A stretch of 46,073 bases of DNA, taken from the sequence record SRR20825006_2196, one strand, 5' to 3'. Shown piece after piece: positions 1 to 46,073 of this stretch (positions are counted from its first letter, which is position 1; the number at the start of each line of letters is the position of its first letter). A program made the position numbers and the translations under genes. Below the pieces are notes generated by a model, which was given only the letters and a program-made list of their open reading frames with translations, was not told where the DNA came from and made no database searches.

Positions 1-24
1 GCACCTCAAGAGGTGCTCCTACAG
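1..24. repeat. Truncated GTAG-type REP arm (family 2)
   Basis: gcacctcaagaggtgctcctacag matches the 29612-29640 arm with one mismatch; lies 4 nt past the stop of the PepSY gene; cut by the window edge. Confidence 0.8.
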
Positions 25-28
25 GTGC

Positions 29-1288
29 TTATTGGTAGGTGGCGGAGTTCAAGGCCATTTCCTGTTTACGCTTTCTGCTCGCCACCCTCGCCTTGCGTTT
101 TTTCCACCAGATCACCAGGCCGGTGATGGAGAGCATGGCCACCGCAATCCCCATGATTGATACGATAATGCGTCCTGGCAGGCCGGCGATGCGGCCGGAG
201 TGCAGTGGAAATTGCAGCTGGTTGAACGCATCGGCGGCGGTGCCTTCCCAGGGGACTTCGTCACCGATCAGGTCTGCGGTCTTGCCATCGTAGTAAAGAC
301 TTTTCACTTTCATGCCGCCGCTGTCGTGGTCTTCACCCGGGTAGTAGAAACGTACGCCGAAGACGGCAAAGTTGTCGCTGTAGAAGGTATCGCCGATAGG
401 TTCTTCCCAGCCGCGGTTGTCCGCTTCGGTGCGGGCCTTTGCGAATAGCTCTGGCCAGCTTACCTGGGGTTCTACCGGGTCATGCAGGGCGGTGGGCGTG
501 CGCGTTTCAAACGGCCCGGGCGTGGTTTCGGACACCATGGACATGACCGGGTAGAAAATTTCCCGGTACAGGTTCAGGGAGAAGGAGGTAAAGGCCAGCA
601 TCAACAGCAGCCCGAATACCCACAGGCCCACGGCCCGGTGCAAATCGAAATTCAGTTTGTAGGCGCCTGCGCCCCGGCGAATCATCCAGGCGGGTTTCCA
701 GCGCTGCAGCCAGCCTTTGCCAGCGGGCTTTTGTACGCGGCGCTTGCGTGGCAGGGTCAGTGCCATGGCGATAAAGGTATCGAACAGCCAGACCATGGCG
801 GCGGCACCCATCAACCAGACGCCCCAGCGGTCGATGCCCTTCCATTCCGGTAGATGCAGGGTGAAGTGCAGTTTGTAGAGGAAGGACATCAGGTGTTCCG
901 GGTGCAGGGAGATTTTCCCCCACTCGCGCTTGCCGACAATCTCGCCGGTGACCGGGTCCACGAAGGCGTGATCGTAACCCAGTTCATAACGTTGCCCGGT
1001 CTCCGGGTTTTCCCGGGCATCCACCCAGATTTCTGCGTTATGGCCCGGCTCGGCTTCCAGGCCAAAGAAGCTGGCGCGCACCCTGGGGTCGGCGTCTTCC
1101 ACATGGCGGACCAGCTCCAGCATGGGAAGTGGTTCGCCCTGGCTCTGGCTTTTAAACAGGTGTGGGTTGAGCCATTCGTCCAGTTCGTGGTCCCAGGAAA
1201 TCAGTGCCCCGGTCAGGCCGGCAATAATCAGGAAGACGGCAATGAAAAGGCCGAACCAGCGATGAAGCAAAACCAGAAATGCGCGCAT
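29..1288 (-). CDS. PepSY-associated TM helix protein (FoxB/PiuB-like iron-regulated membrane protein)
   Basis: LHRWFGL, LYKLHFTL, FDLHRAVG and FPLHSG His motifs with TM segments; start placed at ATG 1288 (MRAFLVLLHRW). Confidence 0.88.
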   Translation of the reverse strand: MRAFLVLLHRWFGLFIAVFLIIAGLTGALISWDHELDEWLNPHLFKSQSQGEPLPMLELVRHVEDADPRVRASFFGLEAEPGHNAEIWVDARENPETGQRYELGYDHAFVDPVTGEIVGKREWGKISLHPEHLMSFLYKLHFTLHLPEWKGIDRWGVWLMGAAAMVWLFDTFIAMALTLPRKRRVQKPAGKGWLQRWKPAWMIRRGAGAYKLNFDLHRAVGLWVFGLLLMLAFTSFSLNLYREIFYPVMSMVSETTPGPFETRTPTALHDPVEPQVSWPELFAKARTEADNRGWEEPIGDTFYSDNFAVFGVRFYYPGEDHDSGGMKVKSLYYDGKTADLIGDEVPWEGTAADAFNQLQFPLHSGRIAGLPGRIIVSIMGIAVAMLSITGLVIWWKKRKARVASRKRKQEMALNSATYQ

Positions 1289-1334
1289 GGGGAATCCAAC
1301 CGGGGCTGACAATGCGGCGCAGCCTAGCACAAAG

Positions 1335-1353
1335 GGGAATCATTCTCATTACT
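1335..1353 (-). promoter_or_regulatory. Putative Fur box
   Basis: Minus strand AGTAATGAGAATGATTCCC, 13/19 match to GATAATGATAATCATTATC, ~50 nt upstream of the PepSY-TM gene. Confidence 0.65.
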
Positions 1354-1365
1354 GAAGTGAGAGGA

Positions 1366-1968
1366 TCAGACGCTCGGTTGGCGAGATTTCCACACCGGAT
1401 AGGGAATGCCGGCCAGGCGATTGATCACGAAGGCCTGGCCGACCAGCAAGGCCACCGCACTGAGCAACACCGGCAGCTGCTGCAGTTCCGGCATCAGCCC
1501 CAGCGATACGATCAGCGCGGTGGCGCCAGCAGGCGGGTGGGCAACCCGGAACAGAATCATCAGTGCGCTGGTGAGCCCCAGCGACAGGCCGGCAGCGACT
1601 ACCCGCGACCATTCAACGCCGGAGATAAAGGCGGCCGGGGCATCGTGCAAGCCACATAACCACAGTGATACCCACCCACACAGGGCGCCAATCAGATGGC
1701 CGCTGAGTACATTGCGTGGGGAAGCCGCTTCCGCCAGGGGCAGGTGGAACAGCAGGAAGGCCGTCGCACCCAGTGAGGGGAAGATAAACGCCTGCTGGGT
1801 CACCAGCGCCACACTGGCAATCAGTGCAATGCTGAGGCCGCCGTTGACCAGATTGAACAGCGCCAGCACGACGCGGGGATTAAAACGCTCACTCATGGTT
1901 TCCAGATGCAGCTGCCGCAACAGGCCACCGACCAGTTGCTGGCGGAGCTGATCACTTTCCTTACTCAT
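1366..1968 (-). CDS. HPP family membrane protein
   Basis: PSLGATAFLLF, SPRNVLSGH and HPPAGATAL motifs; start MSKESDQ at 1968. Confidence 0.85.
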   Translation of the reverse strand: MSKESDQLRQQLVGGLLRQLHLETMSERFNPRVVLALFNLVNGGLSIALIASVALVTQQAFIFPSLGATAFLLFHLPLAEAASPRNVLSGHLIGALCGWVSLWLCGLHDAPAAFISGVEWSRVVAAGLSLGLTSALMILFRVAHPPAGATALIVSLGLMPELQQLPVLLSAVALLVGQAFVINRLAGIPYPVWKSRQPSV

Positions 1969-2155
1969 GGTGTGCACTAATCCGGGGCAGAAAAAGAGCG
2001 CGCATACTAAGGCCTTGCGGCCCTTTGGGCAATTATGGTGCGTTCTGCATTCTCTGCGGGGCTGAGGATGGTCGTCCTGCAGCCTGTGGCCGCTTTTTAA
2101 CAACGCGAGCCAGGCAAATCCGCTAGCATGAGCCAAGACAAAAAAGGAGATCGGT

Positions 2156-3922
2156 GTGGACGGATTTTTCTCGCAGGCGCTGGTGTTGCTGGGGGCGACA
2201 CTGGTGCTGTTGCCGTTGTTTCAGCGGTTGGGGCTGGGCAGCATCCTGGGCTACCTGGCAGCTGGTATCGCAGTAGGACCGCTGGGTTTTGGCCTGGTCA
2301 GTGGCGGTAATGATGTGCTGCACTTTGCCGAGTTAGGTGTGGTGCTGATGCTGTTTCTGGTGGGGCTGGAACTGGCCCCACAGCAGTTGTGGGCGCAGCG
2401 GCGTCGACTGGTGGGGCTGGGTGCCAGCCAGATGGTCTTCAGCGCGTTGTTGCTGGCAGGCGGATTTTGGCTGGTGGGCTTCAGCACCAACCAGAGCCTG
2501 GCCATCGGCGCGACGCTGGCGCTGTCGTCCACGGCGTTTGTGGTGCAGATGCTGGTGGAAAACAATCAGCTGGGTACCCCGCAGGGCCGTTCCGCGTTTT
2601 CCATTTTGTTGTTTCAGGATCTGGCGGTGATCCCCATCCTGCTGCTGTTGCCGGTGCTGGCCGGTGCCCAGGCCGGGGAGGATAGCCCGCAATTGCTGGC
2701 GGGCCTGGCGGCGCTGGTGGCCATGGTGTTGGCGGGCAAGTATGCGCTGAACCCCTGGTTGGGCTGGCTGGCCAAGCTGCGTAACCGGGAGTTGATGACC
2801 GCCAGTGCACTGATGCTGGTGCTGGGCTCTGCCGCGCTGATGGAGCACCTGGGGTTGTCCATGGGGCTGGGTGCATTTGTTGCGGGTGTGCTGCTGGCCA
2901 ACTCGCCCTACCGGGAACAATTGGAAACTGACATTCAGCCTTTCAAGGGCTTGCTGCTGGGGCTGTTCTTCCTGGCGATCGGTATGACCATGGACCTGCG
3001 TTTGCTGCTCGATCACCCGGGCAGCATCGCCCTCTTCCTGGCGATGCTGCTGGGCCTGAAGGCATTGGTGCTGATAGTGATCAGTCGCCTGCGTGGTGGC
3101 GAGTGGCGCAGTACCTTCATGTTCGGCATTTTGCTCAGCCAGGGGGGCGAGTTCGCCTTTGTGCTGCTGACCCAGGCGCAAACACTGAATCTGCTCGATA
3201 GTGCTATCGCCGGGCAGCTGAATCTGGTGGTGGCGCTGTCCATGGCCTGCACGCCGTTATTGCTGAAGCTGATGGCGTTGCTGTGGCCGAAAACGAGCAG
3301 CCAGACACAGCGCACGGATCTGGAAGAAGAAAGCATGCCTGATCACCATCCCCAGGTGGTCATTGCCGGGCTGGGTCGCTTCGGGCAGATCACCGCGCGA
3401 ATTCTGGTGGGCCGACAGATTCCCTTCACAGCCCTGGATTCCGACCCGGACGAAATTGATATGCTGCGGCGCTACGGCAACGAAGTGTATTTCGGCGATG
3501 TAACCCGGCTGGACCTGCTTTATAACGCCGGGCTGGAACATGCCAAGGTACTGGTGTTGGCGGTGGACGATGTGGACGCATCGTTGAAAACCGTGGAGCT
3601 GGTGCGCCACCATTTTCCGGCCATTACTATTGTTGCCCGCGCCCGAGACCGCTACCACGCCTATCAGCTGCATGCGCTGGGCGTGCATCAAGTGATCCGG
3701 GAAACCTTCGAGTCTGCCCTGCTCAGTGCGCGGCTGACACTGATGCAACTTGGCGTGCCCGAGTCCACCGCCATTGATCTGGTGCGCAGTTTCCGTGATC
3801 TGGATGATCGCCTGTTACAGGAGCAGATCGCCCATCGCAGTGACGTGGACATGCTGGTGGAAACCGATGCCAAAGGCCGCGCGGAGCTGCAGTCATTACT
3901 GTCGGAGGGCGATGCGTCGTAA
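2156..3922 (+). CDS. kefB: Glutathione-gated K+ efflux antiporter, KefB/KefC-like (CPA2 + KTN domain)
   Basis: LLFQDLAVIP, LETDIQPFKGLLLGLFF, SQGGEFAFV and C-terminal GLGRFG KTN motif; GTG start with AGGAG SD; kefB versus kefC is uncertain. Confidence 0.85.
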   Translation: MDGFFSQALVLLGATLVLLPLFQRLGLGSILGYLAAGIAVGPLGFGLVSGGNDVLHFAELGVVLMLFLVGLELAPQQLWAQRRRLVGLGASQMVFSALLLAGGFWLVGFSTNQSLAIGATLALSSTAFVVQMLVENNQLGTPQGRSAFSILLFQDLAVIPILLLLPVLAGAQAGEDSPQLLAGLAALVAMVLAGKYALNPWLGWLAKLRNRELMTASALMLVLGSAALMEHLGLSMGLGAFVAGVLLANSPYREQLETDIQPFKGLLLGLFFLAIGMTMDLRLLLDHPGSIALFLAMLLGLKALVLIVISRLRGGEWRSTFMFGILLSQGGEFAFVLLTQAQTLNLLDSAIAGQLNLVVALSMACTPLLLKLMALLWPKTSSQTQRTDLEEESMPDHHPQVVIAGLGRFGQITARILVGRQIPFTALDSDPDEIDMLRRYGNEVYFGDVTRLDLLYNAGLEHAKVLVLAVDDVDASLKTVELVRHHFPAITIVARARDRYHAYQLHALGVHQVIRETFESALLSARLTLMQLGVPESTAIDLVRSFRDLDDRLLQEQIAHRSDVDMLVETDAKGRAELQSLLSEGDAS

Positions 3923-3937
3923 CAATCGATATCTCAG

Positions 3938-3968
3938 TATTGAGAATGGTTTGCATCTGCATTATCAT
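3938..3968 (+). promoter_or_regulatory. Putative Fur box / promoter region of the TonB receptor
   Basis: tattgagaatggtttgcatctgcattatcat contains TGAGAAT-n-GTTTGCA and an ATTATCA half-site, upstream of a siderophore receptor. Confidence 0.65.
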
Positions 3969-4064
3969 CCCGGCCTGAATTCCGGTTTGCCGCGCTGACG
4001 AAAGGGACGTTATTGGCGGTAAGGCTCAGGCCGGGGGATCGCAGAGACAACCACAGGCACTCCC

Positions 4065-6206
4065 ATGACCATACCCGCGCGTTTGCTGAGCCGTTCACTG
4101 ACGGCTACCTTATTGCTATTGCCGTTGACCACATTGGCGGCTGAAACCGAGACGGAAACCACCGGCAGTAACGTTCACGAAATTCCCGAAGTCAGCGTTA
4201 ACGCCGAGGGCAATCAGGGCACACTCGCCGACACCTCGGAGAGCTACGAACCGAAAACCCCGGTCAGCGCGCCCACAGGCCTGGCATTGACCCGTCGGGA
4301 AACGCCGCAGGCGGTGTCGGTGGTGACCCGGACGCTGATGGATGATTTCCAGATTGTGTCTGTCAGTGAAGCGCTGGCTGCCGCCCCGGGTGTTGTCGTG
4401 GACCAGGTCGAAACCGACCGGGTGTATTACAACGCCCGTGGGTTTGAAATCACCAACTACCAGTACGATGGTTTGGGCATGCCGTTGCCCTACGAAATCG
4501 TTAACGGTGATATGGACACCAGTCTGTTCGAGCGGGTAGAAATCGTGCGTGGTTCCAATGGCCTGATGACGGGGCTGGGCAACCCGTCCGCCACCGTTAA
4601 CTACGTGCGCAAACGCCCTACCCTGGATAACCACACCACGCTTTCAGCCTCTTATGGTTCCTGGGATAACCGCCGCATGGAAGTGGATACCTCCGGCAGC
4701 CTGACTGAAAACGGCCGGGTCCGTGGCCGTATGGTTGGCGCCTATCAGGATCGCAACTCTTACCTGGATCGTTACGAGAATGAACGCGGTGTGTTCTATG
4801 GTGTGGTGGAAGCGGACCTGACCGACTCAACCCTGTTCACACTGGGTTATAGCTACCAGAACAGCAACGCCGACAGCCCCATGTGGGGCTCGCTGCCGCT
4901 GTTCTATTCCGACGGCACCGCCACAGACTACGACGTGGAAACCAGTACCGCCGCCGACTGGGCCTACTGGGACAGCAACACTGAATCCGTGTTCGCCGAG
5001 CTGCAGCAGCGTTTCGATAACGGCTGGGAAGCGAAAGCGGTTTATACCTATCGCAAGATGGAAGGTGAATCCGAACTGTTCTACGTCTATGGCACGCCGA
5101 ACAGAGATGAAACCGGCCTGTTCGCCTACCCCAGTTACTACGAAGACAAAGTCAGCGAGCAGGTGTTTGACCTGTACGCCCGTGGCCCGTTTGAAGTTGG
5201 CGGCCGTGTTCACGAAATGGTAGTCGGGGCGAATTATGCCAAAGGCCGGATCGAAGAGACGTCCAATTATGGACGCGGTATTGGGACTCCGCTTACCCCT
5301 GACCAGGCGTTTGGCGGCAGTTACCCCAGGCCGCTTTTTGATGCCTCCACCAGCGGTAGCAAGTGGGACGACCGCTACCGCAGCGCCTACCTGGCTACCC
5401 GTCTGCGCCTGGCCGATCCGTTGACCCTGATTGGCGGCGCGCGCTATGTGGACGTGACCAGTGACGGTGAAGGCTACGGCGCCAGCAAGGATGCCAGCGC
5501 CAGCGAAACCGTACCCTACGTGGGCCTGATCTATGACCTGAACGATGTGCACTCCGTTTACGGCAGCTACACCAAAATCTTTAACCCGCAGACGGAAGAA
5601 GATATCACCGGCCAGCGGCTGGAGCCGGTCACCGGCGAAACCCAAGAGCTGGGTCTGAAATCCGAATGGCAGGATGGCCGAATTTATACCGCCTTGATTG
5701 CCTTCCGTACTGATCAGGAAAATCTGGCAGAAGCTGCTGGCATGATCGGCCCGGACACCTATTACGGTGGTGTGGACGTGGAAAGCTTTGGCTATGAAGG
5801 GGAAATCAGCGGTGAAATTTTGCCCGGCTGGCAAATGGCCGGTGGTTACACCTGGCTGGAAATTGAAGATGAAGACGGTGACGAAATTCGCACCTATACC
5901 CCGCGGGAAATCTTCCGTCTATCGACCACTTACCGGCCGGCAGCCATTCAGAAACTGAAAACCGGTGTGCAGGTTAGCTGGCAGGACAGCATCTATCGTG
6001 GCGGCACCGGTGGTATACCGAAAACCACCCAGGACAGTTACGCGCTGGTGAACCTGATGGCCAGTTACGACTGGACCAAACACCTGACCACCACACTGAA
6101 CGTGAACAATGTGACCAACGAAAAATACTACAACTCGCTATACGTTGGGCAGGCGTTCTACGGTGCGCCGCGTGGGGCCAATGTGCGGTTCGACTATACA
6201 TTTTGA
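4065..6206 (+). CDS. TonB-dependent siderophore receptor (FhuE/FpvA-like, no N-terminal signalling extension)
   Basis: Signal peptide, ETPQAVSVV plug motif, ERVEIVRGSNGL, NVNNVTNEKYY and C-terminal DYTF. Confidence 0.92.
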   Translation: MTIPARLLSRSLTATLLLLPLTTLAAETETETTGSNVHEIPEVSVNAEGNQGTLADTSESYEPKTPVSAPTGLALTRRETPQAVSVVTRTLMDDFQIVSVSEALAAAPGVVVDQVETDRVYYNARGFEITNYQYDGLGMPLPYEIVNGDMDTSLFERVEIVRGSNGLMTGLGNPSATVNYVRKRPTLDNHTTLSASYGSWDNRRMEVDTSGSLTENGRVRGRMVGAYQDRNSYLDRYENERGVFYGVVEADLTDSTLFTLGYSYQNSNADSPMWGSLPLFYSDGTATDYDVETSTAADWAYWDSNTESVFAELQQRFDNGWEAKAVYTYRKMEGESELFYVYGTPNRDETGLFAYPSYYEDKVSEQVFDLYARGPFEVGGRVHEMVVGANYAKGRIEETSNYGRGIGTPLTPDQAFGGSYPRPLFDASTSGSKWDDRYRSAYLATRLRLADPLTLIGGARYVDVTSDGEGYGASKDASASETVPYVGLIYDLNDVHSVYGSYTKIFNPQTEEDITGQRLEPVTGETQELGLKSEWQDGRIYTALIAFRTDQENLAEAAGMIGPDTYYGGVDVESFGYEGEISGEILPGWQMAGGYTWLEIEDEDGDEIRTYTPREIFRLSTTYRPAAIQKLKTGVQVSWQDSIYRGGTGGIPKTTQDSYALVNLMASYDWTKHLTTTLNVNNVTNEKYYNSLYVGQAFYGAPRGANVRFDYTF

Positions 6207-6215
6207 GAACGCTCA

Positions 6216-6241
6216 GCGGGTGACGCTTACGGCTAACCCGC
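6216..6241. repeat. Degenerate REP-like hairpin (family 1)
   Basis: gcgggtgacgcttacggctaacccgc resembles gtcggattacgcctgcggctaatctgac at 6398-6425. Confidence 0.4.
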
Positions 6242-6269
6242 ATTGAAGCAGTAAAAAGGTAATCGGTTT

Positions 6270-6311
6270 AACGCTGACGTCTGCACAAGCAAGGGCGTCG
6301 GCGTTTTTTTT
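6270..6311 (+). terminator. Intrinsic terminator of the TonB receptor gene
   Basis: aacgctgacgtc...ggcgtcggcgtt stem followed by a T8 run. Confidence 0.7.
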
Positions 6312-6333
6312 ATGAGGGTTTTAGAGAAACGTT

Positions 6334-6430
6334 TGCAGGTCGGCTTAGCCGCGAAGCGGCGTAACCCGACAGCCTGCTGCCGAGTTCATCGCCTAATGTC
6401 GGATTACGCCTGCGGCTAATCTGACCTACA
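6334..6430. repeat. Inverted REP doublet (GTAG family 1)
   Basis: tgcaggtcggcttagccgcgaagcggcgtaacccgaca ... tgtcggattacgcctgcggctaatctgacctaca; imperfect inverted pair, each arm internally palindromic. Confidence 0.8.
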
Positions 6431-6439
6431 GAGTGCGGC

Positions 6440-6859
6440 TTACAGCTTCAGCTTGTTTAGCCCGCGGTCGATGGCCTGGCCCAGGCCGGCTTTGATGATC
6501 GGGCCGATCAGTGGCAGCTTGCCTTCAAATTCGATGGTGTAGTCCAGCTGGCTGCCGCCATTGGCCGCTTCGGAAAAGCGCATGACGCCTTTGTGGTGTT
6601 TCAGCGGGCTGCCCTTGGTGATGGCGTATTCAATGCGTTCGTTGGGAATCACCTTGGTGACGGTTTCCTCGAACGGAGGTGCGATCAGGATCTGCATTTT
6701 CCGGGTGGAACCCACGCCGTTGGGGCTGTCCTGGCCATCCTTGATACGCTTGATTTTGGCTGGGGCAAAAATCAGTTCCAGGTTTTCGTGCACGCTGAGA
6801 AAATCGAACAGCTTGTCCACGGAGAACGGAAAGGTCTTGGAAATGCTGATGCGTTGCAT
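6440..6859 (-). CDS. SRPBCC (polyketide cyclase/START-like) family protein
   Basis: GVGSTRKM, FEETVT...IEYAI and HHKGVMRF patterns; 139 aa from ATG 6859. Confidence 0.8.
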   Translation of the reverse strand: MQRISISKTFPFSVDKLFDFLSVHENLELIFAPAKIKRIKDGQDSPNGVGSTRKMQILIAPPFEETVTKVIPNERIEYAITKGSPLKHHKGVMRFSEAANGGSQLDYTIEFEGKLPLIGPIIKAGLGQAIDRGLNKLKL

Positions 6860-7020
6860 GGCGGTTGCTCCCACTTCTGCCCGGCAGGCCGCCGGAAACG
6901 TTTCATACTACCAAACGTGATAGTAAACAGGTTGTTGATTCTGCCTGTTGGCTGTCTACCCGCAAGGTTAATTTGGGCCATAGCGCTGCCGATGGCAGCC
7001 GTGGTTGCCTGGGCGGGGTA

Positions 7021-8052
7021 TCAGAACCCTTCTGCCAGCCAGGTGGTGATCGTGGCGGCGCTGTCCTCGCGGCAGCCGCTGGCGTTCTGCCCGGCCCACA
7101 ATGGCGAACAGTCGCCACTGCCCTGTGCTTCTGCAGCGGCGCGCAATGGCCCGATGGCGTTACCTGCCAGCGGGAATGCCGGTGCCGCGTCCGGGAAGTA
7201 ATCCAGTTCCTGCATGAGCTGATTGACCATGCCCCGGGCCGGGCGACCGGAAAAGACCGTGGTCAACGCGGTGTGTTGGGCCTTGTCACTGTTCAGCCAC
7301 TGCCGGTGCAGGGGTTTGGTGGTTGCTTCCGGGCACAGCAGGTAGGCGGTGCCGATTTGTACTGCGGTTGCACCCAACGTCATGGCGGCTCGGACGCCAG
7401 CAGGGCTGGCAATGCCGCCGGCGGCAATCACTGGCAACGATACTGCGTCAACGATCTGTGGCAGTAAGCTGAAGGTGCCTTGCTGGCGGCTCAGGTCATC
7501 ACTGAGAAAATGGCCACGATGTCCGCCCGCTTCCAGGCCCTGGGCAATCACCGCATCGGCCCCCTGTGCTTCCAGCCAGAGAGCCTCTTCAACTGTGGTG
7601 GCGCTGGACAGCACTTTGGCGCCGGTGGCCTTGACCCGATCCAGCAAAGCGTCTTCCGGTAAACCGTAATGGAAGCTCACCACCGCGGGCTTGAACTGTG
7701 CCAGCATCGCCGCGCAATCGGCATCAAACGGCTTGCGCGACGGGCCTTTGGGAATGGCCGACGCATCGGCGCTGAACGCATCATAGTAAGGGCGCAGGGT
7801 TTCTACCCAGCGCTGTTCGCCTTCCGGGTTGGGTGCTGGGGACGTGTGGCAGAAAAAATTCACGTTGTAAGGTTGGCGGGTCGCTTGGCCAAGCTGGGCG
7901 AGTTGCTCTTCCAGTTGCCTGGCGTTGAGCATGCCTGCGGGCAATGAGCCCAGCCCGCCGGCTTCAGAAACGGCGGCCGCCAGGCGCCAGTCCTGCACGC
8001 CGGCCATGGGAGCCTGGATCAGAGGCAAGGCAGTCTTGAACAGCGGTCGCAT
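7021..8052 (-). CDS. Nitronate monooxygenase family (NAD(P)H-dependent flavin oxidoreductase)
   Basis: LIQAPMAG, QGLEAGGHRG, VIAAGGI, VQIGTAYL and FSGRPARG motifs. Confidence 0.9.
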   Translation of the reverse strand: MRPLFKTALPLIQAPMAGVQDWRLAAAVSEAGGLGSLPAGMLNARQLEEQLAQLGQATRQPYNVNFFCHTSPAPNPEGEQRWVETLRPYYDAFSADASAIPKGPSRKPFDADCAAMLAQFKPAVVSFHYGLPEDALLDRVKATGAKVLSSATTVEEALWLEAQGADAVIAQGLEAGGHRGHFLSDDLSRQQGTFSLLPQIVDAVSLPVIAAGGIASPAGVRAAMTLGATAVQIGTAYLLCPEATTKPLHRQWLNSDKAQHTALTTVFSGRPARGMVNQLMQELDYFPDAAPAFPLAGNAIGPLRAAAEAQGSGDCSPLWAGQNASGCREDSAATITTWLAEGF

Positions 8053-8082
8053 AGGCGGTTCCTCGTCAGGCTGGAAAGAGCG

Positions 8083-8631
8083 TCAGCGGATCACGCGATC
8101 CAGGATGAATTCGGCCCGGATGTGGACCGGGGCTCGGGGCACTTCCATCAGCGTATAGCCAAAATGCCGATAGGCTGTTTGCATGATCTCGAAGGTGGCG
8201 ACGGCTTCAGCGAACGATTGTTTGCGTTCTTTGTCGTTGGTAAAGATAGCCTTCCAGGGAGGGAAGAGGAAGACGGGGTCATGGTAACGGTGCGCTTCGC
8301 AGGCGCTAACCAGTGAGGGGGGAACCGTCAGACCTTCAAGGCGCGAGTAACCATAGACATCGACCAGGCCCCGATCAAAAAAGACCGTACCCTCGTGGTC
8401 CGCAACGCGGGCAAGGTTGGCTTGCTCGGCAAACAGCATTCGGTCACGAAAGGCGGCTTTGTCCTGCCAGGGAACGGCCTTTCCGCCTTGCTCAACCTGG
8501 GATTGAATCACCTGACGGCCGACTTCTTGGCAACAGCGAAAACCAAGGTGGGCAATATGCTCGATAACCGCTGTCTTGCCGGCGCCGGGCCCACCGGTCA
8601 GCACGATGGGTGTTGTCATTTGTTTGCGCAT
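8083..8631 (-). CDS. AAA_28 / NadR-like P-loop ATPase
   Basis: LTGGPGAGKT Walker A, FFDRGLVD and FLFPPW...D.ERKQ; start could be the ATG at 8619. Confidence 0.8.
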   Translation of the reverse strand: MRKQMTTPIVLTGGPGAGKTAVIEHIAHLGFRCCQEVGRQVIQSQVEQGGKAVPWQDKAAFRDRMLFAEQANLARVADHEGTVFFDRGLVDVYGYSRLEGLTVPPSLVSACEAHRYHDPVFLFPPWKAIFTNDKERKQSFAEAVATFEIMQTAYRHFGYTLMEVPRAPVHIRAEFILDRVIR

Positions 8632-8657
8632 GACTGTCGGGTTCGGGCCTGGAGGAA

Positions 8658-9071
8658 TTAGTTTCTTGTATCCACCTTGCTGATGGTGCCCTGGGCAACA
8701 GCGACGAGCCGTTCTTCGCCGTTATTCAGGGCGATCACTTCACACTGGCAAACCGCCTGTTTTTGGCCACTGGAAAGCACCGTGGCGCGGGCCGTTAGCC
8801 GCTCTCCCAGCGCCGGGCGCAAATAGTTGATCTTGTATTCGGAGGTGACCGAGTCCCCCAGTACCGAGCCGCCGGCATAGGTGAGTGCGTTGTCAGCGAG
8901 ATAGCTGACAACACCGCCGTGGACAAAGCCGTGTTGCTGTTTCAGTTCATCGCGCACGGCCAGTGTCAGCACGGCCTTGCCGGGTTCGAAGGCTTCGAGT
9001 TCGGTGCCCAGCAGCGCGCTGAATGGCTGGCTGGCAAGAACCTGTTTGCCGAATTGGAAAAGCTCACTCAT
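8658..9071 (-). CDS. PaaI family thioesterase
   Basis: QQHGFVHGGVVSYLADN and EYKINYLRPA hotdog motifs; start MSELFQ at 9071. Confidence 0.88.
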   Translation of the reverse strand: MSELFQFGKQVLASQPFSALLGTELEAFEPGKAVLTLAVRDELKQQHGFVHGGVVSYLADNALTYAGGSVLGDSVTSEYKINYLRPALGERLTARATVLSSGQKQAVCQCEVIALNNGEERLVAVAQGTISKVDTRN

Positions 9072-9112
9072 GACAGGGTTCCGGTTTTCATCGGGCGAAT
9101 GAACGCTAGTGG

Positions 9113-10798
9113 TTAATCGGTGTGCGCTTGCGGCGAGCGCACTTCGGCACTGCCAATACCACGGGGGTCGCTGGCAGCGGTGACTTCGCCGCTTTTCTTG
9201 CCACTGCCCTTGCGCCATAAGATGGCCTGCATATTACCGTAGTTGCGGCCGGTGGAAACCACCTTGTGGCCCATCAGCATCAATTCCTTGGCGGCCTCGC
9301 TGCCGACGAATTCCGGCTCTGCCTGGACTTCGTCAGGCAGAAATTGATGGTGGAATCGCACACGGCTCACCCAGTCTTCCACCGGTTTATCGTTGGCGGC
9401 TTCAATGACGCCCAGCATCACCATGGAGATGATGCGGCTGCCGCCGGGGGTGCCGAGAATGGCCACCCGGTCGTCGAACTCCACGAAGGTGGGGGTCATG
9501 GAAGACAGCGGGCGCTTGCCGGGGGCGATGGCGTTGGCCTGGCTGCCGACCAGGCCGTAGGCATTGGGGCTGCCGGGTTTGGCGGAGAAATCGTCCATTT
9601 CGTTGTTGAGCAGCACTCCGGTGCCGGGGGCCACAAAGCCGCTACCGAACGGCAGGTTAATGCTCAGGGTGGCGGCGACCCGGTTGCCGTCTTTATCCAG
9701 TACCGAGAAATGGGTGGTGTGAAAGCCCTCTTCCACGCCGATGGGCTCGCCCAGGCTGCTGCTGGGGGTGGCCTTGTCCAGGGTGATGCTGCTGGCGCGC
9801 TGTTTGGCGTAGTCGGTACTCAACAGCTTATCCACAGGCATATCCACAAAATCCGGGTCACCCAGATAGCGGGCCCGGTCCTGGTAGGCGCGGCGCATGG
9901 CTTCGATGACCAGGTGCGGGGTCATGTCGCCGGTGTCACCGGCGTTGAACTGGCTGAGGATGTTCAGTGCTTCGCCCATGACGATGCCGCCGGAGGACGG
10001 CGGCGGTGCGGAGATGACTCGTCCTTCGCGGAACGGGCTGACGGTGGGCGTGCGTTCCACCACGGTGTAGTTAGCCAGATCGTCCAGCGTCCAGATGCCG
10101 CCGGCCTGCTGCACGCCGTCTACCAGCTGTTTGGCCACTTCGCCCTGATAGAACCCTGCGTTGCCCTGTTCAGCGATGGCGGTGAGTACCCGGGCCAGAT
10201 CCGGTTGCTGGATCAGGTGGTTATTGGGAGGCACCTTGCCGTTATGCAGGAAAATGGCGGCGGCTTCCGGGAAACGGTTGAGCACGTCTTCGCGGTAACC
10301 GGCGAGCTTGCGGTAATGCTCCTCTACGCGGAAGCCTTTCTCGGCCAGTGCAATGGCTGGGGCCAGGGTGGCAGTGAGGGGTAGTTTGCCGTAGTTGTCC
10401 GCAAGGTGGGCGAAGGCGGCGGCCTGGCCGGGAATGCCGGCGGCGCTGGGGCCGTTTACCGCCCAGTCGCGCATGACGTTGCCATCCTTGTCCTGGTACA
10501 TGGTGGCGGTGGCGGCGCCGGGAGCAGTTTCACGGGCGTCTACAAAGGTCTGCAGCCCGTCCTGTTCCCGGTGCAGCAGCCAGAAGCCGCCCCCGCCCAT
10601 ACCGGCAGAATAGGGTTCGACCACCGCCAGGGCCGCCGCCACGGCCACGGCCGCATCGAAGGCATTACCGCCCTGCTCGAGAATGTTGAGCCCGGCTTCC
10701 GTGGCCAGAGGATGGGCGCTGGCCACCGCGTTCTTGCCCGGCCCGGCCGCCTGGGCGGTGACGGTGATAAGCAGCAGTAACGGGATCAGGGTGCGCAT
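9113..10798 (-). CDS. ggt: Gamma-glutamyltransferase
   Basis: GGNAFDAAVA, DARETAP, nucleophile site HTTHFSV, NNEMDDF, RPLSSMTP and GTPGGS; signal peptide from ATG 10798 with GGAGG SD. Confidence 0.95.
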   Translation of the reverse strand: MRTLIPLLLLITVTAQAAGPGKNAVASAHPLATEAGLNILEQGGNAFDAAVAVAAALAVVEPYSAGMGGGGFWLLHREQDGLQTFVDARETAPGAATATMYQDKDGNVMRDWAVNGPSAAGIPGQAAAFAHLADNYGKLPLTATLAPAIALAEKGFRVEEHYRKLAGYREDVLNRFPEAAAIFLHNGKVPPNNHLIQQPDLARVLTAIAEQGNAGFYQGEVAKQLVDGVQQAGGIWTLDDLANYTVVERTPTVSPFREGRVISAPPPSSGGIVMGEALNILSQFNAGDTGDMTPHLVIEAMRRAYQDRARYLGDPDFVDMPVDKLLSTDYAKQRASSITLDKATPSSSLGEPIGVEEGFHTTHFSVLDKDGNRVAATLSINLPFGSGFVAPGTGVLLNNEMDDFSAKPGSPNAYGLVGSQANAIAPGKRPLSSMTPTFVEFDDRVAILGTPGGSRIISMVMLGVIEAANDKPVEDWVSRVRFHHQFLPDEVQAEPEFVGSEAAKELMLMGHKVVSTGRNYGNMQAILWRKGSGKKSGEVTAASDPRGIGSAEVRSPQAHTD

Positions 10799-10858
10799 CG
10801 GGTGTCCTCCTTGAGAACCGGTGGGTGTGGAGCGGTGTGCGGCGTTTTTGTATGGCTG

Positions 10859-11012
10859 AGTTGAAAGTGAGAAGTTGAAAGTTGAAACGCGGAGCAGACC
10901 CTTTTCTTCTGCCAGGTGGTGCCCGCGTTCATTGGTAATGGCGCGGGTACGGCGTCTCAAAACCAGATCACCCGGTCCGCGCTTTTGAACTTTAAACTTT
11001 CAACGTTGAACT
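10859..11012. repeat. Heptamer-armed inverted-repeat element, copy A
   Basis: 4 heptads agttgaa/agtgaga/agttgaa/agttgaa ... 4 inverted heptads ttgaact/ttaaact/ttcaacg/ttgaact; ends 1 nt from the coaD stop. Confidence 0.85.
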
Positions 11013-11013
11013 G

Positions 11014-11751
<738 letters not shown>

Positions 11752-11963
11752 TCATCGTTTGGCAATTGATTTTATATCTTCATCCTCTTTAATCGCCCGC
11801 TTGTCGCCATCCGTTTGCCGGTTGAAAAGCCTCAGGACTAATTTGGGACTCAAGTCACATAAAGTATTAACCGGGTGTAGCACCGGAAGCCGCCGGTCCC
11901 AGGGAAGATCTCCTTGTCTGGGATGTTCAGGGATAGATGCCGATTTCATGGATTGTGGAAACG

Positions 11964-12935
11964 ATGAGAAAGCAACGGCTGGGCTTTGTAGGATTGGGGG
12001 ATGACACGGCAAGCGCCTGCTTGTCCATGTTGAAGATCATGGATGGCCGGTCTGAAGTGGACTGGAGTCATAGTGATCCTGACAGCGCAGATGTGCTGAT
12101 GATTTCCTGCGATCAAACGGATGAAACGCAACGCTGGGAGCGCAGCGGCAAGCCGCGCATTGTCGTATACCACGGTAATCAGCAAAAACCGGCGTCGCCA
12201 TTTATTCTGCAGCACCCTTTTCGGGTCATGCAGTTGTTATCCGTGCTCGACGAAGTTGCGGGCACCTTGTCGTCTGGGGGAACGTCACTGTCCCATTCCC
12301 CTGCCCAAGTGGCTGCGCCCTCTACGTCTGTATCCAATAATGTCTCCCCTTTTTGGTTATCCCTGCATGAGGCGGTTAACGGAAACGTGACAGACCCGGC
12401 AGGACTGTTGGTGTCGTCATCGTCCCATGGCGTGCTGTACTTCAAGCCGGCGTCACAGCGTTTTTATGCAAGCAAGGCGCTGTTCCGCCAGTTGGCTGCA
12501 GGTTCCGTAGAGTTAGGCCCCCTGAAACCTACCGCAGAGGCTGTACCGGAAGAGACGGTGGCTTGCCCGCTGTTTTCATTGTGCTGGATGGTGTCACGTT
12601 ATGGCGCAACGCATCTGGCACCCTGGATGAATCCTGAAGGAGCCTTTCATCTTAAACGCTGGCCCAGTTTCGGCACCCTGGAAAAGAGCCGCACGCATTT
12701 GTCTCTGTGCGCCTTGATGACCAAGCGCCCCCTGACCCGCGAACAAATTCAGCAAGTGTCACACTGCAGCGAGGAAGAGCTGGATAGGTTCATCAATGCG
12801 TGTGAAATGAGTGACCTGATGGTGTTCGAGGAAGCCGTTCAGGTGCCGTTGCCGGAGGCCGCTGCCGAGGAAGGAAAAGGACGCTTTGGTGGTTTGATCA
12901 AAGGCTTGCGCAGTCGATTGGGGTTGAGTGCTTAG
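11964..12935 (+). CDS. Hypothetical protein: receiver-like N-terminus, S/P-rich linker, C-terminal wHTH-like region and amphipathic tail; partner of the GTPase module
   Basis: ADVLMISCD...ILQHPFRVMQLL resembles a receiver fold; LKRWPSF...PLTREQI...LDRFINAC; tail GRFGGLIKGLRSRLGL; stop is 2 nt before the GTPase start. Confidence 0.7.
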   Translation: MRKQRLGFVGLGDDTASACLSMLKIMDGRSEVDWSHSDPDSADVLMISCDQTDETQRWERSGKPRIVVYHGNQQKPASPFILQHPFRVMQLLSVLDEVAGTLSSGGTSLSHSPAQVAAPSTSVSNNVSPFWLSLHEAVNGNVTDPAGLLVSSSSHGVLYFKPASQRFYASKALFRQLAAGSVELGPLKPTAEAVPEETVACPLFSLCWMVSRYGATHLAPWMNPEGAFHLKRWPSFGTLEKSRTHLSLCALMTKRPLTREQIQQVSHCSEEELDRFINACEMSDLMVFEEAVQVPLPEAAAEEGKGRFGGLIKGLRSRLGLSA

Positions 12936-12937
12936 CA

Positions 12938-13489
12938 ATGACAAATGACGAATTCAAAATTCTTTTTACCGGTCCCATGGGGGCAGGGAAAACCACGGCA
13001 ATTACTGCATTAAGTGACCAGGAATGTGTGTCCACGGATGTGGTGAATACCGATATCGACCAGTGCGACAAGGAAATGACCACGGCAGCGCTGGATTATG
13101 GCTTCATTGATATTCCTGGCGGGGGGGGTGTGCGCCTTTATGGCACACCAGGGCAGGAGCGGTTTCGGTTTATGTGGCCGATCCTTGCCAATAATGCTGC
13201 TGGTGTGATCGTGCTGTTGAATGGTGAGCACCCGGATCTGGATAGTCACCTGTCAGTGTTCGTCGATGCATTCTGGGAGCAGGGTGCCATGCCAATGGTC
13301 ATTGGCGTAGGCCGGTTGGCCAGCGAGGATTTTGAAATTATCGAACGAATCACCGATACCTTGCTGGAACGTCATATTTCGCCGCCCATTTTTTCTGTGG
13401 ATGTCAGGGAAAAAGACGATGTTCTGTTACTGGTCGAAGCATTGCTTTGCCAGATTGAAGTTAACGAAATGGGAATGATGCAAGCATGA
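12938..13489 (+). CDS. MglA/CvnD-like small Ras-superfamily GTPase
   Basis: G1 GPMGAGKT, TTAALDYG and G3 LYGTPGQERFRFMW; 183 aa. Confidence 0.88.
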   Translation: MTNDEFKILFTGPMGAGKTTAITALSDQECVSTDVVNTDIDQCDKEMTTAALDYGFIDIPGGGGVRLYGTPGQERFRFMWPILANNAAGVIVLLNGEHPDLDSHLSVFVDAFWEQGAMPMVIGVGRLASEDFEIIERITDTLLERHISPPIFSVDVREKDDVLLLVEALLCQIEVNEMGMMQA

Positions 13490-13890
13490 AAGTCGCCTCT
13501 CCGCTGGGAAAAACCGAAACGGCGGTTGCCCAGAAAGAACTGGAAAATTTTCAGGAAAATACCAAAGGGGTTACCTCGGCAGTACTGCTGAGTGCCGATG
13601 GGTTTGAAGTGGCCTCGTTACAGGTGAACAAGGATAGCGCAAGCCGGCTTGCAGCCATGGGCAGTTCGTTGGCGGCGATAAGTTCCGCCATTGCCAAGGA
13701 GGCGGGCATTTCCGAATGCAGCAGATTGATTGTTGAATCGGACGAAGGCGTTGTTGCGGTCATGAAGGTTCCGAATCTAAAGCCACCACTGGCACTTGCA
13801 GTGGTGGCGAACGATGCCTCTTTGTTGGGGCAGCTTCTCTGGGGGGCCAAGAACTGTTGTGCCTCTCTTGAGGAAAAACTAAAAAAGTAA
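13486..13890 (+). CDS. Roadblock/LC7 domain protein (MglB-like)
   Basis: GVTSAVLLSADGFEVA, RLAAMGSSL and LGQLLW motifs; ATGA overlap with the GTPase. Confidence 0.88.
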   Translation: MKVASPLGKTETAVAQKELENFQENTKGVTSAVLLSADGFEVASLQVNKDSASRLAAMGSSLAAISSAIAKEAGISECSRLIVESDEGVVAVMKVPNLKPPLALAVVANDASLLGQLLWGAKNCCASLEEKLKK

Positions 13891-13945
13891 ATTTTATAAC
13901 CCGATGAAAATATCGGGATAACATAAGTGTTGAAGGAGATTTACC

Positions 13946-14305
13946 ATGGCTAATGTCAAAGAAAGTATGGATGTACTGCTGCAGTCTGACGGTGCCATGT
14001 GTACCGCCATTGTTGATGCCAACAGTGGCATGGTGCTGGGTCAGGCCGGCAGCGGGCTGGACCTGGAGCTGGCAGCGGCGGGCAATACGGAAGTGGTCCG
14101 CGCCAAGTTGAAAACCATGAAGTCGCTGGGTCTCAATGACAAGATTGAAGACATCCTGATTACCCTCGGGACCCAGTATCATATTATTCGTCCGGTGGCT
14201 TCGAAAGAAGGCCTGTTTATCTATCTGGTGCTGGACAAAAGCAAATCGAATCTGGCCCTGGCTCGCCGTAACTGTCAGGAAGTGGAATCCACGCTGTCGC
14301 TGTAA
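13946..14305 (+). CDS. Second roadblock-like small protein
   Basis: GAMCTAIVDANSGMVLG, LAAAGNTEVVRAK, IEDILITL..QYHIIRP and NLALAR; strong GAAGGAG SD. Confidence 0.8.
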   Translation: MANVKESMDVLLQSDGAMCTAIVDANSGMVLGQAGSGLDLELAAAGNTEVVRAKLKTMKSLGLNDKIEDILITLGTQYHIIRPVASKEGLFIYLVLDKSKSNLALARRNCQEVESTLSL

Positions 14306-14315
14306 TCTGCTTTCA

Positions 14316-14348
14316 CCCCGCCATGCCTTCTGGTTGGCGGGGCTTTTT
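14316..14348 (+). terminator. Intrinsic terminator ending the GTPase operon
   Basis: ccccgcca...tggcgggg stem followed by cttttt. Confidence 0.7.
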
Positions 14349-14402
14349 CTCATTCCTCTTTTTCTTTTCCCCTTTCCGTTTTCTTTATTGCTTCCTGGGA
14401 AT

Positions 14403-15461
14403 TTACTGTGCCTCAGCGTGGGCCTGCTGCTGGTGGTATCGCCGGGTGCTCTTTTCTATCACCTCCTTTATGTTTGGGGCGGTGGCATGATGCTGCTGGA
14501 GAAAAGCTTCCGTAATGGCGGTATCAAAGCGTGTAGGTTGAATAAAGTGGAGTGCTTCCGGGTAAGTATTCATCAATGCTGCCAGGCCGGGCAGGCGTAA
14601 CAGTGCAGCCAGAACGGGAATGGGTATATAGCGACGCGGGGCATGTTTGTTCATGTGAGCGGCCGCTTGCGCGAGCATCGGTTGGAGATTCGGTGTCTGC
14701 CCATCCAGGGCCAGCAGTTTTTCCGGTACGGCCTCGGCGGTGGCGGCCAGGCGAATGATGTCTGCGAGGTGGTCCACGGCCACCAGAGGCAGCCAGTGTG
14801 CCGGCGTGCCGGGCACCAGCGCCAGGCGACCGCGAGCGAGATTGTCGAGCAGGCTGTATAGCGGTTGGCTGTTATCCAGCTCGCCGGTCTGGCTGTTGCC
14901 GGCCACGGTAGCGGGCTGGACTTCCACAAAATCGAGCGCGTGCTGTTTGGCGAAAGCCCGTGCCCGAAAGGCGGCTTCCAGTTTGCTGGCTTCATAACCG
15001 CCGGCCCGTCGGTAGACCTTCGGCCAGTCGGTGCCTAAGGGCTCGGCGGTATCAATGCCAAGCCGATTCAGGTGCGCCCGGTTTTCCAGCATGAAACCAC
15101 TGATAAACACCAAACGGCATTGATGTTGGCGGGCCAATTCTGCCACGGCCAGGCTGCCTGCGACATTGGTGTGGCGGGCGGTCCTGGTGTCCAGCCGCCA
15201 GGCGAAACGGGCGCCGAGATGAATGACGGCGTCGAGTTCGGGAAGGGGTGCGGTCAGGCCCAGATGAGGCTGATCCAGATCGCCGCTGACCGGCTGGAGC
15301 AAGTGGTCTTGCCCGCCAAGGGCGTCTACCTGTTGGCGGAGGGTATCCAGTTGAGCCTCTGGGCGCCGCAGCATGGTGACGACGGTGTGGTTCTGGCGGG
15401 TCAGGCTGGCGCAGACGTGGCGACCGATAAAACCGGTGGCCCCGGTGATAAAGAAGATCAT
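14403..15461 (-). CDS. Extended SDR / NAD-dependent epimerase-dehydratase family oxidoreductase
   Basis: TGATGFIG, NVAGS and YEASK (YxxxK) motifs. Confidence 0.88.
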   Translation of the reverse strand: MIFFITGATGFIGRHVCASLTRQNHTVVTMLRRPEAQLDTLRQQVDALGGQDHLLQPVSGDLDQPHLGLTAPLPELDAVIHLGARFAWRLDTRTARHTNVAGSLAVAELARQHQCRLVFISGFMLENRAHLNRLGIDTAEPLGTDWPKVYRRAGGYEASKLEAAFRARAFAKQHALDFVEVQPATVAGNSQTGELDNSQPLYSLLDNLARGRLALVPGTPAHWLPLVAVDHLADIIRLAATAEAVPEKLLALDGQTPNLQPMLAQAAAHMNKHAPRRYIPIPVLAALLRLPGLAALMNTYPEALHFIQPTRFDTAITEAFLQQHHATAPNIKEVIEKSTRRYHQQQAHAEAQ

Positions 15462-15511
15462 GGTGATGTCCTTTTCCTGTTTTCACGGAGGTGCGGAGAA
15501 AGCTCACGACT

Positions 15512-15543
15512 ACGCTAAGGTGTAGAGTATGCTCTAAGGTCAA
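15512..15543 (-). promoter_or_regulatory. MerR-type promoter/operator for the SDR gene
   Basis: Minus strand TTGACC, 20-nt spacer, TAGCGT, with dyad TAGAG-N4-CTCTA (15523-15536) in the spacer; divergent from a MerR gene. Confidence 0.75.
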
Positions 15544-15564
15544 CAGGGAATAAGTGAGCTTCCT

Positions 15565-15948
15565 ATGCGCATTGCAGAGCTGGAGCAACGAACCGGTGTA
15601 AGCCGCCATACCTTGCGGTATTACGAAAAAGAGGGGTTGCTGCTGGAGGTCGGCAGGCGGGGTAATAACTACCGGGATTATTCGGAAAAAGCGGTGCAGC
15701 GGGTGGGCATGGTGCGCCAGCTCAAGGCGCTGGGGTTTTCGCTCAAGGAGATCCGCGAGGTGCTGGACGCCCTGCGCAGTGACAGCATCGATTGTGACCA
15801 GGGGGCGGCGTTGATGGCCGAGAAGAAAGCCGCGGTGGATCGCAAGATCACGGAGCTGAAGGCGGTCAGCCGGCTGTTGGGTGAGGAGCAAAAACGTTTG
15901 CTCGCCAGTGCTGAGGCGCAGCGGCGTAGCCAGTCTTGCGCAGGGTAA
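15565..15948 (+). CDS. MerR family transcriptional regulator
   Basis: MRIAELEQRTGVSRHTLRYYEKEGLL, NNYRDY and LGFSLKEIRE. Confidence 0.93.
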   Translation: MRIAELEQRTGVSRHTLRYYEKEGLLLEVGRRGNNYRDYSEKAVQRVGMVRQLKALGFSLKEIREVLDALRSDSIDCDQGAALMAEKKAAVDRKITELKAVSRLLGEEQKRLLASAEAQRRSQSCAG

Positions 15949-16114
15949 ACGCAATTTCCAGAAAGATTTACCTTTTGCCTGCTGGCGGCACTTTTCGTCA
16001 ATTCTGGTGGTTTTGGTTAGCGCCCTGGTCGGACAAGTGTCGATTTTTACTGGCGTGCGGAAGGCGCGGTCATTAGCGTGATTTTCCTCTTATTCGTTAC
16101 CTGCAGGAAAGCCC

Positions 16115-16702
16115 ATGAGTCGCGCAACGCAAGCTAATCCCTCTGTTCAGGCTGTGCCGGGCCTGTCGTTTACGGCAGCAAAGGCACAGGGACAAGTGAC
16201 CCGGGATGAGGCGCTGGCCATTTTTGATGCGCTGGAGCCGGTGGCCCCGGATTTCATGATCGGTGCCTGGAAAGGCGAAGGGTTTGAAACCGGCCACCCG
16301 CTGGACGGGGTGCTGGAGCGTTGCCATTGGCACGGCAAGCGTTTCGAGAGCGAAGAGCATGTGCACCCGCTGGTGTTCCGCAAGGTATCTGGCAAGCTCA
16401 CCTCGGTGAAGCCGCTACTGGCCATGCCCGGGCTGGGGTTGCTGGATCAGATGCCGTTCCTGAATTCGGCGTTTGTGGGCAAGGTGTTTCAGTGGGTGTT
16501 GCCGTTGCTATCCGGGCGTAAATCGGCGGCGCGACTGCGCACCACCACCTACCGGGGGGTAGCCACGGCGACCATGATGTATGACAACCTGCCGATCAAC
16601 GATGTGTTCCGCAAGGTGGATGACAATACCGTACTCGGCATCATGGACCTGAAAGGCATGCAGCAGCCGTTCTTCTTTGTACTGCGTCGCGACGGAAGCT
16701 GA
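16115..16702 (+). CDS. GXWXG / DUF4334 domain protein
   Basis: MIGAWKG, TGHPLDG, WHGKRF and MMYDNLPINDVFRKVDDNTVLGIMD. Confidence 0.82.
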   Translation: MSRATQANPSVQAVPGLSFTAAKAQGQVTRDEALAIFDALEPVAPDFMIGAWKGEGFETGHPLDGVLERCHWHGKRFESEEHVHPLVFRKVSGKLTSVKPLLAMPGLGLLDQMPFLNSAFVGKVFQWVLPLLSGRKSAARLRTTTYRGVATATMMYDNLPINDVFRKVDDNTVLGIMDLKGMQQPFFFVLRRDGS

Positions 16703-16797
16703 GCTCTGCGGTGCCGGGTTCCGCCTTGCAGCCGCTATTTCAAAATGCGCACAAATTTGCTTTAGTGAAGGTTCGCTTCAATGACAAGGAGGTTGTC

Positions 16798-17175
16798 ATG
16801 CGAACGTGGGTGATTGTGCTACTGCTGATATCGCCGCTGGTATCCGCGGAGTCGGTGGGACGCCTTGAAGGCCAGAGTGACGACGGTCAGGCGTTTCGTC
16901 TTGGTATGGAAAGCATCGGTGTTGTCCGGTTGCCTCAAGTGGCGGATAGCGGCTTCGAATCAATACACCGGTTCACGGATGAGCCTTGTGTCTTCATGAA
17001 GGGCGATACCATGATGCTGGTGTGTTCCGGGTCGCCCGGCAGTGGCCTGAGTGGTTCACTGTATCAGCAGGTGGGTGAGCCGGAAAAGATAACCCGAGTG
17101 GTGACGATGGAATGTGTGCGTGGCTGTTCCGACAGTGTGCCGGCAGTGATGCAATACATTCCCGTCCAGTGTTGA
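16798..17175 (+). CDS. Hypothetical secreted Cys-containing protein
   Basis: AAGGAGG SD before ATG 16798; signal peptide MRTWVIVLLLISPLVSA; five Cys. Confidence 0.65.
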   Translation: MRTWVIVLLLISPLVSAESVGRLEGQSDDGQAFRLGMESIGVVRLPQVADSGFESIHRFTDEPCVFMKGDTMMLVCSGSPGSGLSGSLYQQVGEPEKITRVVTMECVRGCSDSVPAVMQYIPVQC

Positions 17176-17231
17176 TTGCCAGAGCTCACGGCGGCTGAGC
17201 GTTTGCGCCAGCCCGGTGTGTTCAGGGCCGT

Positions 17232-18095
17232 TCAGTAACCACTGTCCTCTGCGTCGCCGCTGAGGCGTTCGCGCCGTTCTTGTTCTTCCTCAAACGCGGC
17301 TTTAATTTCTGCCAGCACATCATCCACATCGGCAATGTGCTCGTCGTCGTCCACGTGGCCGCTGAGTTCGGTATCTGGTGTCAGCTCCCCGCTTTCATAC
17401 AAGGCCCAGATTTCCTGGCCGTAGCGGCTGCCGCGCAGTGACGGTGCGTACTGGCCGTAGTAGCGGGTCATGTTGTCCACGTCGCGATACAGCATGGCTT
17501 CGGCGTTGTTGTTGGCGGCGGCATCCACGGCCTGGGGCAGATCGATGATCACCGGGCCGTAGTCGTCTACTAGCACATTGAATTCCGACAGATCGCCGTG
17601 AACCACGCCGGCGCAGAGCATGCGAACCACGTACTGCATCATCAGGGCGTGGTCTTCTTCGGCTTGCTCGGCGGACATGACCACCTCGCTTAGCCGGGGA
17701 GCCACATCGCCTTCGTCGTCGGTGACCAGTTCCATCAACAGCACGCCTTCGAGCATGTCGTAGGGCTTGGGCACGCGCACCCCGGCGCTGGCAAGCAGGC
17801 GCAGGGCATCCACTTCGGCGCTCTGCCAGATTTGCTCCTGCTGTTCGCGGCCAAATTTGGAACCCTTTTCCATGGCCCGGCTGCGGCGGCTGTTACGCAC
17901 CTTGCGCCCTTCCCGATACTGGGCAGCTTTCTTGAAGTTGCGCTTGGCGGCTTCCTTGTAGACTTTCGCGCAGCGGATCTCCTGGCCACAGCGGACCACG
18001 AAGATATCGGCTTCCTTGCCACTCATCAGACGGCTGATGACCTCATCGACGAGACCGTCATCGACCAGGGGCTGTAAACGTTGCGGGGTTTTCAT
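17232..18095 (-). CDS. RIO1-like protein kinase (PA4780 family)
   Basis: MKTPQRLQPLVDDGLVDEV, SGKEA, AKVYK, VHGDLSEFNVL and IIDLPQAVD. Confidence 0.9.
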   Translation of the reverse strand: MKTPQRLQPLVDDGLVDEVISRLMSGKEADIFVVRCGQEIRCAKVYKEAAKRNFKKAAQYREGRKVRNSRRSRAMEKGSKFGREQQEQIWQSAEVDALRLLASAGVRVPKPYDMLEGVLLMELVTDDEGDVAPRLSEVVMSAEQAEEDHALMMQYVVRMLCAGVVHGDLSEFNVLVDDYGPVIIDLPQAVDAAANNNAEAMLYRDVDNMTRYYGQYAPSLRGSRYGQEIWALYESGELTPDTELSGHVDDDEHIADVDDVLAEIKAAFEEEQERRERLSGDAEDSGY

Positions 18096-18196
18096 GCCGC
18101 ACTTATACCTTATTTGGCGCACGGCTTCGCCTGCTTCCTGCGGTTTTCGGCGAGGATGGGCAGAGAAAGTCGGGTGTGACGGTAAGGGGGATGATG

Positions 18197-18230
18197 AAAA
18201 GCCCTGCTGCGCGAAGGTGGCGCAGCAGGG
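18197..18230 (-). terminator. Intrinsic terminator after the GMC oxidoreductase
   Basis: 11-bp stem ccctgctgcgc/gcgcagcaggg followed on the minus strand by CTTTT. Confidence 0.7.
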
Positions 18231-18242
18231 AGTCAGGGGGGC

Positions 18243-19853
18243 TCAGGCTTTCAGTTTGTCGGCCAGAGCCGAGGCATTGCGTGCACTGAGCCCGTAGATG
18301 GACAACTGCGGGTTGGCCCCGATGCTGGTGGGGAACACGGAGCCATCGATGACGTAGAGGCCGTTCAGGTGTTTGTAGCTACCGTCGCTGTTGACGGTAC
18401 AGCGGCTCTCATCGGCGCCCATGGTCAGGCCGCCCATGACGTGGGCGCTGCCCAAGCCGGTGATGACCGGGGCATAGTCCAGCTGTGCAACACCGTCGCG
18501 GGCCGCCTTCCAGCTTTTGTAGTAGCCGGCATCAGCGTGGCTGGGGCGAACCTCTTTGGCGCCGGCGGCGAACTGCATTTCCAGCATGGTCAGGTGGGCC
18601 CGTTTGGTGCCATCCAGCAGGTACTCGTTAACCGGGTAATCCAGCAGTGGTTCGCCGTTGTCGCGCAATTCCACGGTGCCGCCCTGGTTATCATCGTGGA
18701 AGCCGTCGCGGATCATGGCGATGGACGCGGCCAGGTTGGGCAGGCGTTCGATTTCATCCCGGGCCCGTTCGCCGAACCCACCCATCAAGGCGCCAGACAA
18801 GCCAGGGTGCATGGGCATCATTTCCATCTTGTAGCCCGCGGGGCCATCGACGCCGTGCTTGAAGGTGAATTCATCGGAATACACGGACTGCGGCGCGCCG
18901 TAGTACGGGGCGATTTCCTTGTCGTAGATACCGAAGGCAAAGCTGGTGGGGTGCAGGAAGGTGCGTTTGCCGACCAGGCCGTTGGGGTCGGGTGCCTCAG
19001 AGCGCATTAGCAAGGCGGGGCTCTGGATGCCGCCGCCCGCTGCGATCACGGTTTTCGCTTTCAGGGTTACGGTGGCGCCGGTGGGGACCTTGTTGTCATT
19101 CAGCGGGCGCACCCGCACGCCGGTGACGCTATCGCCTTCGATGATCAGGGTGTCGGCCTGGGCGCTGTGGATCAACGTTGAACCATGATCCAGGGCGCCG
19201 GGAATGGTGGTGACCAGCATGGATTGTTTGGCGTTGGTGGGGCAGCCCATGCCGCAATAGCCAATGTTCCAGCAGCCGCTCACGTTGCGGGGAATCAGGG
19301 CGGAGTGCCAGCCCTTGTTGTCGCAGCCGCGTTTCATTACATCGTTGTTGGCGTTGGGGGGCATGGCCCACTTTTCTACCTTGAGGCGGGTTTCCATCTG
19401 TTGGAACCAGGGGTCCATTTGCGCCCGACTAAGCCCCTGCACGCCGAATTCATCGTGCCAGTATTGCAGGGTTTCGTGGGGCGTGCGGAAGCAACTGGTC
19501 CAGTTGACCACAGTGGTGCCGCCCACGGTGCGACCTTGCAGCACGGTCATGCCGGCGTCCTTGGTCGCACGCAGGGCGCCTTCCTGGTACAGGTCGCGGT
19601 AGGCGGCGCCTTCATCCAGTTTGAAATCGTCGGAGCTTTTCAGCTTGCCGGCTTCCACCAGGATAACCTTGAGGCCACGCTGGCTGAGGATTTCCGCACT
19701 GACACCGCCGCCGGCGCCGGTGCCAACGATGATCACATCGGCTTCCAGGGTACGGTTGTCGGTGATGGTGCGGCCGTCGAGCACGTCCCAGCCGTTGGCC
19801 GGGTCTTTCCACGGATCTTTCACATTGATGGTGAGGGTGGTCAAATCCTGCAT
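18243..19853 (-). CDS. laoA: GMC family oxidoreductase, LaoA-like long-chain alcohol dehydrogenase
   Basis: GTGAGG FAD motif, GRTVGGTTVVN, GCWNIGYCGMGCP, SAHVMGG and DGSVFPTSIGANPQ; gene order matches P. aeruginosa PA0364-PA0367. Confidence 0.82.
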   Translation of the reverse strand: MQDLTTLTINVKDPWKDPANGWDVLDGRTITDNRTLEADVIIVGTGAGGGVSAEILSQRGLKVILVEAGKLKSSDDFKLDEGAAYRDLYQEGALRATKDAGMTVLQGRTVGGTTVVNWTSCFRTPHETLQYWHDEFGVQGLSRAQMDPWFQQMETRLKVEKWAMPPNANNDVMKRGCDNKGWHSALIPRNVSGCWNIGYCGMGCPTNAKQSMLVTTIPGALDHGSTLIHSAQADTLIIEGDSVTGVRVRPLNDNKVPTGATVTLKAKTVIAAGGGIQSPALLMRSEAPDPNGLVGKRTFLHPTSFAFGIYDKEIAPYYGAPQSVYSDEFTFKHGVDGPAGYKMEMMPMHPGLSGALMGGFGERARDEIERLPNLAASIAMIRDGFHDDNQGGTVELRDNGEPLLDYPVNEYLLDGTKRAHLTMLEMQFAAGAKEVRPSHADAGYYKSWKAARDGVAQLDYAPVITGLGSAHVMGGLTMGADESRCTVNSDGSYKHLNGLYVIDGSVFPTSIGANPQLSIYGLSARNASALADKLKA

Positions 19854-19912
19854 GGCGTTATCCTTTTTCTTGGGCTAGCAGTACACGCGATAAAGGCCGC
19901 AAGCGGCGCGTG

Positions 19913-20446
19913 TCAGGCAACGATCTTTTGGGGCGGGCCGGGATAGCCGGTAGTACGGGCGCCGGTGGGTTTGACATACCAGGCCATATAAATCGGTTGG
20001 GTCAGGCCCTTGAAGGCCATGCGGGACAGGCTCCGTTCGCTGGCAGACCAGTTCGCCAGGGTTTGCTGGAGCTCGTCGTCGCTCTGGTCGGCAAAGCTGG
20101 CCCAGCTGCCGGTGATATACCAGCGGGCGGCGCCCAGTTGCATCAAATCCAGTACCTGAAACAGCGCACCCCGAGTGCCGGGCATGCCGCCGTCGAGCAG
20201 GTCGTCGAAGGCTTTCATGCCGTCTTCGGCAGTGGCGCCCGCATCGCTGAGGGCAGAGCCGAGCACGGCGCCCACCAGCGGGGTCAGCAGGTCCACGTCT
20301 TGCTGTCGGAAGTGTTTATAGCCGGTTGCCGGGCCGTCATTGCTGGAGCAACCGGTGAGCAGGGCCAACCCGGAACCGGTGGCCAGTACTGCACTGCCGG
20401 CGGCGCTCAGCTTGAGAAAGCCGCGGCGATTGATTCCCTGATCCAT
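19913..20446 (-). CDS. laoB: Tat-exported lipoprotein partner subunit (LaoB-like)
   Basis: NRRGFLK twin-arginine motif, LTGC lipobox and C-terminal WY...GYPGPP. Confidence 0.75.
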   Translation of the reverse strand: MDQGINRRGFLKLSAAGSAVLATGSGLALLTGCSSNDGPATGYKHFRQQDVDLLTPLVGAVLGSALSDAGATAEDGMKAFDDLLDGGMPGTRGALFQVLDLMQLGAARWYITGSWASFADQSDDELQQTLANWSASERSLSRMAFKGLTQPIYMAWYVKPTGARTTGYPGPPQKIVA

Positions 20447-20466
20447 AGCGCACTCTTCTTGTTTTG

Positions 20467-20622
20467 AGTTGAAAGGAGCAAGTTAAAAGTTGAAAAGCGC
20501 GGGTCAGGCGATTGAACGTCGTAATGCCAGGCCCGCGATTAACGGTAATGGCGCGGGTATGGCCGTTCAGGAATCCTCGCCTTTTCCCGCGCTTTTTAAC
20601 TTCACACTTTGAGCTTGGAGCT
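20467..20622. repeat. Heptamer-armed inverted-repeat element, copy B
   Basis: agttgaa/aggagca/agttaaa/agttgaa-aagcgcggg ... cccgcgctt-tttaact/tcacact/ttgagct/tggagct; shares its inner hairpin with copy A. Confidence 0.85.
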
Positions 20623-20624
20623 AA

Positions 20625-22067
20625 TTATTTCAGCAGGTACTTGTAGATGAACTTGTGCATGCCGCGCCCATAGGGAGGCAGGATGTGTTTGGTGGCGTTC
20701 ATCTTGCCCTTCTTGTAGATGCCTTTGGCCTGGGAGAAGGTCTGGAAGCCTTCCGGGCCGTGGTAGGCGCCCATGCCGGAGGGGCCGATGCCGCCGAAGG
20801 GAATGTCGTCCACGCCCACATGGGAAATGGTGTCGTTCAGGCACACGCCACCGGAGTGGGTGTTCTTGAGCACGTGGCTGCAGTTGTCCTGGTTCCAGTC
20901 AAAGTAATACAGCGCCAGCGGACGGGGCCGGTCGTTCACGTATTCGATGGCGTCATCCAGGTTTTTGTAGGGCACCACAATCATCAGCGGGCCGAAGATT
21001 TCGTCCTGTGCGATACGCATATCGTCGGTGACATTGAGCACCATGGTGTGCGGGATCTTCTGGCTGCCGGTGAAGTCTTCATTGGCCGGGTTGATCTCGA
21101 TGACCGTGGCACCTTTCTCGCGGGCTTCCTGAACGTAGCCGGTGAGGCGGGTGTGCTGGCGCTCGTTGACGATGGCAGTGAAGTCCGGGTTGTTGAGCAT
21201 GGTCGGGTAGGATTGGGTGACCTGCGCCTTCCAGGCTTCAATGAACTCGTCCACGCGGTTTTCCGGGCAGAGGATGTAGTCCGGTGCCACACAGGTTTGG
21301 CCGGAGTTCAGGCACTTGCCGAAAGCGATGCGCTCGGCTGCGTCCTTCATGGGGAAGTCCTGGCCGATGATGCAGGGGCTCTTGCCGCCCAGCTCCAGGG
21401 TCACTGGCGTCAGGTTGGCGGAGGCCGCGCGCATGATGTGCTTGCCCACGGTGGTGGAGCCGGTGAACAGCAGGTGGTCGAAGGGCAGCTCGGAGAAAGC
21501 CTGGGCCACATCCACTTCACCATTGACCACGGCCACCTGCTCCTGCGGGAAGGTATCGGCGATCAGCTTTTCCAGCAGGGCGCCGGTGCGCGGGGTGGCT
21601 TCACTCATTTTGATCATCACCCGGTTGCCGGCGGCGAGAGCGGTAATCAGGGGCACCACGGCCAGCTGTACCGGGTAGTTCCACGGCACGATAATGCCCA
21701 CCACGCCCAGCGGCTGGTATTCCACCCAGGTCTTGCCCGGCCAGTTCATGGCGCTGACGTGGCGCTTGGACGGCTTCATCCATTTACGCAGTTTCTTGGT
21801 GGTGTACTTCAGCCCTTCCAGAGTAATCATGATTTCCGCGAGTTTGGTTTCGTCGGCGGAACGGGTGGTGAAGTCGTTGTTCAGGGCCTCGGTCCAGGCG
21901 TCCATATGATCGAGCAACAACGGTTTGATTCGGCTGATCAGCTCAATACGCTGTTCGGCGCTGGGGTAAGGGTGTTGGCGGTATGCCGCTTTCTGAGCAG
22001 CGAAGATGCTCTGCATGCGAGCGATGTCTGGGTTGTTGCTGTGCAGATCTTTTACTTCGGCGACCAT
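20625..22067 (-). CDS. laoC: Aldehyde dehydrogenase (coniferyl-aldehyde DH/LaoC family)
   Basis: PWNYP, FTGST, LELGGKSP, GQTCVAPD, EIFGP and PFGGIGPSGMG. Confidence 0.85.
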   Translation of the reverse strand: MVAEVKDLHSNNPDIARMQSIFAAQKAAYRQHPYPSAEQRIELISRIKPLLLDHMDAWTEALNNDFTTRSADETKLAEIMITLEGLKYTTKKLRKWMKPSKRHVSAMNWPGKTWVEYQPLGVVGIIVPWNYPVQLAVVPLITALAAGNRVMIKMSEATPRTGALLEKLIADTFPQEQVAVVNGEVDVAQAFSELPFDHLLFTGSTTVGKHIMRAASANLTPVTLELGGKSPCIIGQDFPMKDAAERIAFGKCLNSGQTCVAPDYILCPENRVDEFIEAWKAQVTQSYPTMLNNPDFTAIVNERQHTRLTGYVQEAREKGATVIEINPANEDFTGSQKIPHTMVLNVTDDMRIAQDEIFGPLMIVVPYKNLDDAIEYVNDRPRPLALYYFDWNQDNCSHVLKNTHSGGVCLNDTISHVGVDDIPFGGIGPSGMGAYHGPEGFQTFSQAKGIYKKGKMNATKHILPPYGRGMHKFIYKYLLK

Positions 22068-22130
22068 GGTCCTCGCCTCCCGAGTTTAATAGTTAGGTAT
22101 GATGGAGTGGTTAAAAATTCATCTTGAGTC

Positions 22131-22160
22131 TGATTTTTAGAGTAATTACTCTAAGAGTCA
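22131..22160. promoter_or_regulatory. TetR operator palindrome overlapping the laoC promoter
   Basis: Perfect 18-bp palindrome ttagagtaattactctaa (22137-22154), extending imperfectly to tga...tca; minus-strand TTGACT adjacent. Confidence 0.75.
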
Positions 22161-22195
22161 ACATCGTGTATCAGAAAGACCACATTTGGCCCCTT

Positions 22196-22894
22196 ATGAC
22201 TAGTACCAAAGCGCGCATTCTGGAAACCAGCCTTGCCCTCTTCAATCGGCAGGGAGAGCGTAATGTGACCACCAATCACATTGCTGATGCCTTGGGGATC
22301 AGCCCGGGTAATCTGTATTACCACTTCCGCAACAAGGGCACGATTGTGGCCGCGCTGTTCGACCGCTATCAGCTCCAGCTTCTGGCTCTGCTGGAAGCGC
22401 CACAGGGGCCGTTAAGCTGGCAAGTGAAGGTGCATTACTTCGAGGGGTTGCTGGCGTCCATGTGGCAGTACCGGTTTTTCCACCGGGATCTGTCTCACTT
22501 TCTGCACACGGATCCGGCACTGGCGGCCCGTTATCAGCAGTTTGTGGAAACGGTGCTGGTGCGCGGGACGGTGATTTACGAGGAGTTGCGTAGCAGCGGG
22601 ATTCTGGCGCTGGACGATGAGCAGCTGCAGGGGCTGATGGTCAACACCTGGGTGATGATGTCGTCGTGGGCGGCCCTGATACATGGCCTGCGCCCGGATG
22701 CGGCGGCAGATGAAGGCCTGGATGAGCGCCTGATGCGCCATGGCGTCTATCAGATCATCTGCCTGGAGGAGCCATTCCTGAAAGGGGAGGCCCGGGAGCA
22801 TCTGACGGAAATGAAGGCGCGCTACCGGGCGGCGGACAACACCAGCGAATTGTTGCTGGGCCATTCTCTTGGCCTGTCACCGACCGGCAGCTGA
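22196..22894 (+). CDS. laoR: TetR/AcrR family regulator (LaoR-like)
   Basis: TKARILETSLALFN...TTNHIADALGISPGNLYYHFRNK; divergent from laoC. Confidence 0.82.
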   Translation: MTSTKARILETSLALFNRQGERNVTTNHIADALGISPGNLYYHFRNKGTIVAALFDRYQLQLLALLEAPQGPLSWQVKVHYFEGLLASMWQYRFFHRDLSHFLHTDPALAARYQQFVETVLVRGTVIYEELRSSGILALDDEQLQGLMVNTWVMMSSWAALIHGLRPDAAADEGLDERLMRHGVYQIICLEEPFLKGEAREHLTEMKARYRAADNTSELLLGHSLGLSPTGS

Positions 22895-22912
22895 GCCCGC
22901 TGGTTGCCCGTG

Positions 22913-23899
22913 CTAGCGAAACCCGAACCCCTGCACAAACGCCAGTAGCCGCTGTTCCAGCCAGTAGCGCTGGCTCTTGTCTCCTACAAAACCCACGTGG
23001 CCACCGTAATCACTGACTTCCAGCGTGACGGCCGGCCCCAGTTCTTCCTGGCGCGGCAGGGTTGCTGGTGTCATGAAAGGATCGTCGCGGTTCTGCAACA
23101 TCAGGGTCGGGGTGCGAATCTGTAGCAACTTGGGGCCGGCGGAACATTGCGCGTAGTAGTGGTAGGCGCTGCGGAAACCGTACAGCGGCGCGATGATCTG
23201 GTCATCGTAGCGCCAGAATGAACGGATGCCGTTCATGTTCAGGCGGTGCAGCCGTTTGGCCTCCGGTGGGTTGACCTTGTCCAGGTGGGTTTTCTGCACA
23301 GCGAAATTGCCCAGCAGGTTTTTCAGCAGGTGCTGGCGGTACAGTTTCGACAGCCCCTGATCCAGCCGGTTGGCACAGATATCCAGCCGCAAAGGGGAGC
23401 AGACTGTGGCCACAGCACTCAGGTCGCCGTTGTCCCGGTGAGCCAGCCAGTTCAGCAGGCGGCTACCACCGAGGGAAACGCCAATGGCGATACGATGGCC
23501 GGTGGGGTTTTCATGGAACACATGTTTGATCACCGCATCCACATCGTCCACTTCCCCGGCGTGGTAGCACAGGGCGGTGTCGTTGGGTTTTTTGGCGCCG
23601 CGACTGTTGATCGCTACGGAACGAATGCCCGCCTCGGCCAGCACCTTCTGCATGCCGCGCATGTAATGGGAATCGCTGCAGCCGGACAGCCCATGCAGTA
23701 ACAGCACGGTGAGTTGCCCCGGGCGACTTTCCGGCCCGGCCCAGTCCAGCAGCAAATAGTCACCGTCTTTCAGGTTCAGCCGCTCGCTGCGCCGTTCTAC
23801 CTCGGGCAAGCTGCGGCCCATGGGCCCCCACAGGGTTTGCAGGTGCGGGTTGCGTAACCATAGTGGCGGTCGAAATGCCGACCGTACGATCTCGCCCAT
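22913..23899 (-). CDS. YheT family alpha/beta hydrolase
   Basis: FRPPLWLRNPHLQT, HGLSGCSDSHY, GVSLGG, DDPFM and GGHVGF; start MGEIVR at 23899. Confidence 0.88.
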   Translation of the reverse strand: MGEIVRSAFRPPLWLRNPHLQTLWGPMGRSLPEVERRSERLNLKDGDYLLLDWAGPESRPGQLTVLLLHGLSGCSDSHYMRGMQKVLAEAGIRSVAINSRGAKKPNDTALCYHAGEVDDVDAVIKHVFHENPTGHRIAIGVSLGGSRLLNWLAHRDNGDLSAVATVCSPLRLDICANRLDQGLSKLYRQHLLKNLLGNFAVQKTHLDKVNPPEAKRLHRLNMNGIRSFWRYDDQIIAPLYGFRSAYHYYAQCSAGPKLLQIRTPTLMLQNRDDPFMTPATLPRQEELGPAVTLEVSDYGGHVGFVGDKSQRYWLEQRLLAFVQGFGFR

Positions 23900-24004
23900 A
23901 GGCAGGGTCTCATCCAGCGGGAAGGAAAAATCACGCCTGACGCGTGGCGCACGTATGGTAGCCTTTTGTTTTTCTCGCTGGCAGCTATTCATGACGGAGA
24001 TTCC

Positions 24005-24727
24005 ATGCCACGCCGTTTTTTTGATGATCAGGATTTCCTCTCCGGGCAAGCTGTAGAGCTGGGTGCCAGTGCCAGCCACCATATTGGCAAGGTGTTGCGC
24101 ATGGCGGTGGGCGATGAGTTGGTGGTGTTCAACGGTCGTGGCGGTGAATGGTTGGCGAGTATCTCTGCCATCAGCAAGAAAGCCGTCACCATCGAACCGC
24201 AGGCGTTCACTGATGAAGACCGCGCTGCCCCGCTGGCGGTAACCGTGGCGCTGCCGATGATCAAGGGCGAGCGTATGGATTATGCGATCCAGAAAGCCAC
24301 CGAGCTGGGTGCCGGTGAGTTGGTGATTCTGGATACCGAACGCTGCGAAGTGCGCCTCAAAGGTGAGCGCCAGGACAAGAAACTGGCCCATTGGCAGCAG
24401 GTGGCGATCAGTGCGTGTGAGCAGTGCGGGATGAACCGGGTGCCTGCCGTGCGTGGCGTGTTGAGTCTGCGTGACTGGCTGGCGTCGGACCTTCCCGCCC
24501 TGAAGTTGATTGCCCACCCGGGTGAAAAGCCCTTCTCTCCGGCTGCCTTGCAGACGCAATCCGAACTGGCATTGCTGACGGGTCCGGAAGGCGGGTTTTC
24601 CGATGACGAGTTGCAGCGCGCGGCAGATGCCGGCTTTACCCCTTTCGCCCTGGGCAACCGGGTGTTGCGGGCGGAAACCGCGCCGGTGGCGCTACTGGCG
24701 GCGCTGTGGGCGTGGCATGGCCACTAG
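24005..24727 (+). CDS. rsmE: 16S rRNA m3U1498 methyltransferase
   Basis: HHIGKVLRM, QKATELG, SACEQCG, GPEGGFS and LGNRVLRAETAP. Confidence 0.95.
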   Translation: MPRRFFDDQDFLSGQAVELGASASHHIGKVLRMAVGDELVVFNGRGGEWLASISAISKKAVTIEPQAFTDEDRAAPLAVTVALPMIKGERMDYAIQKATELGAGELVILDTERCEVRLKGERQDKKLAHWQQVAISACEQCGMNRVPAVRGVLSLRDWLASDLPALKLIAHPGEKPFSPAALQTQSELALLTGPEGGFSDDELQRAADAGFTPFALGNRVLRAETAPVALLAALWAWHGH

Positions 24728-25112
24728 GGCGAAGGGGCGCAGACGCCCACGCCGTGGTAACTCCGGCAGAACATCGGGTCTCGCCGCGCCGCTGCTCGGC
24801 ATTGCCGTGTTTGCATTGGTGCTGGGTTTCTATGCCCGCCATGACCGCCTGTTGCCTTGGTTGGCCGGTGCATATGTGGTGCTTGCGGTGTTCACGCTGG
24901 GTTTGTATGCGTGGGACAAACGCGCGGCCATGCAGGCCCGGTCACGGATTCCGGAACAAACCCTGCACCTGCTGGCGCTGTCGGGCGGCTGGCCGGGAGC
25001 GATGTTGGCCCGTCCCCTGTTTCGTCACAAGACCCGCAAGCAACCCTTCACGGGCATATTCTGGTGCACGGTGCTGCTGAATCTGGCAATGGTGGCGGCG
25101 TTGCTGTGGTAG
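24717..25112 (+). CDS. DUF1294 domain membrane protein
   Basis: YAWDKRAA, RIPEQTL, GGWPGA and FRHKTRKQPF. Confidence 0.85.
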   Translation: MATRAKGRRRPRRGNSGRTSGLAAPLLGIAVFALVLGFYARHDRLLPWLAGAYVVLAVFTLGLYAWDKRAAMQARSRIPEQTLHLLALSGGWPGAMLARPLFRHKTRKQPFTGIFWCTVLLNLAMVAALLW

Positions 25113-25152
25113 TGACGGGCCCGCACAGACAATCACGAAAAGGGAGAACGCA

Positions 25153-25578
25153 ATGCTGTTAACCAGCCCGATCATTACGCCGGTGGTGGTCCTGGTGGCC
25201 TGGTCCATGGTCATGTGGCTATGGATGTACATCACTCGCTTGCCGGCCATGAAAGCGGCCAATATGCAGCCGGATCCGCAGGCACCCCGCGGTGAGCAGA
25301 TGAGTACCCTGCCTGCCCGCGTGCGCTGGAAAGCGGACAACTACAATCACCTGATGGAGCAGCCCACGGCGTTTTATGCGGTTGCGCTGTCGCTGGCACT
25401 GCTGGGCCAGGGAGACGGTATCAATCTGGCGTTGGCGTGGGCCTACGTGGGTATCCGGGTTGTGCATTCCTTGTTGCAGGCGTTGATCAACAAAATAGAA
25501 CTTCGCTTTGTATTGTTCTCCCTGTCGTCGCTGGCCCTGGTAGGCCTCGCTGCGAACGCCTTATGGGCGGTGCTTTGA
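25153..25578 (+). CDS. MAPEG family membrane protein
   Basis: ADNYNHLMEQP, AWAYVGIRVVHS and RFVLF. Confidence 0.82.
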   Translation: MLLTSPIITPVVVLVAWSMVMWLWMYITRLPAMKAANMQPDPQAPRGEQMSTLPARVRWKADNYNHLMEQPTAFYAVALSLALLGQGDGINLALAWAYVGIRVVHSLLQALINKIELRFVLFSLSSLALVGLAANALWAVL

Positions 25579-26429
25579 TTTCGGCGCAGCGCACCCTGGC
25601 GTTAACCGCTCTGGCCATGGTGGCCTTTGCGGCCAATTCGGTGCTGTGCCGTCTTGCCTTGCGCGAAGGTGCGATAGATGCCGCCAGCTTTACGGCGGTG
25701 CGGCTGGTGTCCGGCGCAGTGGCACTGGGATTGATCCTGTTGCTGCGCGATCGCAGTGTGAAAGCCATGGCTACGCAGGGCAATCAGGGGTCGGCGTTGG
25801 CGTTGTTTGTCTACGCTGCCGGGTTCTCGCTGGCCTACGTTGAGCTTGCCACGGGTACCGGCGCCTTGCTGCTGTTTGGCGCAGTGCAGGCCACCATGAT
25901 TGGTATCGGTTTGTATCGTGGCGAGCGGTTGGAGCCGCTGCAGTGGTTGGGGCTGACGTTGGCGTTGACGGGTCTGGTCGCGCTGATGTTGCCGGGGGCC
26001 ACGGCACCGCCGCTGGCCGCCGCCGCCTTGATGTTGGTGGCGGGGGCTGCCTGGGGGGTGTATTCCCTGCGCGGCAAGGGCGCGGCTGATGCCACGGCGG
26101 TAACGGCCGGAAATTTCTTGCGGGCGTTGATCTGGCTACTGCCACTGGGGCTATTTGCGTGGCCGGCACAATGGCCCCAAGGGAGCGGGCTGGTTTATGC
26201 GGTATTGTCCGGTGCTCTGGCGTCGGGCGCCGGTTATGCCATCTGGTACCTGGCGCTGCGCGGGCTGGCCAGTTCCACGGCGGCCACGGTGCAGTTGAGT
26301 GTGCCGGTGCTGGCGGCCCTGGCCGGGGTAGTATGGCTGGACGAGGACTTCACCCTGCGTTTGCTTCTGGCATCGGCGGCGATTCTGGGCGGCATTGCGT
26401 TAGTGATTCGGCGCGGCGTGTCCCGCTGA
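25575..26429 (+). CDS. DMT/EamA family transporter
   Basis: AFAANSVLCR, GYAIWY and ATVQLSVPV with ~10 TM segments; start uncertain (TTG 25575 overlapping the upstream stop, or ATG 25563). Confidence 0.82.
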   Translation: MISAQRTLALTALAMVAFAANSVLCRLALREGAIDAASFTAVRLVSGAVALGLILLLRDRSVKAMATQGNQGSALALFVYAAGFSLAYVELATGTGALLLFGAVQATMIGIGLYRGERLEPLQWLGLTLALTGLVALMLPGATAPPLAAAALMLVAGAAWGVYSLRGKGAADATAVTAGNFLRALIWLLPLGLFAWPAQWPQGSGLVYAVLSGALASGAGYAIWYLALRGLASSTAATVQLSVPVLAALAGVVWLDEDFTLRLLLASAAILGGIALVIRRGVSR

Positions 26430-26451
26430 GCGGCATGGTCGAGAGGGATTG

Positions 26452-26787
26452 ATGGCATTCGATGGTGAGCTGGCCCAGCGCGTACGGGAACAATGGCTGC
26501 AGGTGGCCGGCACGTTGCCAGATGAGAAACGCATGTTCGGCGGCTTGTGCTTCATGCTCGCCGGAAACATGTGTTGCGGTATTCTTGGCGAGCGGTTGTT
26601 GGCCCGGGTTGGGCCTCAGGCCTATGGTGCTTTGTTGATGGAGCCGGGGGCCAGCGAAATGGATTTCACCGGTCGGCCCATGAAGGGCATGATCATGGTG
26701 GATGATGCCGTGCTGTCGGACGATGAGGTGCTGCAACGCTGGCTTTGCGCGTGCTTTGAATTCGTGCGTCTTCTTCCCGCCAAATAG
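26452..26787 (+). CDS. TfoX/Sxy N-terminal domain protein
   Basis: EKRMFGGLCFML.GNM, LLARVG and MDFTGRPMKG. Confidence 0.85.
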   Translation: MAFDGELAQRVREQWLQVAGTLPDEKRMFGGLCFMLAGNMCCGILGERLLARVGPQAYGALLMEPGASEMDFTGRPMKGMIMVDDAVLSDDEVLQRWLCACFEFVRLLPAK

Positions 26788-26802
26788 TGGACAGGTACCG
26801 TC

Positions 26803-27378
26803 ATGCTGCAAATCGGAATTGTAATCTACGATGAGGCCGAGGTGCTGGACTTTGCTGGTCCCTATGAGGTGTTTGCCACCGCAGCCCGGTTGTGTGACGC
26901 CCGGCCCTGGCGTGTATCGTTAATCAGCGAAAAAACGCCGGTGATGGCTCGGGGTGGTTTCCCTGTGCAAAGTCACTTCACCCTGCAGGACCACCCGTCC
27001 CTGGATGTACTGCTGGTCAGCGGTGGGGTACATAGCGAAGCCATGAACAGTGCTGCCCTGCTCGGCGCTATTCGTCGGGCGGGGGAACAGGCTCGCTGGG
27101 TGACGTCGGTCTGTACGGGCGCATTTCTGCTGGCCAAAGCCGGGCTGCTGACCGATGAAAAAGTGACAACCCATTGGGAAGATATTGCTGAACTGCGCGC
27201 GTGTTTTCCTGATTTGGACGTTCAGAGCGAAGTGCGCTGGGTTGAAGATGGCAACCGACTAACTTCCGCTGGTATTTCTGCGGGTATCGATATGAGCCTG
27301 CATCTGGTGGAAAGACTGCATGGCCGGGAATTGGCGGACAAGACGGCCCGGCAGATGGATTATGCCTGGCAGCGGTGA
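26803..27378 (+). CDS. DJ-1/PfpI family protein
   Basis: EVLDFAGPYEVF, SVCTGAFLLA, TTHW and TSAGISAGIDM. Confidence 0.9.
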   Translation: MLQIGIVIYDEAEVLDFAGPYEVFATAARLCDARPWRVSLISEKTPVMARGGFPVQSHFTLQDHPSLDVLLVSGGVHSEAMNSAALLGAIRRAGEQARWVTSVCTGAFLLAKAGLLTDEKVTTHWEDIAELRACFPDLDVQSEVRWVEDGNRLTSAGISAGIDMSLHLVERLHGRELADKTARQMDYAWQR

Positions 27379-27407
27379 TGCGTTGGCTCGCAAATCCATC
27401 GGGTGAC

Positions 27408-28067
27408 TTAACGATATCGCCGGCTGTACGCCCAATACACACCCGCCAGGGAGACGGCCAGGGTGGCCGGGGCCAACAAGGCGGTAAAATGGAGCAACCT
27501 GAATAACCAGGTGCCAATCACTCCCCCACAGATGAAACCGCCAATCAGCAATACGAACAACAGCAGTCGGCGGCTATTGAGGGGGATGCCACGCAGGCGG
27601 TTGCCGAGCATGATACCCAGATCCGTAAAAATCCCGGACAGGTGGGTGGTGCGGATGATGGAGCCACTGTAGGTGGTCACCATGGCGTTCTGCAGGCCGC
27701 AGGCCATGGAGGCCAGATAGATGCCGAGATCACTGCCCTGTTGCAGAGACAGCATGGCCATAACCAGCAAAGCCGCTTCGATCAGCAATGAGAAACCGTA
27801 ATGGCGGCCCAGTTTCAGGGCAGTGCTGGTGATGAGTATGCCGCTAAGGGCGGCACCGGCGAGAAAGCTCAGCAGGGTGAGCAGCAGGTGCAGGGCCACT
27901 GACAGATCAACATCCGCCAATGCCAGGCCTAGTAGCGAGGAGGTGCCTGTAAGGTGTGATACTGATTGATGGCTGAATCCCAGCAGGCCCACCGCATTGA
28001 CGCTGCCGGCGAGAAAGGCCAGCAGAAAAGCTCCGACTTCCACCCAGGGTGGTAAACGAGTCAGCAA
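27408..28067 (-). CDS. YoaK / DUF1275 family membrane protein
   Basis: AGSVNA, SHLTG, CGLQNA and RTTHLSGIFTD; TTG start. Confidence 0.85.
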   Translation of the reverse strand: MLTRLPPWVEVGAFLLAFLAGSVNAVGLLGFSHQSVSHLTGTSSLLGLALADVDLSVALHLLLTLLSFLAGAALSGILITSTALKLGRHYGFSLLIEAALLVMAMLSLQQGSDLGIYLASMACGLQNAMVTTYSGSIIRTTHLSGIFTDLGIMLGNRLRGIPLNSRRLLLFVLLIGGFICGGVIGTWLFRLLHFTALLAPATLAVSLAGVYWAYSRRYR

Positions 28068-28262
28068 GGCATCACCCCGTCTGGCCGATTATCAAAAACG
28101 GCAGTGTAGCACGGCCGGCTGGCACCAGGGCCAGAGGCTTGTGTGGCAAGAAGGTCTTGGCTCCTCGCCCACATTTTGTTTCCTGATCGCGGGATAAAAA
28201 GACACAGAGACCCTTGCCGACGTTGCTACCTTACAGTTCGATTATCAGCGTCAGGGATCAAT

Positions 28263-28727
28263 TCACTTTTTCTTGTTTTTCTTTTTTCCTTTTTTTCCTG
28301 ATTCTTTCTTGTTTTTTTTATCTGACTTTTTATTTTTCTTCTTGGACTTTTTATCGCCCTTTTCTGACTTGGGTTTGACTGGCTTCAGTGCCTTGCCTTT
28401 ATTGCTACTCTTTTTGTTTTTGGATTTCTTGGTGTCTTTGGCCGGTTTGCCGGCGCCGTCTTTGGCGGAGGTAACAGTTTTGGCAGCAGGTTTGCTCGCC
28501 GATGGTGTGGCTGGATTGAACAGGTCAAGAGCAACGGCGTGGAAGCGGCGGAGGCAGTAGCGCACCTGGCCAATAGACAAGCCGGATTCATCGGCGGCCT
28601 GTTGCTGGGTGCTGCCCATGTCCAAGGCCAGCAAGGCTTTGGCACGGGGGCCGTTGGGGGCAGGCTGATTGCTTTGGGTTTGGCAGATCTTGCGTTGTTG
28701 CGCGGTCAGTAAGGAAGTGGTGGCCAC
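28263..28727 (-). CDS. HTH protein with a lysine-rich histone H1-like C-terminal tail
   Basis: GTG start with GAGGGG SD; RAKALLALDMGSTQQQAADESGLSIGQVRYCLRRF HTH; tail ...KKSKKKNKKSDKKNKKESGKKGKKKNKKK. Confidence 0.7.
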   Translation of the reverse strand: MATTSLLTAQQRKICQTQSNQPAPNGPRAKALLALDMGSTQQQAADESGLSIGQVRYCLRRFHAVALDLFNPATPSASKPAAKTVTSAKDGAGKPAKDTKKSKNKKSSNKGKALKPVKPKSEKGDKKSKKKNKKSDKKNKKESGKKGKKKNKKK

Positions 28728-28843
28728 GGATTGTCCCCTCGGTGAGATTTGCGAGTAAAGCCAAAACCCCACCTTAGGGGCAAGCGCGGTGCGAGGCAAA
28801 AAAACTTTTTTGCTGTAAAAAAAGTGAAATGTTATTGCCTGGA

Positions 28844-29383
28844 TTACGCCTGCTTTTCCATCATGTCGGCTTGCAGAATTTCGATCCAGTAACCATCCGG
28901 GTCCTTGATAAAGGCGAGGCCTTTCATCTTTCCGTCATCAGGACGTTTGATGAAGTCCACGCCGAGTTTTTCGAAGCGCTCCGCCGCTGCGTAAACGTCG
29001 GGAACGGTAATGCCGATATGACCAAAGCCCTGGGGCTCGGCATTGCCATCGTGGTAGGAAAAGTCTGCGTCATCTTCAGTGCCCCAGTTGTGGGTCAGCT
29101 CAAGCATGGCTTCGCGGCCAAAGGTGTAAGTCAGCCGCTTGGCGGCATTTGCAGGCACATCGCCGGCGTCTTCTTCACTCAGGTAGCCAAGGAAGTAGAG
29201 ACTGAATTGCATCTCCGGAAAGTCCAGCTTGCGAACCAACCGCATGCCGAGCACGCGAGTGTAAAAGTCCAGGCTGGATTTTGGGTCTTTGATGCGTAGC
29301 ATGGTCTGGTTGAACAGGTATTCGTGGGTAACTTCATCGGGGTGTTCGAACAGGCCTTCGGCTTTTTCAAAGTGGCGAGACAT
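28844..29383 (-). CDS. gloA: Lactoylglutathione lyase (glyoxalase I)
   Basis: [36 protein letters not shown] and [12 protein letters not shown]. Confidence 0.95.
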
Positions 29384-29480
29384 GGGGGCTCCTAATCAGT
29401 GTGGCACAGGGATTTAAAGAATGTCGGGATGGTAGGGAGGGAATGCAAGCCTTGACGGAAAGAAGATATCTACAAAGGCG

Positions 29481-29640
29481 CTGTAGGAGCACCGCTTGAG
29501 GTGCGAACCGCGTGCCAACGCGGAATCGACGAAAGGCGATCAGGCGCTTCAGCGCTCGACAGATATAGAAAGTTTCGGTGGGCTTTCTGCCTTTGTCGCC
29601 TCGCTGTGCTTGGTTCGCACCTCAAGCGGTGCTCCTACAG
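29481..29640. repeat. REPIN-like element (GTAG family 2) with perfect 29-bp inverted arms
   Basis: ctgtaggagcaccgcttgaggtgcgaacc (29481-29509) is the exact reverse complement of 29612-29640. Confidence 0.9.
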
Positions 29641-29680
29641 AGAGGGCGGAGCTTGCCTGGGCAAGCTCCTTAAGTGGGGA

Positions 29681-30640
29681 TCAGGCCGGGGTTTTTTCCA
29701 CGGTCTTGAGGACTTTTTGCAGGCTGGCGACGGTGCCACCAATATCGCTGAGGCCCTGGGGCAGCAGCATGGTGGTGGATTCCTTGGCCACTTTTTCGAA
29801 GGCGGTAACGTATTGCTCTGCGATGCGCAGGCTGACCGCTTCCTGGCCGCCGTCTTCTTTTACTGCAGCGGCAACCTGGCGCAGACCTTCGCCGGTGGCG
29901 GTGGCGATCAGCTCGATTTGCTGCGCGCGCCCTTCCGCTTCGTTGATCTGCTTCATTTTTTCACCTTCAGAGATGTTGATCATCTCCTGCTTTTCACCTT
30001 CGGAGCGGTTGATCGCCGCCTGGCGGTCACCCTCGGAACGGTTAATGGCGGCCTGGCGCTCACCTTCGGATTCAGCAACCACCGCGCGACGTTCCCGCTC
30101 GGCGCGGACCTGTTTCTCCATGGCGTCCTTGATGGACACGGGCAGATTGATGTCGGCCACTTCGTAACGCAGGACCTTCACGCCCCAGGGCTGGGCCGCT
30201 TCGTCTACGGCACGAACCACTTCCATATTGATTTCGCCACGCTCTTCGAAGGTTTTGTCCAGATCGATTTTACCGATCACCGAACGCAGTGTGGTCTGAG
30301 CCAGTTGCTGAGCGGCCATGACATAGTCATCCACGCCGTAACTGGCCGCTTTGGGATCGACCACTTGCAGGTACATGACGCCATCGATGGAGACTTCGAT
30401 ATTGTCCTTGGTGATACAGCTTTGGCGCGGTACGTCGCGAACAATTTCTTTCTGGGAGTGTTTGTAGGCGACACGGTCGATAAAGGGCATCAAAAAATGC
30501 AGGCCTGCGTCCAAAGACGTCTGGTATTTGCCCAACCGTTCAACCACATACACCTGGCGCTGGGGCACGATGCGAATCACCATAAAGAGAAGAACGACAA
30601 CGCCGAGGGCGAGAAGTCCGGAAATAATCAAACCAGCCAT
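29681..30640 (-). CDS. SPFH/stomatin-like protein (QmcA/YbbK family)
   Basis: VVERLGKY, ITKDNIEV.IDG, TTLRSVIG and WGVKVLRYEV; hendecad coiled-coil repeats. Confidence 0.9.
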   Translation of the reverse strand: MAGLIISGLLALGVVVLLFMVIRIVPQRQVYVVERLGKYQTSLDAGLHFLMPFIDRVAYKHSQKEIVRDVPRQSCITKDNIEVSIDGVMYLQVVDPKAASYGVDDYVMAAQQLAQTTLRSVIGKIDLDKTFEERGEINMEVVRAVDEAAQPWGVKVLRYEVADINLPVSIKDAMEKQVRAERERRAVVAESEGERQAAINRSEGDRQAAINRSEGEKQEMINISEGEKMKQINEAEGRAQQIELIATATGEGLRQVAAAVKEDGGQEAVSLRIAEQYVTAFEKVAKESTTMLLPQGLSDIGGTVASLQKVLKTVEKTPA

Positions 30641-30706
30641 GGATACAGTTCCTTGTTGTTACGTGAGAAAAATGTGCGAGAAGGTGCTTTATGAACGACG
30701 GATGAT

Positions 30707-31180
30707 TCAGTCGTTTGATGCATTTTGCGATGATGACGGCGTCCAGGGTTCCACGGTGAGCCAGAGCCCTTCGTGTTGGGTAATGCGCACCATATCTCCT
30801 GGATTCAGGGGTTGGCTGCACTGGGCCTGCCAGCGGGCGCCGCGGTAGCTGACGGTGCCGGTGCCTTTGGCGAAGGCTTCAGCCACGGTGGCGCGGTGGC
30901 CGATCAAGCCGGCGCTGTCTTCCTCGCCCTGGCGTTGCCGCTCGCGCCCCATCAGCTTGTCATTGAGAACCCGGCGAACAAACACCAGCAGCAACACACT
31001 GGTAACCGCGAAAATAGTGAGTTCCCAGGTGGTGTCGTCGAGCAGGCCGAGAAATTTCAGGCTGCCCACCAGCAGTGCGGCGATACCGAAAAAGATCACC
31101 ACCAGGCCAGAGACGGCAAATTCGGCGATCATCAGAGCGAGCCCGGCGATAATCCAGTAACTGTATTCCGGCATATCCAT
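30707..31180 (-). CDS. NfeD-like (YbbJ) partner of the SPFH protein
   Basis: WIIAGLALMIAE TM segments and OB-fold LIGHRATV...G.V...GARWQA. Confidence 0.85.
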   Translation of the reverse strand: MDMPEYSYWIIAGLALMIAEFAVSGLVVIFFGIAALLVGSLKFLGLLDDTTWELTIFAVTSVLLLVFVRRVLNDKLMGRERQRQGEEDSAGLIGHRATVAEAFAKGTGTVSYRGARWQAQCSQPLNPGDMVRITQHEGLWLTVEPWTPSSSQNASND

Positions 31181-31270
31181 ACCTGTGTTCCTGTGCATTA
31201 TTCTGATGCACAAAGATAGCACGTTGGTGACAGGTTAGTCGGTAGGAAATGGCTGAAAATGAGAGAGACG

Positions 31271-31474
31271 AGTTGAAAGTTCAAAGTTGAAAGTTACAAA
31301 GCGCGAGAGGGCCATTCAGCAACCATTGAAAGTTGTCGCCGCGGCTCAACACCGTGCGCTATTCAACATCTCCTGTCTTGGGCCTCGTTCTACTTTGCGG
31401 CGCGGCGCAGATGTCTGCCGGGTGTCCCCAGAACCTACCCGCGCTTTTCAACTTTAAACTTTCACCTTTCAACT
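31271..31474. repeat. Heptamer-armed inverted-repeat element, copy C
   Basis: agttgaa/agttcaa/agttgaa/agttaca-aagcgcg ... cgcgctt-ttcaact/ttaaact/ttcacct/ttcaact; 2 nt from the slyD stop; longer, different core. Confidence 0.85.
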
Positions 31475-31476
31475 GG

Positions 31477-31965
31477 TTAGTGCTGATGCCCGCCGACGCC
31501 ATGGGCGTGCTTGTGGGCTTTCTCGTCGTCGGTGGCATCACGGATATCGGTAATTTCCACCACGAAGCGCAGGGACTTGCCGGCCAGTGGATGGTTGGCG
31601 TCCACGTCCACGGTTTTCAGGCCCACTTTCAACACGGTGAGCATGCGCGGGCCTTCATCGGTGGAAACGGTAACCACTTTGCCCGGTTCCAGTTTGCCTG
31701 CGTGCTTCAGGTATTTGCGTGAAATACGCTGGAACAGCTCGTTGTTGTATTCACCGTAGGCGTCTTCCGGGCTGATGGTGACATCCACTTCATCGCCGGT
31801 GTTCTTGCCTTCGAGCGCCACTTCCAGGCCCTTGATGATGTTGTTGTAGCCGTGCAGGTAGGCCATGGGCTCGCCGGTTTCCCGGGAGCTTTCAATTTCA
31901 CTGCCGTCATCGGCGTTGAACAGGCTGTATTGCAAGGTGACCACCTTGCCGTTTTCGATAGTCAT
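31477..31965 (-). CDS. slyD: FKBP-type peptidyl-prolyl isomerase SlyD
   Basis: YLHGYNNIIKGLE, SPEDAYG, DANHPLAGKSLRF and a short His tail. Confidence 0.9.
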   Translation of the reverse strand: MTIENGKVVTLQYSLFNADDGSEIESSRETGEPMAYLHGYNNIIKGLEVALEGKNTGDEVDVTISPEDAYGEYNNELFQRISRKYLKHAGKLEPGKVVTVSTDEGPRMLTVLKVGLKTVDVDANHPLAGKSLRFVVEITDIRDATDDEKAHKHAHGVGGHQH

Positions 31966-32052
31966 GCGAGCCACTCCAGGGGCTGAAAATAGGGGGAGCC
32001 GGATGCGAGCCCGGGGTGGCAGCATTGTGCCGCCGCCCTGGGCTGCAGGCAA

Positions 32053-33573
32053 TTAGGCTTGTTGCTTGCGCAACAGTTCGCCGGCCAGTGCGGGGCCAGT
32101 CCACAGGCTGGGCAGCAGAACCAGTGAGACCGGTACCGCAGTGACCACAATGAATTTCTGCAAGGCGTCAATGCCGCCATCACCGATGCTGATCAGAATG
32201 GCGGCGCTGGCGCCCATCATGATGCCCCAGAATACCCGTATGGCCGAGGGCGGCTCTTCTGTGCCGGTCATCACCACGGATACGCTATAGGTCATGGAGT
32301 CGCCGGTGGTGGCCACGAAGATGGTGGTCAGTACCAGAAACAGGCCGGACAGCAAGGTGCCCCAGGGCAGGGCCTGGGTGGTGGCCAGCAAGGCGGCGGG
32401 CAGATTAAAGCCTTCGAACGGTTTGGAAATAATGCCTGGCTGGGCAATTTCCAGGGAGATGCCGGTGCCGCCGACAATAGTGAACCAGAAGCAGGTGACG
32501 AGAGGGGCCACCAGCGCCACCACGCCGACCAGCTGTCGTAGGGTGCGGCCGCGGGAAATGCGTGCCACAAACAGTGCCATTAAGGGGCCATAGCCGATAA
32601 ACCAGCCCCAGAAGAACACGGTCCACCAGTCCAGCCAGCCAGGGTCACCGCGGAAGGTAGCCATAGGGAAAAACTCGCCCAGGTAAGTGCCAAGGCCCTG
32701 CACAAAACCGTCGATAATGAATGCGGTCGGGCCGGCGATCAGGATAAAGACCATTAGCACGATGGCGAGGATCACATTAAAGCGGCTGAGGATCTGGATG
32801 CCCCGGTTTACGCCGGTAATGGCGCTGATGGTGTAGATCAAAACCAGGCCGAGGATAACGGCGAGTTGAGTGCTGAAGTTATCGGCGATACCAAATAAAT
32901 CATTCAGACCGAAGCTGACTTGCAGGCCAAGAAAGCCGATGGGACCAACCGTGCCGGCGACCACCGCCAGCACACAGCAGGCATCGACGATTGCCCCGCC
33001 GGGGCCGTGGATGATGCGGTTACCGAATACCGGATACAGCAGTGTCCGGGGTTTCAACGGCAAGCCTTTTTCGTAGTGCAACACCATCAGGGTGACGCTG
33101 GTCAGGCAACCGAGAATGGCCCAGGCCAGAAAGCCCCAGTGCATGAAGCTCTGCGCCAGAGCATTGGTGCCCTGCTCCATGGGCGTGCTGCCTTCCCCAA
33201 ACAACGGCGGTGCCGAGATGAAATGGGCAATGGGTTCCGCTGCCGCCCAGAACACGCCACCGCCGGCGAGCAGGGTACACATGATGATCGACACCCACTT
33301 GAAGGTGGACAGCTCCGGTTTATCCATCCCCCCCAGGCGAACGTTGCCGGTGCGGCTGATGGCCAGATACAGGGAGACGAAAAAGGTGGCCAGCATCAGC
33401 AGCTGCCAATAGGCGCCAAACAACTTGGTGGACCAGGCAAAGCTGGTTTGTACCCAGGCGGCGGTTTGCTCAAGATCCCAGAGGGACAGGCCCACAAACA
33501 GCAGGATCAGGCCGCCACTGAGAATAAAGACTGGCACATCCACGGCCTGAAAGGTACGAGACAAGAAAGACAT
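32053..33573 (-). CDS. BCCT family transporter
   Basis: FWAAAEP, HWGFLAWA, WTVFFWGWF and FVARISRGRT; 12 TM segments. Confidence 0.9.
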   Translation of the reverse strand: MSFLSRTFQAVDVPVFILSGGLILLFVGLSLWDLEQTAAWVQTSFAWSTKLFGAYWQLLMLATFFVSLYLAISRTGNVRLGGMDKPELSTFKWVSIIMCTLLAGGGVFWAAAEPIAHFISAPPLFGEGSTPMEQGTNALAQSFMHWGFLAWAILGCLTSVTLMVLHYEKGLPLKPRTLLYPVFGNRIIHGPGGAIVDACCVLAVVAGTVGPIGFLGLQVSFGLNDLFGIADNFSTQLAVILGLVLIYTISAITGVNRGIQILSRFNVILAIVLMVFILIAGPTAFIIDGFVQGLGTYLGEFFPMATFRGDPGWLDWWTVFFWGWFIGYGPLMALFVARISRGRTLRQLVGVVALVAPLVTCFWFTIVGGTGISLEIAQPGIISKPFEGFNLPAALLATTQALPWGTLLSGLFLVLTTIFVATTGDSMTYSVSVVMTGTEEPPSAIRVFWGIMMGASAAILISIGDGGIDALQKFIVVTAVPVSLVLLPSLWTGPALAGELLRKQQA

Positions 33574-33752
33574 TGCGGTCTCCTGTGAGACGCGACCGGG
33601 GCGCAGGCAGTGCTGCGGCGAACAAGGAGACCAGAACGGAAAACCCGGTAACTGCGGCCAGGACCTTGGGTCACAGGTGAATGAGTGCGTTGCGTAAACG
33701 CATGAAACAATGGCGTTATTCTACACGACCCGAGCGCTGGCCGGCAGCGGGT

Positions 33753-34745
33753 TCACTGCTTTGCGTCGGGATGCAGGCCCAGCGCCTTGCGATCTGTGCC
33801 CTTGCGAATCTCACTCAGCAGGCGGCTGGATTGCCGGTACCAGTTACGGCGGCCGCGGGGGCTCCATTTGAAACGTTTGTAGGTCCACTGGTACTGGCTC
33901 AGGTTACGGTCGATACAGCGCTGCAGGCCGCTGTTCATGGCGGTAAGAATATCGGTGGTGTTGTTGGCCTGCTCGATGGCCGGGGCCTCTTCGAAGTGCA
34001 GGTGGATATCTTTGACGCCGCCTTCGCCGCGAATGCAGGAGACGATAAACACATGGGGGCGGTAACGCTGGACCAGTTTGTCGATCAGCGCCGGGGTGGG
34101 TACGTCATAGCCAAAGAACGGCACAGAGGGGTTACTGCGGTTGCCCGGATTATGGTCGGAAAGAATGCCCAGGGTGCCGCCGGCTTTCATGGCCGCCAGT
34201 GCCTGCTTGACGCCCTGGCTGTTGGTCGGGATAAGCACGGAGCCGGTGCGTTCGCGGGCCGCCTTGACCATGGCATCCATCAGCGTGGCCGGGTGGGGCT
34301 GGTACATGATCAGGGTTTTGTCCCGGCTACCCTTGTCGCCCACATACAGGTTGCTGATTTCCCAGCTGCCCTGGTGCAGTGACAGCATCAATACTGGCCG
34401 TTCGCTGGCGCAGGCATCGAGAAAGGCCTGTTCGCCATGGATATGGGTCACCCGTGACAGGGTTTCCTCCACGGGCCGGTGCCAGACGTGGCTGAATTCG
34501 GTGAGCGTGCGGCCCAGCTCGCGCAGGCTCTGGCGGCCGATTTTTTTGGCTTGTGCATAGGACATCTGCGGGTGCGTGGCCAGCAGGTTGATCAGCACCA
34601 CCCGGTAGGCGCTGGCGTAGCGCAGTGGCACCAGGGTCACGAGGGTAGCAACGGCGGCACCGAACCCGGTGACCAGCGGCAAGGGAAGCCAGGCAAGCAG
34701 GCGAACCACCATCCACAGACGGCGGCCGGGGTATTGTTTATTCAT
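33753..34745 (-). CDS. LpxL/HtrB-family lipid acyltransferase
   Basis: HQGSWE (HxxxxE) motif, GILSDH, VPFFG and QYQWTYKRFK. Confidence 0.85.
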   Translation of the reverse strand: MNKQYPGRRLWMVVRLLAWLPLPLVTGFGAAVATLVTLVPLRYASAYRVVLINLLATHPQMSYAQAKKIGRQSLRELGRTLTEFSHVWHRPVEETLSRVTHIHGEQAFLDACASERPVLMLSLHQGSWEISNLYVGDKGSRDKTLIMYQPHPATLMDAMVKAARERTGSVLIPTNSQGVKQALAAMKAGGTLGILSDHNPGNRSNPSVPFFGYDVPTPALIDKLVQRYRPHVFIVSCIRGEGGVKDIHLHFEEAPAIEQANNTTDILTAMNSGLQRCIDRNLSQYQWTYKRFKWSPRGRRNWYRQSSRLLSEIRKGTDRKALGLHPDAKQ

Positions 34746-35745
34746 GTGTCAGTTCAATGGTCAGGGTTTCGCCATGCTGCGGAACCCGAAAATGTGCGTG
34801 TTCAATGTGTTGTTCTGTCAGGGCCTGGGCCAGCGCCTTGGGCGGCGCATCCATGGGTTCGTCTGTGAGCACGAAAGTGCCCCAGTGCATGGCCAGGGAC
34901 TGGCGCGCCTGAATATCCTGGTGGATTTTAACCGCTTCTGCCGGGTTGATGTGCACCGGTGACATGAACCAGCGCGGCTCGTAGGCCCCAATGGGCAATA
35001 ATGCCAGATCTACCGGTCCGAATACTTGTCCAATTTCGTTAAACAGCGGTGCATACCCGGTATCGCCGGCAAAATAGAGGCTGAAATCCGGGAAATTAAG
35101 GCGCCAGCTGCACCACAGGGTCTGGTTGTGATCGTTAGGACCCCGTCCGCTGAAATGCTGGGCGGGCAGGCAGAAAGCCTCCACCTGGCCATGGTAGTCG
35201 CTCTGCCACCAGCCCAGCTCGATGATCCGTTCTACCCCCAACTTGCGCAGCCAGGCGGCAATACCCCGGGGAACGAACCAGAGAATGTCGCGCCCGAAGC
35301 GGGCCTGTAATTGCTTTACCGAGGCCTTGTCCAGGTGGTCGTAGTGGTTATGGGATATCAGCACCGCATTGATGTCGGGCAGTTGCTCGATGGTGAGTGC
35401 TGGCGGCACCGCCCGTTTCGGGCCGGCGAAGGTGAACGGGGAGCAACGATCGGAAAACACCGGATCGGTGAGCAGGTTCCAGCCCCGGTGCTGGAACAGA
35501 TAGGTGGCGTGGCCGATCCAGGTGATTTGCGGGCGGTTGCCGGGGTGGCGCAGTTGCTCCGGATCCGGGGTGTGTAACGGAAAGGACTGGTGGTCGGGGA
35601 AGCGCCCGCGTGATTCCCATTGCCAGCGCAGGAAGGCGCCGAGCCCGTGGTGTGGGGTGGCAAACCGGTTGCGAAAAACCTGCCCGCGGCGCTGGCTGGC
35701 GGGTTCTTCGGCGGCCAGCGCCGCCAGTCGCTCACGGTCGATCAT
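34738..35745 (-). CDS. MBL-fold metallo-hydrolase, NAPE-PLD/RomA-like
   Basis: TWIGHAT, LTDPVFS, SHNHYDHLD, PAQHFSGR, YFAGDTGY, PIGAYEPRWFM and MHWGTF. Confidence 0.88.
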   Translation of the reverse strand: MIDRERLAALAAEEPASQRRGQVFRNRFATPHHGLGAFLRWQWESRGRFPDHQSFPLHTPDPEQLRHPGNRPQITWIGHATYLFQHRGWNLLTDPVFSDRCSPFTFAGPKRAVPPALTIEQLPDINAVLISHNHYDHLDKASVKQLQARFGRDILWFVPRGIAAWLRKLGVERIIELGWWQSDYHGQVEAFCLPAQHFSGRGPNDHNQTLWCSWRLNFPDFSLYFAGDTGYAPLFNEIGQVFGPVDLALLPIGAYEPRWFMSPVHINPAEAVKIHQDIQARQSLAMHWGTFVLTDEPMDAPPKALAQALTEQHIEHAHFRVPQHGETLTIELTHE

Positions 35746-36197
35746 GCCGGTTGCTGTAGCCCCGCCACAGCACCTTCAATGGCATCCAGATCCGGGATTA
35801 CCGCCAGGTCGCCACCCACCTGAATATACATGGCCTCCGCCGGGCCGGTGTCTACCGGCTCTTCCACCGGGTCGTCCTTGGCCACTTTCATCAGGCGAGG
35901 AATCCCCTGCACGATCACTGCATAAAAAGGCGCCTTGCTGGCTACCGTGTTGAGCACGGCAATCCGGGCATCCTGGCCGATGGTGACCTGGCCGGATTCG
36001 TTGAGTTTTTCGAATGACAGCAGTGGGATCTGCTGGTCACGCCAGCTCAGCCAGCCCAGCAGCCACTCCGGGCCATGGCCCGGGCGATCCGGCTGACGCA
36101 ACGGGATCACCTCGGCCACCACAATATTGGGCACCAGCCAAGGGCGCCCCTGCATGGGGATCAACAGGCTGGAAATATCGGATGGTAAGCTGCTCAT
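35742..36197 (-). CDS. chpC: CheW-like adaptor ChpC
   Basis: LLIPM...LVPN..VAEVI, WLLGWLSWR and IVQGIPR; follows chpB; GAGAGG SD before ATG 36197. Confidence 0.85.
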   Translation of the reverse strand: MSSLPSDISSLLIPMQGRPWLVPNIVVAEVIPLRQPDRPGHGPEWLLGWLSWRDQQIPLLSFEKLNESGQVTIGQDARIAVLNTVASKAPFYAVIVQGIPRLMKVAKDDPVEEPVDTGPAEAMYIQVGGDLAVIPDLDAIEGAVAGLQQPA

Positions 36198-36216
36198 GGT
36201 TGACCTCTCAAATAGA

Positions 36217-36291
36217 CAGCACGCAGCAGGTTTCACTCAACAGGCTTATCCTTCGCCGTGTTGCGTTCCGCTTGTTGCATGTCGCGTGTTT
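36217..36291. repeat. Heptamer repeat (CGTGTTG-type) at the chpB/chpC junction
   Basis: cgtgttg/cgttccg/cttgttg/catgtcg/cgtgttt at 36257-36291 with a short inverted arm cagcacg/cagcagg at 36217-36230. Confidence 0.65.
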
Positions 36292-37286
36292 AATTCCCTT
36301 CTTACCCGCTCCACCAGTTGCAGCGCAAGCTGTTCGGGGGAGCCGCTAAAACTGACACAGCCGGTTTCACGGACGGAATCCGGCTGGCTGCTGACCGCAC
36401 AGGTGTCTGCGCTTTGCGCCCACACCGGGCAACCGGTGGCCGCCAGTCGTGGCGCGGCGATGGCGCCGTCATTGCCCATGCCGGAGAACAGAATGGCGCC
36501 GCAGGCGCTGCCAAAGCCGTCCCCCACATGCTGGATAACCTGGTCGATGGAGGGCGCATAGGGGCCTTCCCAGGTGTCGCCGGTGGACTGGATACGGCCG
36601 TCATGGCGGAAACGCACGGCATACTCCACCGGCACAATGGCGAGTTCGCCGTGGCGCAGGGCTTCGCCGTCCACGCCGATTTTGCACTGGATAGGGTTAT
36701 CCCGGCCCAACACCCCGCACAGGGTATCCAGAAAACTGCCGTCAATGTGCTGGGCCAGCACAAACGCCACGGGCAAATTGGCGGGCAGGCAGTCGAGAAA
36801 CAGTTTTACCGCTGCCGGCCCACCCAGGCTGGCGCCCAGTACCCATACCTGGCGGGGGCGATCGCCGGGGCGGATGGCCTGGAATTCCCGTGGCTGGGGA
36901 ATGCGGATCCGGGGCGGTGGCGCGGGGATCACGTCCAGCCGCTCTTCCGCCGCTGGCTTGCCGATAAAACTCACCAGCTTGGTGACCAGGCGCCGCTCCC
37001 ATTTGGGGTAGCGGATATCGGTGCGTGCCGGGGCCTGGCCGTCACAAAACAGAATCGGTACCTCGGCGCGCTCCAGCAGGTCGTCGAGGAAGTGCTGCCA
37101 GCGATCTTCGCTGGACAGATCCACCACCCACAGGTCCAGCGCGTCTGCGGCCAGCCAGCGGTCTTCCAGGGCTTCCGGTTCGGTGCTGACCAGTACCTGA
37201 TAGCCCTGGCCCTTCACCGCACTGGCGAGCAAGTGGCCCTGCAATGTGCTGTCGGCGATGACCCCGACGCGGCCGGGCGCGGTCAT
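36246..37286 (-). CDS. chpB: CheB-like methylesterase ChpB
   Basis: GASLGGP, AQHID and SGMGNDG catalytic motifs; ATGA overlap with chpA. Confidence 0.9.
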   Translation of the reverse strand: MTAPGRVGVIADSTLQGHLLASAVKGQGYQVLVSTEPEALEDRWLAADALDLWVVDLSSEDRWQHFLDDLLERAEVPILFCDGQAPARTDIRYPKWERRLVTKLVSFIGKPAAEERLDVIPAPPPRIRIPQPREFQAIRPGDRPRQVWVLGASLGGPAAVKLFLDCLPANLPVAFVLAQHIDGSFLDTLCGVLGRDNPIQCKIGVDGEALRHGELAIVPVEYAVRFRHDGRIQSTGDTWEGPYAPSIDQVIQHVGDGFGSACGAILFSGMGNDGAIAAPRLAATGCPVWAQSADTCAVSSQPDSVRETGCVSFSGSPEQLALQLVERVRRELNTRHATSGTQHGEG

Positions 37287-40200
37287 CCGTTATCCGTTTC
37301 CTGCAGTTCGCCCAGCAGTTCGCGAATGGTGGACAGCAGTTCGTTCTCCTGGAACGGTTTGCCCATATAACAGTTCACGCCAATATCGAAGGCCCGCTCG
37401 CGATGTTTTTCACCGGTTCGGGAGGTGATCATGATAATTGGCACATCCTGCAGGCGGCTGTCGTGGCGCACGTGGGTGGCCACTTCAAAACCGTCCATGC
37501 GGGGCATTTCGATATCCAGCAGCATCACATCCGGGCGGATATCTTCCAGCTTGGCGATGGCGTCGATGCCGTCTTTGGCGGTGACCACTTCGTAGCCATT
37601 ACGCTCCAGCAGGCGGGTGGTGACCTTGCGCACGGTAACCGAGTCATCGGTGACCATGACCAGCGGCGTGTCACGCTGCGGCTGGAGCTCTTCTTCCGGC
37701 TCCTGGGGCAGTGTCGGTACGGTCTCGCCGGCTGCCAGGGCGGTGGTCTGCACGTGAGCGGCACGGATCAGGGAATGGATATCCAGAATGATCACCACGG
37801 AGCCATCCCCGAGGATGGTGGCGCCGCTGATGCCAGCCACGGTGGCCAGCTGCGGGCCAACCGCTTTCACTACCACTTCCCGGGAACCGACCAGGTCGTC
37901 CACTACGATGGCGACGGTGTGTTCGGTGCTGCGAATCAGCAGTACCGGCATGGGGGTGGTCTGGTTCTCCAGGTGCGGGACCCGGTTGCCGTGGACAAAG
38001 TGGCCCAGGTACTGCAGTTCGTAATCCTGGCCCACGTAGGTGTAGACGGGATTCTCTTCTTCGAAATAGTGCTGCAGTTCGAACGGGCTGATCCGCACGA
38101 TCCCTTCGATCTGGTTCAACGGAATCGCGTAGGAGTCTTCCGCCGCTTTCACCATCAGGGCGCGGTTCATGGCCAGGGTGAATGGTAGGCGGATGATGAA
38201 GCGGGTGCCCTGCCCTTTACGGGAGTCGATGGTGACCGAGCCGCCCATCTGTTTGATTTCACTGGCGACCACGTCCATGCCCACGCCGCGCCCGGAAATC
38301 TGCGTGACGGCGGCGGCCGTGGAGAAGCCGGCGTGGAAGATGAACTGCTGAATTTCCTGCTCGGAGAGCTGCGCATCGGCGGCGATCAGGCCTCGCTCGA
38401 TGGCTTTTTGGCGCACCGCATCGGTATCGATACCCTTGCCGTCATCGGACAGGGTAATCACTACCTCGCCCCCTTCACGGCCCAGTTCCAGGTTGATGCG
38501 ACCGGTGCTGTCCTTGCCGGCAGACTGACGGCCTTCACTGGTTTCGATACCGTGGTCTACGGCATTACGCAGCATATGCTCCAGTGGGGCGACCACACGC
38601 TCCATCAGGGAACGGTCCAGCTCCCCTTCCGGGTTGAGCACATCGAAGTCCACGCGCTTGTCCACTTCGCCGGAAATCTGCCGGACGATACGGCGCAGAC
38701 GCGGCACCAGGCGGCTGAAGGGCACCATGCGGGTGCGCATCAGTTTTTCCTGCAGCTCGGTGTTGATCCGTGCCTGCTGCAGCAGCAGGGTTTCGGTGTC
38801 CTTGTTGCGGTCCAGCAGGGTGTTCTTCAAATCCAGCAAGTCAGAGGCGGACTCGGACAGCTGCTTGGTGATCTGGTGCAATTCGGAGTACTGATCCATT
38901 TCCAGCGGATCGAAGTCCTCGTCGTATTCGCCGAGATCCACGCCCTTCTGGTAGTTGGACATGATCTGCGCTTCGGTTTCCGAATCCAGCCGGCGCAATT
39001 GTTCGTAAAGGCGCTGTACCGTGTTGCCCATCTCTTCCACGTTGAAGGCGAACTCGGTGATGCCCTGCTCGACCCGGCCACGGTTGATGGAGGTTTCCCC
39101 GGCCAGGTTTACCAGAGCCTCAAGCACATCCGCGCCGACCCGTACCATTTCTTGCGGTTGCGCCTGATTCTGGCGCTGACGGCGGTCGTCTTTCTGCGGT
39201 TGCTGTGGCGCGGGCTGTTTGTCGGTGGCTGCCGGCAAGGTGTTGGCCGGTGCAGCGGCATCCGGGGTCTCGGCGACCGGTGCGTTGGTTTGTGCGGCCG
39301 CAGCGACGGACTCCATGCCCCGATTGATCTGATCGTGCCAATCCAGCATGGGCTGGAAGTCGCTCTGGGCGGGCGTCTGGCGACGGCTTTCCAGGTCGAG
39401 CAAATAGGTTTCGAAATCGTGGCTGATGTCGCCCAGCTGTTTGAGGCCGGCCAGTCGTGCGCCCCCTTTCAGGGTGTGCAGCGCCCGTTTCAGATCGTCG
39501 ATAAAGTCGGTGCTTTCCGGATGATCTTTCCAGGAGGTCAGGCAGGCATCGATGATGTCCGACAGTTCTTCGGATTCTTCCAGGAAAATGTCCAGAATTT
39601 CCGGGTCGCTGTCTGACTGCCAGGTGTCATCGGCGGCGGTGTTGGCCGGCGTGGGTGCCTCGCTGGCTGCTGTTGCTGGCGGCGGGCTGGCCGGTTGTGA
39701 TACCGGGCTGGCCGCTATGGCGGGCAGGGTAAAGCCCGTCGGATCGGCGGCATAGCCGTGGATAGCGGTGATCAGCACCTCGCCACTGGGCAGTGGGCGG
39801 TCGGCTTTCAGGGCTTCCACCATCTCCGCCAATTGGTCGTGGCAGCGATGGAGCAGATCGAACAAGCTCGGTTCGATAGCCAGCTGGCTCTGGGCCAGCC
39901 CTTCGTAGAGCGTTTCCAGTTCGTGGCCCAGGTCACCCAGCTCCGGGACTTCGGCCATGCGTGCGCCACCCTTGAGGGTATGCAGGTCACGCTGCAGGGA
40001 TTGAAGTTCAAGCAGGTTGTCCTGCTGGCTGATCCACAGCTCCAGGCTGTTGCCGGCGGATTCGAGAATTTCCTCGGCTTCTTCCAGGAAGATTTCGACC
40101 AGCTCCGGGTCGCGCTCCGGTTGAGGGGGCGCATCAGCGGGCGCGGGCGCGTCCTCAACCGCAACGGGCGCGGTGGCGTCAGTGGCCGAGCTGTCGCTGG

Positions 40201-43200
40201 ATTCACTGTCCTCGACACTCTTGAGCGGCTGGGTGCTGTTGTCGTTCAGGCTTGCAGGGGTAGCGGGCGCCGGGGCTTCGCTACGGATGAAGGCCTGAAT
40301 GGCCGCCACCAGAGCGGGGGCATCAGCCGGAGCGGTGTTGGCCTGCAGGTTTTCGATCATCACCGCCAAGCTGTCATGGCACTGATGCAGGAGCTGGAAA
40401 AGGGCCGCATCGGATTCCAGCTGCCCGGCATTATAGCCTTCGTACAGATTTTCCAGTTCGTGGGCCAGGTCGCCGACCGGGGCAACGCCGGCCATGCGGG
40501 CGCCGCCCTTGAGCGTGTGCAGATCGCGTTGCAGGCTGCTGACGTTGCTGCTGTCGCCGGCTTCCCACTGGTCGAGAATGTGACTGGCGGACTCGAGGAT
40601 TTCTTCGGCCTCTTCCAGAAACAGTTCCACCAGCTCCGGGTCCAGGTGGGCTTCGTAGCGGCTGTTGTCCGGAAACTCCGCGGAGATCTCGCTAACCGGG
40701 GGCGTGTTGTTTTGCAGGGTGTCGCTGCTGTCGTCGTTATGGCCATCGACAGGCAGGCCGCCGTCCGGGCCGCCATCGGGTCCGCCGCCTTCGGCCAGCT
40801 CGCGCAGGGCATCCACCAGTCCCAGCTCCGGGCGGACGGTCTGGCCGGCGGCCAGGCAGTCCATCATGTTCATCAACGCGTCCTGGCCTTCGCCCGCGAG
40901 GGCGAACAAGCGTTCGCTGTAGGCCAGGCGATCGCCTTCCACCGCGCTGTAGCAGCCAGCCAGAGCCGCGGCCAGATCGTGAATCTCGTTGAGGCCGGCG
41001 GTGGTGGCGCTGTTGGACAGCAGTTCCAGTTCGTCGCGCAGTCGCACCAATTCGTCGGTGTGCTCGGGGTGCTGTGCCCACTGGCTGAGCAGCTGCTCAG
41101 CATCCACGATCAGGTCCATGCCTTCGGACAGGAATACGGACAAAATGTGCGGATCCGGGCCGGGGCTGTCGCTGCCCTGCAGTTGATCGCGTTGTTGATT
41201 CAGTGACTGGATCAGGGCATCGGCGCCGGGCAGATGGGCCGGCGGGGTCGGGTCAAGCTGATCCAGACTGCTGAGAATCAGATCGTGGCTCTGGGCCAGC
41301 AGGTCAACCTGTTGCTGGTTGGCGCGGCGGTTGCTGCTGATCAGGTCCCGGGCGAGCTTTTCGGCCGGCTCGGCCACTTCGGCCACGGCTTCGATTTCTG
41401 CCATGCGGGCGCTGCCCTTGAGGGTGTGCAGGGCGCGATGCACGCTGTCGTCTACCGGGTGTTCGGACAGGTCGGTGTCGTTGCCGGCCAGCCACTGGGC
41501 GATCAATGCCAGGTTGCGGCGGGCTTCGCTGGAAAAGATTTCCAGCAGGACGGTGTCCGGGCCTTCTTCGCTCATGTCCGGAATGTCGGACAGGCTCTCG
41601 GCAGCCGCAGCACTGCTGTGGGCAGGGGCCTGGGTGTCGTAGTCCGGTTCCTGCTCTGGCAGGTCCAGAGTGAGGCTTTCGTCGATCTCGGTAAGGTCGT
41701 TGTCCACCGGCAGGACGTGGATGTCATCGCTGCTGTCGTCAGTGTCCCAGGGGGTGAGGCTATCTTCACTGGCGGCATCAAAGGCGGCCAGATCCTCGGC
41801 GGACAGGGTATGGTCGGTGGACGTGGCGTCGGCGTTTTCAGCGGACGGCAGCTCGGTGAGTTCCAGTGTGCTGTCGGGCTCGCTGTGCACATCGGCTTCC
41901 AGGGCGTCCGGGCTGACATCAGCGGTCGTGCCTGTCGCGGTGTCGTCGATGGTGTCGGTGGCGCTGTCGGCGGCAACGATCACGGGTACCTGATCGATCT
42001 GGCCACCGGCGGCGAGGGTGTCGGCGGCATCGGCCAGCGGCTGCACGTCAAACGGGTCCGGCTGGCGCAGGGTAAAGGCATCCACCAGGGCGGGTACGCG
42101 ATTTCGAACTTCCTGGACCAGGGCGATCAATACGGCGGTGGGCACAATGGTGCGGTCGATAACCCGGTTCAGCATGTTTTCGACGGACCAGCCCAGTTCC
42201 CCTACGGTGCTGGCGCCGACCATGCGGCCGGATCCTTTCAGGGTGTGGAAGGCGCGGCGGAATTCCACCAGGGACTCTTCGTCGCTGGTGTTAGCGGCCC
42301 AGCGCGGGAAGTATTCGTCCAGGGCGTCCAGTACTTCGCCCACTTCTTCCTGGAAGATCTCGATGATTTCGTCATCGATCAGGTCGTCGTCATCGTCGTT
42401 ATGAGTGTCGGCGTCTGATGCTTGCGGTGCGTGCGTTTCGGGCTCTGCCGGGGCGGTGATTTCCAGGGTAGGATCGAGCAGTTCGTCATCGTCGCTGCTG
42501 TCGAAATCCGGGCCCTCGTCGTCGCTCTCCAGCGGCTGTAGTTCCAGCGTGGGGTCCTGGTCCTGTGCGGTGGTGCCGGTTTCGTCGTCGAGCTGCCCGT
42601 TGGCAGAGAATCCGGACCAGGCATCCACATCGTGTTCTTGGGATACGTGGGCGTCAGCGTCTAGTCCCGTTTGTTCCAGTTCAATGCGTTCTACGTCGAT
42701 GTCGTTATCGTCAAAGTCCTGTTCTTCTTCCAGCGGATAGCCCAGTGCATCCACACTGGCGCGGGCCAGCTGCAGGATATCGTCGGTGGTGGTCGGGTCG
42801 TCGCTGAGACGCTCCAGGTAGTATTCCACCGAGGTGATGGCGTCAGCGAGGGTATCCATGCTGCGCCAGTCGGGTTTGGGCTGATCCGCGTCCAGCAGCT
42901 TTTCTTCGATGAACTGCACGCACTGGCGCAGGATCAGGGCAGGTTTGCTTAGCTGGATCACATCCAGACCACCGCGGACAGCGTTCAGGCGTTCGGGCAC
43001 CACTTGCAGGGGGTCGGGATTCCACTGGGAGGCAATGAATTCCACGATGCCGTCTTTGGCTTCTTCCAGCCCGGCCCGGCATTCGCGCAGCACGGCGTCC
43101 ATGGCCTGGCCCACATGGCTGGGCATGTCGTCGCCGTGACCGGCATAGCCGGTGCTGCGGCGATCGCCGCTGATGCCGGCCAGGGTGGCTTCCACATAGA

Positions 43201-44410
43201 GCAGGGCGCCGGCGATATCCATCAGGTTTTCACGTTCGGCGGGGACCTTGCCGGCGACAATGTCTTCCATGGCGTGCAGTTGCTCTTCCACCAGGGCGCG
43301 GGGCTGACCCAGGCCGAGCACGGCCACGGTGTCGGCTACCTGCTTCAGGGTGAGCGTGAGCGGTTGCAGTTTGTTGGTATCGGTGTCGCCACTGTGCACG
43401 AAGCTTTCCAGGGCGTCTTTCACTGTGGTGAGCTCTTCGGAAAGCGCCTGCACCACGGAGTTCATGGCCTGGGCGTCCGGGCCGGTCATCCGCTGGCGTT
43501 CTTCATTGACCAGGTCATCGGAGGGCAGCGCTTCATCCAGCCGGAAACGGGCTTTTACATCGCGGATGCGGGGGCTGTCCACGTCGGCCTTGGCCACGTA
43601 GTAGAGCAGGTTCTTGATCAGTTCGGTGGGGGCTGGCCGGTTCAGGCTGGCCGCCCCTTCCACCGCCAGCTCACGCAGGTTGCGGTCCACGTGACCGAGC
43701 ATCAGCTTGACGGAGGTGCCGAGAATAATGGCGTCTTCGGAGAGGCCTTCCACCAGCGCGTTACTGATGGACCACAGCGGAGCACGTGGTGCGTCGCCGG
43801 TGACCTGTTCCAGTTTGGTGAAAACCTTGGCCATGTAGCCCAGGTTTTCGTCCATGTTGTCGTTGCGTAGTACGCCGAGCAAGGCGATCTGGAACATCTG
43901 GCGGATTTTTTTCGCCAGCAGGATAAAGCGTGGGTCGTTGAGCAGGTCGTCGGGAATCTGGCCTTGCCCGGTTGCTTCGCTGAGATCCGGTTTGAACAGG
44001 GAGGTTTCCGACAACAGGGATTCGCCGCGGGCGGCGCGCAGGTCATTGAGCAGTGGCAGCAATACCACCGGCAGATCTCGGCGGTTGCTGGCGACCCGGT
44101 CCAGGTATGGCGGCAGCTGCAGGATCGCCCGCATCAGGGTTTCCTGGCTGTCAGTCACATTGCCTACATTGCCGTCGAGCAGTGCCTGCGCCAGTTTTTC
44201 CATTTCTTCGGCGAGCAGTGCCGCACCGTAGAACTCCACCATCTGCAAGGTGCCGTACACCTGATGCAGGTGGGTCTGGCAGAAACGCATGCGAGTGGCG
44301 TCGTCCGGGTTGTCCACGAACGATTCCAGTGCCTGTTGCGCCTGGTTCAGGGTTTCCTGGATTTCCCCGCGAACCCAGTCCAGAGCCAGATAGTCGTGAC
44401 GGTCACTCAT
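37283..44410 (-). CDS. chpA: Chemosensory pili hybrid histidine kinase ChpA (multiple Hpt, HATPase, CheW, receiver)
   Basis: N-terminal ALDWVRGEI; five HTLKG Hpt motifs; HMLRNAVDHG, DDGKG and SGRGVGMDVV; C-terminal LLDIEMPRMDG receiver. Confidence 0.95.
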   Translation of the reverse strand: MSDRHDYLALDWVRGEIQETLNQAQQALESFVDNPDDATRMRFCQTHLHQVYGTLQMVEFYGAALLAEEMEKLAQALLDGNVGNVTDSQETLMRAILQLPPYLDRVASNRRDLPVVLLPLLNDLRAARGESLLSETSLFKPDLSEATGQGQIPDDLLNDPRFILLAKKIRQMFQIALLGVLRNDNMDENLGYMAKVFTKLEQVTGDAPRAPLWSISNALVEGLSEDAIILGTSVKLMLGHVDRNLRELAVEGAASLNRPAPTELIKNLLYYVAKADVDSPRIRDVKARFRLDEALPSDDLVNEERQRMTGPDAQAMNSVVQALSEELTTVKDALESFVHSGDTDTNKLQPLTLTLKQVADTVAVLGLGQPRALVEEQLHAMEDIVAGKVPAERENLMDIAGALLYVEATLAGISGDRRSTGYAGHGDDMPSHVGQAMDAVLRECRAGLEEAKDGIVEFIASQWNPDPLQVVPERLNAVRGGLDVIQLSKPALILRQCVQFIEEKLLDADQPKPDWRSMDTLADAITSVEYYLERLSDDPTTTDDILQLARASVDALGYPLEEEQDFDDNDIDVERIELEQTGLDADAHVSQEHDVDAWSGFSANGQLDDETGTTAQDQDPTLELQPLESDDEGPDFDSSDDDELLDPTLEITAPAEPETHAPQASDADTHNDDDDDLIDDEIIEIFQEEVGEVLDALDEYFPRWAANTSDEESLVEFRRAFHTLKGSGRMVGASTVGELGWSVENMLNRVIDRTIVPTAVLIALVQEVRNRVPALVDAFTLRQPDPFDVQPLADAADTLAAGGQIDQVPVIVAADSATDTIDDTATGTTADVSPDALEADVHSEPDSTLELTELPSAENADATSTDHTLSAEDLAAFDAASEDSLTPWDTDDSSDDIHVLPVDNDLTEIDESLTLDLPEQEPDYDTQAPAHSSAAAAESLSDIPDMSEEGPDTVLLEIFSSEARRNLALIAQWLAGNDTDLSEHPVDDSVHRALHTLKGSARMAEIEAVAEVAEPAEKLARDLISSNRRANQQQVDLLAQSHDLILSSLDQLDPTPPAHLPGADALIQSLNQQRDQLQGSDSPGPDPHILSVFLSEGMDLIVDAEQLLSQWAQHPEHTDELVRLRDELELLSNSATTAGLNEIHDLAAALAGCYSAVEGDRLAYSERLFALAGEGQDALMNMMDCLAAGQTVRPELGLVDALRELAEGGGPDGGPDGGLPVDGHNDDSSDTLQNNTPPVSEISAEFPDNSRYEAHLDPELVELFLEEAEEILESASHILDQWEAGDSSNVSSLQRDLHTLKGGARMAGVAPVGDLAHELENLYEGYNAGQLESDAALFQLLHQCHDSLAVMIENLQANTAPADAPALVAAIQAFIRSEAPAPATPASLNDNSTQPLKSVEDSESSDSSATDATAPVAVEDAPAPADAPPQPERDPELVEIFLEEAEEILESAGNSLELWISQQDNLLELQSLQRDLHTLKGGARMAEVPELGDLGHELETLYEGLAQSQLAIEPSLFDLLHRCHDQLAEMVEALKADRPLPSGEVLITAIHGYAADPTGFTLPAIAASPVSQPASPPPATAASEAPTPANTAADDTWQSDSDPEILDIFLEESEELSDIIDACLTSWKDHPESTDFIDDLKRALHTLKGGARLAGLKQLGDISHDFETYLLDLESRRQTPAQSDFQPMLDWHDQINRGMESVAAAAQTNAPVAETPDAAAPANTLPAATDKQPAPQQPQKDDRRQRQNQAQPQEMVRVGADVLEALVNLAGETSINRGRVEQGITEFAFNVEEMGNTVQRLYEQLRRLDSETEAQIMSNYQKGVDLGEYDEDFDPLEMDQYSELHQITKQLSESASDLLDLKNTLLDRNKDTETLLLQQARINTELQEKLMRTRMVPFSRLVPRLRRIVRQISGEVDKRVDFDVLNPEGELDRSLMERVVAPLEHMLRNAVDHGIETSEGRQSAGKDSTGRINLELGREGGEVVITLSDDGKGIDTDAVRQKAIERGLIAADAQLSEQEIQQFIFHAGFSTAAAVTQISGRGVGMDVVASEIKQMGGSVTIDSRKGQGTRFIIRLPFTLAMNRALMVKAAEDSYAIPLNQIEGIVRISPFELQHYFEEENPVYTYVGQDYELQYLGHFVHGNRVPHLENQTTPMPVLLIRSTEHTVAIVVDDLVGSREVVVKAVGPQLATVAGISGATILGDGSVVIILDIHSLIRAAHVQTTALAAGETVPTLPQEPEEELQPQRDTPLVMVTDDSVTVRKVTTRLLERNGYEVVTAKDGIDAIAKLEDIRPDVMLLDIEMPRMDGFEVATHVRHDSRLQDVPIIMITSRTGEKHRERAFDIGVNCYMGKPFQENELLSTIRELLGELQETDNG

Positions 44411-44460
44411 GACGTCTCCTGTCATACATCAACCCGCCTTCTTTGGTGGGCAGGTTTTTA

Positions 44461-44574
44461 TAATGCGCAACACGTAACATGCAGCAGGCCCCGAGCCGGT
44501 GGTTGCTGATGGGTGCTACCCCAAGCCTTTTCTTTTTCGCGTGCCGCATGTTGCGTGCCGCGTGTTGCGTTATG
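44461..44574. repeat. Heptamer-armed inverted element (CGTGTTG-type) between pilK and chpA
   Basis: taatgcg/caacacg/taacatg/cagcagg ... cgtgccg/catgttg/cgtgccg/cgtgttg/cgttatg. Confidence 0.75.
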
Positions 44575-44587
44575 TCTTTCTGCGTTT

Positions 44588-45466
44588 CTATCGACAGCGC
44601 CGGAATGCCAGCGTATCGGCAAAGTGAATCCGTTCCAGATCCGGATGTTGCCAATCAGTCACTTCCCCGGGCCCGAGTATCAGGATGCCTCCTGGTGCGA
44701 GCCGTTCCGCCAGCCGGTTCACGATCTGACGTTTACGCCAGCGGCGGAAGTAAATCAGCATGTTCTGACAAAAAATCAGATCCATGTTGTTCATTGGTGC
44801 CGTGCTGAGATCCAGCACGTTAAGCCGCGCGAAGCAGATGCGTTCGCGTAGTGCCCCGGTGATGGTCACGGTTTGCCCGTTCCCGGTGGGCTCGAAATAC
44901 TTGTCCCGCAACAGCGGGTCGACCTGCAATACCCGGCGTGCGGCATATTCGCCTTTGCGGGCCTTGGCCAGGGTGGGCAGGCTGATGTCGGTGGCCGTGA
45001 TGCCGTAGAACCGTTTCTGCTCGCTGGCGGAAAACTGCTCGTTGATCATCATGGCCAGGGAATAGGCTTCCTCACCGGTGGAGCAGCCCACGCTCCACAC
45101 ATCCAGGCTGGCGCTCGCCGGCTGTTCGGCCATGAAACGCTGAGTAAATTCTTCCACCAGCGCGTAGGAACCGGGATGCCGGAAGAAACTGGTTTCCTGG
45201 ACGGTCAGACGGTCCACCAGCACGGACCATTCCATGGCCCGTGACTGGGTGGAACCCACCATCAGGTGTTCGTAATAGGTGTCGTAGTCCTCGATGCCCA
45301 GCTCGCGCATGCGAATGTTCAAGCTGGTTTCGAGGAAGGTCTTGCGCTCGTTGGACAGCGACATGCCGGTGCGGTCTTCCAGCAGCGCCTGCCATAGCTG
45401 GAACTGCTCCGCATCCATGGCGGGCGTGCTTTTGATCGACCAGCGATCTGTCACTGCAGCACCCAT
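44588..45466 (-). CDS. pilK: CheR-like methyltransferase PilK
   Basis: TVQETSFFRH, WSVGCSTGEEAYSLAM, ATDIS and IFCQNMLIYF. Confidence 0.92.
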   Translation of the reverse strand: MGAAVTDRWSIKSTPAMDAEQFQLWQALLEDRTGMSLSNERKTFLETSLNIRMRELGIEDYDTYYEHLMVGSTQSRAMEWSVLVDRLTVQETSFFRHPGSYALVEEFTQRFMAEQPASASLDVWSVGCSTGEEAYSLAMMINEQFSASEQKRFYGITATDISLPTLAKARKGEYAARRVLQVDPLLRDKYFEPTGNGQTVTITGALRERICFARLNVLDLSTAPMNNMDLIFCQNMLIYFRRWRKRQIVNRLAERLAPGGILILGPGEVTDWQHPDLERIHFADTLAFRRCR

Positions 45467-45497
45467 GGCATGTCTCCCGAGACCGGCTCAGGCCGGA

Positions 45498-46073
45498 TCA
45501 GGAGTGCTCCGGCAGGCGGAAGCCGGCAACGGAGTTACGCATTTCCTGGGCCATCTCGGCCAGGTTACCAATGGACCGTGCTGTTGCGGTGGTACCGGCA
45601 GAGGTCTGTGAGGTAATTTCCTGGATCACGTTCATGGTGTTGGAAATGTGACCCGCGGAGGCCGCCTGCTGGCGTGCCGCGTTGGAAATGTTCTGGATCA
45701 GGTCCGCCAGGGTTTTCGATACGTTCTCAATTTCTTCCAGCGCCACACCCGCATCCTGTGCCAGGCGTGCCCCTTTCACTACCTCGGCAGTGGTGGCTTC
45801 CATGGAGATAACCGCTTCGTTGGTATCGGTCTGAATCGTTTTAACCAGGGTTTCAATCTGCTTGGTTGCCGCAGCAGAACGTTCCGCGAGGCGTTGTACC
45901 TCATCCGCAACCACCGCGAAGCCCCGGCCGGCTTCACCGGCCATGGATGCCTGAATGGCGGCGTTCAATGCGAGAATGTTGGTCTGGTCGGCGATGTCGT
46001 TAATCAACGATACGATGTCACCAATTTCCTGGGAGGATTCACCCAGACGCTTGATCCGTTTGGAGGTTTCCTG
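45498..46073 (-). CDS. pilJ: Methyl-accepting chemotaxis protein PilJ (3' part; runs off the window)
   Basis: [38 protein letters not shown] signalling domain; upstream of pilK-chpA. Confidence 0.9.

Follow-up and report, generated by a model that had tools for sequence, protein, structure and literature searches.

A kinase-free Group 3 MglA operon in a gammaproteobacterium, a probable relative of the actinobacterial conservon

A four-gene operon encoding a small Ras-like GTPase (G), two roadblock-fold regulators (R1 and R2), and a partner protein (P1) is real and confirmed; rather than being a new kind of system, it corresponds to what Wuichet and Sogaard-Andersen described as Group 3 MglA (2014, PMC4316618). 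We document here its gene structure, its co-conservation, its motifs, the predicted folds of its products, and a predicted interface between P1 and G. At a probability of roughly 0.55, the Group 3 MglA operon can be read as related to the actinobacterial conservon, in a proteobacterial form that has no kinase, with the following mechanism. G, a GTPase of the MglA/CvnD type, would cycle between a GTP form and a GDP form, and R1 and R2 would, by analogy, pair in a roadblock platform with a putative GAP activity that stimulates hydrolysis. P1 is predicted to bind G directly through its C-terminal module (an RWP motif, a winged-helix part, and a terminal amphipathic helix), and, because this module resembles DUF742, P1 most likely regulates nucleotide exchange, a putative activity, or holds G in a complex. 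The pseudo-receiver of P1, which would not be phosphorylatable at the canonical site, may together with a middle domain replace the conservon kinase as the input or docking part. Operons of this type have been catalogued since 2014; what is new here is the predicted roadblock fold and the conservation of R2, the resemblance of P1 to DUF742, and the co-fold of P1 with G.

The operon lies within a window of 46,073 nucleotides, the whole stretch of DNA that was analyzed, and consists of the following features.

11964..12935, plus strand: P1, an ORF of 323 aa, the 'DUF' of Group 3 MglA systems
12938..13489, plus strand: G, an ORF of 183 aa, an MglA/CvnD-type small GTPase
13486..13890, plus strand: R1, an ORF of 134 aa, a Roadblock/LC7 protein of the CvnB/MfpD type
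13946..14305, plus strand: R2, an ORF of 119 aa, a divergent protein with a predicted roadblock fold
14316..14351, plus strand: intrinsic terminator, a GC-rich hairpin (14316-14342) followed by a U-run, CUUUUUCUC

The junction between P1 and G reads TAG-CA-ATG, a gap of 2 nt; that between G and R1 reads gcATGAaa, a 4-nt overlap that sets the R1 start over the G stop; and a gap of 55 nt separates R1 from R2, which has its own ribosome-binding site (AAGGAG) before its start. An upstream ATG at 11937 would give an alternative P1 of 332 aa, and position 11964 corresponds in the alignment to the start of more distant P1 homologues. The terminator hairpin has a folding energy of -21.3 kcal/mol (z -4.85), which none of 200 shuffles equals; a consensus scan missed it because that scan takes loops of 3-8 bases only. 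A sigma-70 promoter scan upstream of P1 returned no sites. There are no paralogues and no third, orphan roadblock within the 46-kb window, and the sole extra match of the paralogue search (14 bits, 384-551) falls inside the region of another gene. Nor is there a kinase within or adjoining the cassette. The preliminary description, which had proposed four co-oriented, tightly packed genes closed by one terminator and had called the module kinase-free, is upheld on these points. Anti-phage defence was considered as a function and rejected, PADLOC returning no match for any of the four proteins.

The order P1>G>R1>R2 is kept in 36 of 37 related loci from Alcanivorax and Rhodanobacteraceae, the exception (L027) being a metagenome-assembled genome with an internal deletion. 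Because the genes stay in order in so many loci, their association is more than chance. The flanking genes vary between loci: any one flanking family occurs in at most 8 of the 36, and no flanking gene family in these loci is common to more than one lineage.

The expectation that surveys might already contain related operons is borne out by Table S2 of the 2014 survey, where 14 of the 44 Group 3 rows list DUF>MglA>MglB>MglB as MglA Group 3 (PMC4316618). As described there, the Group 3 neighbourhood comprises a conserved DUF, an MglA homologue, and one or two MglB homologues, and the DUF was already credited with a receiver-like N-terminus, a variable linker, and a wHTH-like C-terminus, with no Pfam match (PMC4316618). 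The survey's motif criteria for Groups 2-5 and for Group 2/3 are a Thr in place of the arginine finger, GTPGQ, a G4 motif that departs from [NT]KxD and has no Lys, and a D-A-R-like G5 motif (PMC4316618). The present operon shares with Group 3 its gene order, its GTPase motif pattern, the description of its DUF, and its beta- and gammaproteobacterial range, inside which the host, a gammaproteobacterium, falls; Table S2 itself contains no Alcanivorax entries (PMC4316618). The P1-family HMM shows the DUFs of other beta- and gammaproteobacterial systems to be homologues of P1. Run against a small ORF set, to which all these E-values refer, it picks out the ORF that immediately precedes the GTPase gene in Comamonas (5.4e-12) and in Ralstonia (7.4e-18); in N. 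gonorrhoeae it picks out two fragments (4.9e-5 and 1.1e-4). The Ralstonia and Comamonas homologues are shorter and are without profile positions ~122-217, that is, without the middle domain. At one Neisseria Group 3 locus, the second roadblock is canonical-looking by eye and not R2-like, and a tblastn search of this locus with R2 gave no match. Since this locus differs in R2 and the shorter homologues differ in P1, both the R2 subtype and the middle domain of P1 are limited to a subset. A GTPase tree of 35 rows, built from sequences other than the survey's own, resolves no Group 3 clade because of its long branches; the rows for CvnD, Ralstonia/Comamonas, and Neisseria have branch lengths of 2-4.5 changes per column and lie in an unresolved region. 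The literature that we found on such operons consists of the 2014 survey, a paper on Snodgrassella, and incidental Neisseria data, with no functional or biochemical study among them.

The identification of G as a Ras-like GTPase holds: it passes ATP_bind_1 at 29.0 bits (cut-off 27), the sole Pfam model that it passes, while Roc, MMR_HSR1, Arf, and Ras stay below their cut-offs. Its P-loop reads GPMGAGKTT (residues 12-20), T48-T49 put a Thr where the G2 arginine finger would be, and GTPGQ occupies residues 69-73; in an alignment of 27 G sequences the P-loop, the switch I threonines T48/T49, and the whole of GTPGQ with its catalytic Gln are invariant. In a comparison with Sec4, G125-R126 align to the N-K of NKxD and a variable residue replaces the Asp, which leaves G without the Lys and without the Asp of this motif, and D155-V-R157 aligns to S-A-K at the SAK position; G125-R126 and D155-V-R157 are likewise invariant in the 27 sequences. 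Because the Lys and Asp of NKxD are absent, the guanine specificity of G is assumed from the conservon GTPase CvnD9, which has a deviant G4 motif and a D-A-R G5 motif and yet has GTPase activity (PMC4316618). It is conceivable, given the substituted NKxD residues and the fact that the only Pfam model passed is called 'ATP_bind_1', that G is no guanine-specific switch, and that with its degenerate G4 motif it takes ATP or another nucleotide or serves as a static scaffold subunit. We consider this very unlikely, however, in view of the invariant P-loop, switch I threonines, and catalytic Gln, and of the precedent of CvnD9.

The same motifs set G apart from the Group 1 MglA of Myxococcus and Thermus. 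Both systems join a Ras-like GTPase to roadblock-fold regulators, but Group 1 proteins have an intrinsic arginine finger, TVPGQ, and NKxD where G has T-T, GTPGQ, and G-R-x-x, and the Group 1 roadblock is a homodimer, whereas two unlike roadblocks are encoded here. The absence of these hallmarks argues against a Myxococcus-like function for the module, in which it would control cell polarity or type IV pili as MglA/MglB do and P1 would serve in pole targeting. Some observations from Snodgrassella would suit such a role: a point mutation in the orphan third mglB of a Group 3 system altered the colony edge on soft agar and improved gut colonization, and all three mglB genes were beneficial in Tn-seq according to the authors (PMC11112851). 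On a Deinococcus plasmid, R2-like genes also have PATAN (DUF4388) proteins as neighbours; on a Streptomyces plasmid, the neighbour matches DUF4388 only weakly and below threshold (E 1.2e-3, 19.3 bits, cut-off 25). In addition, a Pil-Chp cluster lies ~21 kb from the cassette in the same window. Yet an N. meningitidis NMB0478 null mutant is described as wild type in aggregation, piliation, and competence (PMC2885667), and no pilus gene is co-conserved beside the cassette across the 36 loci. A type IV pilus link is without support in gene context and is contradicted for this one Neisseria homologue, and a role of this kind seems quite unlikely to us.

The two roadblock-type proteins differ from one another, as had been noted from the sequence. 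R1 matches Robl_LC7 at 1.1e-10; its profile finds Rv3364c (7.4e-11) and CvnB5 (3leq, 4.9e-6), its best PDB relatives being conservon roadblocks, and its D38-G39 pair is invariant. R2 matches no Pfam or NCBIfam model (PF03259 gives no match at E<=1), and its profile finds no PDB chain at E<=10. The link between R2 and R1 is by predicted fold only, since hhalign between them finds nothing (probability 0.6%). The AF2 model of R2 (pLDDT 87) has the roadblock order alpha-beta-beta-alpha-beta-beta-beta(-alpha), and Foldseek returns 101 matches at E<=1e-3, headed by MglB in its MglA-bound form (3t12_C, E 1.8e-6, TM 0.80) and including LAMTOR2 and archaeal roadblocks, with TM values, MglB included, of 0.7-0.82. 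It is thus the predicted fold alone that identifies R2 as a roadblock. No other component comes near it in conservation (mean column identity 85%), and R2-like plasmid genes that are 54-76% identical occur in Betaproteobacteria, Actinomycetota, and Deinococcus; R2 marks a roadblock subfamily that current domain libraries miss, and its members are consequently annotated as 'hypothetical'. The likeness to Ragulator/LAMTOR is one of fold only, with LAMTOR2 among the top Foldseek matches of R2 and weak matches to the R1 profile. In both systems two unlike roadblock proteins are encoded together, a heterodimer being suggested here only by analogy, but the GTPases of Ragulator/LAMTOR are unrelated to G beyond the superfamily.

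P1 matched no Pfam or NCBIfam model, and by sequence it found no solved structure at E<=10; a tblastn search for P1 in plasmids gave no match. Its family counts 2150 representatives at E<=1e-3. Its AF2 model (pLDDT 80.3) and the family alignment divide it into the following parts.

P1 residues 1-103, 11964..12272, plus strand: pseudo-receiver, a receiver-like alpha/beta domain by predicted fold only
P1 residues 105-124, 12276..12335, plus strand: linker, pLDDT <50, varying in length and composition in the alignment
P1 residues 129-230, 12348..12653, plus strand: middle alpha/beta domain of the AF2 model, with no family match
P1 residues 231-289, 12654..12830, plus strand: R232-W233-P234 motif and winged-helix-like module, with predicted contact to G
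P1 residues 305-318, 12876..12917, plus strand: C-terminal amphipathic helix, with predicted contact to G

The receiver-like N-terminus and winged-helix-like C-terminus of the preliminary description are both recovered in the predicted folds. Foldseek ranks response-regulator receivers first for residues 1-103 (E 5e-3 to 3e-2, target TM 0.5-0.58), with no match at E<=1e-3. In the alignment, no invariant or nearly invariant residue that could be a phospho-acceptor Asp stands at 46-52, after strand 3; there is no Response_reg Pfam match in P1 or in 31 family members, and the pseudo-receiver has an invariant H84-P85-x-R87-V-M motif. A PATAN/DUF4388 domain (PF14332), at first suggested for P1, was dropped: there is no Pfam match, and hhalign against two PATAN-bearing proteins gave a probability <1%, in a single-sequence and hence weak comparison. 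Toward the C-terminus, R232-W233-P234 is invariant in the family, and the winged-helix-like module is modeled with helices at 243-254, 259-266, and 270-282 and a strand at 286-289. A conserved tail, ...GL-x-x-L-R-x-R-L-G-L, lies within the last 30 aa of 160 of the 182 family members, and L315, R316, L319, G320, and L321 within it are invariant.

The C-terminal module of P1 weakly resembles DUF742 (CvnC/MfpC), the exchange factor of the conservon. Comparison of 182 P1-family with 9 DUF742 sequences by hhalign gave a score of 33.4 (probability 53.8%, E 1.3e-4) over 72 columns that reach both C-termini and cover the stretch 231-289 of P1; reversing the alignment lowers the score to 12.0, and none of 25 column shuffles exceeds 17.8. 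With other alignments, a narrower one (A1) gave nothing and another (A5) a probability of 27%, and none of the 31 P1-family members has a DUF742 Pfam match. Winged-helix domains often cross-match. In mycobacteria, MfpC binds MfpB as its exchange factor, and MfpD is the GAP of MfpB (PMC11343762).

Co-folding points to a direct contact between P1 and G. The four chains were co-folded without alignments, unlike in the calibration of the method, and the P1-G pair scored 0.74 against 0.00 for the best of 3 controls; in that calibration, 51 of 78 solved complexes attained the mark used, as did 2 of 108 mismatched pairs, and 7 of 44 blindly drawn neighbouring gene pairs attained it too. At least 85% of the contacts agree between runs, and the partner has a pLDDT of at least 76. 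The predicted interface of P1 comprises residues 231-255, 265, and 305-321; of the 14 residues that are invariant in the C-terminal half of P1, it contains 8 (R232, W233, A250, L315, R316, L319, G320, and L321). On G, the predicted contact falls mainly on the C-terminal helix 163-181 and on residues 129-153, not on the switch regions, and such a position would fit a scaffold as well as an exchange factor. P1, for which a role as effector or localization factor had been suggested, looks on its DUF742 likeness and its predicted contact with the C-terminal helix of G more like a direct regulator of G. Alternatively, P1 could be the output, binding DNA as a transcription factor with a winged helix that acts on promoters in one nucleotide state of the GTPase. 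Gene regulation was proposed in the 2014 survey (PMC4316618), the C-terminal fold of the AF2 model is winged-helix-like, and the Comamonas homologue has sub-threshold matches to HTH_IclR (1.6e-4) and DprA_WH (3.8e-4). However, in the predicted complex G covers the first helix of the module as well as the terminal helix, the closest profile family is DUF742, an exchange factor in mycobacteria, no candidate target neighbour is conserved across lineages, and no DNA-binding Pfam family reaches threshold in 31 family members; we regard a transcription factor as unlikely.

The preferred reading, a kinase-less relative of the conservon (CvnA-D; Mfp), draws on several shared parts: a CvnD-type GTPase (G), a CvnB-type roadblock (R1), and a third protein in which an HTH module is combined with a short amphipathic helix at the C-terminus. 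The two may be likened as a three-part core of GTPase, putative GAP, and putative exchange factor. The conservon has a sensor histidine kinase, CvnA, whereas the present operon has none; its order is HK>MglB>CvnC>MglA, in another phylum, whereas the order here is P1>G>R1>R2; and P1 here combines the module with a pseudo-receiver and a middle domain, R2 being an extra divergent roadblock. The kinship to conservon and MglAB systems proposed at the outset agrees with the ATP_bind_1, conservon roadblock, and MglB matches. If P1 is a fused CvnC-type exchange factor, one mechanism would hold for proteobacterial and actinobacterial small G-protein systems. More tentatively, Group 3 systems and conservons might share an ancient core of GTPase, roadblock GAP, and DUF742-like exchange factor, the last fused in Proteobacteria to a kinase-replacing pseudo-receiver, with R2 as a separate, near-universal adaptor coupling such switches to, for example, PATAN proteins. 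A shared ancient core would, if true, contradict a 2026 preprint, in whose account MfpC-type proteins are confined to Actinobacteria (PMC13015309).

Group 3 systems occur in many beta- and gammaproteobacteria, plant and human pathogens included, and Alcanivorax, a non-pathogenic marine oil degrader that is easy to grow and has the four genes intact and closely packed, would be a convenient model. In a language-model atlas, P1 residues 125-295 score 0.90 and fall in clusters that are solely from Pseudomonadota; among 107 protein-search matches, Steroidobacter flavus is one source, and nearly all the others are metagenome proteins.

The four-gene operon, closed by a single terminator, that was proposed in the preliminary description is present on the plus strand at the claimed position; it is genuine, intact and strongly co-conserved. 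Our best reading is that it represents a kinase-less relative of the actinobacterial conservons (the CvnA-D G-protein systems, Mfp in mycobacteria). Its components are as follows:

11964..12935, plus strand: P1, the partner protein, an ORF of 323 aa
12938..13489, plus strand: G, a small Ras-like GTPase, an ORF of 183 aa
13486..13890, plus strand: R1, a roadblock-type protein, an ORF of 134 aa
13946..14305, plus strand: R2, a putative second roadblock-type protein, an ORF of 119 aa
14316-14342, plus strand: terminator hairpin followed by a U-run, closing the operon (-21.3 kcal/mol, z -4.85)

Read directly from the sequence, the P1/G junction is TAG-CA-ATG and the G/R1 junction gcATGAaa; R1 and R2 are 55 nt apart, with an AAGGAG ribosome-binding site ahead of R2. 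None of 200 shuffles folds as well as the terminator hairpin. With the alternative start at the ATG further upstream (11937), P1 would gain nine N-terminal residues not present in more distant homologues. The R1-R2 spacer also holds a 7-bp hairpin (13900-13917, CCCGAUG...UAUCGGG) without a U-run, which is weak (z -1.96 over a 61-nt stretch, equalled by 6 of 200 shuffles) and could tune R2 expression. We assign the window to an Alcanivorax species; the nearest relatives of P1, at 96-97% identity, are labelled Alcanivorax sp., strain DG881 among them.

This kind of operon was already catalogued in 2014 and is functionally unexplored. Wuichet and Sogaard-Andersen (2014; PMC4316618) sorted the prokaryotic MglA-like GTPases into five groups, of which Group 3, found "almost exclusively" in beta/gamma-Proteobacteria, includes the order DUF>MglA>MglB>MglB in 14 of its 44 rows in Table S2 (genera Neisseria, Leptothrix, Acidithiobacillus, Methylomonas, Methylomicrobium and Teredinibacter). 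The caution in the preliminary description that related operons might be known from genomic surveys was therefore well placed, and the present operon agrees with Group 3 in every feature tested except clade membership, for which our small GTPase tree did not separate the groups. Alcanivorax is absent from three supplementary files of that paper. Literature searches turned up no biochemical work on any Group 3 system; as a model for this kind, the operon is of moderate interest.

Conservation of the neighbourhood, which the preliminary description had suggested examining, is pronounced. When one genome was scanned for each species, 37 loci encoding a P1 relative emerged, 20 in Alcanivoracaceae-type genomes and 17 in Rhodanobacteraceae/Lysobacteraceae (e.g., Dokdonella, Tahibacter); in 36 of these, tblastn detects all four genes arranged as in the window. 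The sole exception, a Tahibacter metagenome-assembled genome (L027), has an internal deletion at 4540-4690 that fuses the initial codons of G to the final third of R2, and may reflect either real loss or an assembly artefact. R2 is 119 aa long in 36/36 loci. ORF calls also give a 4-base G/R1 overlap in 36/36, a count that is partly by construction because start codons were picked by alignment to the window proteins. The upstream flank, coaD, is kept only in the closest 8 loci and the downstream dehydrogenase only in the closest 7; no gene family within 4 kb is common to more than one lineage, the widest reaching 8/36 loci. With order kept and flanks lineage-limited, the conserved module is therefore exactly P1, G, R1 and R2. 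GC content is 0.529 in the operon (11964-14305) versus 0.596 in the window, and third-position GC is 0.54-0.64 versus 0.69-0.79 in the coaD, dehydrogenase and gamma-glutamyltransferase genes. The low GC, the changing flanks and the existence of plasmid-borne copies are consistent with horizontal acquisition of the module.

The GTPase assignment holds in profile searches: G scores 29.0 bits against ATP_bind_1, above the cut-off of 27, and also matches Roc, MMR_HSR1, Arf and Ras, all below their cut-offs. Across 27 aligned sequences the P-loop is invariant (G12, P13, M14, G15, G17, K18, T19, T20), as are T48, T49, G69-T-P-G-Q73, G125, R126, D155 and R157. Groups 2-5 of the survey carry GTPGQ, with threonine replacing the arginine finger, and in Groups 2 and 3 the G4 motif departs from NKxD and G5 reads D-A-R (PMC4316618). 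In a profile alignment with Sec4, G125-R126 take the place of N-K in NKxD, and D155-V-R157 that of S-A-K. With these positions substituted, G might be a GTPase without guanine specificity; against this stand its invariant P-loop, T48, T49 and GTPGQ, and we prefer the reading in which G would act as the switch of the system.

The claim of two different roadblock-type proteins also stands, for R1 through Robl_LC7 (E 1.1e-10) and for R2 through its predicted fold. The R1 profile recovers Rv3364c, the mycobacterial conservon roadblock (7.4e-11), Streptomyces CvnB5 (4.9e-6) and LAMTOR2 (about 0.05). By sequence, R2 matches no Pfam or NCBIfam model and no PDB chain at E<=10, and hhalign links it to R1 with a probability of 0.6%. 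The AlphaFold2 model of R2 (pLDDT 87.0, pTM 0.81) runs helix, two strands, long helix, three strands, helix. Foldseek gives this model 101 matches in the PDB at E<=1e-3. Thermus MglB in complex with MglA ranks first (3t12_C, E 1.8e-6, TM 0.80), with Myxococcus MglB, LAMTOR2 and archaeal roadblocks next, and it is because of these matches that we consider R2 a probable roadblock. Constraint on R2 is far above that on its partners. Over the two bacterial families, alignment columns of R2 average 85% identity, compared with 68% in G and 62% in R1 (46% in P1, in a differing sequence set). In the comparison with Rhodanobacteraceae, synonymous sites are saturated in all four genes (pS 0.67-0.79) and R2 has the lowest dN, 0.14-0.18; the values are 0.41-0.51 in G, 0.33-0.63 in R1 and 0.64-0.79 in P1. 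R2 may thus represent a highly constrained roadblock subfamily, so far unrecognised, and offers a testable lead.

Relatives of R2 extend to plasmids and other phyla. A tblastn search with R2 matched 43 plasmid records. Identity is 75.6% in Comamonas and 70.6% on megaplasmids of Ralstonia, and falls to 54-60% in Streptomyces, in Deinococcus and in other Actinomycetota; there are matches in Hymenobacter too. In the loci of Ralstonia and Comamonas, identity is 71-76% for R2 but no more than 31-37% for G. Both loci (Ralstonia megaplasmid L039, 2258-4360; Comamonas plasmid L042, 3226-5360) keep the four-gene order of the window, with first proteins of 244 and 235 aa, respectively, that lack the P1 middle domain. 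The Comamonas annotation reads hypothetical > GTPase > roadblock/LC7 > hypothetical, so R2 escapes genome annotation as well. The non-proteobacterial R2-like genes (59-60% identical in L040 and L041) lie outside the four-gene context. On Deinococcus gobiensis plasmid P1 (L041, 3750-5363), the R2-like gene lies in frame behind a DUF4388 (PATAN) protein (E 3.6e-13) with no intervening stop. On a Streptomyces sp. Alt3 plasmid (L040, 3016-5348) it sits beside a second R2-like roadblock, near a Robl_LC7 protein and a weak, below-cut-off DUF4388 match (1.2e-3) joined to a winged helix. In a Neisseria gonorrhoeae record (L038, 1885-3530; 2.17 Mb and chromosome-sized, though filed as a plasmid), the DUF and GTPase genes each match as two pieces in different frames, and both look interrupted.

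Neither P1 nor any of 31 aligned members of its family matches a Pfam or NCBIfam family. Its structure model (pLDDT 80.3) divides as follows:

P1 residues 1-103: alpha/beta domain, with Foldseek matches almost all to response-regulator receivers
P1 residues 105-124: disordered, variable linker
P1 residues 129-230: middle alpha/beta domain
P1 residues 243-289: winged-helix-like bundle
P1 residues 305-318: terminal helix

The receiver matches are weak (best E 5.3e-3, none at E<=1e-3, target TM 0.5-0.58). In the alignment, positions 46-52, the site of the receiver phospho-acceptor Asp, hold no conserved residue, and H84-P85-x-R87-V88-M89 is invariant where receivers carry K-P. The N-terminal domain is a pseudo-receiver, and the earlier description of P1 as a pseudo-receiver/wHTH-like protein is upheld. 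The unknown protein of Group 3 likewise has conserved N- and C-terminal regions, a variable linker and no Pfam model, and Phyre2 predicted it to be receiver-like at the N-terminus and winged-helix-like at the C-terminus (PMC4316618). With 2150 representatives at E<=1e-3, the P1 family is large (703 remain at 1e-10 and 97 at 1e-30); its distant members include a Steroidobacter protein. The family HMM detects the upstream gene of other operons in Ralstonia (7.4e-18), Comamonas (5.4e-12) and, as two fragments, the gonococcal record (4.9e-5 and 1.1e-4), which supports direct homology between P1 and these genes.

The DUF742 protein of actinobacterial conservons (CvnC/MfpC) is a binding partner of the GTPase that speeds nucleotide exchange, and the roadblock MfpD is the GAP (PMC11343762). 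Ten conservon loci on plasmids of Actinobacteria supplied nine DUF742 proteins, which share with P1 an HTH module, a linker of 15-25 residues and a short amphipathic helix at the C-terminal end. Aligned by hhalign, 182 P1-family proteins and these nine score 33.4 (probability 53.8%, E 1.3e-4, 72 columns), pairing P1 positions 256-332 with DUF742 positions 60-131 and reaching both C-termini; a reversed DUF742 alignment scores 12.0 and the best of 25 column shuffles 17.8. Smaller alignments gave a probability of 27% (A5) or no match (A1). The likeness is suggestive. The motif [LIVMF]xx[LIVMF]RxxL falls within the last 30 residues of 160/182 P1-family proteins, and P1 as a fused CvnC-like regulator is a testable lead.

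Co-folding of the GTPase with both roadblocks and P1, as envisaged in the preliminary description, predicts a contact between P1 and G. In one run set with P1 as the scored chain, P1 scored 0.74 versus 0.00 for the best of 3 controls, a mark attained by 51/78 solved complexes and 2/108 mismatched pairs in a calibration from which this run departs in having four chains and using no alignments; 7/44 blindly drawn neighbouring gene pairs reach it. Runs share at least 85% of contacts (partner pLDDT >=76), and all named contacts are between P1 (residues 171, 199-205, 231-255, 265, 297-321) and G (4-6, 25, 57-65, 88, 129-153, 163-181). The predicted interface includes 8/14 invariant residues of the P1 C-terminal half (R232, W233, A250, L315, R316, L319, G320, L321) and 0/14 of those in the pseudo-receiver. 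P1-G binding is thus supported at the level of models. A less likely reading, suggested in the 2014 paper, is that P1 acts as a transcription factor (PMC4316618), a role to which the winged-helix-like bundle could be suited; part of that bundle lies in the predicted interface with G. On G, the predicted contact falls mainly on the conserved C-terminal helix rather than on the switch regions, which suits a constitutive partner or allosteric exchange factor better than a classical effector. As a kinase-less conservon relative, the operon would pair the switch G with a roadblock platform of R1 and R2 that, by analogy with MglB and MfpD, may stimulate hydrolysis. P1 might be held on G through its CvnC-like module and control exchange or assembly, and its pseudo-receiver and middle domain could be the input or docking part that replaces the kinase.

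Less probably, the operon is a pilus or polarity switch, and phenotypes reported for related genes point both ways. In Snodgrassella, G78R in an orphan third mglB altered the colony edge on soft agar and conferred an advantage in colonising a non-native bee host, and its authors state that all three mglB genes are beneficial per Tn-seq data (PMC11112851). N. meningitidis NMB0478, which sits between the "GTP-binding protein" NMB0477 and NMB0479, was found in the inner-membrane fraction in a DNA-overlay screen, and its null mutant was wild-type for aggregation, piliation and competence (PMC2885667; PMC5586341). The window also carries a Pil-Chp-type chemosensory cluster (35745-46007, minus strand), about 21 kb from the operon and not co-conserved with it:

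35745..36236, minus strand: CheW-like gene
37286..44425, minus strand: ChpA-like kinase of 2380 aa, with five Hpt stretches and CheW and receiver domains
44591..45466, minus strand: CheR
45501..46007, minus strand: methyl-accepting protein, end only

A gene for a RIO1-family protein kinase, a family uncommon in bacteria, lies at 17235-18122 on the minus strand (E 1.3e-41).
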